A stretch of DNA of 64,000 nucleotides from an uncultured Desulfurococcaceae archaeon. Its GTDB lineage: Archaea; Thermoproteota; Thermoprotei_A; Sulfolobales; NBVN01. Positions 1 through 64,000 of this stretch are shown one piece after another (within the stretch, counting starts at the first letter, position 1; every line of letters starts with the position of its first letter). The stretch spans positions 232,765 to 296,764 of the forward strand of contig CAZXJO010000001.1 of assembly GCA_964641155.1 (NCBI GenBank), given 5' to 3'. The translations under genes were made by a program, and so were the position numbers. A model generated the notes under the pieces. The model did no database searches, had not been told where the DNA came from, and saw only the letters and a program-made list of their open reading frames with translations.

Positions 1-1
1 C

Positions 2-217
2 GGCATGTGGATCAACTACGAATACGAGAACGGTACTTACAAGGTGACGACACCGGTTCCTAAGAGGAAGCCTGTCAAGGAGTACTTAAGACTTCAGGGA
101 AGGTTCAGGCACCTGACCGATGAGGACATCAAGAAGATACAGGAACTAGTTGACGCCGAAGTTGGGAGAATCAACAAATTAGTGGGTAAACAGGTAATAG
201 GCCCCGTTGAGGGCTAA
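2..217 (+). CDS. C-terminal fragment of a 2-oxoacid:ferredoxin oxidoreductase beta subunit (gene begins upstream of window)
   Basis: The ORF is open to the window edge. Its tail KEYLRLQGRFRHLTDEDIKKIQELVD resembles the conserved C-terminus of POR/KOR beta subunits (recalled family pattern). Confidence 0.5.
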   Translation, partial: GMWINYEYENGTYKVTTPVPKRKPVKEYLRLQGRFRHLTDEDIKKIQELVDAEVGRINKLVGKQVIGPVEG

Positions 218-226
218 ATACACATA

Positions 227-1015
227 TTAAGACAACAACTTAACAATGTTTTTTAAATACCTAACCATGTTCTTATCCGGTGCTACTTTCCTCTTAGCGA
301 CCTCCACAACGAAGACGCTGGGCTCGAAGTTGTTGTACATGTCCACGACGTCACCACTACTGCTCACCAATAACGTCGGGGCTAGGCTAACCCCGTCCCC
401 AGTATAGCTGCCCAAGTTAATTATAGGTATTGAGTTCTCGACCGCCCTAACTATTAAAACTGACTTGAGGATGTCCTCCCTAACCGGGGTAAGTCTGGGC
501 AATTGAACAGATAAGATGACGTCAGCACCCAAATAATTACATAGCCTTGGAACCTCAGGCACGTTGATGTCCGAGCCTATCAGGGGGCATAACTTAATAC
601 CGCACACGTCTAAGACTTCGACATCTCTACCAGGGCTCACGGTTAAGTTTAGGTCATTCTCGCTCAACACCTTCTTAACGCGGTGAGTCAACCCTTGAGG
701 TGTTATGAGGACTGAGGCGAGGTACTTCCTACTACCGGCTCTGTGGACTACTGGGGTGACCAATAAATATGTCAACACTTTATTGCTTAAGCCTGAGAGC
801 TTATCGATTAAGTCCGATATAGATGCCATGTAAGCGGAGTACTTCTTAGACCCCTTCAACACATCTATGAGCTGGTGTAGGGGTGCTGGCATTACGACTA
901 GTTGAGCGCCCTTACCCTTAGAATCAATCACGAATTCCTCAACACCCCTTATGAAGTCCTTAACACCTATATCTACATTCAGGTGCAGGACCGCTATCGT
1001 TAATTCGCCGCTCAA
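227..1015 (-). CDS. Carbon-nitrogen hydrolase (nitrilase superfamily)-like protein, divergent
   Basis: 262-aa ORF with a TTG start 1 nt downstream of the rgy stop. It shows a CN-hydrolase-like pattern (QLVVMPA, HRVKKVL, KLCPLIGSD..VPE, RAVENSIPIINLG). The first-motif Glu appears absent (PA instead of PE). Confidence 0.4.
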   Translation of the reverse strand: MSGELTIAVLHLNVDIGVKDFIRGVEEFVIDSKGKGAQLVVMPAPLHQLIDVLKGSKKYSAYMASISDLIDKLSGLSNKVLTYLLVTPVVHRAGSRKYLASVLITPQGLTHRVKKVLSENDLNLTVSPGRDVEVLDVCGIKLCPLIGSDINVPEVPRLCNYLGADVILSVQLPRLTPVREDILKSVLIVRAVENSIPIINLGSYTGDGVSLAPTLLVSSSGDVVDMYNNFEPSVFVVEVAKRKVAPDKNMVRYLKNIVKLLS

Positions 1016-1016
1016 G

Positions 1017-4000
1017 CTAGCACCTTAATAAACCGTGATTGAGCAATTCACTATATAATTCGTTGAGAACGTCTGTGTACTCAGCCCCACCGCTCTCAAC
1101 CATATCCATCTTCTTCTCAAGCTCTTTCGTCCTCTCCTCAGACACCAGAGGGCCAAACCGTTTAGTGAGGTAGTAATACACCCCACTACCTAGTTGCGTA
1201 GGTATTAAGTACCCCCTCTTCTTACTTTCTATTACGTAATTACGCTTAAATAAGGTTTCAAGGATCTTAGCGTAGGTACTTGGCCTGCCGATCCCCTCTC
1301 TCCTCATCATGCTTATCAAACTCGCCTGAGTTAACAGCTGAGTAGCCCCCCTCACAACTACCTTAAAGTTATCTCTTGGAACCTCATAATGCCCTTCAAG
1401 CACCAAACCACTGGGTTTGAAGTACCTGTAAAACCTCGTGAACCCGTCGAAGATCACGTCCACGAAGCCTTCGAACACCACGGATGTATCACCCACTTTC
1501 AAGCACCTACCATCGTTAAGGATCAGCGAGACCTCTACTTCAGCCCTCTGCTTCCTAACCACTGCGTGGTTAGACTGACTAGCCATGAACCTATTGAACA
1601 CCAAGTTGTATATGTCTAGATGATTCTTACTTAACCTCACAGGGGATTCTAAGATACCCCCACTCACTAACTTAAGTATTGTCTCGGCGTCTGCAGGCCT
1701 TGTGGGCCTTATACATTCGTGGGCCCCTTCACTACTCCAAACCCTCGGCGTAAAGTAATTAGCTACTTCCCCGCCCAATGTAGCACTCATATACTCCCTA
1801 GCAATCGCTATCCCGACCTCAGATACCCTAGTACTGTCGGTCCTATGGTAGGTTATGAAACCCGTCTCGAAGAGATCTTGTAAGAACTTCATTGCCTGAG
1901 GTGCAGGTATTCGTAGCATTGAAACTATGTCCGATAACAAAGTATCGGTTGTGTAGGGAGGTGGTGGGCTAACCTCTTCAATGCTTACCTGGTTTTTAAG
2001 GACTTTAACTAACACCTTGCTGATCTCATCATCGCTCACATCCTTCAAGTCGTCGGTTAGTGGTATGTCTAAACGTGTGCCGAACAGATTTAAAACCAGG
2101 AACTTCCTCTTACTGTTAACGTAGTCCTCATAACGTTTGACTATCCATCCAAGCACAGGTGTCTGCACCCTACCAGCACTTAAATTCCTATTAAACCCCT
2201 CAACACATCTGGGGTCTGACGCCAACCTTAGATTATCATTGCAGTACTTCTTCCAAAAATCGGTTTGGAGTAGGTAGGAGAGTGAGAATCCTAACCATCT
2301 ATCCTCGATCCTGCGGACTACCTGAGCCTTAACCAGGTTTAAGTCAATGTTCCTCGGATTGCTCAGGGCTTGGAGTATTGCCTTCCTAGTGACTTCGTGG
2401 AATTCAACCCTTCTTACGCTCTCAGCGTAAGGTCTTAGGAGGACGTACACGTCATATCCTATCTTCTCGCCCTCAGTGTCAGGGTCAGTACCGATGAGGA
2501 CTTCATCAACCTCATATGCCGCGTCCCTCATAGAGTTTATCACTGATGCTGCATCCCTGATACTCTGGGAACCACATACGGGACATCTGCTGGCCTCCTC
2601 AGTGAATTGGTAGCCACACTTAAGGCATCTCTTTATAGAAGCATACACGGGCACGAATTTAAATCCACCATTCAAGCTGCTGTGGATTACACCATAAACA
2701 TTTTCCTGACCAACCAAGTTGTTTATCAGGTCGAATACGTGACCACCACTGGCAGTTATCAACAGGGTGTACTTACCTAAGCTAACCTCGTAGACCCTCA
2801 ACCCACTGTAGTCCCGGAGGCTAGGCTTACCGAAAAACCTCGCTATTGTCCTAGCCTTATTAGGTGATTCCACTATGAGCAAAACAGTCCTAGGCTGTGA
2901 GATCTCCTCAGCTGGCCTGCTGATCTCTGACAGACTTACAGCACCTTCCCTTAAAGACCTTATTAGTTTCCTGTCGAAGTCCACCTCACTTATTAACTTA
3001 TCTAAATCCACCTTCGTGATGTCCCTGAACTCGAACTCGTCGACCAGCCACCTGGCCTTCGATTCCAACCCCCTAAGAAGCCTTAAATCATCAACTACAA
3101 CTACTGAAAGTCCCCTACTAATACCACCTGGAAAAAGCCTTGAGGACCTCCCACTAGCCTGTATGTATGTGGCAACGTCTGGGATTAATACATATAGGTT
3201 GCCTCCCTCCTCAACGATCGACACCTCATCACATCTCTTAAGCTCCTCAATCAATTCAGCGTTGGATAGGTATTTCTGAAGCCTCTCATACGCTCTGAGT
3301 AAATCTTCCTCTAATGCTGTCTCAGCATCCCTAACACCGTCTAAGACTTCCTTAGCCCTAATCAGGGCCCCCGGATAGGCGCGGATGAACTTCCTCCTCA
3401 GCGATAGTGTGAGCCTATCAAGTTCGCTCTTCTCACTGGCATCTTTAACAACCGTGCGTATAATTGTGAGAAGCCTTAGCACGTCCTTGGGACTCAATCC
3501 AGTAGTCCTCAGAGGAACTTTATGTCGCGGGACGCCGACGAACACCACATACCTCACTATCTCAGGCAGGTCAATACCCCTAACCAGTACTCCGTAATAT
3601 GTCGCGACCCCTACCAGAACCGATACCTCCCCCCTAATGAATTCGTTCACGAGCTTGACGTTCTTGCTGTGTAGTGCCTCGGACCGAACACCGTTCCTGC
3701 TGATGACCTCAGCTAGGTACTCAGCATACTCAACGCCCTTGTCCACAGGCACGTATATTAAACCACCCCCTCCAAAACGTTTAACGATCCCTACAACACA
3801 TTCTTCGAGGTTGCTACCCTCCGGCGGGATGAGGAAGGTGTCGTAGACATTCCTTAAAAACTCGGGCCTAGCACCTACATCGAAACCCATCAATTCCCTG
3901 AATAGCTTCACTCGGATACCTCTCGGGTTACCCGTAGCGCTCGATATCACCACCACGCTGTTGTTATTCAACCTCTTACTCAGAATCTCTTCTCTTATCT

Positions 4001-4808
4001 TGGAGATGTCCTCAGACTCCGCAGCCCTTAACCCTTTCCGGAGCTTCAGAACCTTCAACGCAAGCTCAATATCGGAGTCATCATACCCGGCTAACCTTAT
4101 AATGATGTCAACTACCTTAGAGCCCCTTAGGACCGCGTCGACATCATCAACGAATATGAACTTAAACTTATGCCTTAGAACCTTCGCGCTGTTCTTCATC
4201 AAGTACCTAGAGGTCGTCACTAGGATGTCGAACTTCTCTCCGTCCTCTAACATCTCCTCCCTCAGGACGCGTTCCCTTCTACCGATCTTTGAATGAATTA
4301 CTAGGTACTTAATGTTGAACTCTTTAGCCCTCCTTACGTACTCTTCGAGCTTTCTCTCTATTAGCATGGCCAGCATCGTAGTGGGGACCATGATGTAAGA
4401 CTTCAAACCCTTGGAGGCATAATACATGGCCATTACGAGGCCGAAAGTAGTCTTACCCACCCCGGTAGGAGCTATCATGGCGAAGGATGCGTTCCTAACA
4501 AGCCTTCGGAACCACATCCTCTGAACGCTCCAGGGCTTACTCCCGACACATCTCTCGAAGAACTCCGCCATCCTCCTAACCTCCTCCTCAGCGGTGTAAA
4601 GCTTTCTGAACTCTTTGATGGTCCCTAATCTCTCCATAAGCTCGATTACCGTTCTAAGGTCGGCACTTCCTTCAACCTCAGGCAGACATCTTGAACACGG
4701 CAACGATTTAGCTAGCCTACTATCGCTTATGACTCCACCGCAGTTAGGACATCCACCAACATACACCCCTATATCAGCAAGCCTCGCTTCGTTATCCGTT
4801 ACAACCAC
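1017..4808 (-). CDS. rgy: Reverse gyrase
   Basis: 1263-aa ORF with a GTG start. It has an N-terminal Zn finger (CPNCGG), helicase Walker A (APTGVGKTT) and a DDVD box. The C-terminal half is Toprim/type IA topoisomerase (ESPNKARTI, GTDPDTEGEKI, active-site context ITYHRTDST). Confidence 0.95.
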   Translation of the reverse strand: MVVTDNEARLADIGVYVGGCPNCGGVISDSRLAKSLPCSRCLPEVEGSADLRTVIELMERLGTIKEFRKLYTAEEEVRRMAEFFERCVGSKPWSVQRMWFRRLVRNASFAMIAPTGVGKTTFGLVMAMYYASKGLKSYIMVPTTMLAMLIERKLEEYVRRAKEFNIKYLVIHSKIGRRERVLREEMLEDGEKFDILVTTSRYLMKNSAKVLRHKFKFIFVDDVDAVLRGSKVVDIIIRLAGYDDSDIELALKVLKLRKGLRAAESEDISKIREEILSKRLNNNSVVVISSATGNPRGIRVKLFRELMGFDVGARPEFLRNVYDTFLIPPEGSNLEECVVGIVKRFGGGGLIYVPVDKGVEYAEYLAEVISRNGVRSEALHSKNVKLVNEFIRGEVSVLVGVATYYGVLVRGIDLPEIVRYVVFVGVPRHKVPLRTTGLSPKDVLRLLTIIRTVVKDASEKSELDRLTLSLRRKFIRAYPGALIRAKEVLDGVRDAETALEEDLLRAYERLQKYLSNAELIEELKRCDEVSIVEEGGNLYVLIPDVATYIQASGRSSRLFPGGISRGLSVVVVDDLRLLRGLESKARWLVDEFEFRDITKVDLDKLISEVDFDRKLIRSLREGAVSLSEISRPAEEISQPRTVLLIVESPNKARTIARFFGKPSLRDYSGLRVYEVSLGKYTLLITASGGHVFDLINNLVGQENVYGVIHSSLNGGFKFVPVYASIKRCLKCGYQFTEEASRCPVCGSQSIRDAASVINSMRDAAYEVDEVLIGTDPDTEGEKIGYDVYVLLRPYAESVRRVEFHEVTRKAILQALSNPRNIDLNLVKAQVVRRIEDRWLGFSLSYLLQTDFWKKYCNDNLRLASDPRCVEGFNRNLSAGRVQTPVLGWIVKRYEDYVNSKRKFLVLNLFGTRLDIPLTDDLKDVSDDEISKVLVKVLKNQVSIEEVSPPPPYTTDTLLSDIVSMLRIPAPQAMKFLQDLFETGFITYHRTDSTRVSEVGIAIAREYMSATLGGEVANYFTPRVWSSEGAHECIRPTRPADAETILKLVSGGILESPVRLSKNHLDIYNLVFNRFMASQSNHAVVRKQRAEVEVSLILNDGRCLKVGDTSVVFEGFVDVIFDGFTRFYRYFKPSGLVLEGHYEVPRDNFKVVVRGATQLLTQASLISMMRREGIGRPSTYAKILETLFKRNYVIESKKRGYLIPTQLGSGVYYYLTKRFGPLVSEERTKELEKKMDMVESGGAEYTDVLNELYSELLNHGLLRC

Positions 4809-5329
4809 CTCAGCCTAACTTAAGTTTCCCTGTTCCCATACTTCTAATATAATTTAATGAATTAATTAATAAGATTAGCAAGTGAAGGATGTTTGAAGGA
4901 GTGCCGGTACCAGCGGTTAAGCCCTACACGTCCGTAGACGCCCTAACTATCCGACGCTCCGGCCGCTTAATGGACTAAGATCAGTCGAGAAGGTTATGGA
5001 TCCTATGGAGCCCCTGCATTCACTTACGTTACCCCTTAAACCATTGCCGAGCAATGCTATGGGTAAAGGATTCAACACGGCATGTATTACGAATACCAAA
5101 CCACCCAAGTACCTGTAGTGACATTAATGGAGGATAGCATTAAATACGTGCTGGCAACGTGGACGTGTGCAGAGTCAGAAACCGATTGCTGGGGAACTCC
5201 ATCAACGTAATTCAGTGAAGAGAAGAGTCCTCACTGTTCAGGAGACCGTCGTCTCAACATCTACTTAACTAACTGGTAGGCGGATATTAAACCTAACCAC
5301 TTTAAAACTCAGTGGAGACAGATCATATG

Positions 5330-5385
5330 GAAAATGATGAGTCTGAAGAGGATGACGGGTGATTTAACCTGTCTCAGCTGAGATA
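5330..5385 (+). ncRNA. Candidate C/D box sRNA (degenerate internal boxes)
   Basis: C box ATGATGA at 5334-5340, 11-nt spacer, D'-like ATGA at 5352-5355, C'-like GTGATTT at 5359-5365, exactly 12-nt spacer, D box CTGA at 5378-5381. No terminal stem is visible. Confidence 0.4.
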
Positions 5386-5388
5386 CAC

Positions 5389-5396
5389 TTTTATAC
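5389..5396 (+). promoter_or_regulatory. TATA-like box for the AOR gene
   Basis: TTTTATAC is centred about 35 nt upstream of the TTG start at 5428, consistent with a short-leader archaeal promoter. Confidence 0.4.
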
Positions 5397-5427
5397 ACTT
5401 TGAGCATTCTTACTTGGTGGGTCATCT

Positions 5428-7254
5428 TTGACCGGTTACGCAGGCCGTGTACTTGATATTGATTTAAGAAATGATAAGGTTAAAACATACAAAGTTGATG
5501 AGAATGTTCTCAGAATGTTCATTGGAGGTAAGGGCTTAGGAGCCAAATTACTTATTGATAACTTAAATGCCGGCGTGAATCCCTTAAGCCCTGATAACCT
5601 GCTAATACTCGTTACGGGACCGCTGACAGGTACCGGCGCACCTACTGCGGATAGGTTCGTAGTGGTTACTAAATCACCTGCAACAGGTTTATTTACTGAT
5701 TCCCATGTAGGTGGTTTCACCGGCCCCGAGATTAAGAAAGCTGGTTATGACGCAATAATCATCAGAGGTAGGGCTCCTCACCCGGTGTATCTGTGGATTA
5801 ATGACGAATCGGTTGAGGTAAGGGATGCTTCGGACCTGTGGGGCTTGACAGTGAGTAAGACCGTGGACGCTGTCAGGGCGTTAACAGACCCTAAGGCACA
5901 TGTCGGTGTTATAGGTCCTGCCGGTGAGAGGCTGGTTAAGTATGCATGTATAGTTTTTGATAAAGAGGAAGAGAGGAACGGTATAGCTGCTAGAGGAGGA
6001 CCCGGCGCGGTGATGGGGGTTAAGAACTTAAAGGCGATAGCTATTAAAGGGTCGCATAAGGTAGAGGTGGCAAATCCGGAAGGGTTTCGGAAAGCAGTTT
6101 TAGAAGCTATTAAGTCCATTAATGAGAACCCCTTCATACCGCTTAGGAGGAAGTATGGAACCCCTTACTGGGTTAAACCCATGAACGAACATGCGATTAT
6201 CCCATCACTTAACTTTCGGAGGGGGTCTTTAGACGGTGCTGAAAAGCTCTACGCGGACTACATGCGGAACACATACGTTGTCAGGGACATGGCGTGCTCC
6301 AACTGCATAATAGCCTGCAGTAAGTTGAGTAAGGTTACTGTGGACGGGCAGGAGATCTACGTCAGAGGGCCTGAATACGAGACCATAGCATTGCTAGGAA
6401 CTAATAACGGTGTAAAAGACATTGCCGACGTTGCGAGGGCCGTCTATCTATGCAACGAGTTTGGGTTAGACGCCATTTCGACGGGGAACGTCATTGGCTG
6501 GATCATGGAATGCTGTGAAACCGGTATTGTAAAGCTCGACGAATGTGAGGGGCTTAACATAAGGTTCGGCGACCCAGAAGTCCAGAGAGAACTCATAAGG
6601 AGAATAGCTTTCAGGGAGGGGTGGCTGGGTAACCTACTTGCTGAGGGTGTTGCCAGGGCATCTAAGGTCGTTGGTAGGGGTTCTGAGAGGTTTGCGATGC
6701 ATGTTAAGGGGTTGGAGCTACCGGGCTACGATCCCCGCAGCTCCAAGGGAATGGCTCTAGCATACGCTACATCGGATAGGGGCGGTTGCCATCAGAGGGC
6801 TTGGACGACTAGGGCGGAAATTGAGGGGAGGATACCTCGATTCTCAATTGAGGGTAAGGCCAGGTTCGTGAAGGAAGTGCAGGATGAAAGAGCTGCTGCT
6901 TTCTCATTAGTTATCTGCGACTTCGCCCCAACACCGGTCGTCGAAATGTTGAGGAATGCCACAGGATTCGACTACACTGTGGAGGAATACCTAAAGTGCG
7001 GCGAGAGAATATGGAATTTGATCAGAGTTTTCAACTGCAGAGAGGGCATAAGTAGGAAGGACGATACGTTGCCGGCTAGAATATTTGAAGATCCCTTACC
7101 TGACGAAGCCGCCAAGGGAGCAGTACTCACACGTGAAGAATTCAACAGGATGTTGGACGAGTACTACATGCTTAGGGGCTGGGACCTCAGAGGAATCCCA
7201 ACAAAGGAGAAGCTACGTGAGTTAGGCCTGGAATACCTAACCGAATACGTCTAA
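5428..7254 (+). CDS. aor: Tungsten-type aldehyde:ferredoxin oxidoreductase family protein
   Basis: 608 aa. An in-frame TGA at 5401 forces the TTG start at 5428. AOR-family N-terminus MTGYAGRVLDIDL, Fe-S ligand-like CSNCIIAC, and typical length. The subfamily (AOR/FOR/WOR) is not resolvable by eye. Confidence 0.85.
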   Translation: MTGYAGRVLDIDLRNDKVKTYKVDENVLRMFIGGKGLGAKLLIDNLNAGVNPLSPDNLLILVTGPLTGTGAPTADRFVVVTKSPATGLFTDSHVGGFTGPEIKKAGYDAIIIRGRAPHPVYLWINDESVEVRDASDLWGLTVSKTVDAVRALTDPKAHVGVIGPAGERLVKYACIVFDKEEERNGIAARGGPGAVMGVKNLKAIAIKGSHKVEVANPEGFRKAVLEAIKSINENPFIPLRRKYGTPYWVKPMNEHAIIPSLNFRRGSLDGAEKLYADYMRNTYVVRDMACSNCIIACSKLSKVTVDGQEIYVRGPEYETIALLGTNNGVKDIADVARAVYLCNEFGLDAISTGNVIGWIMECCETGIVKLDECEGLNIRFGDPEVQRELIRRIAFREGWLGNLLAEGVARASKVVGRGSERFAMHVKGLELPGYDPRSSKGMALAYATSDRGGCHQRAWTTRAEIEGRIPRFSIEGKARFVKEVQDERAAAFSLVICDFAPTPVVEMLRNATGFDYTVEEYLKCGERIWNLIRVFNCREGISRKDDTLPARIFEDPLPDEAAKGAVLTREEFNRMLDEYYMLRGWDLRGIPTKEKLRELGLEYLTEYV

Positions 7255-7315
7255 CATAACGGACCTTTTAAATTAAGGTTATTAAGTTGTAAACGCTGTA
7301 TTGTCGGGTTTGGCT

Positions 7316-8053
7316 ATGCCATTATGCCGTGCGGTACATCCCAATGCGAAAGTCCTTATCACATTATTACGTGTATTGGGCAACATGGCCGACGAGGCTG
7401 AACTGATAATTAACACGGATGAAGTCGTCATAAGAGCTTTGGACCCCGCCAGAGTATCGCTGGCGGAGATCACCATACCCTCATCGACGTTCATAGAATA
7501 CGACGTCCCCAGTGAAATGTCAATAGGGTTGAACCTGAATAGCTTGGTGAAGAGCGTTCCGAAACCTAAGAAAGGTGATAAGCTTACATTCACAGCTATG
7601 GAAGATTTCTACGAACTCGTTTTGGAGGGGGGTACGAGGAGGAGGTATAAGTTCAGGTCCATTGAGGTTTCACCTATAGGGATCTCCGAGTTAAACCTTG
7701 ACTTCAAGGTGAGGGCAGTTGTGTTGTCGTCGGCTTTCAGAGATGCCATCAAGGACTTAGAGGGTAGTGAGGGTGTTGAGTTCATAGCTGAGTCAACAGA
7801 GTTTCTACTGCTTAAGGCGCGGGGCCTAAACGCCCAAGCCAAGCTGTCTAAGGCCGCCGGTTCGCTAATAGAGTTAGAGGTTAAAGAACCCTCCAAAAGC
7901 GTCTACGATACCGACTACTTGACTAAGACCGTTGACCTCTTAAACATGCCTGACATGCTTGAACTAAGCTACGGGACCGACTTACCGGTGTCAATAAGTT
8001 TTAGGTTAGTCGACGATACCATAATTAAATATTTGTTAGCACCGAAGGTCTGA
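7316..8053 (+). CDS. pcn: DNA polymerase sliding clamp (PCNA)
   Basis: About 245 aa. The N-terminus ..AVHPNAKVL.. matches the PCNA start pattern (..VYPNAK..), and Dp..RV is present (ALDPARVSL). An alternative TTG start lies at 7301. A TATA box TTTTAAATTA sits at 7266-7275. Confidence 0.9.
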   Translation: MPLCRAVHPNAKVLITLLRVLGNMADEAELIINTDEVVIRALDPARVSLAEITIPSSTFIEYDVPSEMSIGLNLNSLVKSVPKPKKGDKLTFTAMEDFYELVLEGGTRRRYKFRSIEVSPIGISELNLDFKVRAVVLSSAFRDAIKDLEGSEGVEFIAESTEFLLLKARGLNAQAKLSKAAGSLIELEVKEPSKSVYDTDYLTKTVDLLNMPDMLELSYGTDLPVSISFRLVDDTIIKYLLAPKV

Positions 8054-8104
8054 AATAATAAATTTTTAAAGTTCTGAAGATCAATAGTATTCACGGAAGA
8101 GTTT

Positions 8105-8563
8105 ATGTCTGCAACAGATGAATTAGACCCTGTAGATAAGGAACTACTTAAGATCTTGCAGGATAACGCGGACCTAACGTACGCGGATATAGGTAAGCTC
8201 CTAAACTTAAGTCCCTCAACGGTTTATATGAGGATTAGAAGACTTAGGGAGAGTGGGTTAATAAAGAGAATCGTAGCTGAGGTCGACCCCGCCAAACTAG
8301 GCTTTAAGTTGAGGGCTTTGATATTCCTCGATATCGATGTAAAGAAATACTCCAAAGTCGTCGACCTGATAAAGGAACTCCAACAGGTTAAGGCTATTTA
8401 TGACGTTACTGGGGAGTGGGCTTTAGTCCTAGAAGTTCTTGTAAGAGATCATAAGGAGCTGTCGGACTTGCTCGATATGATAGGTGGTATCGAAGGTGTT
8501 TACTCAACATCAACCATGATCGTGTTGAGGACTATTAAGGAAGAGCGTAAAGTAGCGCTATGA
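8105..8563 (+). CDS. Lrp/AsnC family transcriptional regulator
   Basis: 152 aa with an N-terminal HTH (DKELLKILQDNADLTYADIGKLLNLSPSTVYMRIRRL) plus a C-terminal RAM-like domain. Confidence 0.85.
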   Translation: MSATDELDPVDKELLKILQDNADLTYADIGKLLNLSPSTVYMRIRRLRESGLIKRIVAEVDPAKLGFKLRALIFLDIDVKKYSKVVDLIKELQQVKAIYDVTGEWALVLEVLVRDHKELSDLLDMIGGIEGVYSTSTMIVLRTIKEERKVAL

Positions 8564-9084
8564 ACTCCACAGTCAAACCAATCCACGCTCAAGGAACATT
8601 CGTAGTATGTGAGAACGGATATGTAACACAGGAAGTGATCTTTGACTACGTCGATGAAGGCCTATACTACTGGAACTTACTGAGGGATGAGGACAGGTTG
8701 AACGAGGAGTTAAGTTTGGCGGCCACTAACATGCAGTCATTCATAGATGAGGAGGTTGTCAGGATTAACGGTAGGAGGGTCTCCCCTAATGTTGTGGGGG
8801 TCGACCTAGGCTTTAGAGGTTCTGAGAGCAGACCATACCTAACTTTCCACATAATTTTTAAAGGTGATTTAAGGAGAGGGGTGAACATCTACGAAGATGT
8901 TTACGAACCCGAATACGTAGAGTACGACTACACGGTAACTTGGATATTCACTGGGAATCTTAGGGTTTTAAAGGCTTACTTAGGGGTGGAATACGACATA
9001 CTGGCAGATGGGAGGATACTCGTCTTCTCAGCATTTAAAGGCTTTAACACACCCGGGTACGAGAAAATCGAGTTTAAGCTGTAG
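8560..9084 (+). CDS. Hypothetical protein, translationally coupled to the Lrp gene
   Basis: 174-aa ORF whose ATG overlaps the Lrp stop (ATGA). No recognisable motifs and no TM segment. Confidence 0.5.
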   Translation: MNSTVKPIHAQGTFVVCENGYVTQEVIFDYVDEGLYYWNLLRDEDRLNEELSLAATNMQSFIDEEVVRINGRRVSPNVVGVDLGFRGSESRPYLTFHIIFKGDLRRGVNIYEDVYEPEYVEYDYTVTWIFTGNLRVLKAYLGVEYDILADGRILVFSAFKGFNTPGYEKIEFKL

Positions 9085-9088
9085 CGTC

Positions 9089-10210
9089 TTAAGTACTGCC
9101 TCCACCACTTAAGTTCCTCAACGATCTCTTGTAGAATGTGAGGGGGTTTTTAACACCGCATTCAGCCACACACATACCTAAGCTCTTCATCTTATCACAA
9201 CTATACATTAAGTACTTCCGCTTAGAACCTCTCAAACCGGCTAAATGCTCTATTTGGTATCTGGTCAGCTTCTCGTTGAAGTCTGGTGCGTGTCTAAACA
9301 GGTCTATTATCTCTTCCATATCAGCTCCGATATTTATCATATAAACAGCTAATGCGAACCTCTGATGATGGGCTAAGTTCTCATTTCTCATCAACTTTTC
9401 GATGATGTTCTTAACACATGGAGGGTGAGCTTCCTCAACGACCTGATTAGCTACCTTAGATGGTGGTGTGTGGGACTCCTCACCAACCGCAGCCTTCACA
9501 GGCAACTCCTCCTTCAACATGTTTACTACGTCACCGATCCTTCCCTCAAGCCTAACACCACTTAAGTCAGGAACCGACTCCACCAGCTTGTGCTTAATGA
9601 ATTCCTGGAGAAGTCTTGAAACGTCTCTCTTGCCTAGGTAGACATAACCCCCCTTAACGTATTGATTAACGAGCTTCCATTTGGGTTCCGTCGTGAGCTT
9701 CGAGACCCCCGTAAGATACGTGGTTATCGGAACCCTAAATTGGAGACAGTGCACCACAGGTTTCGACGTCCTCACGTCGTAACCTACTACGACACGTTCC
9801 CCGCACATGTCTAGGTGACTGCCTAGAAAATCCAGTTGAATCCCGAAGATGTTGGCTACCTTAACGATGTTCTCCTCAGAGTCCCCTAGCAAGTACTCGT
9901 AAGACCTCTTAGCCTCAGCATCCGCGTACTTATACAGACACCACCTACCTAGAACTGAGGCCAGTATTAATCCGATGTAAAAAGCTGAAAGCTCCATCTC
10001 CTCAGAATCCGATGGCACGTATTTCGAATTCTTCAACGCTGACCTCACCCTAGCTATGGCCCGCTCCACGTACTCCTGCTTAACGTGCTCCACTAAGTAG
10101 GTGATAGGCACACGACCTTCATAGAATCTCCTAAGATACTCATTGAGGGATACCGTGAAGGGGTACTTAATGTACGGCGATAACTTCCGAATCGAGTCAG
10201 TCCCTCCCAT
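9089..10210 (-). CDS. priL: DNA primase large subunit PriL
   Basis: 373 aa. The C-terminal Fe-S domain pattern is HPPCVKNII...RFALAVYMINIG...YSCDKMKSLGMCV..CGVKNPLTFY. Confidence 0.85.
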   Translation of the reverse strand: MGGTDSIRKLSPYIKYPFTVSLNEYLRRFYEGRVPITYLVEHVKQEYVERAIARVRSALKNSKYVPSDSEEMELSAFYIGLILASVLGRWCLYKYADAEAKRSYEYLLGDSEENIVKVANIFGIQLDFLGSHLDMCGERVVVGYDVRTSKPVVHCLQFRVPITTYLTGVSKLTTEPKWKLVNQYVKGGYVYLGKRDVSRLLQEFIKHKLVESVPDLSGVRLEGRIGDVVNMLKEELPVKAAVGEESHTPPSKVANQVVEEAHPPCVKNIIEKLMRNENLAHHQRFALAVYMINIGADMEEIIDLFRHAPDFNEKLTRYQIEHLAGLRGSKRKYLMYSCDKMKSLGMCVAECGVKNPLTFYKRSLRNLSGGGST

Positions 10211-10272
10211 AGCTTCCTAAAATAATTTTTATTAATGAAAATATATATGTAACAACAACTTAGGTGTTTGAA

Positions 10273-11994
10273 ATGAAATTTAGTAAGTGGGTAGTGACGT
10301 CGGCGTGGCCGTACGTTAACACCGTACCGCACCTAGGTAACATGATTGGTAGTGTGTTGTCAGCCGACGTGTTTGCGAGGTACTTGAGATTACATGGCTA
10401 CGAGGTGGTGCTCGTCAGCGGGAGCGATGAGCATGGGACCGTTATAGAAGTCGAGGCTAGGAGGAAGGGTGTGGAGCCGCAGGAACTGACTAACGAGGCA
10501 CATGGTTATGTGAGCAAGCTATTCCGTGAGTGGGGCATATCATTCGATAACTACACCAGGACTGAGAGTGAAACACATAAGGAGTTCGTGAGCGACCTGA
10601 TGTTGAAGATGTACAAGAGGGGTTTCATAGAGGTTAGGGAGCAGATAATGCCGTACTGCGACGTAGATAACATATATTTGCCGGATAGGTTCATCGTCGG
10701 CATATGCCCCTACTGCGGATATGAGGATGCTAGAGGTGACCAATGCGATAGTTGCGGGAGATTGTTAAATCCTGAGGAGTTGGTTTCACCTAAATGTGTT
10801 TTCTGCTCAAGTAGGCCCATCTTCAAGGCGACCAAGCACTGGTTCTTCAGGTTAGATATGGTTGAGGACTTAGTAAGGGAGTGGTTGGAGAGGCATGAGC
10901 TGTTGGAGGACAACGTCAAGAACTACGCGATCTCATGGATTAAGATGGGGTTGAAACCGAGATCTGTGACAAGGGATAATAAGTGGGGTATTAAGGCACC
11001 CTTCCCAGGCGCGGATGATAAAACGATCTACGTCTGGTTTGAGGCACTATTAGGCTACATATCAGCCACAATAGAGTTTTTCAAGAGGGTGGGCTGTGAG
11101 GGAAGATGGCGTGAGTACTGGCTCAACAGCAACTCAGGTACGGCCTACTTCATAGGTAAGGATAACATACCCTTCCACGCGATTATATTGCCTGCGATGT
11201 TGATTGCGAGCGGTGACGGCTATAACCTACCTACGGTGATATCAGCTACTGAGTACCTGATGTTTGAGGGACAGAAATTCAGTAAGAGTAGGAGGGTCGG
11301 TGTCTGGATTGATGAGGCCTTAGAGATAGTGCCGGAACCTGATTACTGGCGATTTGCGTTGATTAGGATGAGGCCGGAAGGTAGGGACACTAACTTTTCA
11401 TGGACTGAGTTTGTGAGGATAATCAACAACGAACTAAACGATGATATAGGGAACTACATCCATAGGGTGTTAACGCTTATCAACAAGTTCTTCGGTGGGG
11501 TGGTGCCGACTCCTTCAAAGTACTCAAGCACTGACTACGAGTTCAGGGATAAGATCCTCGCCTCACTACGTAAGTACTGCGAGTACATGGACGTAGCTAA
11601 GATGAAACCGGCCTCAGACGCCATACTGGAACTCGCTAGGGCTGGGAATCAATACCTGAACGTTAAGGAGCCGTGGGCTAAAGCAAGAACTGATATAGAT
11701 GATGTCTCAACGACTCTGTACTTAGGGTTTGCTAGCGTGTACTGCCTGGGCCTGATGTTACTCCCTATAACGCCTAACTTTGCTTCAAACCTATTTAAGA
11801 TGTTAAACATAGATGTGAGTGAGCTAGGGCTTCGCTGCAATGAGGGCTTACCGCCAGCATCACCGCACAAAATAGGCAAGCCACAACCCCTCTTCAAAAA
11901 ATTGGACCCCAACTTCCTACAGAACATAGATTCAATAGTTAATGAGGCTAGGCACAGAGCTCAGCTGAAGAGGCCTGACATACTTAAGTGGTGA
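10273..11994 (+). CDS. metG: Methionyl-tRNA synthetase
   Basis: HIGH-type motif PYVNTVPHLGN, Zn knuckles CPYCGYEDARGDQCDSCG, KMSKS-type KFSKSRR. ATG at 10273; an alternative GTG lies at 10264. Confidence 0.95.
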   Translation: MKFSKWVVTSAWPYVNTVPHLGNMIGSVLSADVFARYLRLHGYEVVLVSGSDEHGTVIEVEARRKGVEPQELTNEAHGYVSKLFREWGISFDNYTRTESETHKEFVSDLMLKMYKRGFIEVREQIMPYCDVDNIYLPDRFIVGICPYCGYEDARGDQCDSCGRLLNPEELVSPKCVFCSSRPIFKATKHWFFRLDMVEDLVREWLERHELLEDNVKNYAISWIKMGLKPRSVTRDNKWGIKAPFPGADDKTIYVWFEALLGYISATIEFFKRVGCEGRWREYWLNSNSGTAYFIGKDNIPFHAIILPAMLIASGDGYNLPTVISATEYLMFEGQKFSKSRRVGVWIDEALEIVPEPDYWRFALIRMRPEGRDTNFSWTEFVRIINNELNDDIGNYIHRVLTLINKFFGGVVPTPSKYSSTDYEFRDKILASLRKYCEYMDVAKMKPASDAILELARAGNQYLNVKEPWAKARTDIDDVSTTLYLGFASVYCLGLMLLPITPNFASNLFKMLNIDVSELGLRCNEGLPPASPHKIGKPQPLFKKLDPNFLQNIDSIVNEARHRAQLKRPDILKW

Positions 11995-11997
11995 CTT

Positions 11998-12068
11998 TGT
12001 GCCCCGCCCGACTAACCGCCGTCATCTAGTCCACCGCGGACATTCGGGTGGTGTGTGGGGGACGGGGC
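11998..12068 (-). ncRNA. Candidate structured sRNA (H/ACA-like on minus strand) or metG 3' stem-loop
   Basis: GC-rich imperfect hairpin. A 9-bp lower stem (12001-12009 with 12059-12068, 1-nt bulge) encloses a 5-bp upper stem (12031-12035 with 12047-12051). On the minus strand, ACA follows the lower stem directly. The strand and function are uncertain. Confidence 0.3.
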
Positions 12069-12180
12069 CGTTTATATTAAACTACTGGGAAAGTAAAAAG
12101 TCGATCGTTGAGTCCCTCAGCTGATGTGCGACCCAAAATTATTTCGGATTTGAAGACTTTGGAAATGTTGCTTAATTGCT

Positions 12181-12639
12181 TTAACCGGAAATTTCGAGGG
12201 GCTCAGGGCCTCCCGATGAGGTCATGAAGTACTGAATTAACGTCCCGACCCTCCTTCTCAGTACGGATAGTTGGTAAGGGTATAGGTAGAGGTCACCTCC
12301 CGTATACGTAATGCCCAAGATCTTGGATATGAGTGATGCAGCATATTTATCTCTAACCAAAGCCACTGTCTCACTCATATCGACCCTTAACTCAAGAATC
12401 ATGGGCAGGAGTAGGTTGTTTAATTCTTCGTCACTTACGAGGCTGAGGATGCTGTTCAGTTCATCCTTCCTGAACATGTGGAGGCTTCCATCAGCACATA
12501 CCACACTAGGGTACTCCTCCTTAATAAGCTCACTCAACTTCTTCCTCTTCATAGGTAAGTATCTGTTAACAACCCTCAGTTCGTAAGCTAAGTACTTGTC
12601 TAAATACTCATCAAAGTTCGTTTTAGACAACTTCCACAC
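12181..12639 (-). CDS. UPF0216/DUF61 family archaeal protein
   Basis: 152 aa. The pattern VNRYLPMKRKKLSELIKEEYPSVVCADGSLHMFRKDEL...LLLPMILE matches the recalled DUF61 signature. It overlaps the atpD stop by 17 nt. Confidence 0.6.
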   Translation of the reverse strand: MWKLSKTNFDEYLDKYLAYELRVVNRYLPMKRKKLSELIKEEYPSVVCADGSLHMFRKDELNSILSLVSDEELNNLLLPMILELRVDMSETVALVRDKYAASLISKILGITYTGGDLYLYPYQLSVLRRRVGTLIQYFMTSSGGPEPLEISG

Positions 12640-13267
12640 CCCTTGATTCTAGGAGCTCCTTGATCTTCTTCATCCTGACCTTGTTCTCCCTCTCCCTTTC
12701 CTCGAACTTTACCTGCAAGTACTTGATGGTACTTAATATTCGTGGTATTAGGAAGTACTCAAGGGCGTTCGCCCTCCTCTTAGTACGTGATACCTCATTA
12801 CCGATCAACCTTATGCTTTCCTCGACCTCTGCTAACTTCACAACCAATCTGAGGGCTTCTTCATAGCACTTCATCGATAGCTCTATGGATATAGGTGCTG
12901 TTAAGTAGCTACTTACAGCTACCTTACGGGACTCAACGTCGTAGAACGGTAACTTAACGCCGGCGAAGATCCTAGAACCAACAACTAATGACTTGCTGAC
13001 GTACCTCTTGCTGATGTAAGACTCAACGGCGTCCGTGGTACATGTCAGGTACCCGCTCATCGCTAACTCTTGACACCTAGATAACTTTTCGTGAAGTTCT
13101 CTACGCGTCTGGATGGCTTCCCTAACCAATGATATTAACTCCTGCGAGAGAACCACTAATCTGTCTTTTAAGATCTTATGCAACCTCCTGGCAATGACTA
13201 ACCTCCTCCTAAGCCTAATTAACTCTATCTTCGTAGGTCTGACTATTTTAAGTGTTTGCTGCGACAT
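12623..13267 (-). CDS. atpD: A-type ATP synthase subunit D
   Basis: 214 aa. N-terminus VRPTKIELIRLRRRLVIARRLHKILKD is typical of subunit D, and it holds the last position of the K-E-C-F-A-B-D operon. Confidence 0.85.
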   Translation of the reverse strand: MSQQTLKIVRPTKIELIRLRRRLVIARRLHKILKDRLVVLSQELISLVREAIQTRRELHEKLSRCQELAMSGYLTCTTDAVESYISKRYVSKSLVVGSRIFAGVKLPFYDVESRKVAVSSYLTAPISIELSMKCYEEALRLVVKLAEVEESIRLIGNEVSRTKRRANALEYFLIPRILSTIKYLQVKFEERERENKVRMKKIKELLESRGVEVV

Positions 13268-14680
13268 CTACGCACCTGAGGACCCAATACTCCTATGAGC
13301 CGGATGGTACTTCCGTATGTAATCCATGCTTATGAGCTTTAACTCACTTTCAGGTAATGTGGCGAGTAAGTCCCAACCTATGTCGAGCGTTTCCTCTATA
13401 GTCCTCCTTTCAAACTCGCCTTGATTTATGAACTTCCTCTCGAAGAGGTCTGCGAAGTTTAAGTACTTCCTGTCCCTATCGCTGAGTGATTCGCCACCCA
13501 CTATTGCTGTAAGCTCCCTTAAGTACTGCCCCTCAGCGTAGGCGGATATCAACTGCATGAAGACCTGGTAGTGGTCCTCTCTAGTTTTCCCAGGACCCAC
13601 GCCGTCCTTCATTAACCTAGAGAGCGATAGGAGGACGTCGACAGGTGGGTACACACCCTTCCTGAAGAGGTCTCTGGAGAGCACTATCTGACCCTCAGTT
13701 ATGTACCCCGTTAAATCAGGTATTGGATGCGTTATATCGTCGTCAGGCATTGTGAGTATGGGCATCTGGGTTATTGAGCCCTTCTTACCGCTTATCCTGC
13801 CAGCCCTCTCATATATCGTAGCCAGGTCGGTATACATGTATCCCGGATATCCACGCCTTCCAGGAACCTCCTCGCGAGCGGCGCTCAACTCCCTCAACGC
13901 CTCACAGTAATTCGTCATATCCAACATCAAAACCAGTACGTGTGTGTCATACCTCCAAGCCAGGAACTCGGCAATGGTTAGTGCGACTCTGGGAGTAGCT
14001 ATCCTCTCTATAGTCGGTGCTGAGGCAGTGTTAATCAGCGAGACAACGTTCTCCACCGACGAGGCACTCCTCAACGAGTTTATGAAGTAGTACGCATCTT
14101 CGTAAGTAACACCTATGGCTGCAAATACCACAGCAAAACGCTCCTCAGAACCCCTAACCCTTGCCTGCCTAACTATCTGAGTCGCCATCCTGTTGTGCGG
14201 TAGCCCCGCACCGCTGAATATGGGTAATTTCTGACCTCTAACTATGGACAGCAAACCATCAATTGATGACAAACCAGTTTCTATGAATTCTGAGGGGGGC
14301 AACCTACTTGCCGGGTTTATGGGTACGCCATTAATATCTAAGAAGTCCTCAGGAACTATTCCAGGGCCTCCGTCTATGGGTCTGCCAAGGCCGTCCAGCA
14401 CCCTGCCGAGCACGTCAACAGCTACCGGTATTCTGAGGGTTTCCCCCTTAAACCTAACCTTAGACGTTTTAACGTTAACCTCACTAACGCCTCCGAACAC
14501 TTGGATTACGGTGACATCCCTCGAGACATCGATCACCTGTCCCAGCCTTGACTCACCGCTCTCTAACATGACCTCAACGATCTCACCGTAACTTATCCCA
14601 GGAATGGACTTCACAAATAACAGCGATCCCTTAGCACTTAAGACGCTTCTTAACTCCTTAACAGACAGCATATGGCTCAA
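13268..14680 (-). CDS. atpB: A-type ATP synthase subunit B
   Basis: 470 aa with non-catalytic B-subunit patterns ([44 protein letters not shown]). Confidence 0.95.
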
Positions 14681-17600
14681 CCCACCGCCCTCATTAAATT
14701 GTTTAAGGATTCCTCTATCTCGTTAATGACGCTGTTGTAGAACTCTCTAAACTCCTTAGGATCTACTTCCTTCATCCTCGCGATTTTGACCCTGGCGGGT
14801 AGCTCCTTAATACTGTTTAAAGATACGCCGTGTAGTAATGCATCATAAGCCTTCCTATAGAACCTGAGTATTATGTCCATCATCAACAACGTTTTCTCAG
14901 GGGGTGAGTAGGAGTCTATGGGGTGGTAGGCACTTTGCTGCAGGAAGTCCTCCCTAATCATCCTGGACACCTCAAGTACGAGTTTATCCTGCTCTGGCAG
15001 GGCGTCAGGACCCACCAAACGGACTATTTCCATCAACTCAGCCTCCTTCTGGAGCAACCTTATGAACTCCCTCCTCAACTCACTCCAGGAGCTACCGAGC
15101 TTGGACCACCACGCGCTGACGTTATCAACGTATAACGAGTAACTCAATAACCAACTAACCGATGGGAAATGCCTTCTGTTAGCCAGCGAGACATCTAAGG
15201 AGATTAAAGTACCTATATACCTCAACGTGTTCTGAGTTACCGGTTCGCTGAAGTCTGCTCCCGGAGGTGAGACAGCCCCCACTATGGTCAGGGATCCGTT
15301 CCTGCTTGGACTCCCAACACATTCAACACGTCCCGACCTCTCGTAGAAGCTAGCAAGCCTAGAACCTAAGTAGGCTGGGAAGCCCTCCTCACCAGGCATT
15401 TCCTCCATCCTAGCGCTTATCTCACGCATCGCCTCAGCCCACCTAGAGGTTGAGTCAGCAACTAGGAGTACGTCATAACCCATATCTCTGAAGTACTCAC
15501 CTAAAGTAGCTCCTAAGAAGACGCTTGTCTCACGAGCTGCTACAGGCATGTTGGAGGTGTTGGCTATGAAGATGGCCTTCTCGTACAGCGGCCTACCGGA
15601 AGTCGGATCAACTAACCTCTTAAAGCTGTGCAAGGCATCAGCCATCTCATTACCCCTCTCCCCGCAACCTACGTAGATGTTTACTTGAGTCCTACTCCAC
15701 TTAGTCAGCGTCTGCAACAACACCGTATTATGGAATATCGTAGGTACGTAACCTCCAACAAAGTTATGAGTGCTGGGCACAACCAGGTCGTACACCACCG
15801 TAGGATTATGGATAACTTCCACCGATTTGACCTCATCCAAAGCTACACACTCATGAAGTCCTGAAACACCCTCAAGGCATTCGACAAGCTGATTCGAAGA
15901 ACCACTAACATTCATCGACATGGTCGTTAATTTAAGGGAAGCCCGTACCCCAACACTTTCCTCATCACATGGTCTGCTGCCTACGTAAGTACCCTCACTA
16001 CCTAGCGCCTCCTTAGGGACCACATCACGAACGTTCCTTAAGGCACCCATCGATGTAGGGAAAAACGCCCTAACCAGCCCTCCCTCATTACTACTGAGCA
16101 TGTGACCTCCCACTCCTCCCCAATCCTCAGCGGGGGCATCATTATGAAGGACTTTCTCAATGAATTTACGCGCTTCAGGAATCCTAGCTATGCAGATCGT
16201 GTTTCTCCCTTCACCTAAGTCCACGGTGTATAGGATGCCGAGCCTTGATAGCAAGTAGGTTGTACCTATAGCCAATTTCTTAGAGGAGGTTGTGAACTTT
16301 ATGACATCCCCGCTAACGGTTCCGCCGCCAAGGAACAATCCTCTAAGAAATGCCGTCACTACGTTGTTAGGAGCCCTCATAATAATTTCAGGAACCTCGT
16401 GTGTCTGTGGTTCCCCTACGTCGGGGATGCCGATGACCTTTAGCAATCTGACTACTAACGCTGACCGCACCTCCGCCCCGTTCGCGTTTCCGGACTCCTT
16501 TCTCTCAACCCCAAACACACTCTTCATCAAATCACTGACTCTTCGTAGGAGAACTTCATTGTTGCTGAAGAACATTACAGTCTGCCCGACGACCTTACCG
16601 TTAGACAGTATTAGACCGAGTAATTCAGCAAGCTCTTCAGTAACTCTGTCGGGTATCCTAACACTTTCCCCGCCCTCTCTCAATCCTAGTACTTTAGGAT
16701 GTCCTACACCCCCACCAACGATTCTGCTAACAGCAGCGATGAGCTTTAAAGGTATTGAAACTCCCTTGTGAACTAAAGCCTCTATCTCCTCCCTGGATAA
16801 GTTGGTCTCATCAACTAACTTGTCTATGGTACCCTCTCCCAACTTAAGTGATTGACGAAGTAATTCCCTAACCCTCCGATTAGTCTCCTCATCCCTGCTG
16901 ACGAGATCGTTGTAAACATTCAGCCTTTCTAAGGGTATCTCGGAAGCGGGTTCATCCCCAACCATCGGTATCTTTCTGGGGACAATGAGGAGCATCCCCG
17001 GCTTCAACTCCTTAGCTTTAAGCTCAAGCACCTTCCCATCAGGCTCATAGACCGGTAATCTATGGTCTGGGGTCACCTCAATTAACCTACCGCTGGAGGT
17101 CTTCACCCTAACTATTTCCTCAGTGAAGCCTCTATATACATGAGTCGCCACAGTAATCTTCAGTTCCCCACCACTGAATCCGTATACAGCTAGCGGCGGC
17201 TCTAACTCGTAAACCTCCTCAGCCACGCTTAAGTCTGGCTTACCTCCCTTAGCTTCCTCGAAGATTTTATCTATGATTTTAAGCGATCCGTCGGCCAACA
17301 GCACCGGTGTGCCGGGTACCACGCACTTACCTGAGCCGAACCCGCCCGGGACTGCCGCCTTACCCCCTACAGCTATGGGGAATAATGCGTCAAGAACTCT
17401 TGTGCCGGTCACTAGGAGCTCGGTAGGTTCTAACCTCCTGATGTATGGCCTTGCCTTCCTAATAGGCCACTCCTGATACATCATTACATCTAAGACTTCA
17501 TCACCTCTTCCAACTCTAGCTATGACTTCATCAACCCTGTAATCACCGTCGCTCACTAACTCCTTTAGGTAACCTGAGACGTTGGGCGGAACCATGATTT

Positions 17601-18045
17601 TATGCGTTATAAGTGGTGTCTCATCAACGTACCCTAAAACGTCGTTAGGTCCGACCTTATCACCTATTTTTAACCCCTTCTCCCTCCTGAAAAGCCATTT
17701 AACATCTCTAGGTAGTGGGGGTACTCTAACACCTCTCCTGACGAAGGGACCTGAAAGCACCTCCAACTCCGACAACGGTCTTTGAAGGCCGTCGAAGACC
17801 TTACCTATCAGACCCGGTCCCAACTCAGCTGAGAGCAACTTCCCGCCGCCCTCAACAGGCTCACCCACACTTAAACCCGACACGTCCTCGTATACCTGAA
17901 TGAATGCCCTGTCCCCTTGAATACCTATGATCTCACCTATCAGCCTTTCATTGCCCACGTAGACTACCTCATAGATCATCGAACCACGCATGTTCTCGGC
18001 AACGACTAACGGCCCTGAAATCCTCCAAATCCTACCTACGACCAT
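14677..18045 (-). CDS. atpA: A-type ATP synthase catalytic subunit A, interrupted by an intein
   Basis: 1122-aa ORF. The exteins (240 + 349 aa) reconstitute a normal 589-aa A subunit, with the P-loop GGFGSGK|[11 protein letters not shown] split by a 533-aa insert. Confidence 0.95.
15727..17325 (-). mobile_element. Intein in the atpA P-loop (VMA-type site), 533 aa
   Basis: It starts with Cys (TGC, 17325-17323) right after GSGK and ends ..IFHN (AAT, 15729-15727) followed by Thr. Block B is TPDH. LAGLIDADG-like motifs are [14 protein letters not shown] and [12 protein letters not shown]. Confidence 0.9.
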
Positions 18046-18048
18046 CGA

Positions 18049-18405
18049 CTACACCTCCACCGATATGCCTATGTAATGTCTGAGTAGTTGAATATAGTAA
18101 TCTTTAACTTTAAACTTGTTCGAGGTCCTTAAATCCGGTAGATATATCACCTTTAAAGTACTGGAGGGGTCGAGCAAGTCCTCAAGCACCTCCTTCAGCA
18201 CATCTTGCACTATAACCAGCCCCACACCCTCGTTTGTCAGCGTCGTTAAAAATTCTGCAACCACCTTCCTCAACTCCTTGGTATCGGCGTTCAAGTCAAC
18301 GACTAATACCTTACTCAAACCCATCAACCTAATACTCCGTACGTAGAGGTCGTCACCAACGGCCGCAATGCCCAACTTCTTAATGGTAGCTGCCATACGC
18401 ATCAA
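18049..18405 (-). CDS. atpF: A-type ATP synthase subunit F
   Basis: 118 aa. The pattern IAAVGDDLYVRSIRLMG plus synteny between C and A supports the call. The start may be the internal Met (18396). Confidence 0.7.
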   Translation of the reverse strand: MMRMAATIKKLGIAAVGDDLYVRSIRLMGLSKVLVVDLNADTKELRKVVAEFLTTLTNEGVGLVIVQDVLKEVLEDLLDPSSTLKVIYLPDLRTSNKFKVKDYYIQLLRHYIGISVEV

Positions 18406-19351
18406 CCAGAACTCCTAAAGACTTCTTCACGTATGCGGGCTCTAAACCATTCGTAAAGCTGTAGATGAGGTATGAGAGGAACGTCGCTTCCCACTCCTTG
18501 CCTAACATGTAAAGCAGTACGACGTCGTAGCTTAGTGGGCTGTACTTAAGAATCGAAGTCGTGTAGAAGTACTTAAACACGTAGCCTATGTAGTCGTACA
18601 AGCCTGCGTTTAAACTCTTAATTATGGGTCTATACACCGAGTAGTCGTAACGTTTGAATAGATCGCCGACGTCCTCACCTGAAACTGATTTCCGTTTGAA
18701 TGCCGTATCGAACATGTGGAAGTCCTTCAAAATACGTATGACTCTCCCCAAGTTTATGGAGTCCTTCAGCTTAAGGCTCTCCGAAACTAGGCAATTCCAG
18801 TAACGTTCGTTGAGCTCCATCTCTAACAAGTCTAGATCTACTTCCTCCAACTTATGGTCGGCGTAACGGTACAAGACGCTAGTAATTACAGAACTTTCAA
18901 ACTCCTTGCAGCCCCTCACAACATTAATTACGTCGAAGACCTCGTTAACATTTCGCAGCCCATCTTCAAGGCATTCGAATACGCACCTAGGTTTACTAAC
19001 ACCACCGACTTGCAAGTACTTAATACTCCTTACCAGCGCTGATATTGCGTACTTCGCTAAGTAGGTCTTAACAAATTTAATGAGATCTGGGGACGCCGTT
19101 CTGAGAACGTCGAAGAGCTCGTTAATCCAGCACATACTCAACTCGTTGAATAAATCATCAATGCTTAAACCCATACCTAACTTCACGTTCCCATACACGC
19201 ATCTGGCTACATCATAACCACTGAGAAACGCTAACACGTCGTCCAACCCCGTTACTTCCAATTCAACGATTTTTCTCACATCCCCCACGCTCAGCAGTTT
19301 GAAGTACCTCATCATTAGGCGGCACAGGGCTGAGAAATCACCTAGCTTCAA
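18380..19351 (-). CDS. atpC: A-type ATP synthase subunit C (assignment by synteny)
   Basis: 323 aa, in the position between E and F in the conserved operon order. No diagnostic motif was recognised. Confidence 0.55.
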   Translation of the reverse strand: MKLGDFSALCRLMMRYFKLLSVGDVRKIVELEVTGLDDVLAFLSGYDVARCVYGNVKLGMGLSIDDLFNELSMCWINELFDVLRTASPDLIKFVKTYLAKYAISALVRSIKYLQVGGVSKPRCVFECLEDGLRNVNEVFDVINVVRGCKEFESSVITSVLYRYADHKLEEVDLDLLEMELNERYWNCLVSESLKLKDSINLGRVIRILKDFHMFDTAFKRKSVSGEDVGDLFKRYDYSVYRPIIKSLNAGLYDYIGYVFKYFYTTSILKYSPLSYDVVLLYMLGKEWEATFLSYLIYSFTNGLEPAYVKKSLGVLVDAYGSYH

Positions 19352-19956
19352 GCACCCACCTCCTTGAAAACGGTTTTCTGGAGCTTACTTATGATTAAGT
19401 TCAAACCCCTCTCAATCCTGGTTAGGTATGTGTTATCCACTAACACACTGCCGTCGTAACTCTCAACAACGAGACCGCCGAGGTACTTATCATCCAATAA
19501 CCTAACCTCAATCACCTTCCCTAAGTCCTCTTCAACTAATATTTCCCTGATTAACTCCACGTCCTCCTTAACAACGTACACGACGAGCTTATCAAAATCT
19601 CTAAGGACTTCATGGTTTAATGACTCCTTAAGTAGGTTTTTTAGGGATTGCTTCCTTGCGGGCCTCGCCACGTTCCACAGCTTCTCGACCACTGTTTCCT
19701 TCACGTCCCTCAAGATTTCGTTCTTCAATGCGAGTAGTTCCATGTTCAACTTGAGCAATTCGTCGCTGTAGGCTTTTTCGTAGCTGTCTCTTAATTTCTT
19801 ATATTCCTTCTCGGTCTCCTCCTTAACCCTTCTTTCATATTCCTTCAGGCTAGCGGTTATTAGTTCCTTAGCCTTTGCCTCAGCGTTCCTTATAATTTCG
19901 TCAGCCCTTTCCCTAGCCTTCGAAATTATTCCCTCCCTTAAGGACTCAATACCCAT
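19348..19956 (-). CDS. atpE: A-type ATP synthase subunit E
   Basis: 202 aa with a charged coiled-coil N-terminus (ERADEIIRNAEAKAKELI.., KEYERRVKEE), plus synteny. Confidence 0.7.
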   Translation of the reverse strand: MGIESLREGIISKARERADEIIRNAEAKAKELITASLKEYERRVKEETEKEYKKLRDSYEKAYSDELLKLNMELLALKNEILRDVKETVVEKLWNVARPARKQSLKNLLKESLNHEVLRDFDKLVVYVVKEDVELIREILVEEDLGKVIEVRLLDDKYLGGLVVESYDGSVLVDNTYLTRIERGLNLIISKLQKTVFKEVGA

Positions 19957-19965
19957 TTAAAACCC

Positions 19966-20442
19966 CTAGATGGTAAGACCTGAAACCATTAACACCAGTA
20001 TTAAGCCGAACACCATGCCAAGTATTCCGAATAGCTCTTCATATGCAGCCAGGATTAGGGCCGAGGTCAATATCTTGCCCTTAGTTTTAGGCAGCTCTAA
20101 AACACCCTGCATACACACGACTCCTTGGAAGTATGCTGAAAGGGCCTCAGCCAGGAACACCATTAACCCGATACCGACTATTGCTAGGGCTTTAAACGGC
20201 GTTAACTGCATTGATGGGAGAACTATCATTAACGTGTAGAACGTGAATATGAAGCCGTAGAACGTTTGAGTCATAGGCAGCGTTGAAAGTAGCAACACGT
20301 ACTTAAATTGCTCGGGCTCTTCAGCAAGTACTGATAGACCTGCAGGAGCTGCCTTACTTATACCTCCAGCAGACCCAACTACCCCGCCTGCAATACCTAG
20401 GGTCGCACCGAAAGATGCTAGGGCTATTAAAGCATCCATCAA
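19966..20442 (-). CDS. atpK: A-type ATP synthase proteolipid (subunit K/c), duplicated 4-helix form
   Basis: 158 aa with two hairpin repeats. Gly-rich helices are GATLGIAGGVVGSAGG and AIVGIGL..AYFQG. A carboxylate context is present only in the last helix (AAYEELFGILG). The first hairpin has PMTQTFYGF at the equivalent position. Confidence 0.85.
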   Translation of the reverse strand: MMDALIALASFGATLGIAGGVVGSAGGISKAAPAGLSVLAEEPEQFKYVLLLSTLPMTQTFYGFIFTFYTLMIVLPSMQLTPFKALAIVGIGLMVFLAEALSAYFQGVVCMQGVLELPKTKGKILTSALILAAYEELFGILGMVFGLILVLMVSGLTI

Positions 20443-20500
20443 ACCACCAGGGCTAATTAACCAAGTGGGAATTAAAAACGTTAAACGAGGTGGTGGCCAT

Positions 20501-20695
20501 TCAAGACGGTATTTTCGACTGAATTTCCTTCCTGAACGTCTCCAAATCCATGCTGTCTCTATACCTCGACAACTCGATTAAGACTACCTTACCCCTATAA
20601 ACACATCTTAAAATCTCCTTCTCCTTCAACCTATAGATGTCTAACACCCTAAGACCTAGCCTCTTAGCCTCCGATGCATACCTACTTAACCTCAA
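20501..20695 (-). CDS. Hypothetical small protein upstream of the ATPase operon
   Basis: 64-aa ORF on the same strand as the operon, with no recognisable motif. Coding status is uncertain. Confidence 0.3.
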   Translation of the reverse strand: MRLSRYASEAKRLGLRVLDIYRLKEKEILRCVYRGKVVLIELSRYRDSMDLETFRKEIQSKIPS

Positions 20696-20749
20696 ACCGC
20701 CACACCCTAACTTAGGGTTATGAAGGAGTAAAAATCTTTTTCACTGAGG

Positions 20750-20845
20750 TGGGGCCGCGGCCGGGATTTGAACCCGGGACCTCGGGATCTCCACCTCTTC
20801 AGGAGCCCACAGTCCCGCGCTCTTCCAGGCTGAGCTACCGCGGCC
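20750..20845 (-). tRNA. tRNA-His (GUG) with an 18-nt intron at 37/38, encoded G-1 and CCA
   Basis: I folded the cloverleaf by hand. It has G-1, acceptor GCCGCGG/CCGCGGC with C73, D arm GCTC-AGCCTGGAA-GAGC, and anticodon stem CGGGA/TCCCG with loop CTGTGG|intron GCTCCTGAAGAGGTGGAG|A. The T arm is CCGGG-TTCAAAT-CCCGG, followed by a terminal CCA. Confidence 0.9.
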
Positions 20846-21000
20846 ACAACCTACACTAGATATTTGGGTACGGCTCTTAAAATTTTTATTTAGTTCCTCA
20901 CATAACGTCCCTCAACGTAAGTTGATGGAGGGCATTAAGAGGTGACTCAAAACTATATATGCGACATTGTGATGATGTAAGTTAGGCAGTGGTGTGATGG

Positions 21001-22542
21001 ATGAGTAACGTTAAGGTCTTCGGTGAGGAGGTCTACGTAGCCGACTCTACAGCGATCATCAGCGGTGCCCTACGTAAGTTGTTAAGTGATAATAAGCTTT
21101 CAGGTAGGTTAGTGATCTGCCGTGAGCTTATTGAGTACTTTGAAGGTTTGGCCAATGAGGGTAGGAGCATAGGATTCATAGGACTTGAAGAACTACGTAT
21201 GATAAGGGCCCTAAGTGATAAGCAGAAGGTTACCATAGACTACTTAGCTATTAATAAGAAGATCAATAACGTAGATACGGCCATTTTGGAGTTTACGTAC
21301 GATTTGGGTGGTACTTTAGTAACTTCAAGTAGGGTTCAAGCACTTGCTGCTGAAGTGTTGGGGGTTAAAGCGTATTATATGGCTTCATCTCATGGGGTAG
21401 GTTTAGTTCTCGATAAGTTTTTCGACAAGGACACCATGAGCGTACACCTTAGGGAGGGTGTTAGGCCCTTAGCTAAGAAGGGTAGGCCTGGTAAATGGTA
21501 TCTGGTTGAGTTGGACTCACAGTCCCTAACAAGAGATGATATCGAGCTGATAGCTAATGAGGTGATGGAGCTCGCCAGGAACAGCCCGAACAGCATTATT
21601 GAGGTTGACAGGCCGGGGTCTACTATAGTGCAGTTAGGTGATTACAGAGTCATCATAACTAGACCGCCAATGAGTAATGGCTGGGAAATCACCGCAGTTA
21701 AACCTCTGGTAAGACCTAAACTCGAGGATTACAACCTACCTGAAAAGCTGTTGAGGAGGTTTGAGGAGAGGGCTGAGGGTATTTTAATAGCTGGGGCCCC
21801 CGGTATGGGTAAGACAACGTTCGCCCAGGCTTTGGCTGAGTACTACTCAAGGAGTAAGAAGGTTGTGAAGACCATCGAATCGCCTAGGGATATGAGGCTA
21901 CCGCCCCAAGTAACGCAGTACTCTAAGGTGTACGCATCCCCTGATGAGTTACATGATGTCTTACTGCTTAGCAGACCTGATTACACGGTATTTGATGAGA
22001 TGAGGACTGATGATGACTTCAAACTCTACGTGGACCTACGCCTAGCTGGTATCGGGATGGTGGGGGTTGTTCATGCAACGAGCCCGATAGATGCCCTGCA
22101 GAGGTTCATCAGAAGGGTTGATCTAGGCATGATACCCAGCATAATAGATACCGTAGTGTTCATAGATAAGGGAGAGGTGAGTAAGGTGTACGTCGTAAGT
22201 ATGACTGTTAAGCTACCCACAGGCCTTAAAGAGGCGGATCTCGCCCGCCCTGTCGTTGAGGTCAGAGACTTCCTCACGAACGAGTTGGAGTACGAGATCT
22301 ACACGTTCGGGGAGCAGACAGTGGTGGTACCCGTCAAGGATTTGACTAGGACGAGTGTTGAGCATAGGTTGAAGAGCATCATATCGAAGGATTTACCATC
22401 AGCCGATGTTAGGATTGACGGTAAGTCAGTAACCATCTACGTGCCTAAGGACGATTTAAAGTATTTGAGGAAGGCATCTAAAAGGTTAAAAAGGTTGGAG
22501 AGAGAGTACGGTCTTGAGGTAGAAGTCAAGGTCATCGAATGA
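21001..22542 (+). CDS. PIN-domain/ATPase/KH-domain protein (PINA, COG1855-like)
   Basis: 513 aa with an N-terminal PIN-like region, Walker A GAPGMGKTT, and a C-terminal KH-like tail. The architecture matches the archaeal PilT-like PINA family. Confidence 0.7.
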   Translation: MSNVKVFGEEVYVADSTAIISGALRKLLSDNKLSGRLVICRELIEYFEGLANEGRSIGFIGLEELRMIRALSDKQKVTIDYLAINKKINNVDTAILEFTYDLGGTLVTSSRVQALAAEVLGVKAYYMASSHGVGLVLDKFFDKDTMSVHLREGVRPLAKKGRPGKWYLVELDSQSLTRDDIELIANEVMELARNSPNSIIEVDRPGSTIVQLGDYRVIITRPPMSNGWEITAVKPLVRPKLEDYNLPEKLLRRFEERAEGILIAGAPGMGKTTFAQALAEYYSRSKKVVKTIESPRDMRLPPQVTQYSKVYASPDELHDVLLLSRPDYTVFDEMRTDDDFKLYVDLRLAGIGMVGVVHATSPIDALQRFIRRVDLGMIPSIIDTVVFIDKGEVSKVYVVSMTVKLPTGLKEADLARPVVEVRDFLTNELEYEIYTFGEQTVVVPVKDLTRTSVEHRLKSIISKDLPSADVRIDGKSVTIYVPKDDLKYLRKASKRLKRLEREYGLEVEVKVIE

Positions 22543-22919
22543 CCGTAAACTACAAAGTCGTTAAGGAATTCTTGGAGTCGTCCAGTTGCCTAAGCGATTT
22601 AAGTGATAGGGTTAGGGAGTCCCTTTACGAAAGAAGGGTTCTGAAGCTGGTGTGTGGTGATAACCATTACTGGTTTTTTAATAGCAAAGAAAGGGATTAC
22701 CTCATAGTTCCTAAGTTATATTGCAGCTGTATGGATTTCGAGTTAAACGTGATCACCAGGGGTTCTAAGAAGTACTGCTACCACATAATAACCCAGCGAT
22801 GTGCTGAGGTGAGTGGGATGTTTAAAGAGCTACTCGTCGACAGCGAAACGCTTAACGACATAGTTACCGAGGTAGTATACGTTGGTAGGAGCAACACCTT
22901 AAGGAAGTTGTTAATATAG
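22539..22919 (+). CDS. SWIM zinc-finger protein
   Basis: 126 aa. SWIM signature CSCMDFELNVITRGSKKYCYHI (CxC..CxH). Its start overlaps the PINA stop (ATGA). Confidence 0.55.
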   Translation: MTVNYKVVKEFLESSSCLSDLSDRVRESLYERRVLKLVCGDNHYWFFNSKERDYLIVPKLYCSCMDFELNVITRGSKKYCYHIITQRCAEVSGMFKELLVDSETLNDIVTEVVYVGRSNTLRKLLI

Positions 22920-22967
22920 CGGAAACAATTATATAAACCTTAAAACGTCAGGTATTACGGTGTGTTG

Positions 22968-23267
22968 ATGGGGAGGAGAAGCAGGAAGAGGTATAAGAGC
23001 GTATCACCTGTTTTGAGGAAGCCTCCTACCAGATTTCAATGCCCTACCTGCGGTTTGATGACTCTAACAGTTAGTATTGATAGGAATGAAGGGAGTGCTG
23101 TAGTCTCATGCAGTAACCAGAAATGCGGTCTAAGAGCTTCCCTGAGGAACATACCCAAGATATATCAAGAGGTGGACGTCTACGCTAAGTTTCTTGATAA
23201 GTTTACCGAAGGCGGTATAGAGGTGGTCTACAACAGGGGTGTTAGTGAGGATGAAGTGGAGGGGTAG
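22968..23267 (+). CDS. Transcription elongation factor Elf1-like zinc-ribbon protein
   Basis: N-terminus MGRRSRKRYK, ribbon FQCPTCG...VSCSNQKCG, and a DVYAKFLD motif as in Elf1/DUF701. A TATA box ATTATATAAA lies about 34 nt upstream of the ATG at 22968. Confidence 0.7.
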   Translation: MGRRSRKRYKSVSPVLRKPPTRFQCPTCGLMTLTVSIDRNEGSAVVSCSNQKCGLRASLRNIPKIYQEVDVYAKFLDKFTEGGIEVVYNRGVSEDEVEG

Positions 23268-24003
23268 GGTAAACGACTATATAGAGAGTAAGATAAGGAA
23301 TGGTGAGACAGTACACCTATCCTTAATTGACCCTGCTAAGGTCCATGATTTAAGGAGCTTGTATGAGGTGGCTGGGAGGCTAGTTGCTGCAGGCACTGAC
23401 GCCTTTTTAGTGGGTGGCAGTATAGGTGTCTCAGAATCTGATGTCGACTCCATAGTTACTGCCCTCGAGGGATATGGTAAGCCCGTGATACTCTTCCCCG
23501 GGAACGTCAACGGGCTTTCACGTGCTGCCGATGCTGTGTTATTCATGAGTCTGCTGAACTCGGACGACCCATACTACATTGTTGGTGCGCAGGTGATCGG
23601 GGCACCTATAATCAAGAAATACGGCTTAGAGCCGTTACCAACAGCGTACATAGTGGTCGGGCACGGGGGGACTGCGGGATTCATAGGCAAGGCGAGGCCG
23701 CTCCCAATGGAGAAGCCTGAGATAGGTGCTGCATATGTGTTGGCTGCGGAGTACTTAGGTATGCGTTACATATACCTGGAAGCCGGTTCTGGGAGCCCCC
23801 AACCCGTAAGTCCTCAATACATCAAGTATGTAAGCTCGGTCACCGGTAAGTCCCATCTAATAATTGGCGGAGGGATTAGGAGGTCGGAAGATGCTGTTAA
23901 AATAGTTGATGCGGGGGCAGACATAGTAGTTACTGGGAACGTTATAGAAGATGATTTGGTAAGGGCTGAGGAATTAATAAGGGCTGTGAAGAAACGCTGT
24001 TAG
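23251..24003 (+). CDS. Geranylgeranylglyceryl phosphate synthase (GGGPS/PcrB family)
   Basis: About 250 aa with ..VHLSLIDPAK.., GGSIGVS, YLEAGSGS and IGGGIRR motifs. An alternative GTG start lies at 23239. Confidence 0.8.
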   Translation: MKWRGRVNDYIESKIRNGETVHLSLIDPAKVHDLRSLYEVAGRLVAAGTDAFLVGGSIGVSESDVDSIVTALEGYGKPVILFPGNVNGLSRAADAVLFMSLLNSDDPYYIVGAQVIGAPIIKKYGLEPLPTAYIVVGHGGTAGFIGKARPLPMEKPEIGAAYVLAAEYLGMRYIYLEAGSGSPQPVSPQYIKYVSSVTGKSHLIIGGGIRRSEDAVKIVDAGADIVVTGNVIEDDLVRAEELIRAVKKRC

Positions 24004-24096
24004 TGTTATTTCTTTATAAATTTTTCTGATTTAACAGCTCAGCATCACAGCAGGATGAATTAAGAGGTTCCCAGCGTCTTCACAATCAGATGCTAC

Positions 24097-24522
24097 ATGA
24101 ATTTACTAAGTAACTTACTAAGTAAAGGTCTGACAAAGGTGACAGCTACTCTGGCCCTGTTCCTAGTGGTAATGGGGGCATCAACAATTACATGGTCCCT
24201 GATAATAATTGCAGGGGACCAAACAATCGCAACCGCCCCCAGTACAGTGAAGCTAGAATCGGTGATGTACGATGAGGAGGGCAAGGAACTAATCCTCAAC
24301 ATCAGAACCCGTGGGGAAAACCGCAAGGACCTGAAAATCACCCTGTACAGGCTCAGCACCGGGAATTTATATAAGGTCACGATTAGTGAGGTACTTTTCA
24401 AAGAAGTTGATTCGAACTTAGCGGTCATTAGTTTAAGGTTCAGCGATGAACTTCTAAACGGTAGCTATTCCTTAAAGCTGGAAGTACGTAACTGGATTTT
24501 AGAATACAAGTTCCGTATATGA
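24097..24522 (+). CDS. Putative type IV pilin-like (class III signal peptide) secreted protein
   Basis: 141 aa. The N-terminus ..LLSKG|LTKVTATLALFLVVMGASTI resembles an archaeal prepilin signal followed by a hydrophobic helix, and the rest is beta-rich. The antisense ORF at 24093-24428 is judged spurious. Confidence 0.45.
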   Translation: MNLLSNLLSKGLTKVTATLALFLVVMGASTITWSLIIIAGDQTIATAPSTVKLESVMYDEEGKELILNIRTRGENRKDLKITLYRLSTGNLYKVTISEVLFKEVDSNLAVISLRFSDELLNGSYSLKLEVRNWILEYKFRI

Positions 24523-24820
24523 AATGTTCGAATTGTAAAGTAAAAACGGGGCGGGGGTTAACGCTCTGCTCTTTAGAAGGAATCGGCGTTGTAGGGATCT
24601 CCCCTTAACGGGAGGATCTTGGCGGCCGCTAGGCCCATTATTACGATTTTCACAGCTAAGGGGAGAGCTGGTGATGTGAGTAACTTTAACTTTAGTTCGG
24701 TTTTACCCATACGATATCACCGAACTATTTGATAGTAAGCAATTTGTTTAAATTTTCTGACATTGTTTGGTTGTCTTATGTGGAAATGTTAATAAAGTGC
24801 TGTGTGTAAGATTTAGATCG

Positions 24821-25882
24821 ATGTCTACTGTGAGAAAAGACTTCGTAGACGAGATGAAAAAACTCTCCGAAAATTTCTATAGGAATTTAGATTTTTCTCT
24901 AGCTAGCTTAATAGAACATATACTCTCCTATGAGTACTTACCTATGAAGACAGACATTGCTAGGGACTTAAACATACCGTCATACACGCTTTCACGTAAG
25001 TTGGGATTGCTTAGGAGGTTGGGAGTGGCGTTCGGTGTTAAAGTTGACTTCCTGGCAATAGGGTTGAACAGGTTGGTAATCATAACTAATGAGCTGGTAG
25101 AGCTGGACAACATTCTGAAAGACGGTTTCGCTGATAGGTTCATCTCTTTCTACGCGCCGATAATATTACCCTTTCAGGGCACTCTGATATCCTACTACAT
25201 ACCCAACACCATCAACGTAAATGATGTTGTTTCGAAGTTTAGGAACGTTGTTCTGTATGACGTCATTAATAAGTCCTTATATTCTAAGGCTAAGTTAACA
25301 CAACACTTTGACTTCACTAAGAAGTCTTTCAAAATTAATTGGGATAGGCTACATAAGCTAGCCCGAGAAGGTAACATACCATACAAAAACATCGACCTAA
25401 GCCTGTATGGGAGAGCTAAATTCGACTTCTTAGACCTGCTAATAATTAAGGAACTAGAGACAAACCCGTTCGATCATGCAATGAAGATTAGTAAGGTGTT
25501 AGGGGTAAATTACCCGAAGGTCCTCAGACATTTCAACCTCCATGTCAGTAAGATCGTTAAGGGTTTTAGGTTAAGGCTCGTACCACTTCCCCCTGAGAAC
25601 TCCCTCTACGTTCTAATGAGAGTTGAGGGTGATTACGGACTGCTGTGCAGACTAGCTAACGCGCTCTCCGAACTGATCTTTATTGCAGGCATTCACCTGT
25701 CATTTAAAGGTGTGATGTACATCTTTTCTGTAGTTGATTCCGACATACTTAACAACCTACTCAAATACTTGAAGGACTTCAACGTAAGTTACAGTGTCTA
25801 CCTCCTAGATAGGTACCGTAGAGTGGTTTACACGATACCGTACACGGAGTACTCTAAGCTTCTGAGAAGTTGGAATGGTTGA
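24821..25882 (+). CDS. Putative transcriptional regulator with two HTH-like regions
   Basis: HTH-like segments are KTDIARDLNIPSYTLSRKLGLLRRLGV and LIIKELETNPFDHAMKISKVLGVNYPKVLRHF. The ATG at 24821 is preceded by TTTAAATT at about 24747. The outermost alternative start is 24767. Confidence 0.5.
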   Translation: MSTVRKDFVDEMKKLSENFYRNLDFSLASLIEHILSYEYLPMKTDIARDLNIPSYTLSRKLGLLRRLGVAFGVKVDFLAIGLNRLVIITNELVELDNILKDGFADRFISFYAPIILPFQGTLISYYIPNTINVNDVVSKFRNVVLYDVINKSLYSKAKLTQHFDFTKKSFKINWDRLHKLAREGNIPYKNIDLSLYGRAKFDFLDLLIIKELETNPFDHAMKISKVLGVNYPKVLRHFNLHVSKIVKGFRLRLVPLPPENSLYVLMRVEGDYGLLCRLANALSELIFIAGIHLSFKGVMYIFSVVDSDILNNLLKYLKDFNVSYSVYLLDRYRRVVYTIPYTEYSKLLRSWNG

Positions 25883-25907
25883 AACCTCCACATCGATCGT
25901 TCCTGGT

Positions 25908-26165
25908 TTACACGGCTGTTGAGTACTTCTTCTTAATGCATGTCTCAACATCAACGTCTAGCAGGTTAGCCAATGAAATGAGCCATGCTAGTACGTCCGC
26001 AATTTCTTCCTCGACCTTCCCCCTATCATTTGAGAGTAATGCCTCCGCCAGCTCCCCCACCTCCTCTACGAACCAGGTGAAGGTGGCGTATAGACCCCTG
26101 GCACTGTCTTTCTCATAATAATACCTCCTCATTCGTTCCTGGACTTCACCTATTGTTAAACCCAT
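25908..26165 (-). CDS. MazG-like nucleotide pyrophosphohydrolase (small, single domain)
   Basis: 85 aa with EEVGELAEAL ... EEEIADVLAWLISLANLLDVDVE, typical of the MazG/NTP-PPase helical core. Confidence 0.75.
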   Translation of the reverse strand: MGLTIGEVQERMRRYYYEKDSARGLYATFTWFVEEVGELAEALLSNDRGKVEEEIADVLAWLISLANLLDVDVETCIKKKYSTAV

Positions 26166-26349
26166 GGCACCCCACTAATATTCCTAATAGACTTAACAAT
26201 CTTTTAAGGAATGTGATTCACTAAGACCTCCCAACATCCGGGCCAAGTTAGGCGCTCATCGCTGGGAGTTTGTTGGTTGCATGCAGGCACCGAGCCTGTA
26301 GGCCGGAATAGTTTAAATTTGCAGTAATTTAGTATCTGTAGGTGTTGAA

Positions 26350-26514
26350 GTGTCTAGTAGGAAGAGGAAGAGTTCGGGACCTCAATCAGCGGCAGGTCTG
26401 GTTAGGTTCTTTGAGGATGTGGAGTCTAAGCTTACAATATCACCTGTGGCTTTACTTGTTCTGGCAGCGGTTTTCGTATCACTTGTAGTTGCTATGAACC
26501 TGCTAATCAAGTGA
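26350..26514 (+). CDS. Preprotein translocase subunit Sec61-beta (SecG, archaeal)
   Basis: 54-aa ORF, below the track cutoff, with a GTG start. Sequence MSSRKRKSSGPQSAAGLVRFFEDVESKLTISPVALLVLAAVFVSLVVAMNLLIK shows the AGL(V/I)R(F/Y) motif plus a C-terminal TM anchor. TATA TTTAAATT lies at 26313-26320. Confidence 0.7.
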   Translation: MSSRKRKSSGPQSAAGLVRFFEDVESKLTISPVALLVLAAVFVSLVVAMNLLIK

Positions 26515-26844
26515 ATTTAACTAACGGTTCACGACTCCAATAAACCCTGTAAATCTAGGCGTCCCTTGAGACCCCATTCCGCCACTAGTTTAGCAACCTC
26601 AGCTGTTTCCAAATTGACGGAGCAGAGTGTGTGGAGATGTGTGCTTAAACACCACCTTGGATGTCCCCCAGCTTACCTCTGAGCACCGTTATTGGGCGGT
26701 GTAGGGTCAACCCTTCATGATTGTTGATACCTATAAATGTTTGAAGAAGTTCTTAACTTATGCTTAAACATTAGTGTTGAATACGAGCTTGAACTTGTTA
26801 AGGTGGTTTTAAGTTTATTAGTTAACTTCATATTGTAAAAACAG

Positions 26845-27423
26845 ATGTCTGTGATACCATCACCAGATGAAATTAGGAGGATGAGGATAGCTGTTGGTTT
26901 AACACAGAAGGAGTTAGCTAGAATAGCCGGTGTTAGTCAATCACTAATAGCTAGGATTGAGAAAGGTAATGTCAACCCCAGGATGAATACGTTGAGGAAG
27001 ATACTGGACGCAATTAATAGGACATCAAAAACAAGTGAGACCGTGGAGAAAATCATGACGACACCTGTGCTCTCAGTCTACGTTGACGAACCGCTAACTC
27101 AGATAATAGACCTCATGGACTCTAAAGGCATTTCACAAGTCCCAGTACTTGATAAGGGTAATAGGATTGTGGGCATGATATATGAGTCAACGTTAGTGAA
27201 GATATTAAGAAGTAGGAAGGATTTGAGGAGGCTAACAGCTCTGGACGCAGTCGAACCACCACCACCTCAAGTACCTAAAGAAACACCTATATCACTCGTC
27301 GAATCACTTCTGCTAATCTATCCAGCGGTACTTGTCGTGGATAAAGATGGTGTGAAGGGAATTATAACGAAAATAGACCTTATAAAATACTACATGAGGT
27401 CACCAACTCTCGGTTCACCGTAG
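26845..27423 (+). CDS. XRE-type HTH + CBS-pair domain protein
   Basis: 192 aa with HTH LTQKELARIAGVSQSLIARIEKGNVNP followed by CBS-like repeats (IMTTPVLSV..., VLVVDKDGVKGIITKIDL). Confidence 0.75.
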   Translation: MSVIPSPDEIRRMRIAVGLTQKELARIAGVSQSLIARIEKGNVNPRMNTLRKILDAINRTSKTSETVEKIMTTPVLSVYVDEPLTQIIDLMDSKGISQVPVLDKGNRIVGMIYESTLVKILRSRKDLRRLTALDAVEPPPPQVPKETPISLVESLLLIYPAVLVVDKDGVKGIITKIDLIKYYMRSPTLGSP

Positions 27424-27485
27424 ATTTAGCGGTGGAACGAACCACTCAAGTATCGGACTTGTTGTAAAGTGGGACAATAGACCCA

Positions 27486-27506
27486 CTCCACTAGAAATGG
27501 AGGGGT
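27486..27506 (+). repeat. ORB-like element a
   Basis: CTCCACTAGAAATGGAGGGGT, 17/21 to the local consensus. Confidence 0.65.
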
Positions 27507-27553
27507 TCACATCACTTTTGAAACCAATGACATCAATCACAAATCAGAGGTAG

Positions 27554-27574
27554 ACCCCTAAATTTCCTGTGGAA
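27554..27574 (-). repeat. ORB-like element b (inverted)
   Basis: The reverse complement reads TTCCACAGGAAATTTAGGGGT, 19/21 to the consensus. The G-string is distal to the AT-rich core. Confidence 0.7.
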
Positions 27575-27584
27575 ACCCAACCCC

Positions 27585-27720
27585 ATAATATCTCAATATT
27601 AATGATGATGTAGATTAAATGTTTGTATAATTATCTCAATATAAAGAGATTTGGTCTCTCATAAATAATTCAACAAAATCACCAAACAAATTAAATAATG
27701 TAAATCAGAGTTACTCCAAA
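27585..27720. other. AT-rich putative duplex unwinding element
   Basis: I count about 30 G+C in 136 nt. It contains the direct repeat TATCTCAATAT at 27589-27599 and 27632-27642. Confidence 0.6.
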
Positions 27721-27724
27721 CGAG

Positions 27725-27745
27725 TTCCACATGAAGTTGAGGGGT
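27725..27745 (+). repeat. ORB-like element c
   Basis: TTCCACATGAAGTTGAGGGGT, 20/21 to the consensus. The G-string is distal to the AT-rich core. Confidence 0.7.
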
Positions 27746-27824
27746 ACCACCCATCGCAACATTTAATCATCAAAACACAGTCCCCTGACTGTTTGTTGTG
27801 GTGTGTGGGTGGGAATTAAGTGGG

Positions 27825-27845
27825 TTACAAATGAAACAGAGGGGT
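27825..27845 (+). repeat. ORB-like element d (degenerate)
   Basis: TTACAAATGAAACAGAGGGGT, 17/21 to the consensus. Confidence 0.55.
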
Positions 27846-27853
27846 GGTAAAGA

Positions 27854-29185
27854 TCATATTACCCAACTTCCCACGGGTTTTGTGTAGGTACATCGTTTCT
27901 CCTTACCGTACCTACATAGGGGTTTTGTTAGGTGCTTCATCATTCTAGTCCTTGTGGTGTATAGCTTATTTACATCTTCAACTGTCTCCACTACCACCTT
28001 GCTCATGCCCAACGTTTTAAACCCACATCTCTCACATTTGAATCCTTTGTTAGTACCGGCGGATTTCATGCGTGAGCCGCATGAAGGGCATTTGGGGTTA
28101 TGTACCTGTGTCCTAATCTTCCTCTTTATAAAGATTTTCTCCACGTTTATTACATTTAAGAAATTGCTCCACTGCTTAACCGACCCACATAATATTACTT
28201 CGTCATCTCTGCCCAACTCACTAGCGACCTTAGTTAACGACGTTTCTTTGTAGAACACCGCATATGCTGGTGGGTTGGTGTCTATTTCTACGATGACGTC
28301 ACCACCCCTTAAGTGCTCTGGTTTTGATTTTATGGTGGCCTCCACACATAACGTCCTATACGTTCGTACCTCATCCGAGCTTCTGTTAATCAAGTGTGAG
28401 TCAGTACCTTGATTACTTCTAAATATCATATAACCATCAAATTCCTCACATATGTTTAACTCGTTGAAGTACTTTACGAGGATTTCAGGCTCCTCCCCCC
28501 TTATGCCAACTAACACTGGGTTATAGCCGTGTGGTGTTATAAGGACTCTACCCTCCTCATAATCGTAATTGTTGAAGACATGGTCCCTGTACTTAAGGTC
28601 CACCCTCCTCACAGAGTCGTTATCCACACACCTGTCCTCATTAGCAGATGATTTGCGGTAGGCTATTAACTCGTAGGTGCAGTCCGAACCCTGAGCCCAC
28701 CCAATAGCTGCCAGAGCCCCCACAACACCTCTTGAAATCCCCGTGGGGAGGATTAAATTATGTGTTTTCTCTATGACGTTCATCACGTAGTCCCTATGTA
28801 CGAAATCCGTTAATGCCTTCATGTAAAGCTTACTTAGCGCTACCGGCACATCACCTACAACAGCTGCTAGGCCGGGCTCACAACCGCTCATATCTTCATA
28901 GTTCGATACGTAGTCCTCCACCATCTTCTTAATTATGTTAACCACTAGTTCGCACTCACTTTCAGGGACCGACATCCTTAGGGCTACAGCACCATTTCCT
29001 CTAGTTCTAAACGGTATTGAGGGGTTCAACCTAACTAGGTTTGGATAGTCCACGAAGTCTACATGTGTTGACCTCAGTAGTTCCTTAACCACCAGGTACG
29101 CAAGATGTGTTGTACACCCGTTGAACTGGGAATCTATATCGTCAAGTCCTACATGCAGTAACTTCCTCGAACGATCATCTGACAT
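27854..29185 (-). CDS. tiaS: tRNA(Ile2) 2-agmatinylcytidine synthetase TiaS-like protein
   Basis: 443 aa. It has N-terminal HVGLDDIDS..GCTTHLAY and LVRLNPSIPFRTRGNGAVAL, as in TiaS/DUF1743, and a C-terminal Zn ribbon CPSCGSRMKSAGTNKGFKCERCG. Confidence 0.7.
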   Translation of the reverse strand: MSDDRSRKLLHVGLDDIDSQFNGCTTHLAYLVVKELLRSTHVDFVDYPNLVRLNPSIPFRTRGNGAVALRMSVPESECELVVNIIKKMVEDYVSNYEDMSGCEPGLAAVVGDVPVALSKLYMKALTDFVHRDYVMNVIEKTHNLILPTGISRGVVGALAAIGWAQGSDCTYELIAYRKSSANEDRCVDNDSVRRVDLKYRDHVFNNYDYEEGRVLITPHGYNPVLVGIRGEEPEILVKYFNELNICEEFDGYMIFRSNQGTDSHLINRSSDEVRTYRTLCVEATIKSKPEHLRGGDVIVEIDTNPPAYAVFYKETSLTKVASELGRDDEVILCGSVKQWSNFLNVINVEKIFIKRKIRTQVHNPKCPSCGSRMKSAGTNKGFKCERCGFKTLGMSKVVVETVEDVNKLYTTRTRMMKHLTKPLCRYGKEKRCTYTKPVGSWVI

Positions 29186-29199
29186 TCAGAATCATCTAA

Positions 29200-29445
29200 C
29201 TACTTACGAGTCTTGCCTTCAACAACGATCATGGTGAGCGTGGACCTAACCTTAGGTATTTTCCTTATCTTACTCGATATTATCTCCTTAAGCTCCTCAG
29301 TTGTGGGGGCACTTACCTTAACAACTAAGTCGTAAACACCGTAGACAACATACGCCTCAACTATACCCTCTATTGATGATAACAGGTTGAGGACTTCCTC
29401 CTCAGAACCAATGTCTGTATTGACAAGAACTACGGCTTCAGGCAT
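29200..29445 (-). CDS. Stand-alone Lrp/AsnC ligand-binding (RAM) domain protein
   Basis: 81 aa (VLVNTDIGSEEEVLNLLSSIEGIVEAYVVYGVYDLVVKV...) with no HTH. Confidence 0.7.
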   Translation of the reverse strand: MPEAVVLVNTDIGSEEEVLNLLSSIEGIVEAYVVYGVYDLVVKVSAPTTEELKEIISSKIRKIPKVRSTLTMIVVEGKTRK

Positions 29446-29475
29446 TATACCCCTAGTTAATTAAGGTATTGTGTG

Positions 29476-29483
29476 TTTATAAG
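29476..29483 (+). promoter_or_regulatory. TATA box for tsr3 (leaderless-type spacing)
   Basis: TTTATAAG is centred about 26 nt upstream of the ATG at 29506. Confidence 0.45.
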
Positions 29484-29505
29484 CTTTTTAATAAGTATGG
29501 ATGGG

Positions 29506-30030
29506 ATGGTTAAGGTATTTGTAGTTAGTTACGGGCATGACGACCCTAGGAAATGCTCTGCATTGAAGATGGTTAGATTAGGTTACGCAGTTAGAGTAAG
29601 GAATATACACTCACTACCTAAGAGTTGCTTAATCTTGAACCCGCTGTCCAGGACAGTACTAACGCCCCTGGATAAAGAGCTTGTGAGCAGACACGGCCTC
29701 GCAGTTATAGATGTTTCATGGAAGGAGGGGTTAGGAGAGCTTGAACGTTTAAGTTCCAGTGAGAGGCCTCAGAGAGTGCTACCACTGTTATTCGCGGGCA
29801 ACCCAACAAACTACGCTGTCGCAACTAAGTTGAGCAGTTTGGAAGCAGTAGCAGCTGCTTTATACATAACCGGCTTCAAAGACCTCTCCCTCAGAATCCT
29901 ATCAATAACTAAATGGGGCAACACGTTCTACGAACTAAACAAGGAATTACTAACCATCTACTCACAATGCACGTCAGTAGATGAACTGATGAAGGTCCAG
30001 GACGAAGTTTTGAGGAGGTTGAAAAATTAA
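29506..30030 (+). CDS. tsr3: 16S rRNA aminocarboxypropyltransferase Tsr3
   Basis: HDDPRKCSALKM, VIDVSWKEG and NPTNYAVATKLSSLEAVAAALYITGF are typical of Tsr3/DUF367. The ORF-track start at 29473 is probably too early. Confidence 0.75.
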   Translation: MVKVFVVSYGHDDPRKCSALKMVRLGYAVRVRNIHSLPKSCLILNPLSRTVLTPLDKELVSRHGLAVIDVSWKEGLGELERLSSSERPQRVLPLLFAGNPTNYAVATKLSSLEAVAAALYITGFKDLSLRILSITKWGNTFYELNKELLTIYSQCTSVDELMKVQDEVLRRLKN

Positions 30031-30059
30031 AACTTATCAACTCCAACACGGTTAAAAAC

Positions 30060-30393
30060 ATGCGGTCCGGAGCTGGCTGGTGGTCACGGGGCATCCCCCT
30101 GAGGAAACTCCGTCCTCCGCACGGTACCGGGACCTCGTAAGAGGTGCAGGGAGACCTGCGGCAACGGCACAGAAACGACACGTCCCACACCAGATGTCTA
30201 TGATGCTGTGAGGGTTAAGTAGTAATACTTAACCAGTAACCAGCTGAGTACGGTGTGGGGTGCGTTGAAACGGCCGACCCCCGGGGAGTAAGGCCAAGCA
30301 GTACCGATGAGTGCCGTGTGAGGTACGGGTGGGCCGCTAAGCCCAATACCACCGAAGTACAGAAGACGGGTTATAGCCAGCACCGGACCGCAT
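30060..30393 (+). ncRNA. rnpB: RNase P RNA
   Basis: An 11-bp terminal helix pairs ATGCGGTCCGG (30060-30070) with CCGGACCGCAT (30383-30393). A P2-like pairing joins GCTGGCT and AGCCAGC. The CR-I-like GAGGAAACTCCGTC pairs with CR-V-like ACAGAAGACGGGTTATAGCC. Internal CGTAAGAGGTGCA, GTTGAAACGG and GTAAGGCCAAGCAG resemble S-domain/P15 conserved blocks. Confidence 0.85.
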
Positions 30394-30401
30394 AAACAAC
30401 C

Positions 30402-30647
30402 TCAAGTTACCTTCAAAACACGTCCTTTTGTTTTTAATGTGCCCTCCATCACTTCACAAACTACCGTGATGACATCACTAGTTTGCGATCTTACTATTCT
30501 GACCCCGGACACAGAGTTCGATATTTCCAGTAGGCCCGCGTCATGGAGTTCCTCACGATTTATAAGCCTGCCGTCGGCATCGTAAGTGTTTACCTCAACA
30601 TGTTTACCTCTCAGAAACAGAATGCACGTAGGCGTAATCACACCCAC
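30402..30647 (-). CDS. Hypothetical protein
   Basis: 81-aa ORF convergent with the RNase P RNA, with no recognisable motif. Confidence 0.35.
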   Translation of the reverse strand: MGVITPTCILFLRGKHVEVNTYDADGRLINREELHDAGLLEISNSVSGVRIVRSQTSDVITVVCEVMEGTLKTKGRVLKVT

Positions 30648-30801
30648 AACATAACTACCATCAACATATATAAGCCCATTACCAACTTAATCTAGGTAAA
30701 TGTGAGTGGTAAAACGTGTTCGTAAGTTGTGGGTGTACGTATGGGTAGTGGGACACCAGTTTTAGTTAGGTCTCACAACCGTTGCTGCATGCAGTGGTGA
30801 T

Positions 30802-31089
30802 ATGTTGACCAAGTACAGAAACTATAGAAACGTGTACGACGTTGATGTGAGGCGGTTCAGCATATATGGCAATAACAGCACTAATAAGGGGGAGGTTAAC
30901 GTGGGTGATGAAATAGATGTCTTGGTGAGGGAGATGGATGAAAGTGGTAGGGGTGTGGGGTTCTACAAGGGTTATAAGGTCTTAATACCTAAAGGATTTC
31001 TAAACGAGAGGGTTAGGGTCAGGATCGTAAGGGTTTTAAATGAGGTCTTGCAGGGCGTTGTGGTTCACAGGTATGATTCCACCGGCTAG
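30802..31089 (+). CDS. TRAM domain protein
   Basis: VGDEIDVLVREMDESGRGVGFYKGYKVLIPKGFLNERVRVRIVRV matches the TRAM beta-barrel pattern. The true start may be downstream of 30802. Confidence 0.7.
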   Translation: MLTKYRNYRNVYDVDVRRFSIYGNNSTNKGEVNVGDEIDVLVREMDESGRGVGFYKGYKVLIPKGFLNERVRVRIVRVLNEVLQGVVVHRYDSTG

Positions 31090-31156
31090 GTGGTGACATA
31101 CAACGTATCTCTTTAAAATATGTTTGAGTTAATACTATTTAATCAGGTATGAATGA

Positions 31157-33361
31157 ATGTCATCGCGAACACTTGCGGAACTTCTGTGGGTTGAGAAGTA
31201 CAGGCCGAAGACCCTATCAGAAATCGTTAACCAGGGAGATATTGTCAGGAGGTTACAACAGTTTGTTAAAGAGCGGAACATGCCACACCTACTGTTTGCG
31301 GGGCCTCCGGGAACCGGTAAGACGACAGCAGCCCACGCATTCGCTCACGATCTTTACGGCCCGGACTACAGGATGTACATGCTTGAGTTAAACGCATCTG
31401 TCTCCAAAAACACCCCAATACTTGTTAGGATGAACGGGAGGACAACCCTAACAACGTTTGCGGAGCTGGACAAGCTGTACTTCTCCGAATGTGATGGGGA
31501 CATATCATCTAAGGTAGTGAACGACCTAGAGGTTTTGACCATCGATGAGGACCTGAAGGTTAAGTGGGGGAGGGTCACCAGGATAATGCGGCATAAGGTA
31601 CCTGTCGTGTTGAGGCTGAAGTTAGAGCAGGGAGGTATCTTGGAGTTAACCGGGAACCACTCAATAATGGTACTGACTGAGGAGGGTTTGAAAGCTGTTA
31701 AAGCGAGTGAGTTAAAGGTCGGGGATTTCCTCCTCACCTTTACGGCAAACATTGAAGGAAGAGTTAACGTACCCCCAGTTAAACCAAGCATTCCTAAGCG
31801 TAGTGGTGAGGATGTAGCCATTGAGGGACCTACCTCAGAGGGAGGAACATTGTCGGCACATGCTTCAGAGGCTTCGGGACCTAACCCGTTCATGAATTGT
31901 ACACCTTCAGCCCCCAGCACACCTACCGCGAACTTCAATTATTTAGATGCTCTAAGCGCTGATCTAGTGAGATTTGTGAAAGGAGCTGCAGTTGGTTGTG
32001 TTGGTAATCAAACGGCTTACGGAAGGAGGATGCCATCATACATCTTCGACCTCCCAACATATGCACGCCTGAACTTCCTGAAGGGTTTGGTCTGGGGTGG
32101 CGGGGTTGGTGGGTTGTGTAGCGTAATTAGGCTGAGCTCGCCGTCGGCGGAAATGCTTACAGATATTGTGTGGTTAGGTAGGATCTCGGGTGTTGAAACA
32201 AGCCTGCAGGGAGATTGTGAGGTAAGACTTAATTGGGCAGATGGTGCTGAGTCGCGGAACTCGGGGTTAGTGAACCTCGCGTCGATTAGAAATCTTATAG
32301 AGAGATTATTGAACAAGGCTTCAGGGGACTGGAGGTATGTCCTGAGGCGTCAGCTATGTGAGGGGGAGGGGAGGATCAGTAAGGAGGAGCTCGCCAGAGC
32401 GATCAGCATGGTCAGCCCGGAGGGGCTTGATGGTGAAGAAAGGAAAGCTTTTGAATTATTGAGTAAGATAGCGAACTCAGACATTCATTCCATCAAGATA
32501 ACGGATATAGAGTTAGTGGAATATAACGACTATGTTTACGATGTAAGCGTTCCGGGGGGTGAGATGTTTTTCGCAGGAACAGTACCAGTGCTATTACACA
32601 ATTCCGATGAACGCGGCATTGACGTGATTAGGGGTAAGGTTAAGGAGTTCTCCAGGAGTAAGCTACCTGCCAACGTACCGTTCAAGATAGTACTGCTTGA
32701 TGAGTCGGATAACATGACAGCAGATGCTCAGCAGGCGCTCAGAAGGCTGATGGAGATGTACGTCGATGTGACACGCTTCATTTTGGTGGCGAACTACCCG
32801 AGCAAGATCATAGAGCCGATCCAGTCCAGGTGCGCTGTGTTCAGGTTCGTACCTCTCAGGAAGGAAGATGTTGTGGGTAGGTTGAGGTGGATCTGCAAGA
32901 ATGAAGGTATTAAATGTGATGAGGAGGCGTTAGAAGTCATACATGATATCTCTGAGGGTGATATGAGGAAGTCCATAAACATATTGCAGGCTTCTGCAAG
33001 CATAGGTGAGGTGAACGTATCAAACGTCTTTAAAGTTGTCGGGCTGGCGCATCCGAGGGAGGTTAGGGAAATGATGCAGTTAGTTCTCGAAGGTAAGTTC
33101 ATGGAGGCTAGAGACAAGTTACGTGAACTCATGATCACCTACGGTATCTCAGGGACTGATATAATCAAGCAGATCCATAGGGAGGTGTTCAGTCAGGAAC
33201 TGTCAATGCCCGAGCCCTTAAGGGTCGAAATCGCGGATTACTTAGGTGAGATTCAGTTTAGGCTGGTTGAAGGTGCTGACGAAGAGATTCAGTTAAACGC
33301 GTTGCTAGCCAAGTTAGCCTTACTTGGGAGAGCTGCTAAGACAATAAAACCTGCGAAGTGA
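31157..33361 (+). CDS. rfcS: Replication factor C small subunit, interrupted by an intein
   Basis: 734-aa ORF. The exteins (80 + 252 aa) give a normal 332-aa RFC-S with WVEKYRP, GPPGTGKTT, LELNA|SDERGIDVIR, LDESDNMT and SRC. Confidence 0.95.
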   Translation: MSSRTLAELLWVEKYRPKTLSEIVNQGDIVRRLQQFVKERNMPHLLFAGPPGTGKTTAAHAFAHDLYGPDYRMYMLELNASVSKNTPILVRMNGRTTLTTFAELDKLYFSECDGDISSKVVNDLEVLTIDEDLKVKWGRVTRIMRHKVPVVLRLKLEQGGILELTGNHSIMVLTEEGLKAVKASELKVGDFLLTFTANIEGRVNVPPVKPSIPKRSGEDVAIEGPTSEGGTLSAHASEASGPNPFMNCTPSAPSTPTANFNYLDALSADLVRFVKGAAVGCVGNQTAYGRRMPSYIFDLPTYARLNFLKGLVWGGGVGGLCSVIRLSSPSAEMLTDIVWLGRISGVETSLQGDCEVRLNWADGAESRNSGLVNLASIRNLIERLLNKASGDWRYVLRRQLCEGEGRISKEELARAISMVSPEGLDGEERKAFELLSKIANSDIHSIKITDIELVEYNDYVYDVSVPGGEMFFAGTVPVLLHNSDERGIDVIRGKVKEFSRSKLPANVPFKIVLLDESDNMTADAQQALRRLMEMYVDVTRFILVANYPSKIIEPIQSRCAVFRFVPLRKEDVVGRLRWICKNEGIKCDEEALEVIHDISEGDMRKSINILQASASIGEVNVSNVFKVVGLAHPREVREMMQLVLEGKFMEARDKLRELMITYGISGTDIIKQIHREVFSQELSMPEPLRVEIADYLGEIQFRLVEGADEEIQLNALLAKLALLGRAAKTIKPAK
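31397..32602 (+). mobile_element. Intein in rfcS, 402 aa, Ser1 type
   Basis: It begins with Ser (TCT, 31397) after LELNA and ends ..VLLHN (AAT, 32600-32602) followed by Ser. Block B is TGNH. It has a degenerate LAGLIDADG-like motif NFLKGLVWGGGVG and a low-complexity Pro/Ser/Ala linker. Confidence 0.85.
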
Positions 33362-33374
33362 TGAGGTTAAAGAT

Positions 33375-34760
33375 TTGAGGAAACTGCCTTGGGTAATAAA
33401 GTACAGACCTAAGAAGCTGGGTGACATAGTTAATCAAGAAGAGGCTAAGGAAGAGCTCATAAAGTGGGTTGAGTCGTGGCTTAGGGGAACACCTCAGGAG
33501 AAGGCGGTACTCCTTTACGGACCTCCCGGATGTGGGAAGACAAGCCTAACGGAAGCGTTGGCGAGGGAGTACGGCTTAGAGCTCATCGAAATGAACGCAA
33601 GCGACTACAGAAGGAGGCTCGACCTAGATAGGGTAGCCAGGGTTGCGGCACTTCAAAAGAGTATCGTGGGGAGGGCGAAGTTAATACTCTTAGATGAGGT
33701 GGACGGCATATCGGGGACCGCTGATGTGGGGGCTTTAGAAACGATCTTAGACATAATCAGGGCCACTATGAACCCCATAGTAATGACTGCCAACGATCCA
33801 TGGGACCCTAGGTTAAGGCCCCTGAGAGATGCTGTTAAGTTAGTTGAGTTTCGAAGACTTACTAAAACAGATGTCAAGAAGGTGCTGTTCAGGATATGTA
33901 ATGAGGAGAGATTAACATGTGATGAGGACGCCGTTGATTTCATAGCTGAAAGATGTGAGGGCGACCTAAGATCAGCTATAAATGACTTAGAGGCCGTCTC
34001 TGAGGGTTACGGAAAGGTCACCTTAGAATCTGTTAAGAGCTTACTAGGGCAGAGGAACAGGGAGTACCAGCCCTTCGACGTAGTTAGGAAGATCTTCATA
34101 TCTAAGTACGCCTGGCAGGCTAAGCAAGCTACGCAGCAAACAGACCTAACACCCGACGAACTCATACAATGGATTAACGAGAACTTACCTAGGCAGGTCT
34201 CAGACCCTGAAGACTTATGGCGGGCTTACGACCACCTCTCTAAAGCTGACGTATATATGGGTAGGATCGTTAAGACCGGTAGTTGGGACCTACTCTCCTA
34301 CGCAGTAGAGTTGATGTCTGCTGGGGTGTCCCTATCAATAATAAACGATGTTAAGGGCAAGTACAGATGGGTTAAGTATAACTTCCCTCAAAAAGTATTG
34401 ATAGCTGCCAAAACCAAGGAAACCAGGCAATTGAGGGATGAGCTAGCTGAGGTGGTGGGCAGGCATTTAAACGCATCTAAGGCTAAGGTTAAGTCCGACG
34501 TTCTGCCGTACCTTAAAATAATTTTTAACGTTAACGCTGAGGCCGCGGCCAGGCTTGCGTTGGGTTTGAACCTTACGGAGAACATGGTTAGGTACCTATC
34601 ACCGCAGAATTCGTCTAGGATCATAGAGCTGATGCACAAGCTTAAGGTTGAGTCCAGTAAGAAGGTGGAGAAGTCGAAGCAGGGAAAACCGAGTGAAAGA
34701 AGACCGGATACGAAAGGTAGGCCAGGCACGTTAGACGGTTACCTAATGGACAAACATTAA
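33375..34760 (+). CDS. rfcL: Replication factor C large subunit
   Basis: 461 aa with PWVIKYRPKKL, GPPGCGKTS, LLDEVDG and a basic C-terminal tail. Confidence 0.9.
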   Translation: MRKLPWVIKYRPKKLGDIVNQEEAKEELIKWVESWLRGTPQEKAVLLYGPPGCGKTSLTEALAREYGLELIEMNASDYRRRLDLDRVARVAALQKSIVGRAKLILLDEVDGISGTADVGALETILDIIRATMNPIVMTANDPWDPRLRPLRDAVKLVEFRRLTKTDVKKVLFRICNEERLTCDEDAVDFIAERCEGDLRSAINDLEAVSEGYGKVTLESVKSLLGQRNREYQPFDVVRKIFISKYAWQAKQATQQTDLTPDELIQWINENLPRQVSDPEDLWRAYDHLSKADVYMGRIVKTGSWDLLSYAVELMSAGVSLSIINDVKGKYRWVKYNFPQKVLIAAKTKETRQLRDELAEVVGRHLNASKAKVKSDVLPYLKIIFNVNAEAAARLALGLNLTENMVRYLSPQNSSRIIELMHKLKVESSKKVEKSKQGKPSERRPDTKGRPGTLDGYLMDKH

Positions 34761-34765
34761 TTAAC

Positions 34766-35026
34766 TCAACCGTTTAAGGCCCTCAACATATCCTCTATAT
34801 ACCTTACACGTGGGTTAACCCAGTTAGGCCTGTATATCTTAACCCTACCTAACCGTATTTCATCAATGATGTTACACGATTTTAAGTAGTTGATATGCCT
34901 GGTGACTGAGGCGTAGTTCAACCTCGTCTCCCTAATTATCGACGTCAAGTTTATCTCACCATGAAATAAAATAGCCTTAAGCACCTTCACCCTACCCCTG
35001 CTAGAGAATATGTCTTCAAAACTCAT
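34766..35026 (-). CDS. Winged-helix (ArsR-like) DNA-binding protein, coupled to orc1/cdc6
   Basis: 86 aa (RGRVKVLKAILFHGEINLTSIIRETRLNYASVTRHINYLKSCNII). Its start overlaps the orc1/cdc6 stop by 4 nt. Confidence 0.6.
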   Translation of the reverse strand: MSFEDIFSSRGRVKVLKAILFHGEINLTSIIRETRLNYASVTRHINYLKSCNIIDEIRLGRVKIYRPNWVNPRVRYIEDMLRALNG

Positions 35027-36291
35027 TGACCATTACCTTCATACGCTACCTTAACCTTAAGTAGCTCATCAACCTTAGCTTTGATAATGTTTAAAGGTGC
35101 TAGACTTACCGATATATACGTGCTCCTCCCCCTCCTACCCTTGAACGATGTCGAAGAAATCAGTATCCCTAACCTCCTCAGATTCACTATGTACTCGTAG
35201 AGCTTCGTATGCTTTCTGGGCTCAACACCGTAGTCCTCACATAGTCTGTGATATATTTCCTCAACCAACCCGGTGTTCACGTAGGGTTCCCCACTCTCCA
35301 TTAACGCAGTTACTATAGCCTTTAACGTAAGTAGTTCATGAAGGCTTAAGTACGGCAGCGTATCATTCAAAGTCACAGCATCGGGTTCGACTATCGAGCA
35401 AGCCTTCCTTACATGGTCTAATGATATGCTCATAGCACCTTCCCTTTCAGCTATCTCACCAGCTATTAAGAGTATCTCAAGGGCGGCTCTGGCGTTCCCA
35501 GGACCGCCTTTATCGCTGCCCACAACATCGGATATGTATCTTAAGACATCGTCGGAGACAGCTCCTTCAAATATCGATTCATCAGCCCTAGACCTAAGTA
35601 TGTCGTAGAGCTCATGCGATTTATAGGGATTGAACATCACTAGGTTCTTCATCAGGTAGGACTCCGTAGTGGGGTCCAACATCGACAGTGATGTGGCGGA
35701 CTTACTTATGAATATGAAGTTCAACCTCTTAACCTTATCCGGGAACTCGTCATAAACTCTAACTAGGAAGTAGACAGCATCGCTCCCGGCGACGTTGATG
35801 AAGTAGTCGAACTCATCTAAAGCAGCCACCACGTACATGTTCTCGCTATCCACTAATTCCAACATGTAGTTGAGGACCTCCCTCACTGATAAACCCCTCT
35901 GAGGTATCGGGAGCCTCAACTGCCTAACAATCTCGTTCACGACCTCGAATAACGTGCGGTCTCTGTGGCAATTTACGTGGACATAGTTTACGTTTAACCC
36001 CCTCTTCTTAGCTATTTGAGTGAATTCCTTGCCGAATATTCGAGCAGTGACCGTTTTACCGGTGCCGATACCGCCCACCACGAGGGCTTTATGGCTTATC
36101 GTCCCAGGCGTTAGGAGCATTGGCTTGAATATGTTCGCAAGCGTTTTCAGCTCGTTTTCCCTGTGTGGGAGGGAGTTCGGTAAGTACTCAGGGTACAACT
36201 TCTCCTTACTCTTAAACAGTGATACCCTATTCAATTCACTTTCAATTATGTTACGAACGTCACTCAACACTTTCACCAAACTCAAGTCCAC
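35023..36291 (-). CDS. cdc6: Orc1/Cdc6 replication initiator
   Basis: 422 aa with PEYLPNSLPHRENEL, Walker A GGIGTGKTVTA, Walker B ALDEFD and a C-terminal winged helix. Confidence 0.9.
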   Translation of the reverse strand: MDLSLVKVLSDVRNIIESELNRVSLFKSKEKLYPEYLPNSLPHRENELKTLANIFKPMLLTPGTISHKALVVGGIGTGKTVTARIFGKEFTQIAKKRGLNVNYVHVNCHRDRTLFEVVNEIVRQLRLPIPQRGLSVREVLNYMLELVDSENMYVVAALDEFDYFINVAGSDAVYFLVRVYDEFPDKVKRLNFIFISKSATSLSMLDPTTESYLMKNLVMFNPYKSHELYDILRSRADESIFEGAVSDDVLRYISDVVGSDKGGPGNARAALEILLIAGEIAEREGAMSISLDHVRKACSIVEPDAVTLNDTLPYLSLHELLTLKAIVTALMESGEPYVNTGLVEEIYHRLCEDYGVEPRKHTKLYEYIVNLRRLGILISSTSFKGRRGRSTYISVSLAPLNIIKAKVDELLKVKVAYEGNGQ

Positions 36292-36406
36292 TTAATTCTC
36301 CGCCGTAATACTATATTAATCTTACATGTCTGGTTGCTGGTAAATGCTTAAACCAGCCGTTGAAGGATTTTAACATACGAGAAAACTTTAGTTGAGGTAT
36401 GAGAAG

Positions 36407-37618
36407 TTACTTCCTCCTAGGCCTCGCACCCTTAGCTCTCTCAACTTTAGCGGGCTTTACCGGTGGCTTAGCGTAGGTGGTCTTAATTTCGTTGATCCTT
36501 TCCTCAAGCTCCCTCTTCAGCCTATCAGCTATGAATCTGCCTGTAAAGTAGTCAGCCTTGACAGCTATTGCCAACTTAGTGGCTAAGGATCTCGCTATCT
36601 TCCCTCTTTGCCATCTAGGCGCCTTATGAATCTCGGGGTACTGGAAAATGACCCCGTGCTTAGGTGGTTTACCACCGGTCCTCAGGGCTCTGAATAAAGC
36701 TTTCTCAGCGCCTAACACCTGTATGGTGCTGGCAGGCAGCTTAGCTAAGGTTTCCAGGCTGCCAGTTAGGCTCAGCAGCCTAGCACCTAGTAAGGGTCCT
36801 ACGAGTTCGGTGGTGTTGGGCGCTACTTCCTTCATAACGGAACTTAAGTAGGTGGTTAACCCTTCACGCAGTTTGTCCAGCTCTAACATTATGTTGGCCA
36901 AGGTCTGTATGGGCTCTATGTCATGGTTTGAGAGTTCGGCCCCCATGCTCTTTCCTGAGACACTTATTATGCGTTTTATCCTGCCTTCACCGAATCCTAA
37001 TTTCCTCAAACCTTTCTCGTCTATGTAGTCCCTGCTACCCAACTCGGCTACTATCTTAGCGTAGTCTACATGTTCCTTAACTATGTCATCTAGCTCGGGG
37101 AAGTGGATGCTGTACCACTCCCTAAGCCTTGAGGCGAACAGGTTAAATACCTTGTCTATGTCGTCTATAGCTCTGATGGCCTGAACCGCCAACAAATCCC
37201 TCTTCTGAGATACCTTCCTTAACTTACTCCTGGTTATGCTCAGTGATATGGTGTGTAGGAACTCGCTGTATTCATCCTCAGATTTTATGAAGCCCAGCTC
37301 AACGAGGTGTTTGGGCAGTTCGTTTCTGAACCTTAGTAAGACCTCGTTATCATGTTCTAACACTGCTTTAAGTCCCGCACTGTTTAAGTACTTGACACAG
37401 CTTTCAACATCTACGACAACCTCTAAGTCCTTACCGTAGGTGCTTACTAACTCATCAACCAGTTTAAGGAACTCCCCCGTCGGTTGTTCGTCTTCAAGTT
37501 TTAAAGCCCTTTCAACTAACTTATTGATCTCGTTAGGTGCTACAACCTTATGTATGATGTTGCCCTCGGAGTTTAAGGCAAACGCACCCACTATGACGTC
37601 GGTGAGAAACACCTTCAC
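36407..37618 (-). CDS. nop5: C/D box sRNP core protein Nop5 (Nop56/58)
   Basis: 403 aa with a Nop domain (EWYSIHFPEL..., GAEKALFRALRTGGKPPKHGVIFQ) and a basic C-terminal tail. Confidence 0.9.
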   Translation of the reverse strand: MKVFLTDVIVGAFALNSEGNIIHKVVAPNEINKLVERALKLEDEQPTGEFLKLVDELVSTYGKDLEVVVDVESCVKYLNSAGLKAVLEHDNEVLLRFRNELPKHLVELGFIKSEDEYSEFLHTISLSITRSKLRKVSQKRDLLAVQAIRAIDDIDKVFNLFASRLREWYSIHFPELDDIVKEHVDYAKIVAELGSRDYIDEKGLRKLGFGEGRIKRIISVSGKSMGAELSNHDIEPIQTLANIMLELDKLREGLTTYLSSVMKEVAPNTTELVGPLLGARLLSLTGSLETLAKLPASTIQVLGAEKALFRALRTGGKPPKHGVIFQYPEIHKAPRWQRGKIARSLATKLAIAVKADYFTGRFIADRLKRELEERINEIKTTYAKPPVKPAKVERAKGARPRRK

Positions 37619-37705
37619 CGCGTTAACACCTTCGATTAACTACGCTAACGAATTTAAAAACATATTTACACCTGATTAAGTTGTTTGAGGAAGACGGGCA
37701 TTAAG

Positions 37706-37715
37706 TTTTATATAT
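37706..37715 (+). promoter_or_regulatory. TATA box for the eS30 gene
   Basis: TTTTATATAT is centred about 35 nt upstream of the ATG at 37745. Confidence 0.45.
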
Positions 37716-37744
37716 CTTCATACTATCGTTACGTAGGTGTGTAG

Positions 37745-37939
37745 ATGCCAACACACGGTTCGATGACTAAGGCTGGTAAGGTAAGGAGTGCAACACCTAA
37801 AATACCTCCCAAACCCAGGAGGAACTTAGTCCCGAGGATTAGGAATAGAAGGGAGTTTTGGATTAGGAAGAGAAAGGAATCCGGGCTACCAGTGCCTACG
37901 GTCGTCCCACCGTCTTCAGTGCCTAGGAAGAGTAAGTAG
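37745..37939 (+). CDS. rps30e: 30S ribosomal protein eS30
   Basis: 64 aa. [23 protein letters not shown] matches the eS30 signature HGSL(T/A)KAGKVR. Confidence 0.8.
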
Positions 37940-38043
37940 TGTGGTAAGACCTTAGATCCCTAGGTGGTATTACGGCTGCAGATCTAAGGCCAGGAGACCT
38001 AGTCAGGATTATTAAGGATGGTCAGGTAATTGAAGGAGTTGTA

Positions 38044-39288
38044 ATGCCCTCGACGGAGCTGAGTTCTAAGGACGGCGTAGTTGTTGTAAAGTTGGCTAAT
38101 GGGTATAACGTGGGGATTTCACTCACAAATTCACGTATAGAAGTAATCAGTGAGAACTACATTAAAGTGGGTGTTTCTGAAGGGGGACGTGTTGAGACAC
38201 GTGTTAAGGGCCTTACAGAGAAGTTGATCTCGATAGTAAGCACCGGCGGCACCATAATAAGTAAAGTGGAGTATGAGACAGGTGCTGTCCGACCCGCACT
38301 AACCGCTGATGACTTAATGGACTTCGTTCCGGAACTCAAGGAGTTAGGCAGCATTGAAGTGGTGGACCTCTACAGACTTCTAAGCGAGAACATGACCCCG
38401 GAGCATTGGACATCAATATCTAGAGCGGTCTGGAGTAAAATAGTTGGGGGTGCTGATGCTGTGATAGTTGCACACGGTACTGACACAATGTCCTACACTT
38501 CCTCAGCCCTGGCATTCGCCTTAAGGAACCTCCCCCTCCCCATAGTCTTAGTGGGTTCCCAGCGGAGTAGTGATAGACCCAGCTCCGACTCGGCGTTGAA
38601 CTTGATAGCTTCAGCCATCATAGCACTTAACGCTCCCTTCGGGGAGGTAGTCGTAGCCATGCATGGGAGCATATCCGATAGCTATGTCTTGGCGCATAGG
38701 GGTGTGAAGGTCAGGAAAATGCACTCCAGTAGGAGGGATGCGTTTCAATCGATAAATGACATACCCTTAGCCAAGGTCGTCTTCCCTGATAAGAAGGTCG
38801 TCATGATTAACAACAGATACTTGAGGAGGTGTAGGAAGGAAGACCTAATCCTAGCCCCCAACTTTGAGAGGAGGGTGGCAATCGTTAAGGCGTATCCGGG
38901 AATAAGCCCTGAGATAATAGATTACTTAGTTGATAAAGGGTTTAAGGGAATAGTTCTGGAGGGTACTGGCTTAGGCCACATAAACGACTCATGTATAGCC
39001 TTTGTGAAGAGAGCGGTTGATGAAGGAGTAATCGTTGCGATGGCAACTCAAACAATATTCGGTAGGGTTAACATGAACGTCTACACCACGGGTAGGAAGC
39101 TCTTAATGGCGGGGGTCCTACCAGCTTCTGACATGTTGGCTGAGACAGCTTACGTAAAGCTATCATGGTTGCTGGCAAACTTCAACGACTTATCTGAGGT
39201 CAGAAAGTTGTTCAGAACTAACTTGGTCTATGAAATGAACGAGGCACACGATGATTACGTTTACCCAAGGTGGTGTCATGGAGATTGA
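38044..39288 (+). CDS. gatD: Glutamyl-tRNA(Gln) amidotransferase subunit D (first canonical start; true N-terminus probably upstream)
   Basis: Asparaginase-like domain (STGGTI, HGTDTM). GatD-like N-terminal sequence continues in frame upstream to 37948 without an ATG, GTG or TTG. Confidence 0.9.
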   Translation: MPSTELSSKDGVVVVKLANGYNVGISLTNSRIEVISENYIKVGVSEGGRVETRVKGLTEKLISIVSTGGTIISKVEYETGAVRPALTADDLMDFVPELKELGSIEVVDLYRLLSENMTPEHWTSISRAVWSKIVGGADAVIVAHGTDTMSYTSSALAFALRNLPLPIVLVGSQRSSDRPSSDSALNLIASAIIALNAPFGEVVVAMHGSISDSYVLAHRGVKVRKMHSSRRDAFQSINDIPLAKVVFPDKKVVMINNRYLRRCRKEDLILAPNFERRVAIVKAYPGISPEIIDYLVDKGFKGIVLEGTGLGHINDSCIAFVKRAVDEGVIVAMATQTIFGRVNMNVYTTGRKLLMAGVLPASDMLAETAYVKLSWLLANFNDLSEVRKLFRTNLVYEMNEAHDDYVYPRWCHGD

Positions 39289-41191
39289 CTACAGCAGTGT
39301 GGGGCTTCAGGTAGGTTTAGAGATCCATCAGCAGTTAGACACCTACACTAAGTTATTCTGCAAATGTCCTACGAAGCTCTTCGAAGGTCCGGAAGGGGAT
39401 GTTATTAAGGTGGAGAGGTACTTACGCGTCGCTCGCAGTGAGACCGGGGAGATAGACCCAGCCGCACTCTACGAGTACATGAAGGGGAGGAAGATTATTT
39501 ACTTAGCACCTAAAGGACATGTGTGCACTGTTGAGCTTGATGAGGAACCTCCCCATGAGTTAAATAGGGAGGCGTTAAGCATAGCTATAGGTGTTTCACT
39601 CGGACTTAAGTCTAAGATAGTCGATGAAGTCTATGTGATGAGGAAGATCGTTGTGGACGGCTCAAATACGACAGGATTTCAGAGAACTGCTATCGTGGCG
39701 TTAGGTGGTGAGTTACCGGATGAGGACGGCGTTGTGAGGATTCAAACCATATGCTTGGAGGAGGACGCCGCTAGGAAGGTGGAGGAGTCTAGGGATTCCG
39801 TGGTGTACAACTTAGACCGCTTGGGTATACCACTCATAGAGATCTCAACCGCACCTGATATTAGGAGTCCTGAGCAGGCGCTCAGAGTTGCTTCTAAGAT
39901 AGGCTTAATGCTCAGACTCACTGGCAAGGCTAAGAGGGGTTTAGGGACCATCAGGCAGGACATCAACGTATCCATTAAGGGAGGAGCGAAGATCGAGATC
40001 AAGGGCATACAGAACCTTGAAATGATCGACAAAGTTGTGAAATACGAGGTCATGAGGCAACTGAACCTCCTGAAAATCAGGGACGAAATCTCTTTGAGGG
40101 GTATCAAGGAGGATGATGTGGACGGCGTCGTTGAAGTCACATCAGTTTTCAGAAACTCCAAGAGCAAGCTGATAACAAACAACTTAAAGGAAGGTAATAA
40201 AGTCTACGCATGTGTTTTGAAAGGTTTTAAGGGGTTGTTGAAGTTTGAGGTGCAGCCGGGCAGGCGGTTCGGTACTGAGTTAGCTGACTACGCACGTGAG
40301 TGGGGAGGGGTTGCAGGTATAATACACACCGACGAGTTGCCCGGGTATGGCATAGGCGCTGATGAGGTTAGGGAGCTTTACAGATTTTTGGGTGCTGATG
40401 AGGGGAGGGATGCGGTAGTGATTGTAATGGGACCTGAAAGTAGGTGTATTAAGGCTGTGAACGCGGTCGTACATAGGGTTAAGGAAGCTTTCCGCGGAGT
40501 ACCCAGGGAGACTAGGGTAGCCAACGATGATGGAACCACCAGGTACGTGAGGCCGCAGCCCGGTGCTGCGAGGATGTATCCTGAGACAGATGTACCGCCG
40601 GTGAGGGTTGACGAAGACCTGATTAGGGAGGCGATGAAGTACGTTCCAAGAGACCCCAATGACGTGTACGAAGAACTGGTCGGTAAGTACTTGCTGAGTC
40701 CTGAACTCAGTAAGCAATTACTCAGAAGTCCGTACATCATTCACTTCTACGACTTTGTGAAAGAATTTTCAAGTGATGAAATAACACCGCATTACATAGC
40801 GTCCCTTCTGACGGTACAGCTTAAAGGACTTAAGGCGGAGGGGGTTCCCGTAGAGAGGATAACGGCCGCCATCATCAGGGAGGTCTTAGCGCGGTTGAAG
40901 GATGGTTTGGTTTCTAAGGATGGGGTGGTTGAAGTATTGCGCGAGTACGCATTAGATCCTGGCAAGTCCATTGACGAATTAGTGAGGAAGTACGTGAAGA
41001 AGGACGAACAGGAAGTAATTAAATTAATAACTAAGATAATTGAGTCTAACCGAGAGGAGTTAATTAAGAGGAAGGATAAGGCGTTCAACATAGCTATGGG
41101 TCTAGCTATGAAGGAGTTACGCGGTAAGGTTGACGGTAAGTTAGTGGCTGACTTAGTTAGGGAACTACTCAATAAGTTGCTGGGGATATGA
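39278..41191 (+). CDS. gatE: Glutamyl-tRNA(Gln) amidotransferase subunit E
   Basis: MEIDYSSVGLQVGLEIHQQL start, a GatB/E core, and a C-terminal YqeY-like tail. The ATG at 39278 overlaps the gatD end. The ORF-track start at 39251 is probably too early. Confidence 0.9.
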   Translation: MEIDYSSVGLQVGLEIHQQLDTYTKLFCKCPTKLFEGPEGDVIKVERYLRVARSETGEIDPAALYEYMKGRKIIYLAPKGHVCTVELDEEPPHELNREALSIAIGVSLGLKSKIVDEVYVMRKIVVDGSNTTGFQRTAIVALGGELPDEDGVVRIQTICLEEDAARKVEESRDSVVYNLDRLGIPLIEISTAPDIRSPEQALRVASKIGLMLRLTGKAKRGLGTIRQDINVSIKGGAKIEIKGIQNLEMIDKVVKYEVMRQLNLLKIRDEISLRGIKEDDVDGVVEVTSVFRNSKSKLITNNLKEGNKVYACVLKGFKGLLKFEVQPGRRFGTELADYAREWGGVAGIIHTDELPGYGIGADEVRELYRFLGADEGRDAVVIVMGPESRCIKAVNAVVHRVKEAFRGVPRETRVANDDGTTRYVRPQPGAARMYPETDVPPVRVDEDLIREAMKYVPRDPNDVYEELVGKYLLSPELSKQLLRSPYIIHFYDFVKEFSSDEITPHYIASLLTVQLKGLKAEGVPVERITAAIIREVLARLKDGLVSKDGVVEVLREYALDPGKSIDELVRKYVKKDEQEVIKLITKIIESNREELIKRKDKAFNIAMGLAMKELRGKVDGKLVADLVRELLNKLLGI

Positions 41192-41229
41192 GTGGATTAA
41201 GTGTTTGTTAGGTTAAAAAGTGCTTTCAT

Positions 41230-41568
41230 TTAGTCAGAGGCTTCTATGAATATAATGTTTTCAGACGGTATGCCGAACTCGTTTATCAGTATGTTCCTCA
41301 CTTTAACCCTATGGTCGCCTTGGAGCTCGACATGGCCGTCCTTTACCGTCCCACCAGTAGCTAACTTACTCTTAAGGTGTGATGCGATCTTCCACAAATC
41401 AAATACTGTTTGGTCCAGCCCCTCAATAACTGTTACTTCCTTGCCGAACTTCCGCTTCTCAACCTTGATTTTCACAACCTGTTGCTCAGCACCTAATTGG
41501 ACGCATAACTCTGGAGGTAACCCACCACATAAAGCCTCTATATCAACTTTATCGTTTCTTCCTTTCAT
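41230..41568 (-). CDS. sui1: Translation initiation factor aSUI1 (eIF1)
   Basis: 112 aa with [20 protein letters not shown] ... [19 protein letters not shown]. Confidence 0.9.
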
Positions 41569-41701
41569 CTCACACCCTTACAGTTAGGAACTTCGTCATT
41601 GACGTTAATAAACTTTTACACTTTCAATATCGCTTAGCAGTTATAGCAGTTAATTAACTCCGCAGCTGAACCACTCCGATCCTCCGGAACTGAATGAAGT
41701 G

Positions 41702-41857
41702 TTATTCGGCCTTAACCCTCTTCCAGACATCTTTCCTAATTTTAACTATTACCCTTGATGAGCAGTAAGGACAACTTATTCTCTCGATCAGTTCTATCTC
41801 TTTGCTAGAGAAAGTCCTTCCGCACATCCAACATTTGTACATTATTTCCCCACTCAT
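41702..41857 (-). CDS. rpoP: RNA polymerase subunit Rpo12 (RpoP)
   Basis: 51-aa ORF, below the track cutoff, translated by hand: MSGEIMYKCWMCGRTFSSKEIELIERISCPYCSSRVIVKIRKDVWKRVKAE. It shows the Zn-ribbon pattern of RpoP (YxC..C..TF...CPYC...VKA). An alternative ATG lies at 41842. Confidence 0.7.
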   Translation of the reverse strand: MSGEIMYKCWMCGRTFSSKEIELIERISCPYCSSRVIVKIRKDVWKRVKAE

Positions 41858-41933
41858 ACATCGCTCACTACTAACATAAGAGGTGTTCAGGATTTTTAAA
41901 AACTATTAATTAGTCGAACAACGCATATTAAAG

Positions 41934-41942
41934 CTTTAAAAT
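41934..41942 (+). promoter_or_regulatory. TATA box for tRNA-Asn
   Basis: CTTTAAAAT is centred about 38 nt upstream of the mature tRNA 5' end. Confidence 0.4.
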
Positions 41943-41975
41943 CCTAATACGGTAGTAAATATTAAGAGTCATAGC

Positions 41976-42052
41976 GCCGGGGTAGCTCAGCCAGGTAGAG
42001 CGCCGGGCTGTTAACCCGGTGGTCGGAGGTTCGAGTCCTCCCCCCGGCGCCA
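41976..42052 (+). tRNA. tRNA-Asn (GUU), CCA encoded
   Basis: Hand-folded: acceptor GCCGGGG/CCCCGGC, D arm GCTC-AGCCAGGTA-GAGC, anticodon arm CCGGG-CTGTTAA-CCCGG, variable loop TGGTC, T arm GGAGG-TTCGAGT-CCTCC, then G73 and CCA. Confidence 0.92.
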
Positions 42053-42134
42053 CCCTCGCGCGCCACAGAGCGCATTGTAGGGTTATCGCCACCTCCTCAG
42101 TTTCTACGGCTTCGGAACTCTGGGGTTGGTGAAA

Positions 42135-44147
42135 CTATCCGTTGAGGAGGTAGTTTGCAACTTCTTTGGAGTATTTGCCAAGGAGTTTAATCCTACTTAG
42201 CTTCATCAAGTACTCATTCCAGTCAATTCCTAGTTTCCGCTTCCAAGCCTCGTACCTCTGCTTTATGTTCTGGTAGGCAATTAAGTGGGGCTCACATAAG
42301 GGTATGTCGTCAATGATGCCGTAGCCGTATTTCCCACATATCCGGCATTTTATTTCATTACTCACGCCTAGGGCTTTGAAGACATCCCCACTTCCCCCCT
42401 TATGTACGGCTTCCTTAAAATCGTCTAACTTTTTCTTAAGTATTTGTTTGGCCTCTGAAATCACTGACGACCTGGTAACACTTCCTTTAATGATGTTGTT
42501 TAGAAGTGCTTCGAACTTTCTAGTTAGCTCAACGCTTACTAGGTCCGTGAAGAAATTGTTTAGAACCTTAACTACCTGCAGCCCAATGTCAGTTACCTCT
42601 ACATGCTTGGAGGAGGTCTTCAAGTAATTTCTCTTGAATAAGTTTTCTATGATTTCAGCTCTAGTGGCCTCAGTACCTATTCCAACGGACTCCATCCACT
42701 TAAGCATTGATGTCTTCGTATATCCTTGGGGTGGTCTGGTGTAGGTGTTCAATACCCTAACTTCAACCACCTCAACCATGTCTCCGGATTTAAGCCTGGG
42801 AACTTCCTTTGAGGCCCACCTTACGAACGGGTAGTACTTCAGCCAACCAGCACTCAATACCTTAGAACCACTCAATGAGAACCTGAAGGAGTCAAAGACG
42901 AAGACGTTCCTAACCCTCCTTACGTGCGCCGGTTCGGCGAAGGACGACAAATACCTCCTTACTATTAAATCGTAAACCTTAAGTGCTTCAACCTTCACGT
43001 TCCTAGGAGGCATGTAGCCTGTTGGGTATATAGCTGGGTGGGCGGGGTCGTCTTTCTCACCCATGGTGGGGGTTAGCACATCTTTGGAAAGTAACTCCTT
43101 GGCTAGTTCACTATACTCCTTAATCCTACTGAGATTGGATATGATCTCCCTATTGTTTAAGGTGCTGGGGAGCCTCTGACTGTTGGTTCTTGGGTAACTG
43201 ATGAGTGACTCTAAGTACAACTCTTCGGCCACTGAGAGGGTTTTAGACGGTGAATATCCGTAAACCCTCGACGCCTCGTATTGAAGGTCTGGTAGATTGA
43301 ATGGTGGTGGAGGACTTATATACATGTCCCGTGCCTCAGACTCAGCAACCTCTAACTGCCTAACCCTCCTCATACGTTCCGCCACTAACTTAGGTAGGTC
43401 AGCATCGTCGAATTGGTCAAATAGGTTCTCAAGTACGTAGTTCTTACCGTTAATACTTACCTTAACCCTTAATGAGAACTTCACGTCAGGTACGAAAGTA
43501 CTTATGTTTAAGGAGTTGTTGGCGACTTCAACTAGCGTTGGTGATTGAACCCTCCCAGCACTTAAGATGTATCTCCTTCCGTACGCCCTCTCAAAGACAT
43601 CCGACAGAGCCCTGCTGACGTTTATACCCCATAGCCAGTCGAGTTCATGCCTACATAAACCTGCTTCAACCATCTCCCAATCAAGGGACTTTAAGTTGTT
43701 GTACGCCTGACTTAGCTCATCTAAGGTTAGGCTGGAAAACTTCATTCTCTTAGCCTTCTTAGGGTCCCCGAAATTAGATATGATCATGTAACCTATTACA
43801 GACCCCTCTATATCGTAGTCACACGCATTGACGTACTCTGAAGCGTCCTTGAAGAGCCTATCCATCAGTTTGAAGTAATTCACCAAGAACTTCGCTTCGC
43901 GGTCCTCAACCCATCTAGGTACCCACCTATAATTGAATACTGGGTAGCTGTTTTCATTAGTTGAGAGTGTGAAGAGGTGTCCTGCACTACCCACCACAAC
44001 AACTGTCTTACCGCCCACCTTCCCAACCCAATAAGGAACCCCGAACTCTTTGTATTTCCTATTCAACCCTAAAGCCGCGGCTATCTTAGCAGCAGCCCTA
44101 GGCTTCTCAGCAACTACGACTGTGTGTCCCTTAAGTTCTACCTCCAT
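42135..44147 (-). CDS. topA: Type IA DNA topoisomerase (TopA/Topo III-like)
   Basis: 670 aa with Toprim (VVVAEKPRAAAKIA, DYDIEGS), active-site context SYPRTNSQ, and a C-terminal Zn ribbon CRICGKYG..CEPH. Confidence 0.9.
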   Translation of the reverse strand: MEVELKGHTVVVAEKPRAAAKIAAALGLNRKYKEFGVPYWVGKVGGKTVVVVGSAGHLFTLSTNENSYPVFNYRWVPRWVEDREAKFLVNYFKLMDRLFKDASEYVNACDYDIEGSVIGYMIISNFGDPKKAKRMKFSSLTLDELSQAYNNLKSLDWEMVEAGLCRHELDWLWGINVSRALSDVFERAYGRRYILSAGRVQSPTLVEVANNSLNISTFVPDVKFSLRVKVSINGKNYVLENLFDQFDDADLPKLVAERMRRVRQLEVAESEARDMYISPPPPFNLPDLQYEASRVYGYSPSKTLSVAEELYLESLISYPRTNSQRLPSTLNNREIISNLSRIKEYSELAKELLSKDVLTPTMGEKDDPAHPAIYPTGYMPPRNVKVEALKVYDLIVRRYLSSFAEPAHVRRVRNVFVFDSFRFSLSGSKVLSAGWLKYYPFVRWASKEVPRLKSGDMVEVVEVRVLNTYTRPPQGYTKTSMLKWMESVGIGTEATRAEIIENLFKRNYLKTSSKHVEVTDIGLQVVKVLNNFFTDLVSVELTRKFEALLNNIIKGSVTRSSVISEAKQILKKKLDDFKEAVHKGGSGDVFKALGVSNEIKCRICGKYGYGIIDDIPLCEPHLIAYQNIKQRYEAWKRKLGIDWNEYLMKLSRIKLLGKYSKEVANYLLNG

Positions 44148-44156
44148 GATCGCAAC

Positions 44157-45323
44157 CTACGCAGTAGGTAAGGGTGCTGAGAGGAGTAGGAGTACGGTGT
44201 AAATGAGGGCGACCTTAATCTTAGTGGCTTTAGCTACAGGGGTGTCAAGCATGTTAGCTGACCCAATATGGGGCCTTAGCCCCGATATAAGTAGTGCTAT
44301 GATGGAGAATACCCCCAACCAGATGAGGGTACCTCCGAAGAATACCGTAGCGGCTAGTGAGACGGCCACCATCGCTAACGCGGTTAGCATACTTATAGCA
44401 AAATGCGTTTTAACCGATGTTATCCCCCTAACCACATGCCCACCGTCTAACTGCCCGATTGGGAGGAGGTTGATAAAATGTATTATGATCATTATCAGCG
44501 ATGCGTAAGCTGCTGGATTAAGTACCGTTACTAGTTCCGCGTTAGAGATCGCCGTGACGAAGTTCATGATGAGGTAGGCTGAGATTGGGACCACCTCCAC
44601 GTACCTCAGCGAGCCCTCACTTAAGGCATTTAAGACCATCTCCACCGGGAGCTTAGGTGAAAGTGAGTAACTGATGGTGAAGAAAGTTAGTGATGTGACA
44701 AACCCTATGAGAGGTCCTGAAACCCCCAGTCTCAGCAAACACGTCAGGTTCTTCGGCAAGAAGTTCATCCTAACTATAGCGCCGAAAGTGCCTAGTGGTG
44801 AGAGCAGTGGTGCCGGGATGAAGACAGGGTAAGATGCGGGTATGTTAGACCCCTTGATCACGAACCAATGTCCCACCTCATGCATTACTAGGGGTATGAG
44901 AACGCTTAACGTGAAAAGGAACACCTCATATATGATGTAGCCGTAACCAAACTCACAGCCCGTAATCATAGTTAGGTTGATGCAGAAGTTATTAGCTATA
45001 AAGTAGCCGGTCATTAAAACTGAAATCAGTGTTAGGCCGAATAGTGCTAGTGGGATCCTGTACTTGTTAGTGGGGGTTTTCCTGCCGTTTATAACCCTCA
45101 AAACCGTTACATTGCCAGCGCTATACAGCATTGGATAGTAATCCAACATAACCAACTCGTCGTACAACTTATTGAAAGAATCGCCTATGTCCCCCGTACT
45201 GGAGATAACCACATATTCAATGAATGCCTCGTTTCTAAAGCTCTCAGCGACATTGAAGAACTTGTTTACGATTGAGGTAGGCTCTGACGCACCATTCATG
45301 ACGTTACCCAAGATATGGGTCAC
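44157..45323 (-). CDS. Site-2 protease family (M50) membrane metalloprotease
   Basis: Polytopic membrane protein with HEVGHWF (HExxH) and NLLPIGQLDGGHV motifs. Confidence 0.75.
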   Translation of the reverse strand: MTHILGNVMNGASEPTSIVNKFFNVAESFRNEAFIEYVVISSTGDIGDSFNKLYDELVMLDYYPMLYSAGNVTVLRVINGRKTPTNKYRIPLALFGLTLISVLMTGYFIANNFCINLTMITGCEFGYGYIIYEVFLFTLSVLIPLVMHEVGHWFVIKGSNIPASYPVFIPAPLLSPLGTFGAIVRMNFLPKNLTCLLRLGVSGPLIGFVTSLTFFTISYSLSPKLPVEMVLNALSEGSLRYVEVVPISAYLIMNFVTAISNAELVTVLNPAAYASLIMIIIHFINLLPIGQLDGGHVVRGITSVKTHFAISMLTALAMVAVSLAATVFFGGTLIWLGVFSIIALLISGLRPHIGSANMLDTPVAKATKIKVALIYTVLLLLSAPLPTA

Positions 45324-45331
45324 CGTTCGGT

Positions 45332-45646
45332 TTAGGAGGTTGAACCTTCCGCAGTCCTGTAGAATTTCTCCTCAAGCTCTAAAAGTTTTTTAAGTGGTAT
45401 TAACTCCTTCTCACCATTAGGCATAACCCTAATTACCGTTATCGGAAGAACACCCCTTTTGAGCTCCTCAATAGCTATTATGACATTATCCTTAGGGAGT
45501 TCGCTTATGTCGATCAGGGGAGGGGCCCCAAGGGATAGCTGGAGCGCCCTCGCACTGATTATACGTGCCTTCTCATATCTTGTCGGCTTCGGTGGCCCGA
45601 CCTTAATTCCCGCAAGATCTCTCAATCTCTCTAACACTCTCTGCAT
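45332..45646 (-). CDS. rpoK: RNA polymerase subunit Rpo6 (RpoK)
   Basis: 104 aa with [25 protein letters not shown]. Confidence 0.9.
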
Positions 45647-45742
45647 CCACTTAACACCGCGAGTAGAGAATCTATCTTAAGGGTAAAAAATGTTTGTTAT
45701 TCCTTGAGTTCAACGGTCCGTTGATTGGGAATCGTTGGGTCG

Positions 45743-47440
45743 TCAGTCAAAATCGAACTTACCTTTTTCTTCTTCGCCGCCTTCTCCTCCTTTACCGCCT
45801 TTACCCTCCTCCTTCTTCATGGGCGAAGCCGCTATTATGTCGTCGACTTTGAGTATTGCTGCCGCCGCCTCAGCCGACGCCTTAATCACTTGCTTCTTAA
45901 CTATGACTGGCTCAGCTACGTTGATGAGCAACGCATCTTCAACGACCTTACCCTTCAGCACGTCAATACCGGCGTATATCTTACCATCGGCGTGCAGCTT
46001 CCTCAACTCCATGAGGGTTTCCAACGTATCAATACCAGCAGTTGATGCCAGCACGATGGCTATTTCCTCTAAGGCATCTGCAAACGATTGAATTGCTAGT
46101 TGTTCTTTACCACCAACACTTTCAGCGTACTTTCTCAACCTAAACGCTATCTCTATCTCCGGTGCGCCGCCTCCTGGGACCAACTTAGGATCTCTTAAGA
46201 TGTTCCTCATAGTGTGTAGTGCGTCGTTTAGGCTTCTCTCGGCTTCATCTATTATCATGTCGTTAGCTCCTCTTACAAGGATCGTCACGGCCTTGGGATT
46301 CTTACAGCCTTCCACGAAGACCATCTTATCGTTGCCAACCCTCCTCTCCTCTACTAGTTCAGCGTATCCTAAGTCCTTCTCACTGAGGTCTCTTATGCTC
46401 GTAACTATCCTGCCTCCAGTTGCTCTCTCCAACTTCTCCATGTCCGACCTCTTAACCCTCCTCACTGCTAGGATCCCCTTCTTAGCTAGGAAGTGTTGGG
46501 CTACGTCATCAATACCCTTCTGACATATGACCACGTTAGCACCGACAGCAGCCAACTTATCAACCATGTCCCTGAGGATGTTCTCCTTCTCCTCAATAAA
46601 TCTCCTCATCTGGAGTGGGTCACTTATCCTTATCTCAGCATCTATCTCAGGTTTCTCTATCTCTAAAGGTGCGTCGATTAAGGCGATCTTAGCCCTCTCA
46701 ACCCTCTTAGGCATGCCTGGATGCACTACTTCCTTATCCAAGACCACACCGTAAACCAACTGAGAATCAGCTAACGAAGCACCCTTCTTCTTCTCAATCT
46801 TAACGTTATCCAACCTCACCTCGTAGAGTCCCTCACCCTTCTTTTCGGAAGCCACCACGGCAGCAGTTATCACCATATCGATGAGCCTCTCAATAATGTC
46901 GGGTGTTGCTAGGTACTTGCTAGCTAGAGTTGTGTGAAGAACTTTAACTAGTTCCGGCTTAACTTTAGCTAAGCCTTCAGGTGTCTCAATACAGCTTACA
47001 TCTAACTTGATAGCTATCTCATCAAGTATTTCTAAAGCCTTAGCAGCAGCTTTCTTATAGCCTTCAATGATTATCGTCGGGTGGATGTTTTGGTCAAGTA
47101 AGGACTCCGCCCTGCTCAACAACGCGCCTGCTAAAACTACCGCTGATGTAGTGCCGTCACCCACTTCAGCGTCAACAGCCTTAGCGGTTTCGACTAATAG
47201 CTTAGCCGCTGGGTGTTGGACCTCCATCTCCTTAACTATGGAGGCACCATCGTTAGTTACTGTTATGTCTCCGAAGCTGTCGACAAGCATCTTATCAAGT
47301 CCTTTAGGACCTAAGCTGGTCTTCAAAACCTCAGCCAAAGCCCTAGCCGCTATTATGTTATTCCTCAAAGCATCCCTACCCTGAGTCCTTGACGTACCCT
47401 CCTTTAATATCACGACAGGTATCCCATATAGTGCAGTCAT
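45743..47440 (-). CDS. ths: Thermosome subunit (group II chaperonin)
   Basis: 565 aa with [39 protein letters not shown] and a Gly/Lys/Glu-rich C-terminal tail. Confidence 0.95.
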
Positions 47441-47487
47441 ACTCTAATCCCTTGAATTCTATTTCAGTGACTTCTATATAAGCTTTA

Positions 47488-47925
47488 ATGAACGTCCCAG
47501 CTAACCGAACAAACACCCACACGAGACTTGATACAGCACTGATACTGCAAACGAATAGCATTAAAAGCCCATTGAAAGGTAATTCCCTCGGTGATGCTGT
47601 GAGGTTAGACCTAGAAGCAATTATGAGGGTCTACGAAGAACGTATAGACTCGGGAGACGTGGATAATGGCAACTTATTCATAGCGCTCCTCACGGGCTTT
47701 CTGGCATTCGTTAAGTACCATGGAGTGGTTGATGAGGCCGCAGTCTCCGAATTTGCGAGGGAGCTGAGGATTAGACTTATTGAAGGCCCGGATTATTTAA
47801 ATCCATACGTCATGGAATTACTTGGGATTTTAGAGGAGGAGGTTGATGAGAACTCCTTCTACGAATTAATAACTAAGTTGAGAGCCTTACTTAGGGAGGA
47901 GCGACTTGACAGACTTGAGGTCTGA
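47488..47925 (+). CDS. Hypothetical protein (start uncertain; internal ATG at 47623)
   Basis: 145-aa ORF divergent from the thermosome gene. Only the C-terminal ~100 aa (MRVYEERIDSG...) look protein-like. No family was recognised. Confidence 0.35.
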   Translation: MNVPANRTNTHTRLDTALILQTNSIKSPLKGNSLGDAVRLDLEAIMRVYEERIDSGDVDNGNLFIALLTGFLAFVKYHGVVDEAAVSEFARELRIRLIEGPDYLNPYVMELLGILEEEVDENSFYELITKLRALLREERLDRLEV

Positions 47926-48733
47926 GTTAGGGCTCCTATGCACTTCATGCGGTAGGAGGAGGGCTACGTACTTAAGGAGGATGTCAGGGGAAAGGCTGTG
48001 TGGTTTATGTTTTGAGAGGGCTCTAGTCAGAACTGTTAAGAGGGCTTTAAGGTATGTGAAAGAATTACGTCCTGGTGTGAGTGTAGCATCCCTCATAATT
48101 CCTGAGAGGCTTATAACGAGTCTTACAATGCTTTACCTCTTAAATAAGATTGAGAGGAAATACGGCTGCAGGGTCCTACCTTTAGCGTTCAGCACGAAGG
48201 GGTACAGGGAATTAATTGAGGATGTTGGTGAGTTAATCGTTAAAGGTAAGATGGGATTTGAGGGTACTTCGTTGGAAGTAGTGGAGGTTTATGGCGGCCT
48301 CAAAGACACAGCATGTGAAATACTTAACTACTATCTAAAGGTCTTACATGCTGAGATGGGTGGAAATATCCCCGTAGTAGCCGTCCCCCTCACTTTAAAC
48401 GACGTAAATGAGATAGTCATCAAATCACTACTGGACGGTGATTTAGGTCCCGCACTACTACAACCATCATTTAAGAAGGGGGATGTAACTTACGTAATAC
48501 CTTTTTACAGCGTCCCGACCTACGAGGTGTATGCGTTCTCCTATGTTAGAGGGATCTACGACCTAACGTTGGATGGGGTTATCACGGAAGTGACGTACGG
48601 TGAAGGGTGCTCGAGCAACGATTATGCTCTTATTAAGGAATTGGTCAGAGACCTCAGCTACAACAACCCAGAGCTAAGCCAAACGTTGTTGAAAACGGTT
48701 AACAGCTTACTGAGGAGGTATGTCACGCCTTAA
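47906..48733 (+). CDS. TtuA/NcsA-like N-type ATP-pyrophosphatase homolog lacking the PP-loop
   Basis: 275 aa. The N-terminal Zn finger CTSCG..(16)..CGLCF and downstream layout resemble tRNA 2-thiolation enzymes. However, VASLIIPERLITS replaces the SGGKDS PP-loop. Confidence 0.45.
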   Translation: MTDLRSELGLLCTSCGRRRATYLRRMSGERLCGLCFERALVRTVKRALRYVKELRPGVSVASLIIPERLITSLTMLYLLNKIERKYGCRVLPLAFSTKGYRELIEDVGELIVKGKMGFEGTSLEVVEVYGGLKDTACEILNYYLKVLHAEMGGNIPVVAVPLTLNDVNEIVIKSLLDGDLGPALLQPSFKKGDVTYVIPFYSVPTYEVYAFSYVRGIYDLTLDGVITEVTYGEGCSSNDYALIKELVRDLSYNNPELSQTLLKTVNSLLRRYVTP

Positions 48734-49107
48734 GTTACTGGCCTAAAGGTAAGTCTGACACCGTGCTGCTGTAACACGCTCTTCATACTAACCTTCAAGA
48801 CGTAGTAGTCTACCTGTATGTCCCTGAAGCAGTCCTCCTGCTCCAACACGTTCTTCCCCTTAAAGTATAGCCTTATCAGTGGTAACGTATTTATTCCCTC
48901 ATCTCCCTTGAACTCGGCGTCGACGGACACCGCATCAACCTCAAACACCGCGAAGTCTACTAGGTGTCCAATCCTCGACTCAAGCTTTTGAAGAAGGTTG
49001 GTTACGTAGTTCTTAGTCGCTGCGTCTCGATCCACGAACCCAACAAGCACTATGTCATTTATCGAAATCAGTTTCCTGAGCTCGTCAGCACTGTTAAGTA
49101 CTTTCAA
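48730..49107 (-). CDS. Thioredoxin-fold-like protein without a CxxC motif
   Basis: 125 aa with a Trx-like beta-alpha pattern (IVLVGFVDRDAATKNY..., TLPLIRLYFKGKNV) but no redox cysteines. Confidence 0.4.
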   Translation of the reverse strand: MKVLNSADELRKLISINDIVLVGFVDRDAATKNYVTNLLQKLESRIGHLVDFAVFEVDAVSVDAEFKGDEGINTLPLIRLYFKGKNVLEQEDCFRDIQVDYYVLKVSMKSVLQQHGVRLTFRPVT

Positions 49108-50011
49108 GACCTACTCCTTCCTCACATAGTTCTCTGTAAATGTCCCTAATTAACGTTCTCTCACTGCTGTCTAACATCACCTCCACGTCAATTCCCTCAT
49201 CCCTCAAATCCTTAGGGTGCTTAATCCCATTACCGTTAACCACCAAATAATCATATCTAGTCAGCTCCCTCAGCTCATCACACTGCAGCGACCGTAGGTA
49301 ATTCTTAAGCAGATCCTTAAAACCTAAAAACTCTTTCAAGGACTTCTCGCTGACCACGTTGCCGCATACCAAGCAATGCATGTCCTTAGTCAGTGAGTTG
49401 AATAAGCACTTCGGGCACGTAATGGGTAATGTCCGAGACCTTTGCTCCATCCAAGCAATCCTCCATAACATCCTGAGAAGTGGTAGTACATCCTCTCTGC
49501 CCAACCTAATCACCTCCCTGTAGAGCCTCGGCGCAACACTTAGAATAGCCCTGTCCACGTTGCTGACCACGAAGTCAACGTGTTCAGGACTCAACTCCTC
49601 CCTAATGTTCAGCAGTGCTAGAGCCATGAGCGGGTAGATGTTATCTGAATACCTCCTAAACCTCTTAGCAATTGTTTGGACGTCCGGCCTCGAAGTCGGG
49701 GACCCGTAGAGCAACTCCACGGGATGCCTGAGTAACTCCAAATATTCCTCCCTACTTAAGCCTAGGTAGTCCAGACCTAAGGAGTTCACTAACTCGTCAA
49801 CGTTCTTCTCAAGCCAGGAATCTATGTCAACTTCTTTCTTGGCCTTACTCACACCTCTACTCCTAGCCCCCGCCGTCTCTTTAATCACCTCCTTACCCTC
49901 GCTAACCTCACCCCCGCCCTTCGCACCTTTATCTTTTCTCTTTTTAGTCACTTCAATCCCTGCGAAGACCGGGTGAGGATGTTTCAGCACAGTACGAGGA
50001 GTTTTGACCAC
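49094..50011 (-). CDS. Hypothetical protein with basic N-terminal tail and internal Zn ribbon
   Basis: 305 aa with a Lys/Gly-rich N-terminus and CPKCLFNS..(8)..CLVCGN. No family was recognised. Confidence 0.45.
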   Translation of the reverse strand: MVKTPRTVLKHPHPVFAGIEVTKKRKDKGAKGGGEVSEGKEVIKETAGARSRGVSKAKKEVDIDSWLEKNVDELVNSLGLDYLGLSREEYLELLRHPVELLYGSPTSRPDVQTIAKRFRRYSDNIYPLMALALLNIREELSPEHVDFVVSNVDRAILSVAPRLYREVIRLGREDVLPLLRMLWRIAWMEQRSRTLPITCPKCLFNSLTKDMHCLVCGNVVSEKSLKEFLGFKDLLKNYLRSLQCDELRELTRYDYLVVNGNGIKHPKDLRDEGIDVEVMLDSSERTLIRDIYRELCEEGVGLEST

Positions 50012-50039
50012 GCCAATTTAGGAAGCAGTTGTAAAACAT

Positions 50040-50105
50040 GTTATCAGTAAACCGACCCATCATCATCTTACCATTGTTCAGGCCCGGTTTCAAACATCAT
50101 CGACC
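50040..50105 (-). ncRNA. C/D box sRNA
   Basis: Minus strand layout: C ATGATGT (50100-50094), 12-nt guide TTGAAACCGGGC, D' CTGA (50081-50078), and an 11-nt spacer. Then C' ATGATGA (50066-50060), 12-nt guide TGGGTCGGTTTA, and D CTGA (50047-50044). It begins directly after the SAM synthetase stop codon. Confidence 0.75.
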
Positions 50106-51329
50106 TTAAAACATACTAACCTGTTCATTAATTATCATTTCGGTAAGTCTGGTTATTTTATTTAACTCGCTCCTAACTATCTCCTCAACATCAGAACTAA
50201 CTGCCCGGAAGTTGGCGCTATCATCAACTATTAGCTTAACCACCGCCACTAAGGGTTCACTGATAGGCTTACCGATCTGACTCAATATTTCCATGTAAAC
50301 CTCCCTAACTTTGGGTACTTCCTTAATTACTTTATCGCATAGGTACTTGGCCAGGATGTTGTATAGTTTACCGACGTGACTTACTGGGTTCTTACCCGCG
50401 GTTGCTTCAAGACTCATAGGCCTCAGAGGCGTTATCAAGCCGTTGACCCTATTACCTCTGCCGGTAGCTCCATCATCTCCGTGCTCCGCCGAAGTTCCGG
50501 TCACTGAGAGGTATACAATTCCCTTCTCGGGGTTATCAGCGGTATTGACATATACGTCCACATCATACCCTACCGCTACCTTAGCAGCTAGGTCTGCCAC
50601 CCTATTAACTATTTCCTCCTTAACCGACAGGTAGTGATCCAAGTCAGGTGTTAGACTCGATATGATGGCCGCAGCTATCGTTAACTTGATCTTATTGCCG
50701 ACACGTAAACCCATGACCTTAACATCTTCCCCTACTTCCGGTAATGGCTTCTTCACGTCTCCGCTGTTCAAGTATCTCTCAACGTTATAGACTAATTTCT
50801 CAAGAGTTGAAAGTGGTGCGTAACTAACTCCGAAGCTGGTGTCGTTGGAGAGAGGTGTTGATTTAAGCCCCAGCTTATACGTTTGTGTTAAGTCTGCACT
50901 ACCACTCCTGATTTTATAGTCCACCACAACATGCTTCTCAGGGTCTAAGAACCTGAAATTCCTCCTTACCCAGTCCTTAACAGCTTCAATAACTATAGTC
51001 CCCACAGGTACGTACTCCATAGAATTTCCATCACCTATAACGACTTCAGTGCCCCTACCAGCAACGACTATGTAGATGGGGTGTAATACTTCGCCGCCTC
51101 CGAACTTAGGGGCTGATTGCCCACCCACTAAGAGTACCTTATCTAAATTATGGTGAAGTATCACACCATACTTCTTGAGGTAGTACTTGGATAAAGCAAC
51201 GCTTGAAGCTTCAGCCACGGCGTCAGCTATATAGTCCGGATGCCCTAAACCCTTCCTCTCAACCAATTCAACGTTTTGCTCCTCCACCGGCACGAATCTC
51301 AGTTCTTCAATCACTATGTTCGTCGACAT
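50106..51329 (-). CDS. mat: Archaeal-type S-adenosylmethionine synthetase
   Basis: 407 aa from the ATG at 51329 ([10 protein letters not shown]...[17 protein letters not shown]). An AT-rich TATA region lies about 35 nt upstream. The ORF-track start at 51476 adds 49 non-homologous residues. Confidence 0.9.
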
Positions 51330-51456
51330 ATTCCCTCCCTGTAGATTGGTCGTGTGTGCCATTATTAATTTTAATAAACAACTAACGTCAAGAATATTAC
51401 TATCAGTAATATAATTGATGCCTGCAAACATCTCAGCAGACGCAATGTAGGTATTG

Positions 51457-51708
51457 CTACTCGGATCCGTAATCAATTGCTATGTACAGTATCTGGCTAC
51501 CCCTTATGAAGACAGTGCCATATTTGGCTATGGGGGATTTCCCACCATCAGAGTACTCCATGCACTCGTTAAGGACAACATTCATCGTCAAATCAACCAT
51601 AACTAGTTTGCCGATGTATTCGTAGCCATCTTTGACCTTAACCAGTACGTTCTTATTTATAGCGGTCTTCAAGGTCCTAAACGGGTTATCGACTTTAGTG
51701 ACCCCCAT
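51457..51708 (-). CDS. Sm-like archaeal protein (SmAP/LSm)
   Basis: The Sm1/Sm2 pattern is NKNVLVKVKDGYEYIGKLVMVDLTMNVVL ... VFIRGSQILYI. The ATG at 51708 fits the TATA box TTATAAATTTAAAAA at about 51745-51760. Confidence 0.85.
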   Translation of the reverse strand: MGVTKVDNPFRTLKTAINKNVLVKVKDGYEYIGKLVMVDLTMNVVLNECMEYSDGGKSPIAKYGTVFIRGSQILYIAIDYGSE

Positions 51709-51904
51709 TAACCTGCTACCCTCAAAGAATAGCATCTCGCGTTTTTAAATTTATAAGTTTCTCCGCAGGTAGTCCTCCGTGCGAACGTCATTAGACTCAC
51801 CCCCTCGCTGTCGAATTGTTTGAACGGTAGCGGATAATTGTAACAAGATTATTAACCGCAATTGCGTAGGTTCAGTCGGGTTTGACTTACAGGGGTAATT
51901 CGGG

Positions 51905-53926
51905 TTGAGTGACAGATGTGACGTGATAGTGGGGTTAGACGTTGTTACATCTGGCGCGAAATTAAGTGACTACTCATATGCCCTGGCAGTGTTAAGGAAT
52001 GATGAACTCACGACTTATGAGTGCGTGAGTTTGAGCAGGCTTATAAGGCTTTTATGGGAACTCAGACCTAAATGGATAGCTTTAGATAACATCATGGAAC
52101 TAGGTGGGAGTAAGAGGAACCTCATCAGGATCCTCCGCCTACTACCCCCCGAGAGCAAGGTAGTCCAAGTAACTTTAAACAACAACGAGTTAGTAGATTT
52201 ACGCAAGCTAGCTCTTAAAACTGGCCTACAACTCGAGCAGGGTAAGTTACCGCCCCAGAAAACGGCCGAGGTCTTAGCAATACTCTCCACTAAGGGCTAC
52301 GGTACGGTGTTGAAGCTGTTTGAGGATAAGGTTAGGGTCGTTATAAGCAGGGGGAAAGTTCCAGGGCCAGGGGGTTCTAGCTCCGATAGGTTTAAGAGGG
52401 GCTTGAGGGCTTCGGTATTAAGCGCTACTAAGAAGTTTAAGGAGGAGCTGGATAAGAGGGGTTTGGACTACGACCTAACTTTCAGGAAGAGTGAGGGAGG
52501 TATTGACCGAGCGTTATTCACGGTGTACTCGCCGTGGCATGAACTCAGCGAAGTAGTTAAGTCTGTGAAGGGTTATGACGTCAGCATAAAGGTTAAGCCG
52601 GTGATTAGGAAGAAGTTCATAGACTTAATGTTCAACGATGCCCGTGGTGATAGGTTCCTCATAGTAGGGGTGGATCCGGGTATTGAGACGGGGCTAGCGA
52701 TAATTGACTTAGATCTCAGACCCCTAGTTCTTACCAGTGGTAAGAACTTAGATAGGGAGAAAATAATTCAGATAGTCCTTAAGCATGGTACGCCCGTCCT
52801 AGTCGCCACTGATAAAAACCCCCCTCCCGAGATGGTTGAGAAGCTCGCAGCCAACTTAAACGCCATGTTGTACTATCCGCCAAGGAGTCTTAGCAGTAGT
52901 GAGAAGGATGCGTTGGTTTACGATTACCTGGCGATGTACGGGATAAGCACGAGAACAACACATGAAAGGGATTCCTTAGCTTCATGTATAAAGGCGTATA
53001 AGGAGTTCGAGGATAAGATCAGGCAACTCACCTCAAAGCTTAATGAGATAGGGTTACCGGTCCCGAAGTTGCAGAAGTATAAAGCCGAGATAATTAAGGG
53101 TAGGAGCATTGCGGACGTGATCGAGGACGTAATAAGTACTTACATCAGCAAGGAGAGTACCTATAGCAGGGATAGCCTAGTGCGTGTCATTAAGTTGTTG
53201 GCTAATGAGGAGATCGATAGGAAGGATAGGGAACTTCTAAGTCAGATTGAGAGGGTATCTAAGGAACGTGACATGCTTAAGGGGCGGATTAAGGAATTAG
53301 AGAAGAGGCTTTCTGAGTTGGAGACGGAGTTGACCTTGAGGGCCGTGGAGTTTGACGCTGAAGTAGCTAGGGACAGGGAGGTCTCGGAGTTGAAGCACAG
53401 GTTGAGGAAACTCAACGACCATGTAGGTAAATTGGAGGGGCAGTTGTTAGATGCTACTAAGCTCCTAGACCGCTATAGGAACTTATTTAACTCTCTATTC
53501 ACCGGTAATTACGTATTGGTCAGGCGTCTCCGCACGCTTACGGCGGATGAGCTGACTAGATCGACTCAGGAATTAGGTGCGTTACGTGAGGATGAGGTAG
53601 TGTTCGTGGATGAGCTACGTGATGTCGGGGAAGTTGTCGTTAAGACTGCCAAGAATTTGAGGTTGAAGTTTGTGATTCATAAATCCGTGGAAATACCTCC
53701 ACGCATTATGGAAATGTATGAGTTAGTTGTTCATCAATGTGACGGATTCGTGGAGGTAAACGATGCGTTAGTGTTAGTTCCCGCATCAACTGTGACGGAG
53801 TTACGGAGGATTGAGGAGGAGATGCGTAGGAAAAGTAGGGGTAAACTCGAGGTAGATTATGAGAAGCTCCTAAACATAGTGAGGGAGTATAGGAGCGGTA
53901 GGTCTGTTAAAGTGGCCGAGAGTTAA
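51905..53926 (+). CDS. DUF460/COG2433-like protein (RNase H-fold nuclease-like domain plus long coiled coil)
   Basis: 673 aa. FLIVGVDPGIETGLAIIDLD...VLVATDKNPPP resembles the DUF460 core. Residues ~440-510 are heptad-rich (KERDMLKGRIKELEKRLSELETEL). Confidence 0.65.
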   Translation: MSDRCDVIVGLDVVTSGAKLSDYSYALAVLRNDELTTYECVSLSRLIRLLWELRPKWIALDNIMELGGSKRNLIRILRLLPPESKVVQVTLNNNELVDLRKLALKTGLQLEQGKLPPQKTAEVLAILSTKGYGTVLKLFEDKVRVVISRGKVPGPGGSSSDRFKRGLRASVLSATKKFKEELDKRGLDYDLTFRKSEGGIDRALFTVYSPWHELSEVVKSVKGYDVSIKVKPVIRKKFIDLMFNDARGDRFLIVGVDPGIETGLAIIDLDLRPLVLTSGKNLDREKIIQIVLKHGTPVLVATDKNPPPEMVEKLAANLNAMLYYPPRSLSSSEKDALVYDYLAMYGISTRTTHERDSLASCIKAYKEFEDKIRQLTSKLNEIGLPVPKLQKYKAEIIKGRSIADVIEDVISTYISKESTYSRDSLVRVIKLLANEEIDRKDRELLSQIERVSKERDMLKGRIKELEKRLSELETELTLRAVEFDAEVARDREVSELKHRLRKLNDHVGKLEGQLLDATKLLDRYRNLFNSLFTGNYVLVRRLRTLTADELTRSTQELGALREDEVVFVDELRDVGEVVVKTAKNLRLKFVIHKSVEIPPRIMEMYELVVHQCDGFVEVNDALVLVPASTVTELRRIEEEMRRKSRGKLEVDYEKLLNIVREYRSGRSVKVAES

Positions 53927-53999
53927 ACCTACCGAAATCAAGTAGTTTGATATTGATTTAGACGTGCCTGAAGTGGTTAGAATCTGAGGCGGCAACCGC

Positions 54000-54446
54000 T
54001 TAAGAAAGCAACCTACGTGCGATGAGGGAGAGGTAACCTACTGCAGGGATCTTGAGTGGTAGGCCGTTTATCTCTAAGACTTTGCCCACAACCCTATGAG
54101 TCGGCACACCAACCAATTCAAATTCCTGATAATCAGGTAACGCGTTGTTATCCCCCTTAGTTACGTAGTACAGTTGGTTGCTCACATTAAGTATTTCGAT
54201 GACTCTGTGAATTACAAACCCGCCTCCTAATTTCTTCCTGTATATGATCACATCACCTACCCTGATATCGGTGGTCTTCACTATTATTACTAAGTCACCT
54301 GTCTGAAACAGCGGTTCCATGCTGGGACCTTCCACGGTCCCTAAGACAATGACTCCGAAGATGTTAAGCAGTATGACTATCAATAACAACAATGCTATGA
54401 TGTCGCCCAATATCATCAGCACTTTATACCTCATCCACCTAGTCAC
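54000..54446 (-). CDS. Signal peptidase I (archaeal S26B/Sec11 type)
   Basis: 148 aa with an N-terminal TM segment, GPSMEPLFQTGDLVIIV and a GDNN motif. Confidence 0.85.
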   Translation of the reverse strand: MTRWMRYKVLMILGDIIALLLLIVILLNIFGVIVLGTVEGPSMEPLFQTGDLVIIVKTTDIRVGDVIIYRKKLGGGFVIHRVIEILNVSNQLYYVTKGDNNALPDYQEFELVGVPTHRVVGKVLEINGLPLKIPAVGYLSLIARRLLS

Positions 54447-54757
54447 TCTTCCAGATCGAGGTCACTCAAATCCACTTCTATTACCTGGCCCGCCCGTTTT
54501 TCCTTCCCCGACTTACCACCCTTTAAAACCTTCTTAGAAGTCCCTCCTCCGGCCTCAACTTCAACCTCGTCCCCGCCTGTCTTAATCTTACTTATAACAC
54601 CCCTCCACCTATAGCCGCAATTACCACAGTTAAACGAGCCCATAACAGTTATTGTTATCCTGCCCTCTGAATCTGGTAGAGGCGATATTAGCTGCCAACT
54701 CTTTTCCGGCTTAACCTCTGAGTTACACTTGGGGCATTTAACCATTAAGTTCCCCAC
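54443..54757 (-). CDS. Zinc-ribbon protein with acidic/basic tail
   Basis: 104 aa with CPKCNS..(31)..CGNCGY. Its stop overlaps the signal peptidase start. Confidence 0.45.
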   Translation of the reverse strand: MGNLMVKCPKCNSEVKPEKSWQLISPLPDSEGRITITVMGSFNCGNCGYRWRGVISKIKTGGDEVEVEAGGGTSKKVLKGGKSGKEKRAGQVIEVDLSDLDLEE

Positions 54758-54821
54758 TATCTTCAGTAATTACGAATATAAGGTTAATTAAACCTTAATG
54801 AGTTGTCCACACCGTTACCGG

Positions 54822-55370
54822 CTAAGTTACCTTAAAGCTTGACCTCATTAAGACTGTTCCCGAGTTAGCATTGATTAACGATAATTCAAACTCCTCAGTA
54901 TTGATGAATGCTAATGTGGGTGCCTCAGTTAAGTACCCTGAAAGAGCGCCTGGATTTAGTAGGACGGAATTCCCAACCCTTTCAATCTTAGGGGTGTGGG
55001 TGTGTCCAAACATTATTAAGTCGTAGTGTTGGCTTAACGCTAGGGAGTGGGCAAACCTCTCCGTCAGCTCTCTAGATCCATAACCATGCATCATAAGAAC
55101 TCTTAGGCCGTCAATATTAACCTCTGTAGGGGGCTCGTGAATCTCACCCGATGCTCCCAAAACCTTGAGCATCAGTACTTTATCCCCGTCGTTATTCCCG
55201 AAGATACCTAAGAACCTTACGTTGGTGGTTAACAGCTTCCTCAAAGTGAATGGGGAGACATAATCACCTAAATGAACCATCAGTTCCGCATCCAGTTTAG
55301 ATAAGTACGTACTCAGCTTATCTACGGCTGAGAGGTTATCGTGGGTATCTGAGATAATCACGATCCTCAA
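54822..55370 (-). CDS. MJ0936/YfcE-family metallophosphoesterase
   Basis: 182 aa with ISDTHDN, GDYVSP, GNNDG and GHTH motifs. Confidence 0.85.
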   Translation of the reverse strand: MRIVIISDTHDNLSAVDKLSTYLSKLDAELMVHLGDYVSPFTLRKLLTTNVRFLGIFGNNDGDKVLMLKVLGASGEIHEPPTEVNIDGLRVLMMHGYGSRELTERFAHSLALSQHYDLIMFGHTHTPKIERVGNSVLLNPGALSGYLTEAPTLAFINTEEFELSLINANSGTVLMRSSFKVT

Positions 55371-55458
55371 CTTAGGACCCCTTAAGGAAATGAACTTAAT
55401 AATAAAAAAATGGTTTTGTTTTACATACTTGGGCCGGAGTCCTGGCCGTCTAAGGTGT

Positions 55459-55641
55459 TTAAGCTGGGTAGTCGTCCGGAACCTTAGCTCTGAAGTACTT
55501 ACCTGATTCAGGGCTCTTAAAGAGACCTATCTTAACCCCTTTCCTGCCTTTAGGCGCTAAAGTCCACACTTTCTCCGGAGCTAGCTGGACCTCTTTACCT
55601 GTTGTCGGGTCCTTAACTTTTACAGGTGCTTTCTTGGACAT
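55459..55641 (-). CDS. cren7: Chromatin protein Cren7
   Basis: 60 aa from the ATG at 55641: [60 protein letters not shown]. This closely follows the Cren7 pattern (..[35 protein letters not shown]). Confidence 0.9.
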
Positions 55642-55913
55642 GGCTATATCACCATGATAGTAATGGTTAATCATTGTTTAAAGGTTATGTAAGACCTTTA
55701 AAGTACAATAATTATTATAAATAAAAAATTCCTTAAAAAATTTGAAGGATTACTTTAATAATGAATTCATGAACAACGCCAATTATCGACTAAACATGAT
55801 CAGGGTTTTTAATTACATAATTAAAACATTAAAGAGTGTTAATCTGAAGTACTACACGATGTCATAAGAGTGCCATGAACTTAGCTCGAGAAGTGGCTGG
55901 AGGTGTAGTGTGG

Positions 55914-55970
55914 TCATTCAGAACCCAGTCACCAATCACCGTTCATAGCTTTTAACCGTCATCATCTCCT
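55914..55970 (-). ncRNA. Candidate C/D box sRNA (degenerate internal boxes)
   Basis: Minus strand layout: C ATGATGA (55965-55959), 12-nt guide CGGTTAAAAGCT, D'-like ATGA, and a 3-nt spacer. Then C'-like GTGATTG, 11-nt guide GTGACTGGGTT, and D CTGA (55921-55918). Confidence 0.5.
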
Positions 55971-56016
55971 TAATTGTTTGCAGGTCGATTTAAAACTGTT
56001 GTAGTCATCACGTAAA

Positions 56017-56076
56017 GTTCTTCAGACAAATGCCTTAACATCATTTACTCAGTTCCGGAGGTACTCATCACTCCAT
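56017..56076 (-). ncRNA. C/D box sRNA
   Basis: Minus strand layout: C GTGATGA (56071-56065), 12-nt guide GTACCTCCGGAA, D' CTGA (56052-56049), and spacer GTAA. Then C' ATGATGT, 12-nt guide TAAGGCATTTGT, and D CTGA (56025-56022). Confidence 0.75.
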
Positions 56077-56165
56077 TCACGTATAGCATCGCTAAGCAGC
56101 TTTAATTTTCATTAGGTCTCCATCGCAAAACATTAGTCGCTGTGGCTCAACTACCGGGCGAGGCG

Positions 56166-57194
56166 CTACGGATTACCGCTTTTAAGGACTTTACGTATAC
56201 GTTTTAAGGCCTCCTCAACTACCTCCTGTAATCCCACTCCATGTAAAGCGCTTATGCAGTATACCGGTATTTCGCTGAAGTTTTTGTGGACTAACTCTTT
56301 TACGGCTTCAATCTTATGAGGTGCGGCGCTGTCCACCTTGTTTATTAGAACTACGATTTTATCGCTTCCGAACTCCTCCACTATGTTTGAGAGTAATTTG
56401 AGTTGGCTTCGTAACGTGTAGTAAGTTTCTAAGGGATCTATTAAGAAGAAAACTAGGTCTGCTAAGTACTTTATGGCCACGTAGGCCTTCCGCTCAATGG
56501 CGTTCAACTCATGCAGTGGCCTGTCCAGTATTCCTGGTGTGTCAACGATTTGGAGCTTAACTCCCTCAACCGTCGCATGCCCGAGAACAACCTCCTTGGT
56601 CGTGAAGGGGAATTGGGATACTTTGGGCTTCGCCGTTGAAACCTTGCCGACGAAGGTCGACTTACCTGTTTGAGGCATGCCTGCAACAACAACTGTTGGG
56701 AGGTCCTCAAAGCACGGCATCTTTGAGAGGAGGGTTACTGCGTCCCTCACCTTACCTAACTCATCATCAGACCTCCTAATTATCGACAACACCCTACCAA
56801 CATACTCTCTGAAAAACTTCTTAGCCTCCCTAACGTCTAAGGATGACCTCACTTTAGTCCTATAGATGCTGGTCAGTCTATCGATCGTTCTCAGCTTCTT
56901 ACGTAAGCCGTTAACGAGCTCAACGTAGTTCTCGATACCGGCTATCTTAATCGCTTCTAGGTAGAACCCATCTATTCTATATTTAGAGAGGTTTTCAAAG
57001 TTTGTTAGGAAGGCCCTCCTCAAGTAGCCATATACCCTGTCTATCTTAACCGTGTAAATGTATGAATGTCTCTTCCTCACACCCTTAGGTATCCCCACAC
57101 TTAACGAACATGCCCTAAGGATATGCTCCCTAGCCTCATCGAAGGTGGGTATGTGCACGTGCCTTACTTTCTCTGGAATACATTCCTCCTCCAA
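56166..57194 (-). CDS. NOG1-like GTP-binding protein
   Basis: 342 aa with a NOG1-type N-terminal domain followed by the G domain GMPQTGKST, FPFTT, DTPG and NKVD. Confidence 0.85.
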   Translation of the reverse strand: MEEECIPEKVRHVHIPTFDEAREHILRACSLSVGIPKGVRKRHSYIYTVKIDRVYGYLRRAFLTNFENLSKYRIDGFYLEAIKIAGIENYVELVNGLRKKLRTIDRLTSIYRTKVRSSLDVREAKKFFREYVGRVLSIIRRSDDELGKVRDAVTLLSKMPCFEDLPTVVVAGMPQTGKSTFVGKVSTAKPKVSQFPFTTKEVVLGHATVEGVKLQIVDTPGILDRPLHELNAIERKAYVAIKYLADLVFFLIDPLETYYTLRSQLKLLSNIVEEFGSDKIVVLINKVDSAAPHKIEAVKELVHKNFSEIPVYCISALHGVGLQEVVEEALKRIRKVLKSGNP

Positions 57195-57418
57195 ACAACT
57201 TCACCGTCTCTTAAGATGGCCACAACTCTGTGAAGAGGTATTACGGTATCCCCGATGACCAACCTATCACTTAGTATTTTCACATCATCACTCAAGCTGT
57301 ACTCCTTCAAACCGTTAATGCTTAACCTATCAATAACTAATACCGAGTACTTCCGCCGTTCAGACGCATCTGTCCAGTAAGCTCTATTCAATTCGTTCCT
57401 GATGGTGTTAACCCTCAC
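57164..57418 (-). CDS. DUF504/UPF0248 family protein
   Basis: 84 aa (RNELNRAYW..Y.VLVIDR....IPLHRVVAILRDGEVVWRR) matching the recalled DUF504 pattern. It overlaps the NOG1-like gene start. Confidence 0.55.
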   Translation of the reverse strand: MRVNTIRNELNRAYWTDASERRKYSVLVIDRLSINGLKEYSLSDDVKILSDRLVIGDTVIPLHRVVAILRDGEVVWRRNVFQRK

Positions 57419-57490
57419 CCTCTATCTCCTAACTCAACTATTTGTTAAACCTTATATTCCTGAAAAACATAATCAATCGGTTGATGTTGT

Positions 57491-58096
57491 ATGGCATACA
57501 GGGAGATAGGGACTGGTGCCACAGCAGTTGGTATCAAGACCAACGAGGGTGTCGTTCTGGCAGCTGAGAAAAGGGTCGTGTACGGTGGCTACGTATTGAG
57601 CAGGGTGGGTAAGAAGGTATTCCTCATTAAGGGTAGGTTCGGCCTAGCATGTGCGGGTTTGTTCGCAGACATTCAAACCATAAGTAGGTTAATGAACGTT
57701 GAGATACACAGGTATGAATTGGAGACTTCAAGAACCATGAACGTTAGGACGGCGGCTAAATTACTCTCAATCATACTCTACCAGTACAAGTACATGCCTT
57801 TTCTCTCCGAAGTCATATTCGGCGGCATTGATGAGGGAGGTCCTCACATCTTCGTCATGGATCCTCTAGGCTCACTAATTGAGGACGACTACGCATCTGT
57901 AGGCACCGGCGCGCCAGTAGCTATAGGCGTCATAGAAAGCGAGTACAGGAAGGACCTGACCCTCGAGGCTGCTGAGAACTTAGCTGTTAAGGCGGTTAGA
58001 TCCGCTATTTCCAGGGATGCGGTATCGGGTGATGGTGTGGACGTGGCGGTTATAAGTAGGAGCGGGTCTTATGAGAGATTCTATCAGGTGGCTTAA
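57491..58096 (+). CDS. psmB: Proteasome beta subunit
   Basis: 201 aa. A short propeptide MAYREIG is followed by the catalytic TGATAVGIKTNEGVVLAAEKR. Confidence 0.9.
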   Translation: MAYREIGTGATAVGIKTNEGVVLAAEKRVVYGGYVLSRVGKKVFLIKGRFGLACAGLFADIQTISRLMNVEIHRYELETSRTMNVRTAAKLLSIILYQYKYMPFLSEVIFGGIDEGGPHIFVMDPLGSLIEDDYASVGTGAPVAIGVIESEYRKDLTLEAAENLAVKAVRSAISRDAVSGDGVDVAVISRSGSYERFYQVA

Positions 58097-58116
58097 TCAC
58101 GGTAAAATACTTTGAC

Positions 58117-58737
58117 GTGGAGAAGGCTAAGGAGATCCAGAAAGTACTAGCTAAGAGAGTTGACAGGAGTTACGTCTTAAAGGACGTTAACAGCGTTGCA
58201 GGTTTGGATGTCTCATACTCTAAGGATGTCGGGGTGGCTGCCGCAGTCTTACTGGACTTCCCAGGGTTAAATCTTAAAGAGTACGCGGTCGCAAGGGGGG
58301 TCGTGGAAGTGCCTTACATACCGGGATTACTAGCTTTCAGAGAAGCGCCGTTGATGATTAAAGCGTATGAAAAACTTGGCTGTGATGCTGACTTAATCGT
58401 AGTTGATGGTCACGGTGTTACGCATCCTAGGGGGTTCGGTGTGGCCTCACATGTGGGGTTGGTATTAGATAAGCCGACGATAGGGGTGGCTAAGAACTTA
58501 CTTTACGGGTCTGTCGTGAGGTACCCAGACTCCGCAGAGTACGTAGTGGTTAACGGCAGCGTAGGTGGTATGGTATACGAACGCTTGGGTAGGAAGCTCT
58601 ACATTTCCATAGGGCATAAGGTATCCATGGAGTCCCTGAAGCTCATCGTGCCCCAACTCTTCAAATCGCACTACCTGCCAGAGCCTACCTATATAGCCGA
58701 TGCTATATCTAAAAGGTTTAGGAGGTTGCAATGCTAA
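58117..58737 (+). CDS. nfi: Endonuclease V
   Basis: 206 aa with VAGLDVSY, YIPGLLAFRE and DGHGVTHPRGFGVASHVG. Confidence 0.9.
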   Translation: MEKAKEIQKVLAKRVDRSYVLKDVNSVAGLDVSYSKDVGVAAAVLLDFPGLNLKEYAVARGVVEVPYIPGLLAFREAPLMIKAYEKLGCDADLIVVDGHGVTHPRGFGVASHVGLVLDKPTIGVAKNLLYGSVVRYPDSAEYVVVNGSVGGMVYERLGRKLYISIGHKVSMESLKLIVPQLFKSHYLPEPTYIADAISKRFRRLQC

Positions 58738-59135
58738 GGGTGGAGGGGGAGGTTGTCTCAGGTAGTGGCGAAGGGAGGAAATACGTAAGCATGCCCGTCT
58801 ACAATGAGGTACTCAGCCGTATCTTGAAATCTAAGCCATTCGAAGGGACTTTGAACATATCGCTGAGGGGTTTAAGCGTCGATGAATTAGCTGCTAACTG
58901 CACCCCGAACACCGTAAGCGATATCAATGTTGGGGGAGTCACGTACGGAGGCTTCTACTACTGGCTCTGCAGGATAGTTAACTCGCGCAACAACATGTCA
59001 GACGATGCGGTAGCCTTAAGACCCTTCAGGTCCAGAAATCCTAAGAACGTTGTGGAGTTAATCTCCGATAAATGCCTAAGGGAACGTATGATGTTGGAAG
59101 ACGGTGACCTAGTCACCCTGGAATTCATGTGTTAG
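58731..59135 (+). CDS. ribK: CTP-dependent riboflavin kinase (archaeal RibK)
   Basis: 134 aa with GEVVSGSGEGRKYVSMPVY...KPFEGTLNISL. Confidence 0.8.
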   Translation: MLRVEGEVVSGSGEGRKYVSMPVYNEVLSRILKSKPFEGTLNISLRGLSVDELAANCTPNTVSDINVGGVTYGGFYYWLCRIVNSRNNMSDDAVALRPFRSRNPKNVVELISDKCLRERMMLEDGDLVTLEFMC

Positions 59136-59145
59136 TGGTTGACTG

Positions 59146-59574
59146 ATGGCGGGTAACTTAACGTTCAAATGCTACCGATGCGTTCACTGCTGCTTCTTCG
59201 TGTCTGAAGAGGAATCACCCATACTGCTTAAAGATGAGTTAGAGAACCTGACGTCGGAGGCCGCAAGACTCGGCGTTGAATTGAAGTTCGATGAGCTGGA
59301 TGATGGGTTCTTCAGATTGGTGTTGAGAGGTTTCTGCCCATTCTACGATATAGCAAGCCGTGAATGCATCATTCATCCGAAGAAACCTATCTCCTGCAAA
59401 ATGTACCCGCTACTCCTAAATTTGAGGACTGGTGACATCCACGTATCAGTAGCTTGTGACTGGGTAATCGAGAACATGAGTAAGTTAATGGAGGGTGATT
59501 ACGACTTGGGGAAAGTGTTCGAAAACGAGTTGAAGTGGGTTAAAATATTATATAGGAGGCTGATTGATACTTAA
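59146..59574 (+). CDS. YkgJ/UPF0153 family Zn/Fe-S cluster protein
   Basis: 142 aa. It has N-terminal CYRCVHCC, then CPFYD..CIIHP..PISCKMYP. Confidence 0.6.
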   Translation: MAGNLTFKCYRCVHCCFFVSEEESPILLKDELENLTSEAARLGVELKFDELDDGFFRLVLRGFCPFYDIASRECIIHPKKPISCKMYPLLLNLRTGDIHVSVACDWVIENMSKLMEGDYDLGKVFENELKWVKILYRRLIDT

Positions 59575-59830
59575 GCGGGTGATTTCAGTGATTCCAGGGC
59601 ACAAGGGTTACGTGAAGACATCGGTTCTGTACATGACCTACGACGAAGGATTAGCCAATGGGGTCCGTGAAATGATATCATCTAGATATAAGGTCCTCTC
59701 CTTCAGCAGGAGTAAAGTCGTTAAGGAGCTCTACTTCATAGAGGTGGAGGGGAACGTTAAAGAAGAGGTGGAAGCACTTATCAAGGATAAACCTATTTGG
59801 TATAAGATCGATGTTTTAGAATTCAAGTAA
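59564..59830 (+). CDS. Hypothetical protein
   Basis: 88-aa ORF overlapping the ykgJ-like stop, with no recognisable motif. Confidence 0.4.
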   Translation: MILKRVISVIPGHKGYVKTSVLYMTYDEGLANGVREMISSRYKVLSFSRSKVVKELYFIEVEGNVKEEVEALIKDKPIWYKIDVLEFK

Positions 59831-59838
59831 ATTCTGAA

Positions 59839-59994
59839 CTATAAGTTCTTATTAAGTAAGCCCCTCACAATTTCACATACGAACGTTGCGATCAGGATGA
59901 CCACGGTCGAAGTCTTGACAATGAACGAAGCGGAGGAGACCATCACTAAGGCGGCACCTAGAGCGAGTACCAAGTAAAGCATGCGCCTACCCAT
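59839..59994 (-). CDS. Small hydrophobic hairpin protein (51 aa)
   Basis: Hand-translated: MGRRMLYLVLALGAALVMVSSASFIVKTSTVVILIATFVCEIVRGLLNKNL. The ATG is 2 nt after the stop of the upstream polytopic membrane gene. It is below the ORF-track cutoff. Confidence 0.5.
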   Translation of the reverse strand: MGRRMLYLVLALGAALVMVSSASFIVKTSTVVILIATFVCEIVRGLLNKNL

Positions 59995-59995
59995 A

Positions 59996-61372
59996 TCACA
60001 CCATCCTTAGAGGTAACCCCCTACCGCCTAGGAACCTAGCCAATGAAGCTGATATAGACAGTAGTAAAGTCATATAAAGTGATGGGAGGAACACCAGTGA
60101 GAAGATTAGCGCCATTCCTAAGGAAATGGTGTCAATTAAGATCGAGTTCACATCCTCCACCGCTATGATTCTTTTCTCATTGACGGTCGGTTTCTCAATG
60201 TATAGTGACTCATAGCTAACTTCAACGTACGCTGGGGAACTCGCCGCCACTACTTCGCAGACGCTCACTTGAATGCCGTACCAGTTGAAATCATTAATTA
60301 ATCCGCAACTAGTCACTTCACCATTAATGCTCAGTGAACGTATGACAGTCCCCCTAGGATATGCTAGTAAGAGGTTGGGCTGTGATTGATTGGAAGTGCT
60401 AGTTATAGATATGCCTACGGTACCCTCCTTTAACTCAACCATGCTTACCACAGCATCTGTTGGTACCGGGATCAACAGTCTACCATTCGCGGAAGTTAAG
60501 AGGCCCGGAACGGTTAGGTTTACGACACATGTACGTGTTGGGCCGCAGACCTCGTCGTTGATGGTGCTCAGTGCTGGGGTGAAGGAGAACCCGTAAAGCT
60601 CTAGCACTACGTCGTAGTTAAAGTCTTTGGGGAGCAGGTCATATCCTCCGCCTAAGACATACCTCCCGGACTCATCTACTAGGATAGTCCCCACAAGCTC
60701 GTAGTCTTTGTAGAGTTTAATCACTGCGTTAGGCACTAACCCACCTGAGGCATCTACTACGTATCCGCTAATCTGGGGATTATCAAAACCGATGTTAGTA
60801 ATCGATGCTTGGAAACTTTCTACGAATGCCGGCATTAGAGGGAGCCCAACATACATGACTAAGGACATAGCCACTAGGTACGCCCCTGCATTCTTACCTA
60901 TACGCATAGGTATTGAGTAAAGGGCAATACCTAACAACATTAGGTACCTGTGATACGTCAGTATGAATGAACCCAAGAAGGCGAGCAACCTAAGTGCTGA
61001 AAACGTCGCTGATAAGTAGCCAACCACTATGTTGATAGGCGATGAAAGGAAGGACACGTAGGGGTATTTCAGAAGCCCGGAAATGTAAGTCAGCACGGAA
61101 AACCCTGAGAAAATCAGCGCAATCCTACCACCTATCCATGTGAAGTAGTTACTCCAATTAGCGCCTAACAGGTTTTGTAGAAACGATGTTAGATCCAAAA
61201 TCAACGTAAAACATGAGATCATTATGCATGCCGATATGCCATCAGTAATTAAGTTAATTCCCCACCTCTTGATGGATTTTAACGGAATCGGTAGGGAGTA
61301 CAGCACTACGCCTAGATTGTAAGTCAGTAGCGCCAAATTAAACGCTACCAACTGTAAGTCATCACCACTCAT
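59996..61372 (-). CDS. Polytopic membrane protein with extracytoplasmic beta-rich (CarboxypepD_reg-like) domain
   Basis: About 458 aa from the ATG at 61372. About 6 N-terminal TM helices are followed by a ~230-aa soluble region (ISGYVVDASGGLVPNAVIKLYKD..ESGRYVLGG) and a C-terminal TM segment. The ORF-track start at 61420 overlaps the upstream gene. Confidence 0.6.
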   Translation of the reverse strand: MSGDDLQLVAFNLALLTYNLGVVLYSLPIPLKSIKRWGINLITDGISACIMISCFTLILDLTSFLQNLLGANWSNYFTWIGGRIALIFSGFSVLTYISGLLKYPYVSFLSSPINIVVGYLSATFSALRLLAFLGSFILTYHRYLMLLGIALYSIPMRIGKNAGAYLVAMSLVMYVGLPLMPAFVESFQASITNIGFDNPQISGYVVDASGGLVPNAVIKLYKDYELVGTILVDESGRYVLGGGYDLLPKDFNYDVVLELYGFSFTPALSTINDEVCGPTRTCVVNLTVPGLLTSANGRLLIPVPTDAVVSMVELKEGTVGISITSTSNQSQPNLLLAYPRGTVIRSLSINGEVTSCGLINDFNWYGIQVSVCEVVAASSPAYVEVSYESLYIEKPTVNEKRIIAVEDVNSILIDTISLGMALIFSLVFLPSLYMTLLLSISASLARFLGGRGLPLRMV

Positions 61373-61385
61373 GTAGGGGCCCTGC

Positions 61386-61649
61386 CTACGGCTGAGGTGG
61401 CGGGGGCATCGGCTGTGCAATATTTGAGGTTATGTAGGAAATCAGTGAGAATATCGAGCTACCCAGAGCCAACCAGAACGCAGCTATTACCGCATCCTCA
61501 ACTAGCGATTGCCCGGTCCTCTTCAACCTATAGAAAGGTATTGGAGAACCTTTCAGCGCCCAACCAACGAACCAGGCCAGTAAGAAAACGAACCATGAAA
61601 TCGTAACTACCTGAAGCGTTAGCTCCCTGACGAAGTCCGCAATGCCCAT
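61386..61649 (-). CDS. Small 2-TM membrane protein with Pro-rich tail
   Basis: 87 aa. Two hydrophobic helices are separated by the basic loop LKGSPIPFYRLKRTGQS. It is the first gene of a three-gene same-strand cluster. Confidence 0.55.
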   Translation of the reverse strand: MGIADFVRELTLQVVTISWFVFLLAWFVGWALKGSPIPFYRLKRTGQSLVEDAVIAAFWLALGSSIFSLISYITSNIAQPMPPPPQP

Positions 61650-61902
61650 CTACCTCCCCAAAAACCTGCAAACTTAAAAAGTGTTAATACCAGCCGTCCT
61701 CATTCATCACCAGCCCCCACCCCTCCAGCCGCCAAAACAGCCTCATAACCCCCTCAGCATGATACCGACTACCTCGGTCCTGAGGAATTGCAGTAATGGA
61801 CTGGAGGCCTGCTCAAAGTTAAGTCTTAAGTGGGAAGTGTCGGTCATGAGTCATCATCAGAAGTTCCCTCCACTTAAGGTGGGGTGCTGCGTAAGCGTGT
61901 AG

Positions 61903-63179
61903 CCTGGTCAGACTTACATCCTTGGAGTAGGGGTTCACGGCGGATGCGAAGCAGGGGTAGTTGTTAGAGGCGTTCACCTCCCTAGGAAGGTATTCAATGA
62001 CTTCGTCGAGCTCGAAGGTATGTGTCGTAACATGGTTGAACAGTTAATGATGTACGCTATTGGAAACAAGGCAACGGGTTTTACTAAGCTTAAGGTAGAG
62101 AAATACCGTGAGATGAGGGATCTCCACCCGCAACTACCTTCACACTACGTCTGCACGGCATGTCAAGACGCTAGCACCAGAGCCAAGAGCTTTCTAAAAC
62201 TGAAGAAGCGAGGTCTAACCGATAAGGTATACACAGTGGTTAGGAACATCAGCATATTGCTCGACGGCCACCTATGGAAACTCAATGGCTTAACCTCCAT
62301 TGAAATAGCTACTCATAAAGGAAGGTTATCCATAGGTTTCGTACCTCACGAGCGGTATTGGAAATACTTCAACAGATGTTGGGGGCTTGCTTCTGAGGTG
62401 AAAATAAAGCTTGATAATGAGAACAGACAGCTACTAGTCTACCTAACCTTCGTTAAGGAAATTGAGGAGTATAAGCACGAGGGGTATCTGCTGTAGACGT
62501 CAATGAAAACAACATCGCTATACTAGTTGACGGTGTTGCATACCTCTTTGAGACAAACATGGAGAAGCTCGTTCTAGGATATTACTACCGCAGAAAGAGA
62601 GTACAGGAGAAGTACGAGAAGCTCTACGGTGTTAAATCACGTGCGAAGAAGAAAACGCTCAGAAAACTCAAAGAGAGAAAGAAGAAACAGGACGTAAAGT
62701 GGAAGATAGCAAACATAGCCGTTAGAACAACTTACGAGATGCGGTACACCATCGTTCTTAAGAAGCTCGGTAAGAGACCAGCTGACAACATGATTATGAA
62801 GTTTAAGGATGAACAGTTACGCCATAGGATGTATCGGACATCCTTTAAAGGTATTCAGAAAGCAATTGAGGGGGAAGCAAAGGAGTACGGCGTACCAGTG
62901 GTCTACGTAGACCCTAAGAACACTTCGAAGCAGTGTCCAATACACAGGGCCCTCATAATCTATGACACCGGTTCTAGGATTGGTAGGTGCAGTAAAGAAG
63001 GTGAATTATGGTATAGAGACGTTGCTACTTGCTGGAACCTTCTTTTCAAAGCCCTAGGGGGTGATGGGGGCAACGCTCCAAATCTCTTAGGGCTGAGTGT
63101 AGATGGGAGCCACGTGCCGTTGGGCTCGACAACCACGCATGACCCCGCAGGGATACCCGAAGCACAGTGGGCGAGGTAG
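61903..63179 (+). pseudogene. tnpB: Decayed IS200/IS605-family TnpB (OrfB), frameshifted, no TnpA
   Basis: The N-terminal part (frame of 62020-62496) and the C-terminal part (frame open from 62475, GVSAVDVNENNIAILVDG...) require a -1 shift near the G-run at 62481-62484. There is no start codon for the upstream homologous stretch. The RuvC-II context reads IVLKKL instead of ..E.L, and the Zn finger is reduced to CPIH...C. RuvC-III YRDVATCWNLL is retained. Confidence 0.75.
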
Positions 63180-63292
63180 AAGTTCCTGGAGGCAACTCTG
63201 AAAAACCCTGAAGTAATGGGAATGACCCTCCAGGGACAAACGGATAAATTTAAAAGGTTTAAGTCCCCCATAAGTAGGGGGTTGGAGGGCTA

Positions 63293-63697
63293 ATGATCGG
63301 TGCGCGTACTCTACTAATGCATGGGGGGGTGCAAGCCGCCTACAGAGTTGTTGGCAAACACGTTTACGGTAATTTATATGATTGTGACCCGAACACTCTC
63401 TCAGATGCTAAGTACTTGACCGAAGTTATAGTTAACGCAGCTAAAGAGGGTAACATGGTCTTACTGGATGTCAGGAGTTGGAAAATCGACCCAGGCGTAA
63501 GCGTTGTTGCCATAATCTTAGAGTCGCACATAACGATACATACGTGGCCTGAATATTGTTTCGCAGCGGTTGACGTTTATTCTTGCGGTCTACACACAGA
63601 CCCTGAGAGCTCCTTTAGATACATAGTGAAAGCGTTAAATGCGCGGAGGTATGAGTACAAAGTAGTTGATAGGTCTTTTAAGTCAGAGGATTTTTAA
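63293..63697 (+). CDS. speH: Pyruvoyl-dependent S-adenosylmethionine decarboxylase proenzyme family (SpeH-type; AdoMetDC or its arginine decarboxylase paralog)
   Basis: 134 aa with [11 protein letters not shown] and the self-cleavage context [14 protein letters not shown]. Confidence 0.85.
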
Positions 63698-63867
63698 AGT
63701 CAGGAGATTTATCTGTTACTGCCATGATAAAAATCATGAGAAATGATTGATGTAAGAGTTTATTAACCTCAAAGTAAGTCTTAGTTAGGGAGGGTCGGCG
63801 GAGAGTAGAAGGCCCTCCAACCCCGCGGTGATTGGGGCTAATCCCAATCAATGATCCCCCAACACCG

Positions 63868-63999
63868 CTACACGCTCCTTACACTGCTTTTAATTCTTTT
63901 CAGAAATTCTAAGGCAGCTTCGTTATTGCCGTAGGTGGAGATGTAGAAGCCGTCGCTAAGATCCTTAACCCCCTCCAAAACTTCCTTGAAAAGGATTTC
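63868..63999 (-). CDS. 3' end of an unidentified gene extending beyond the window
   Basis: The frame is open from the window edge and reads ..EILFKEVLEGVKDLSDGFYISTYGNNEAALEFLKRIKSSVRSV, with the stop (TAG) at 63870-63868. The product is not recognised. Confidence 0.3.
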   Translation of the reverse strand, partial: EILFKEVLEGVKDLSDGFYISTYGNNEAALEFLKRIKSSVRSV

Positions 64000-64000
64000 A

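Follow-up and report, generated by a model that had tools for sequence, protein, structure and literature searches.

A candidate oriC1-type replication origin beside tiaS, with no adjacent initiator gene, in an uncultured archaeon

A 430-bp intergenic gap in the genome of an uncultured archaeon is very probably an oriC1-type chromosomal replication origin. The gap (positions 27424 to 27853, strandless) belongs to a 64,000-nucleotide stretch of DNA, analysed as a whole and called the window here, in which the ORF map and Pfam place it between two convergent genes; its longest ORF reaches at most 41 aa. An earlier, sequence-only reading had proposed an oriC at this place, and as far as sequence goes the proposal is supported: the gap shares the architecture of Ori1 of Aeropyrum pernix, carries an exact copy of the 11-bp element ucm, and keeps its position in related genomes. 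The features that mark an oriC1 are found here together, namely at least two origin recognition boxes (ORBs), an inverted pair of these around an AT-rich duplex-unwinding element (DUE), a ucm inside the DUE, and conservation of the whole as a module.

Four ORBs occupy the gap. The outer left box, ORB a (CTCCACTAGAAATGGAGGGGT), lies at 27486 to 27506 on the + strand, and the inner left box, ORB b (TTCCACAGGAAATTTAGGGGT on the - strand), at 27554 to 27574; the inner right box, ORB c (TTCCACATGAAGTTGAGGGGT), lies at 27725 to 27745 and the outer right box, ORB d (TTACAAATGAAACAGAGGGGT), at 27825 to 27845, both on the + strand. They are the counterparts of A. pernix ORB1 (by position and orientation), ORB2, ORB3 and ORB4, respectively. 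The local consensus TTCCACATGAAATTGAGGGGT is matched at 17, 19, 20 and 17 of 21 positions by a, b, c and d, and all four boxes show zero or one mismatch to the core of the ORB consensus (a TCCA-N3-GAAA core plus a G-string); the TCCA part of ORB d is degenerate (TTACA). ORB b (-) and ORB c (+) form an inverted pair with their G-strings outward and 150 bp between them. Next to ORB d, at 27806 to 27824 on the + strand, lies a conserved flank, GTGGG-N6-GTGGG (CCCAC..CCCAC on the other strand), which shows 61% pairwise identity in an alignment of orthologous origins (A2) versus 28% in the spacers. The sequence-only reading had described a 430-bp ORF-free gap, four 21-mers of ORB-type composition, an inner pair whose G-strings point away from an A+T-rich core (27585 to 27720) of about 22% G+C, and a direct repeat with copies 43 nt apart. 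All of this was reproduced: the extent of the gap and the lack of any ORF above 41 aa in it; the coordinates, strands and match counts of the 21-mers; their composition, the boxes being identical to A. pernix ORB1/ORB4 at 16 to 18 of 21 positions; the outward orientation of the inner pair; and the core and the repeat as detailed below.

The motif is specific to this gap. The full 21-mer, with up to three mismatches, finds two matches in the 64 kb where 0.01 are expected, and the core TCCAnnnGAAAnnnAGGGG, with at most one mismatch, finds four where 0.1 is expected, all of them within 360 bp; copies of this core outside the gap, at the same threshold, number zero in the 64-kb window. None of 300 Markov simulations placed two or more core matches inside 400 bp.

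The predicted DUE fills the space between the inverted inner boxes (27575 to 27724). Its core, at 27585 to 27720, has a G+C content of 22.1% and ranks second in A+T among the 136-nt stretches of the window, of which only 0.06% have a G+C content this low. The 80-mer of minimum GC within the gap begins at 27626, and an AT-rich core stands at the same place in all orthologous loci. Inside this core, at 27621 to 27631 on the - strand, lies ATTATACAAAC, an exact match to the ucm of the Sulfolobus acidocaldarius oriC1 as deduced by comparing wild-type with mutated oligonucleotides in PMC12141716; it is the sole exact copy in 64 kb, where 0.06 would be expected. The ucm was described by Dhanaraju et al. 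(2025; PMC12141716) as an 11-bp element inside the DUE, essential for the S. islandicus oriC1 and present in both A. pernix origins too. The protein that binds it, the nucleoid protein UBP, makes contact with MCM and has been reported only in Desulfurococcales and Sulfolobales (PMC12141716), a phylogenetic range that includes the source lineage. The DUEs of 12 related loci and that of A. pernix Ori1 also contain the ucm, exactly or with one to two mismatches. The direct repeat, TATCTCAATAT(T/A)AA, is confirmed to occur twice on the + strand between 27589 and 27645, with the copies 43 nt apart and the second abutting the ucm. The TATCTC part of this second TATCTCAATAT copy is a piece of a conserved extension, GAGATAATTATACAAAC on the - strand, which alignment A2 finds in the window and in its two closest relatives (loci L002 and L003); L012 has it in a form that differs by one change, GTGATAATTATACAAAC.

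The genes on either side serve as context for the origin. On the left stands a gene for an HTH_3 and CBS-pair protein (HTH-CBS; 26845 to 27423, + strand), and on the right tiaS, the gene for tRNA-Ile2 agmatidine synthase (27854 to 29185, - strand), a conserved positional anchor; both were assigned with Pfam. The two genes are convergent and the gap is bounded by two 3' ends, so no promoter is needed within it and promoter elements do not account for its conservation. That the flanking genes converge on the gap rather than diverge from it is an observation that counts against an origin.

By gene content the window is ordinary core chromosome and not an integrated element. It encodes reverse gyrase, the primase large subunit, MetRS, the A-type ATPase, GGGP synthase, Sec61-beta, a MazG-like protein, Tsr3, RNase P RNA, RFC-s, RFC-l, Orc1/Cdc6, Nop5, GatD/E, topoisomerase III, thermosome, SAM synthetase and Cren7. 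The closest relatives are metagenome-assembled genomes (MAGs) labelled "Sulfolobales archaeon" at NCBI, with 87-89% Orc1 identity, and among named organisms Hyperthermus, Pyrodictium and Pyrofollis come nearest, with Orc1-2 identities of about 53-56%. A 1-kb profile of GC skew follows the strand of the genes and has no clear switch at 27.6 kb; in crenarchaea with several origins, skew is only weakly informative. The most AT-rich spot of the window, near 55697 (19.9% G+C), was considered as a second origin and rejected: it is the upstream region of cren7 and holds neither ORBs nor a ucm.

Related genomes provide evidence that the module is under selection. A tiaS profile (alignment A1) retrieved 80 loci from species-representative genomes, which were scanned for the ORB core, and 13 related loci proved to carry one cluster of two to four ORB boxes each. 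In nine of them (L002, L003, L004, L006, L008, L009, L010, L011 and L012) the cluster immediately follows the 3' end of tiaS, L008 being a Pyrodictiaceae MAG and L011 an Ignisphaera; it lies 1-4 kb from tiaS in L022, L048 and L059, and just across the HTH-CBS gene in the cultured Pyrolobus fumarii (L082; CP002838, about 143.6-144.0 kb), where HTH-CBS stands between two boxes and one ORB falls inside its 3' coding end. At the tiaS genes of Bathyarchaeia and Nitrososphaeria the core scan found no ORB clusters. Across 1.29 Mb of related loci, 35 of the 39 ORB matches are inside clusters, which shows that the motif is not a dispersed repeat. Such a repeat was what the sequence-only reading had named as evidence against an origin, and neither these loci nor the window, with no other copy in 64 kb, bear it out.

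The seven origins aligned in A2 share the order of elements seen in the window: outer box, inner box, AT-rich core with ucm, inverted inner box, outer box, the ucm being exact or near-exact in each core. Pairwise identity across the seven orthologous origins is 79% for ORB a, 67% for b, 71% for c, 71% for d and 60% for the ucm, versus 28% in the remaining (spacer) columns; such a difference is what selection leaves behind when it acts on the boxes and not on the spacers. The tiaS proteins themselves are only 40-67% identical across these lineages. As for the second neighbour, HTH-CBS faces tiaS convergently, with the origin between them, in the window and in L002, L003, L008, L009, L010 and L022, and is missing beside the origin in L004, L006, L011, L012 and L059. 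A Sulfodiicoccus HTH-CBS locus (L084) contains no ORBs, and the Orc1-2 locus of Hyperthermus butylicus (L086) has none within 10 kb, so neither HTH-CBS nor Orc1-2 alone marks the origin. A. pernix proteins do not occur in the homologue lists for HTH-CBS and tiaS.

Which protein, then, would be expected to bind the boxes? The sequence-only reading noted a single orc1/cdc6 gene in the window, about 7.3 kb from the gap, and a phmmer search with its product against all ORFs of at least 80 aa agreed, returning the self-match and no further Orc1 paralogue. The gene (35023 to 36291, - strand) is context and not part of the origin. Against known structures its product scores 193 bits with the Pyrobaculum aerophilum Cdc6 (1FNN) and 188 bits with A. 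pernix ORC2 (1W5S), compared with 161 for S. solfataricus Cdc6-1 (2QBY_A) and 158 for A. pernix ORC1 (2V1U), which are ORB-binding initiators. The gene adjoins those for RFC-s and RFC-l (Pfam), and an island of RFC-s, RFC-l and Cdc6-2 is known from S. solfataricus as the "cdc6-2 island" (PMC2643942). Judged by its structure-match scores and its position in an RFC island, the product is an Orc1-2/Cdc6-2-type paralogue. In S. islandicus, Orc1-2 is dispensable for every origin and absent from origins in vivo (PMC3607249), and in A. pernix the four ORBs are bound by Orc1-1 only (PMC8287685, PMC5333045). The product of the gene at 35023 to 36291 is thus not the predicted ORB-binding initiator, and an EMSA with this protein would probably test the wrong factor. 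Recognizing Orc1-2 as unsuited for box-binding tests corrects a likely experimental mis-step.

An initiator gene adjacent to the origin is typical of oriC1, although not universal, and here the only Orc1 paralogue lies 7.3 kb away. No initiator-like ORF is present among those of the window scanned with Pfam, orc1-3 likewise being absent. Since the window holds no other Orc1 paralogue, the gene for the predicted initiator must lie beyond it, over 27 kb off in one direction or over 36 kb in the other. The related loci show the same pattern: an Orc1 gene is adjacent to the origin in none of the 13, no Orc1 homologue other than Orc1-2 occurs in their 2-12 kb flanks, and Orc1-2 itself is present in the flanks of only the two closest relatives, L002 and L003. 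In A. pernix, too, neither cdc6 gene adjoins an origin (PMC5333045). The sequence-only reading had called the uncoupling of the origin from its initiator gene unusual; it was right that no such gene is adjacent, but given A. pernix and the related loci the arrangement is not novel.

By homology with A. pernix Ori1 and the Sulfolobus oriC1, a sequence of events can be proposed for the gap. Orc1-1 monomers, encoded elsewhere in the genome, would bind the four boxes with defined polarity. The inverted boxes b and c would direct their TCCA, or dyad, ends toward the 150-bp AT-rich element and their G-strings outward, so that ATP-bound Orc1-1 at these two boxes could recruit the MCM helicase to the AT-rich element, which is where the strands would separate. 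UBP, the nucleoid protein, would sit on the 11-bp ucm, as is needed for productive origin activation in Sulfolobus, and replication would then run bidirectionally. Protein binding, unwinding and firing are what we infer for this gap from those systems. The trans-acting factors are assumed, since neither Orc1-1 nor UBP was found in the window; for UBP, the structures 9EFD, 9EFE and 9EFF were not matched by the concatenated small ORFs of the window, 64 kb of the genome, in a PDB search.

Could the gap hold an origin that no longer works? A dormant or relic descendant of an oriC1 may still bind Orc1-1 and no longer fire, with replication starting elsewhere. Dormant origins do occur in archaea (PMC4595724), and both the lack of an adjacent initiator gene and the degenerate box d would fit such a state. 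A relic would decay, however, and here every component is conserved: the four boxes, the AT-rich core and the exact ucm are under apparent purifying selection while the spacers have been randomised, and a relic is therefore improbable. The boxes could also be an array of regulatory sites unrelated to replication, bound by Orc1-2 as a damage-response regulator or by HTH-CBS and controlling nearby genes or local chromatin. Sulfolobus Orc1/Cdc6 proteins have many non-origin binding sites (PMC3607249), and both putative regulators are at hand, with the Orc1-2 gene 7.3 kb away and the HTH gene adjacent. Yet the gap, bounded by the 3' ends of both neighbours, is upstream of neither, and its boxes are canonical Orc1-1 ORBs in the exact four-box layout of A. 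pernix Ori1, complete with DUE and ucm. Nor do the regulators stay with the boxes: in ten of the 13 related origin loci the proximity of Orc1-2 is lost, HTH-CBS is not beside the origins of L004, L006, L011, L012 and L059, and the Sulfodiicoccus HTH-CBS gene comes without ORBs. A purely regulatory array is very improbable on these grounds.

Another possibility is that the gap is a non-coding RNA gene or the terminator region of its two convergent neighbours. A fold z-score of -2.4 on the + strand and a hairpin with 12-nt arms at 27771 to 27798, 56 nt past the tiaS stop codon, are in keeping with it. The z-score of the - strand is only -1.0, though, and the + strand signal arises because boxes a and b are inverted; a search of 27350 to 27950 found no Rfam match at either the gathering or the E<=1 threshold, and what is conserved is the ORBs and the ucm rather than any helices. 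With Rfam empty and the weak fold scores explained by the inverted boxes, an RNA gene in the gap was rejected, and RNA or termination as the explanation of the gap is scarcely credible. An origin and a terminator hairpin would nonetheless be compatible. What remains is a dispersed repeat, a MITE, or a chance cluster of motifs in an AT-rich spacer, to which the short and imperfect copies (17 to 20 of 21) might point. The window has no other copy and the simulations produced no cluster, and in 1.29 Mb of related loci the motif is, with few exceptions, confined to a single cluster in each locus, at tiaS or a few kb from it. These single clusters effectively refute a repeat or MITE, and the probability of any explanation of this kind is close to nil. 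An oriC1-type origin thus remains the preferred reading of the gap.

How much of this is new? The element is ordinary for its clade, and the uncoupling from the initiator is already documented in its closest studied relative, A. pernix. What appears modestly new, as judged from sequence comparison, is an oriC1 anchored to tiaS, and often bordered by HTH-CBS at its opposite end, together with uncoupling across a wide set of lineages; the Sulfolobus ucm, present here as an exact 11-mer, also appears modestly new, and carries the recently described ucm/UBP element well beyond Sulfolobaceae. The HTH-CBS gene has been kept beside the origin in many lineages and the initiator gene has moved away. 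This is the basis of a bolder idea, that HTH-CBS is a cis-linked regulator of the origin whose CBS pair senses adenine nucleotides and so couples energy state to initiation, an idea we hold to be unlikely. A weaker version is better supported: the tiaS-anchored, orc1-1-uncoupled state of oriC1 would go back to the shared ancestor of a broad set of lineages that carry the labels Desulfurococcales, Pyrodictiaceae or Ignisphaera. If true, uncoupling would be no peculiarity of A. pernix. The loci compared here show replicator-initiator uncoupling, so far cited for that species, to be the rule across a wider clade, a point relevant to the notion that origins and initiator genes move together. The analysis also places a probable replication origin in an uncultured hyperthermophile lineage from its DNA alone, and four ORBs with a ucm, 3' of tiaS, could serve as a compact signature for annotating crenarchaeal MAGs.

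The known origin most like the gap is that of A. pernix, whose oriC1 was reportedly studied by experiment by Grainge et al. in 2006 and by Robinson and Bell in 2007. A. pernix Ori1 (NC_000854, 444,909-445,231; its sequence is printed in the supplement of PMC8287685) has the layout ORB1(+), ORB2(-), AT-rich element, ORB3(+), ORB4(+); it is bound by Orc1-1 and turns P1-nuclease sensitive between ORB2 and ORB3 (PMC8287685). The window repeats this layout as a(+), b(-), AT-rich element, c(+), d(+), again with four full ORBs and their G-strings, and boxes a, b, c and d are identical to A. pernix ORB1/ORB4 (CTCCACAGGAAACGGAGGGGT) at 18, 17, 16 and 16 of 21 positions, respectively. Both origins also lack an adjacent cdc6, and the AT-rich core of each contains a ucm-like element, ATGATACAAAA in A. 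pernix Ori1 and ATTATACAAAC in the window, although its strand relative to the boxes is opposite in the two. They differ further in spacing and composition: boxes c and d are 100 nt apart in the window versus about 47 nt in A. pernix, and the AT-rich core has 22% G+C, whereas the A. pernix minimum is about 29% over 80 nt.

The Orc1-1-dependent oriC1 of Sulfolobus/Saccharolobus, on which Robinson et al. are said to have worked in 2004, likewise has inverted ORBs on both sides of an AT-rich DUE, their G-strings facing outward. The S. acidocaldarius oriC1 and the window have an identical 11-bp ucm, ATTATACAAAC, inside the DUE (PMC12141716). Unlike the Sulfolobus oriC1, the window has four ORBs, and for at least 27 kb to one side of them and 36 kb to the other there is no predicted initiator gene. 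The Pyrococcus oriC (PMC1904270) shares the ORB core, of TCCA..GGAAA..GGGG type, and an AT-rich region, but it differs in its many mini-ORBs, its adjacent cdc6/PolD/RFC island and its lack of a ucm. A ucm is present, as in the window, in the Sulfolobus oriC2 (Orc1-3) and oriC3 (WhiP) and in the A. pernix oriC2; what defines the two Sulfolobus origins is other initiators, the genes for which adjoin them (PMC3607249). Unlike these three origins, the window has boxes that are canonical ORBs of the Orc1-1 type.

Within the predicted oriC1-type origin (27424-27853), which holds four 21-nt origin recognition boxes (ORBs a-d), the conserved sequence is not confined to the boxes. A GTGGG-N6-GTGGG element (27806-27824) sits immediately beside the outer box d, and recurs at the matching position in the compared loci L002, L003, L004, L008 and L012, with a pairwise identity of 61% as against 28% in the spacers. 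The A. pernix Ori1 sequence, as printed, contains nothing that corresponds to this element. A hairpin with 12-nt arms, CAAAACACAGTC/GACTGTTTGTTG (27771-27798), separates box c from box d and is placed 56 nt beyond the stop codon of tiaS, the convergent gene on the right flank. Because TTTT comes next on the tiaS strand, this hairpin may be a tiaS terminator located within the origin itself.

The AT-rich core between boxes b and c carries the 11-bp ucm element, the site bound by UBP in Sulfolobus. In the S. acidocaldarius ucm oligonucleotide (PMC12141716) it is adjoined by TCAATAT, as ATTATACAAAC-TCAATAT; in the window (27621-27642) the same heptamer adjoins ucm on the other side and is inverted, as ATATTGAGATA-ATTATACAAAC. 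Could this be an extended or symmetric UBP site? It may be, or it may be chance in AT-rich DNA. A Logan contig from SRR14424468, which is a separate short-read assembly of the same sequence, ends inside this core, at about 27713.

In Pyrolobus fumarii (CP002838; locus L082, 9692-10590), no more than 8 bp separate the HTH-CBS gene from tiaS. Upstream of HTH-CBS there are three ORBs, together with an AT-rich core that is ucm-like, and a fourth ORB (10572-10590) is embedded in the 3' coding end of the gene, where it encodes ...LQWNQRGG, so that the HTH-CBS gene is placed between two origin boxes. A single isolated, perfect ORB core, TCCAGTGGAAACGAAGGGG, is present in a Nitrososphaera MAG (L068, 21261-21279) at the extreme end of the fetched locus, and could mark that MAG's own origin just past the fetched DNA.

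Elsewhere in the window, the lowest G+C (19.9%, at about 55697) falls in an AT-rich stretch (55459-55830) that is upstream of a gene for the chromatin protein Cren7 (Pfam match to Cren7, E=2e-30) and contains no ORBs. A stretch of ~330 bp (26515-26844), G+C-rich in part (about 26520-26700), separates Sec61-beta (26350-26514) from the start of HTH-CBS and has neither an ORF nor an Rfam match. The tRNA gene at 20750-20844 (-) scores 57 bits as tRNA in Rfam and is given a 4-base anticodon, 'gtgg', without amino-acid assignment by ARAGORN; it probably contains an intron. Inteins split the A-type ATPase catalytic subunit (14677-18045, -), whose intein includes a LAGLIDADG domain, and the RFC small subunit (31157-33361, +).

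The sole Orc1/Cdc6 in the window is of the Orc1-2/Cdc6-2 type (35023-36291, -), and forms an RFC-s/RFC-l/Cdc6-2 island with the RFC genes at 31157-33361 and 33375-34760 (+). This island resembles that of S. solfataricus, and Hyperthermus butylicus (L086) has the same island, followed by GINS and MCM.

Follow-up and report, generated by a model that had tools for sequence, protein, structure and literature searches.

To our knowledge, Ced is the only chromosomally encoded archaeal DNA-import machine that is understood genetically. Almost all Ced work has been done on the short CedA of Sulfolobus. In S. acidocaldarius, the genes saci_0569, saci_0568 and saci_0567 are arranged in the order cedA1-cedA-cedA2, and cedB (saci_0748) and cedD (saci_0667) lie far from cedA (PMC11823120). 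Sulfolobales also use Ups pili to recognise their partners, and an extended Ced pilus has not been observed in this group (PMC11823120). The Ted system of the Thermoproteales (TedC/TedA/TedB) has a pilin, TedC, with a cleaved Sec signal peptide and without similarity to CedA1 (PMC9905601). The link from Ced to bacterial VirB2 and VirB6 has been claimed via HHpred and structural superposition (PMC9905601, PMC11868833).

The window analysed here, a 64,000-nucleotide stretch of DNA from a hyperthermophilic Desulfurococcaceae-type archaeon, contains a cluster that with a probability of about 80% is a chromosomal cedA1-cedA-(cedA2-like) operon and encodes the membrane core of Ced, the crenarchaeal machine for DNA import and itself a domesticated relative of type IV secretion systems. 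The system as such is known; the structural variant seen here has been little described. It consists of three intact, tightly spaced minus-strand ORFs in the order cedA1, cedA (long form) and small hairpin gene, with the following features.

61671..61685, minus strand: promoter-like BRE/TATA box AACACTTTTTAAGTT, ending ~20 nt 5' of the cedA1 start codon; putative promoter
61653-61659: Shine-Dalgarno-like motif GGGGAGG, between the promoter-like box and the cedA1 start
61386..61649, minus strand: cedA1, 87-aa two-helix pilin (NCBIfam and PDB match)
59996..61372, minus strand: cedA long form, 458 aa, polytopic (NCBIfam NF041796, hhalign)
60797..61372, minus strand: CedA membrane core, residues 1-192 (family match, invariant columns)
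60188..60781, minus strand: inserted ectodomain, residues 198-395, two beta-sandwiches (alignment and AlphaFold2)
59999..60160, minus strand: CedA C-terminal transmembrane helix and basic tail, residues 405-458 (alignment to the last helix of canonical CedA)
59839..59994, minus strand: 51-aa two-helix membrane protein, start codon 1 nt past the cedA stop

The initial annotation had described three closely packed membrane genes on one strand, and this arrangement was recovered when the ORFs were re-read. Tight packing stood as described; the spacers given as 14 and 2 nt are 13 nt (cedA1/cedA) and 1 nt (cedA/51-aa gene), a trivial difference. The 51-aa hydrophobic hairpin ORF reported after the 458-aa gene exists as well (59994..59839), and the same position is occupied in related loci. 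The three ORFs are real genes and not chance ORFs, because a cedA1 homologue, a downstream hairpin ORF and a promoter-like box recur in the related loci. There, a CedA1 homologue of 57-90% identity is encoded directly 5' of the long cedA in 24 of 24 cases, and a two-helix hydrophobic ORF of 49-65 aa follows directly 3' in all 22 loci that reach far enough. In the seven genomes compared, the promoter-like box AACACTTTaTAAGTT is conserved ~20-35 nt 5' of the cedA1 start and is the sole conserved block in that region.

The 87-aa protein had been described as two hydrophobic helices joined by a basic loop, and the quoted loop, LKGSPIPFYRLKRTGQS, was found between the two helices in ORF 61649..61386. 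The protein matches NCBIfam NF041797 (Ced_CedA1) over model positions 1-75 of 75 with 122.1 bits (E 7e-36), above the curated equivalog cut-off of 100 bits. Its residues 3-74 match the cryo-EM structure of the Aeropyrum pernix pilin (PDB 8dfu_B, E 8e-21), and the match takes in the GSPIP...R.KR.G loop. These matches bear out its reading as a VirB2-like Ced pilin, and judged by them the protein is CedA1, the orthologue of the A. pernix pilin. The alignment starts at query residue 3 and pilin residue 4, indicating that there is no leader peptide. A conserved PMPPPPxP tail is present at the C terminus and falls outside the aligned part.

The second ORF starts at the ATG at 61372 and runs to 59996. 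A TTG start at 61420, which would give 474 aa, was ruled out, as all homologues begin at the MSGDD position in the alignment. Canonical CedA has ~260 aa and 6-7 transmembrane helices without a large soluble domain, an architecture that the 458-aa protein does not match. It scores 158.6 bits against NCBIfam NF041796 (Ced_CedA; E 2e-46, residues 7-217 to model positions 8-221 of 259), below the equivalog cut-off of 330 bits. CedA is its best-scoring family, and its best matches are CedA and the paralogue CedE. In an hhalign comparison with the short CedA of Sulfolobaceae, annotated as "DNA import protein CedA", the core gave a probability of 100% (E 3e-45, 189 columns), and the C-terminal helix corresponds in the alignment to the final helix of canonical CedA. 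The first hairpin is pilin-like: the CedA1 model matches residues 6-65 of the 458-aa protein. Support for such a hairpin also comes from the PDB profile search, in which 8dfu matches the A1 profile with E 2.6e-4, and a pilin-like N-terminal hairpin has been published for CedA (PMC9905601). The first hairpin carries an invariant LPIPxxxxKxW loop, and a cytoplasmic motif, P-[FM]-R-I-G-[KR]-x-x-G, is conserved at residues 155-163 of the core.

An AlphaFold2 model shows five long helices in residues 3-192, corresponding to five to six membrane spans, and a C-terminal helix at residues 408-447. This agrees with the ~6 N-terminal transmembrane helices originally proposed. The overall architecture of N-terminal helices, beta region and C-terminal helix was likewise retained, and the beta region shrank from ~230 to ~200 aa (residues 198-395). 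Since residues 107-152 form one unbroken 46-residue helix in the model, the number of membrane spans (6 or 7) and the side of the beta domain rest on charge and glycosylation arguments and not on the model. As judged from the alignments, the 458-aa protein is a CedA core with a two-beta-sandwich insertion in its last outer loop, and by family it would be a VirB6-like channel or pilus-assembly platform. Direct similarity to bacterial VirB2 or VirB6 was not recovered: PDB profile searches returned only 8DFU, and no VirB6 was among the best 50 Foldseek matches of the full model.

Relative to the 261-263-aa Sulfolobaceae CedA, the ectodomain is a clean insertion of ~200 residues between the last two helices. 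The earlier remark that the large outer domain could not be placed in the described CedA was therefore correct. The AlphaFold2 model of the ectodomain (pLDDT 91.5, pTM 0.86) is all-beta and consists of two sandwiches: D1, which is transthyretin/carboxypeptidase-regulatory-like, and the more variable D2. With a mean identity of 33% versus 60% for the core, D2 is the fastest-evolving part. Foldseek matched the ectodomain to 2nsm, 3e8v, 4v4c_B and 1uwy with a probability of 1.0, and its structural matches were only non-catalytic surface or stalk modules. The ectodomain is probably extracellular because it is enriched in N-glycosylation sites: 194 sequons were observed versus 81 ± 8 expected, which is 2.4-fold over shuffles and five-fold over the cytosolic proteins of the window. 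The loops of the 458-aa protein show a positive-inside charge pattern, and cysteine counts in the ectodomain are mostly even. Positive-inside loops, sequons, even cysteines, surface or stalk fold matches and the fast evolution of D2 were all counted for an outside location.

The small downstream protein is less easily placed. In the five closest loci, tblastn searches with the 51-aa protein gave E values between 4e-8 and 3e-5. None of 19 members had an NCBIfam match, and a profile of the small ORFs showed no similarity to CedA1 (hhalign probability 0.1%). In three distant loci (L025, L029 and L030), the gap between cedA and a downstream CedB-like or HerA/VirB4-type ATPase gene holds a small ORF of 56-58 aa. 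Where the small protein is absent, the CedB-like ATPase has an N-terminal membrane helix of its own (n=5). CedA2 is reported to be poorly conserved (PMC9905601), and by position and architecture the 51-aa protein is a candidate CedA2 counterpart. One possibility is that it tethers the ATPase to the membrane in the manner of VirB3.

Long CedA dominates among the matches listed of an exhaustive homologue search, where it forms at least ten sequence clusters, mostly from Desulfurococcales MAGs. Among these listed matches, most CedA relatives outside the Sulfolobaceae carry the conserved extracellular module. A further search with a 61-sequence profile gave 15 matches and little was gained. Annotation pipelines name the long CedA hypothetical or "carboxypeptidase regulatory-like". 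Tentatively, the ectodomain-bearing CedA could be the usual, and possibly the ancestral, archaeal VirB6 homologue, from which the short Sulfolobaceae form is derived, with the fast-evolving ectodomain serving as base of the CedA1 pilus or recognising a partner cell's envelope. In bacteria, VirB5, VirB8 and VirB10 support the pilus base or make contact with the envelope or partner. If the long form is usual or ancestral, the ectodomain would do the outside-membrane job that falls to these proteins in bacteria and to Ups pili in Sulfolobales, and for which archaea are not otherwise known to have components.

The absence of an ATPase gene next to the cluster, already pointed out in the initial annotation, was borne out. 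No CedB/CedD/VirB4-like ATPase was present among the 20 largest ORFs of the window or the conserved neighbours of 24 loci, and the genes checked were housekeeping genes (reverse gyrase, V-ATPase, RFC, Orc1, PolB, RLI, PAPS-reductase-like and others). No such gene lies within 10 kb of the cluster in the 24 closest relatives (L001-L024), and tblastn with the CedB- and CedD-like proteins of L025-L029 found nothing in the window or in these 24 loci. A NurA/HerA-like pair 6-9 kb upstream in L002 was considered as CedB and rejected, as it occurs in one locus only and looks like a repair paralogue. In six distant lineages (L025-L032), whose long CedA proteins are distantly related to that of the window, the cedA1/long-cedA pair is followed directly downstream by a HerA/VirB4-type ATPase gene, and in the three tested the best family was NF041017 CedB (E 4e-23 to 5e-49). 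A second HerA/VirB4-type ATPase gene lies upstream in three of the six lineages. Its best family was CedD in the two tested (L025/L026 and L027), and in L030 the upstream ATPase is of the same Pfam type.

This distribution bears on the motor. The Ced membrane module of the clade might work with a VirB4/TedB-type ATPase encoded elsewhere in place of CedB and CedD. In the distant lineages, long cedA is flanked by CedB- and CedD-like genes, none of the 24 loci in the clade of the window has them, and the genus Desulfurococcus is reported to have VirB4 instead of CedB/CedD (PMC11868833). However, absence from a 20-kb neighbourhood is silent on the rest of the genome, cedB of S. acidocaldarius is also far from cedA (PMC11823120), and a VirB4 gene was found in none of the loci examined. 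Such re-wiring is rather unlikely. Less probable still, and quite doubtful, is that the clade has lost its ATPases and no longer imports DNA, the genes now making a filament for adhesion or structure, or nothing at all. The lack of a nearby ATPase in 24 of 24 related loci and the decayed TnpB beside the operon would fit such a loss. On the other hand, no locus has a broken copy of any of the three ORFs, CedA1 is 57-90% identical within the clade, and the promoter box has been kept, which indicates purifying selection and not decay. Moreover, conjugative-type pilus assembly requires a VirB4-type ATPase in known type IV secretion systems.

The TnpB remnant, noted from the start beside the cluster, was found as a split gene at 62020-62496 and 62559-63179. 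Together with components related to type IV secretion, it could point to the transfer apparatus of an integrated conjugative or other mobile element and not to a host system. Yet TnpB is absent from the cluster site in L001, L003 and L004, no integrase, relaxase or flanking tRNA was found around the cluster, Rfam and tRNA scans gave nothing near it, and its GC content is not deviant. Downstream, ~20 genomes share a housekeeping block with genes for riboflavin kinase, an endonuclease V-like protein, proteasome beta and a GTPase. Because this gene order is conserved, the operon is chromosomal and not mobile, and an origin as a mobile element is very improbable. Finally, the NCBI names of its relatives and a weak match to Pfam PF13620 would make the 458-aa protein a "carboxypeptidase regulatory-like domain protein" or an adhesin anchored in the membrane, unrelated to CedA and a neighbour of the pilin gene by chance. 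This reading is refuted by the hhalign match to CedA; the aligned C-terminal helix and the precomputed Pfam CedA1 family PF27251 on the N terminus of the protein also speak against it.

For the Ced operon, CedA1 identity and homology of the CedA core are supported, and a motor in this organism, DNA import, pilus formation and induction by damage are putative. The proposed mechanism runs as follows. CedA1 subunits would be drawn out of the membrane and would polymerise, along with lipids, into a hollow conjugative-type pilus, and CedA oligomers would form the membrane channel and the platform for pilus growth. The ATPases that pull the DNA in would be of the CedB/CedD type, or possibly of the VirB4 type, with their genes at other sites in this genome. 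Purely speculatively, the glycosylated ectodomain would sit as a collar at the outer face of the membrane and support the pilus base or contact the envelope or a partner cell. If the pattern seen for long CedA holds, surveys of DNA-exchange capability undercount, and models of channel and pilus base miss a part. The ectodomain would then also be a handle, by antibodies, deletions or cryo-ET, on the anchoring and the possible partner specificity of an archaeal conjugation-type pilus. For the window itself, the practical gain is a corrected annotation of three genes.

As in Ted, a gene for a VirB2-like pilin is followed on the chromosome by one for a VirB6-like polytopic protein. The proteins match Ced families directly, however, and the published features of TedC set it apart from the pilin found here. 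Of the Ced/Ted-type module originally suggested, the Ced part thus stood (CedA1, CedA, gene order and the linkage to ATPase genes elsewhere), and the Ted part is not supported because the pilin aligns from residue 3 with an unprocessed Ced pilin whereas TedC has a cleaved signal peptide. The closest pilus is that of A. pernix CedA1 (8DFU; PMC9905601), which the pilin here resembles throughout the aligned residues, its PMPPPPxP tail lying beyond them; both systems belong to Desulfurococcales-type archaea and neither has a known Ups system. With Ced of the Sulfolobales, the cluster shares the order of pilin, polytopic protein and small hairpin protein, a homologous CedA membrane core, non-adjacent ATPase genes and a CedA1 without signal peptide. 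In contrast, the Sulfolobaceae CedA lacks the ectodomain, and no family similar to the small protein here was detected. Extended VirB6 proteins such as TraG of the F plasmid are polytopic inner-membrane platforms for pilus assembly, some with large extracytoplasmic domains for mating-pair stabilisation. The long CedA would resemble them in its polytopic platform and large extracytoplasmic domain, but its ectodomain is inserted within a loop, with an anchor on either side, and does not extend a terminus.

The locus consists of three genes on the minus strand behind a promoter-like box, and the three same-strand open reading frames of the initial annotation are all present in the window as stated.

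61685-61671, minus strand: promoter-like box AACACTTTTTAAGTT, ending approximately 20 nt 5' of the first ATG, with GGGGAGG next
61649..61386, minus strand: cedA1, 87 aa
61372..59996, minus strand: long cedA, 458 aa from ATG
59994..59839, minus strand: small hairpin ORF, 51 aa

The tight spacing described there was also found, with spacers of 13 nt (cedA1-cedA) and 1 nt (cedA-small ORF) instead of 14 and 2 nt. A TTG at 61420, which adds 16 residues, was rejected as cedA start, and the ATG at 61372 was chosen because MSGDD is the starting position in every homologue. The AACACTTTTTAAGTT box is the sole conserved block in the upstream region of the seven related genomes compared, and fits a BRE/TATA promoter whose leader is very short. 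A split TnpB of the IS200/605 type with a Cas12f-like TNB domain (62020-62496 and 62559-63179, plus strand; ORFs of 158 and 206 aa) separates the AdoMet decarboxylase gene from this promoter. Because the decarboxylase gene directly adjoins cedA1 in the related loci L001, L003, and L004, the TnpB inserted in this lineage only and decayed afterwards; the promoter box is intact.

The 87-aa protein scored 122.1 bits against NCBIfam Ced_CedA1 (E 7e-36, cut-off 100) and matched 8DFU, the pilin solved by cryo-EM from the Ced pilus of Aeropyrum pernix, from its third residue (E 8e-21). The score above the cut-off and the early start of the alignment identify it, at the level of sequence, as a CedA1 pilin with no cleaved leader. 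The cedA1 gene lies directly 5' of long cedA in 24/24 related loci. A nearly invariant proline-rich tail, PMPPPPxP, ends the CedA1 proteins of this clade (window 61386-61412, minus strand; CedA1 alignment A6) and lies past the stretch that aligns with the A. pernix structure.

The 458-aa protein matches Ced_CedA best (E 2e-46, residues 7-217) and its paralogue CedE next; with 158.6 bits, the Ced_CedA match falls short of the equivalog cut-off of 330 bits. In an exhaustive profile search, 1.84 billion representatives yielded 371 relatives. Ranking was by score against the long-form profile, so the listing is biased toward long forms; among the relatives listed, approximately 120 have 425-525 aa and match end to end, and approximately 25 have 246-300 aa. 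The short relatives include Saccharolobus proteins named "DNA import protein CedA" by NCBI and the homologue from Aramenus. Long relatives derive from Desulfurococcales/Crenarchaeota MAGs and carry the names hypothetical or "carboxypeptidase regulatory-like". In a joint alignment, short CedA covers residues 1-200 and the C-terminal helix of the long form, and because the short proteins align on both sides, the long form carries a clean insertion of approximately 200 residues. When the profile of the window's family was compared with a profile of 19 short CedA proteins, the probability was 100% (E 3e-45). At the N-terminus, the hairpin resembles a pilin (CedA1 model, E 1e-7; 8DFU, E 2.6e-4), as published for CedA (PMC9905601). 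On clustering of the membrane core alone, most short forms shared one cluster, and the long forms were spread over at least 10. The AlphaFold2 model of the full protein (pLDDT 78.5) has helices at 3-192, strands at 200-389, and a helix at 408-447; in it, residues 107-152 form one helix of 46 residues, so the model allows a span count of either 6 or 7.

Modelled alone with AlphaFold2, the inserted domain formed two beta-sandwiches (pLDDT 91.5, pTM 0.86). In Foldseek searches against the PDB, the first sandwich matched the transthyretin/carboxypeptidase-regulatory fold (2nsm, 3e8v, 4v4c_B, and 1uwy; probability 1.0, rmsd 3-4.5 A over approximately 92 residues), the tandem sandwiches weakly resembled pilin stalks of Gram-positive bacteria, BcpA and RrgB among them (E approximately 2e-4), and no catalytic domain matched the inserted domain. 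The giant bacterial "beta strand repeat" surface proteins P0145 (3709 aa, Fictibacillus) and P0161 (3865 aa) match the first sandwich 16-17 times, so this module is a repeat widespread in surface proteins. Several arguments would place the inserted domain outside the cell. Read from the sequence, the loop charges obey the positive-inside rule if the topology is N-out, C-in and the inserted domain lies outside; N-x-S/T sequons number 194 in the inserted domains of 61 family members, against 81 +/- 8 in shuffles, with a density per 100 residues of 1.6, compared with 0.3 in the window's cytosolic proteins and 0.14 in the membrane part; and cysteine counts are even in 50/61 members. The inserted domain evolves faster than the CedA core: mean identity among close relatives is 60% in the core, 50% in the first sandwich, and 33% in the second.

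An ORF of 49-65 aa with two hydrophobic helices directly follows cedA in 22/22 loci reaching past cedA, starting at most approximately 40 nt past the cedA stop or overlapping it. Similarity to the window's small protein was detectable in the five closest loci; no family matched the 51-aa protein, and the profile built from 19 small ORFs, the window's among them, showed no relation to CedA1. Because the gene order equals the cedA1-cedA-small order of S. acidocaldarius saci_0569/0568/0567 (PMC11823120), we call the 51-aa protein a positional and architectural counterpart of CedA2, without claiming homology. Among loci with distantly related long CedA, ORFs of 56-58 aa occur in L025 (11461-11637), L029 (5421-5591), and L030 (7513-7686). 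In L025 and L030 the small ORF lies between long cedA and a CedB-like ATPase that has no N-terminal membrane helix; in L027, L031, and L032 the ORF is missing and the ATPase starts with such a helix; L029 is ambiguous. In this very small sample the helix appears where the ORF is missing, which hints at a possible VirB3-like role of the small protein as a membrane tether.

The window is ordinary chromosomal DNA of a hyperthermophile, flat in GC content, with reverse gyrase, thermosome, V-ATPase, RFC, Orc1, aminoacyl-tRNA ligases, and RNase P RNA (archaeal type, 30068-30385, plus strand). The V-type ATPase A subunit (14677-18045, minus strand, 1122 aa) and the RFC small subunit (31157-33361, plus strand, 734 aa) are approximately twice normal length, each with family matches in two separate stretches, and probably contain inteins. 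A tRNA gene of 92-95 nt at 20750-20844 (minus strand), for which ARAGORN gave no clear anticodon, probably contains an intron. At 51905-53926 (plus strand), a 673-aa protein has DUF460 as sole family match and no NCBIfam match; five related loci keep it at the same relative position (cluster c23).

Scanning one genome for each species gave 24 loci with long cedA, all from uncultured Desulfurococcaceae, Desulfurococcales, and "Sulfolobales archaeon" MAGs and Zestosphaera tikiterensis. A conserved housekeeping block (CxxCxxCC protein, riboflavin kinase, endonuclease V-like protein, proteasome beta, GTPase) lies 3' of the ced genes; the 5' neighbours, likewise housekeeping genes, vary between loci. 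No CedB, CedD, or VirB4-like ATPase gene was found in the window or the 24 related loci, which upholds the earlier remark that no ATPase is adjacent. In L025-L032, a HerA/VirB4-type ATPase gene lies directly 3' of long cedA, its best family being NF041017 CedB (E 4e-23 to 5e-49, three tested). L025/L026 and L027 also have a divergent 5' ATPase that matches CedD best (E 4e-26 and 2e-22), and a comparable 5' ATPase, outside the CedD scoring, is present in L030. These adjacent Ced-type genes link long CedA to the Ced motor, and they also show that membrane and ATPase genes have come apart in the window's clade, like in S. acidocaldarius. The motor of this genome could be CedB/CedD, a VirB4-type ATPase, as reported for Desulfurococcus (PMC11868833), or none.

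Other ATPases occur upstream in single loci. In L002 only, a NurA-domain protein (354 aa) and a HerA/DUF87-type ATPase (611 aa; no NCBIfam match at E <= 1e-10) lie 6-9 kb 5' of cedA1 (1195-4084). HerA-like genes were reportedly observed near Ted loci by Beltran et al. In L024, the region approximately 6-10 kb 5' of cedA1 (79-4219) encodes a FlaI/TadA-type pilus ATPase, which carries an intein-like insertion, and a membrane protein that matches UpsF best, at a score far below cut-off. This puts a type IV pilus locus close to the ced genes in one branch only; L023 resembles L024 in gene order, the scan of upstream genes having covered L024.

The analysis shows what the parts are, how they are built and that, in related lineages, Ced-type ATPase genes accompany them. 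For the mechanism, established work on Ced and T4SS (PMC9905601, PMC11823120, PMC11868833) suggests that CedA1 and lipids would polymerise into a hollow pilus, that CedA oligomers would provide the channel and assembly platform, and that ATPases on the cytoplasmic side would drive assembly and DNA import. With low to moderate confidence, we infer that the ectodomain forms a glycosylated collar at the pilus base, or in contact with the envelope or a partner cell; being anchored at both ends, it would stay near the membrane. Its second sandwich, which evolves fast, is a candidate for a surface that confers specificity.

The locus is a Ced system, neither Ted nor a mobile-element T4SS, the latter having been considered and rejected. 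The CedA1 and CedA family matches bear out the Ced half of the earlier Ced/Ted-type proposal, and its Ted half falls away. The published accounts of CedA compared here describe only a 6-7-helix membrane protein and make no mention of an ectodomain; an earlier mention, for instance in the founding Ced paper, is possible. Compared with described Ced systems, the small subunit is unrecognisable here, the ATPase genes are unlinked in the window's clade, and CedA carries an insertion.
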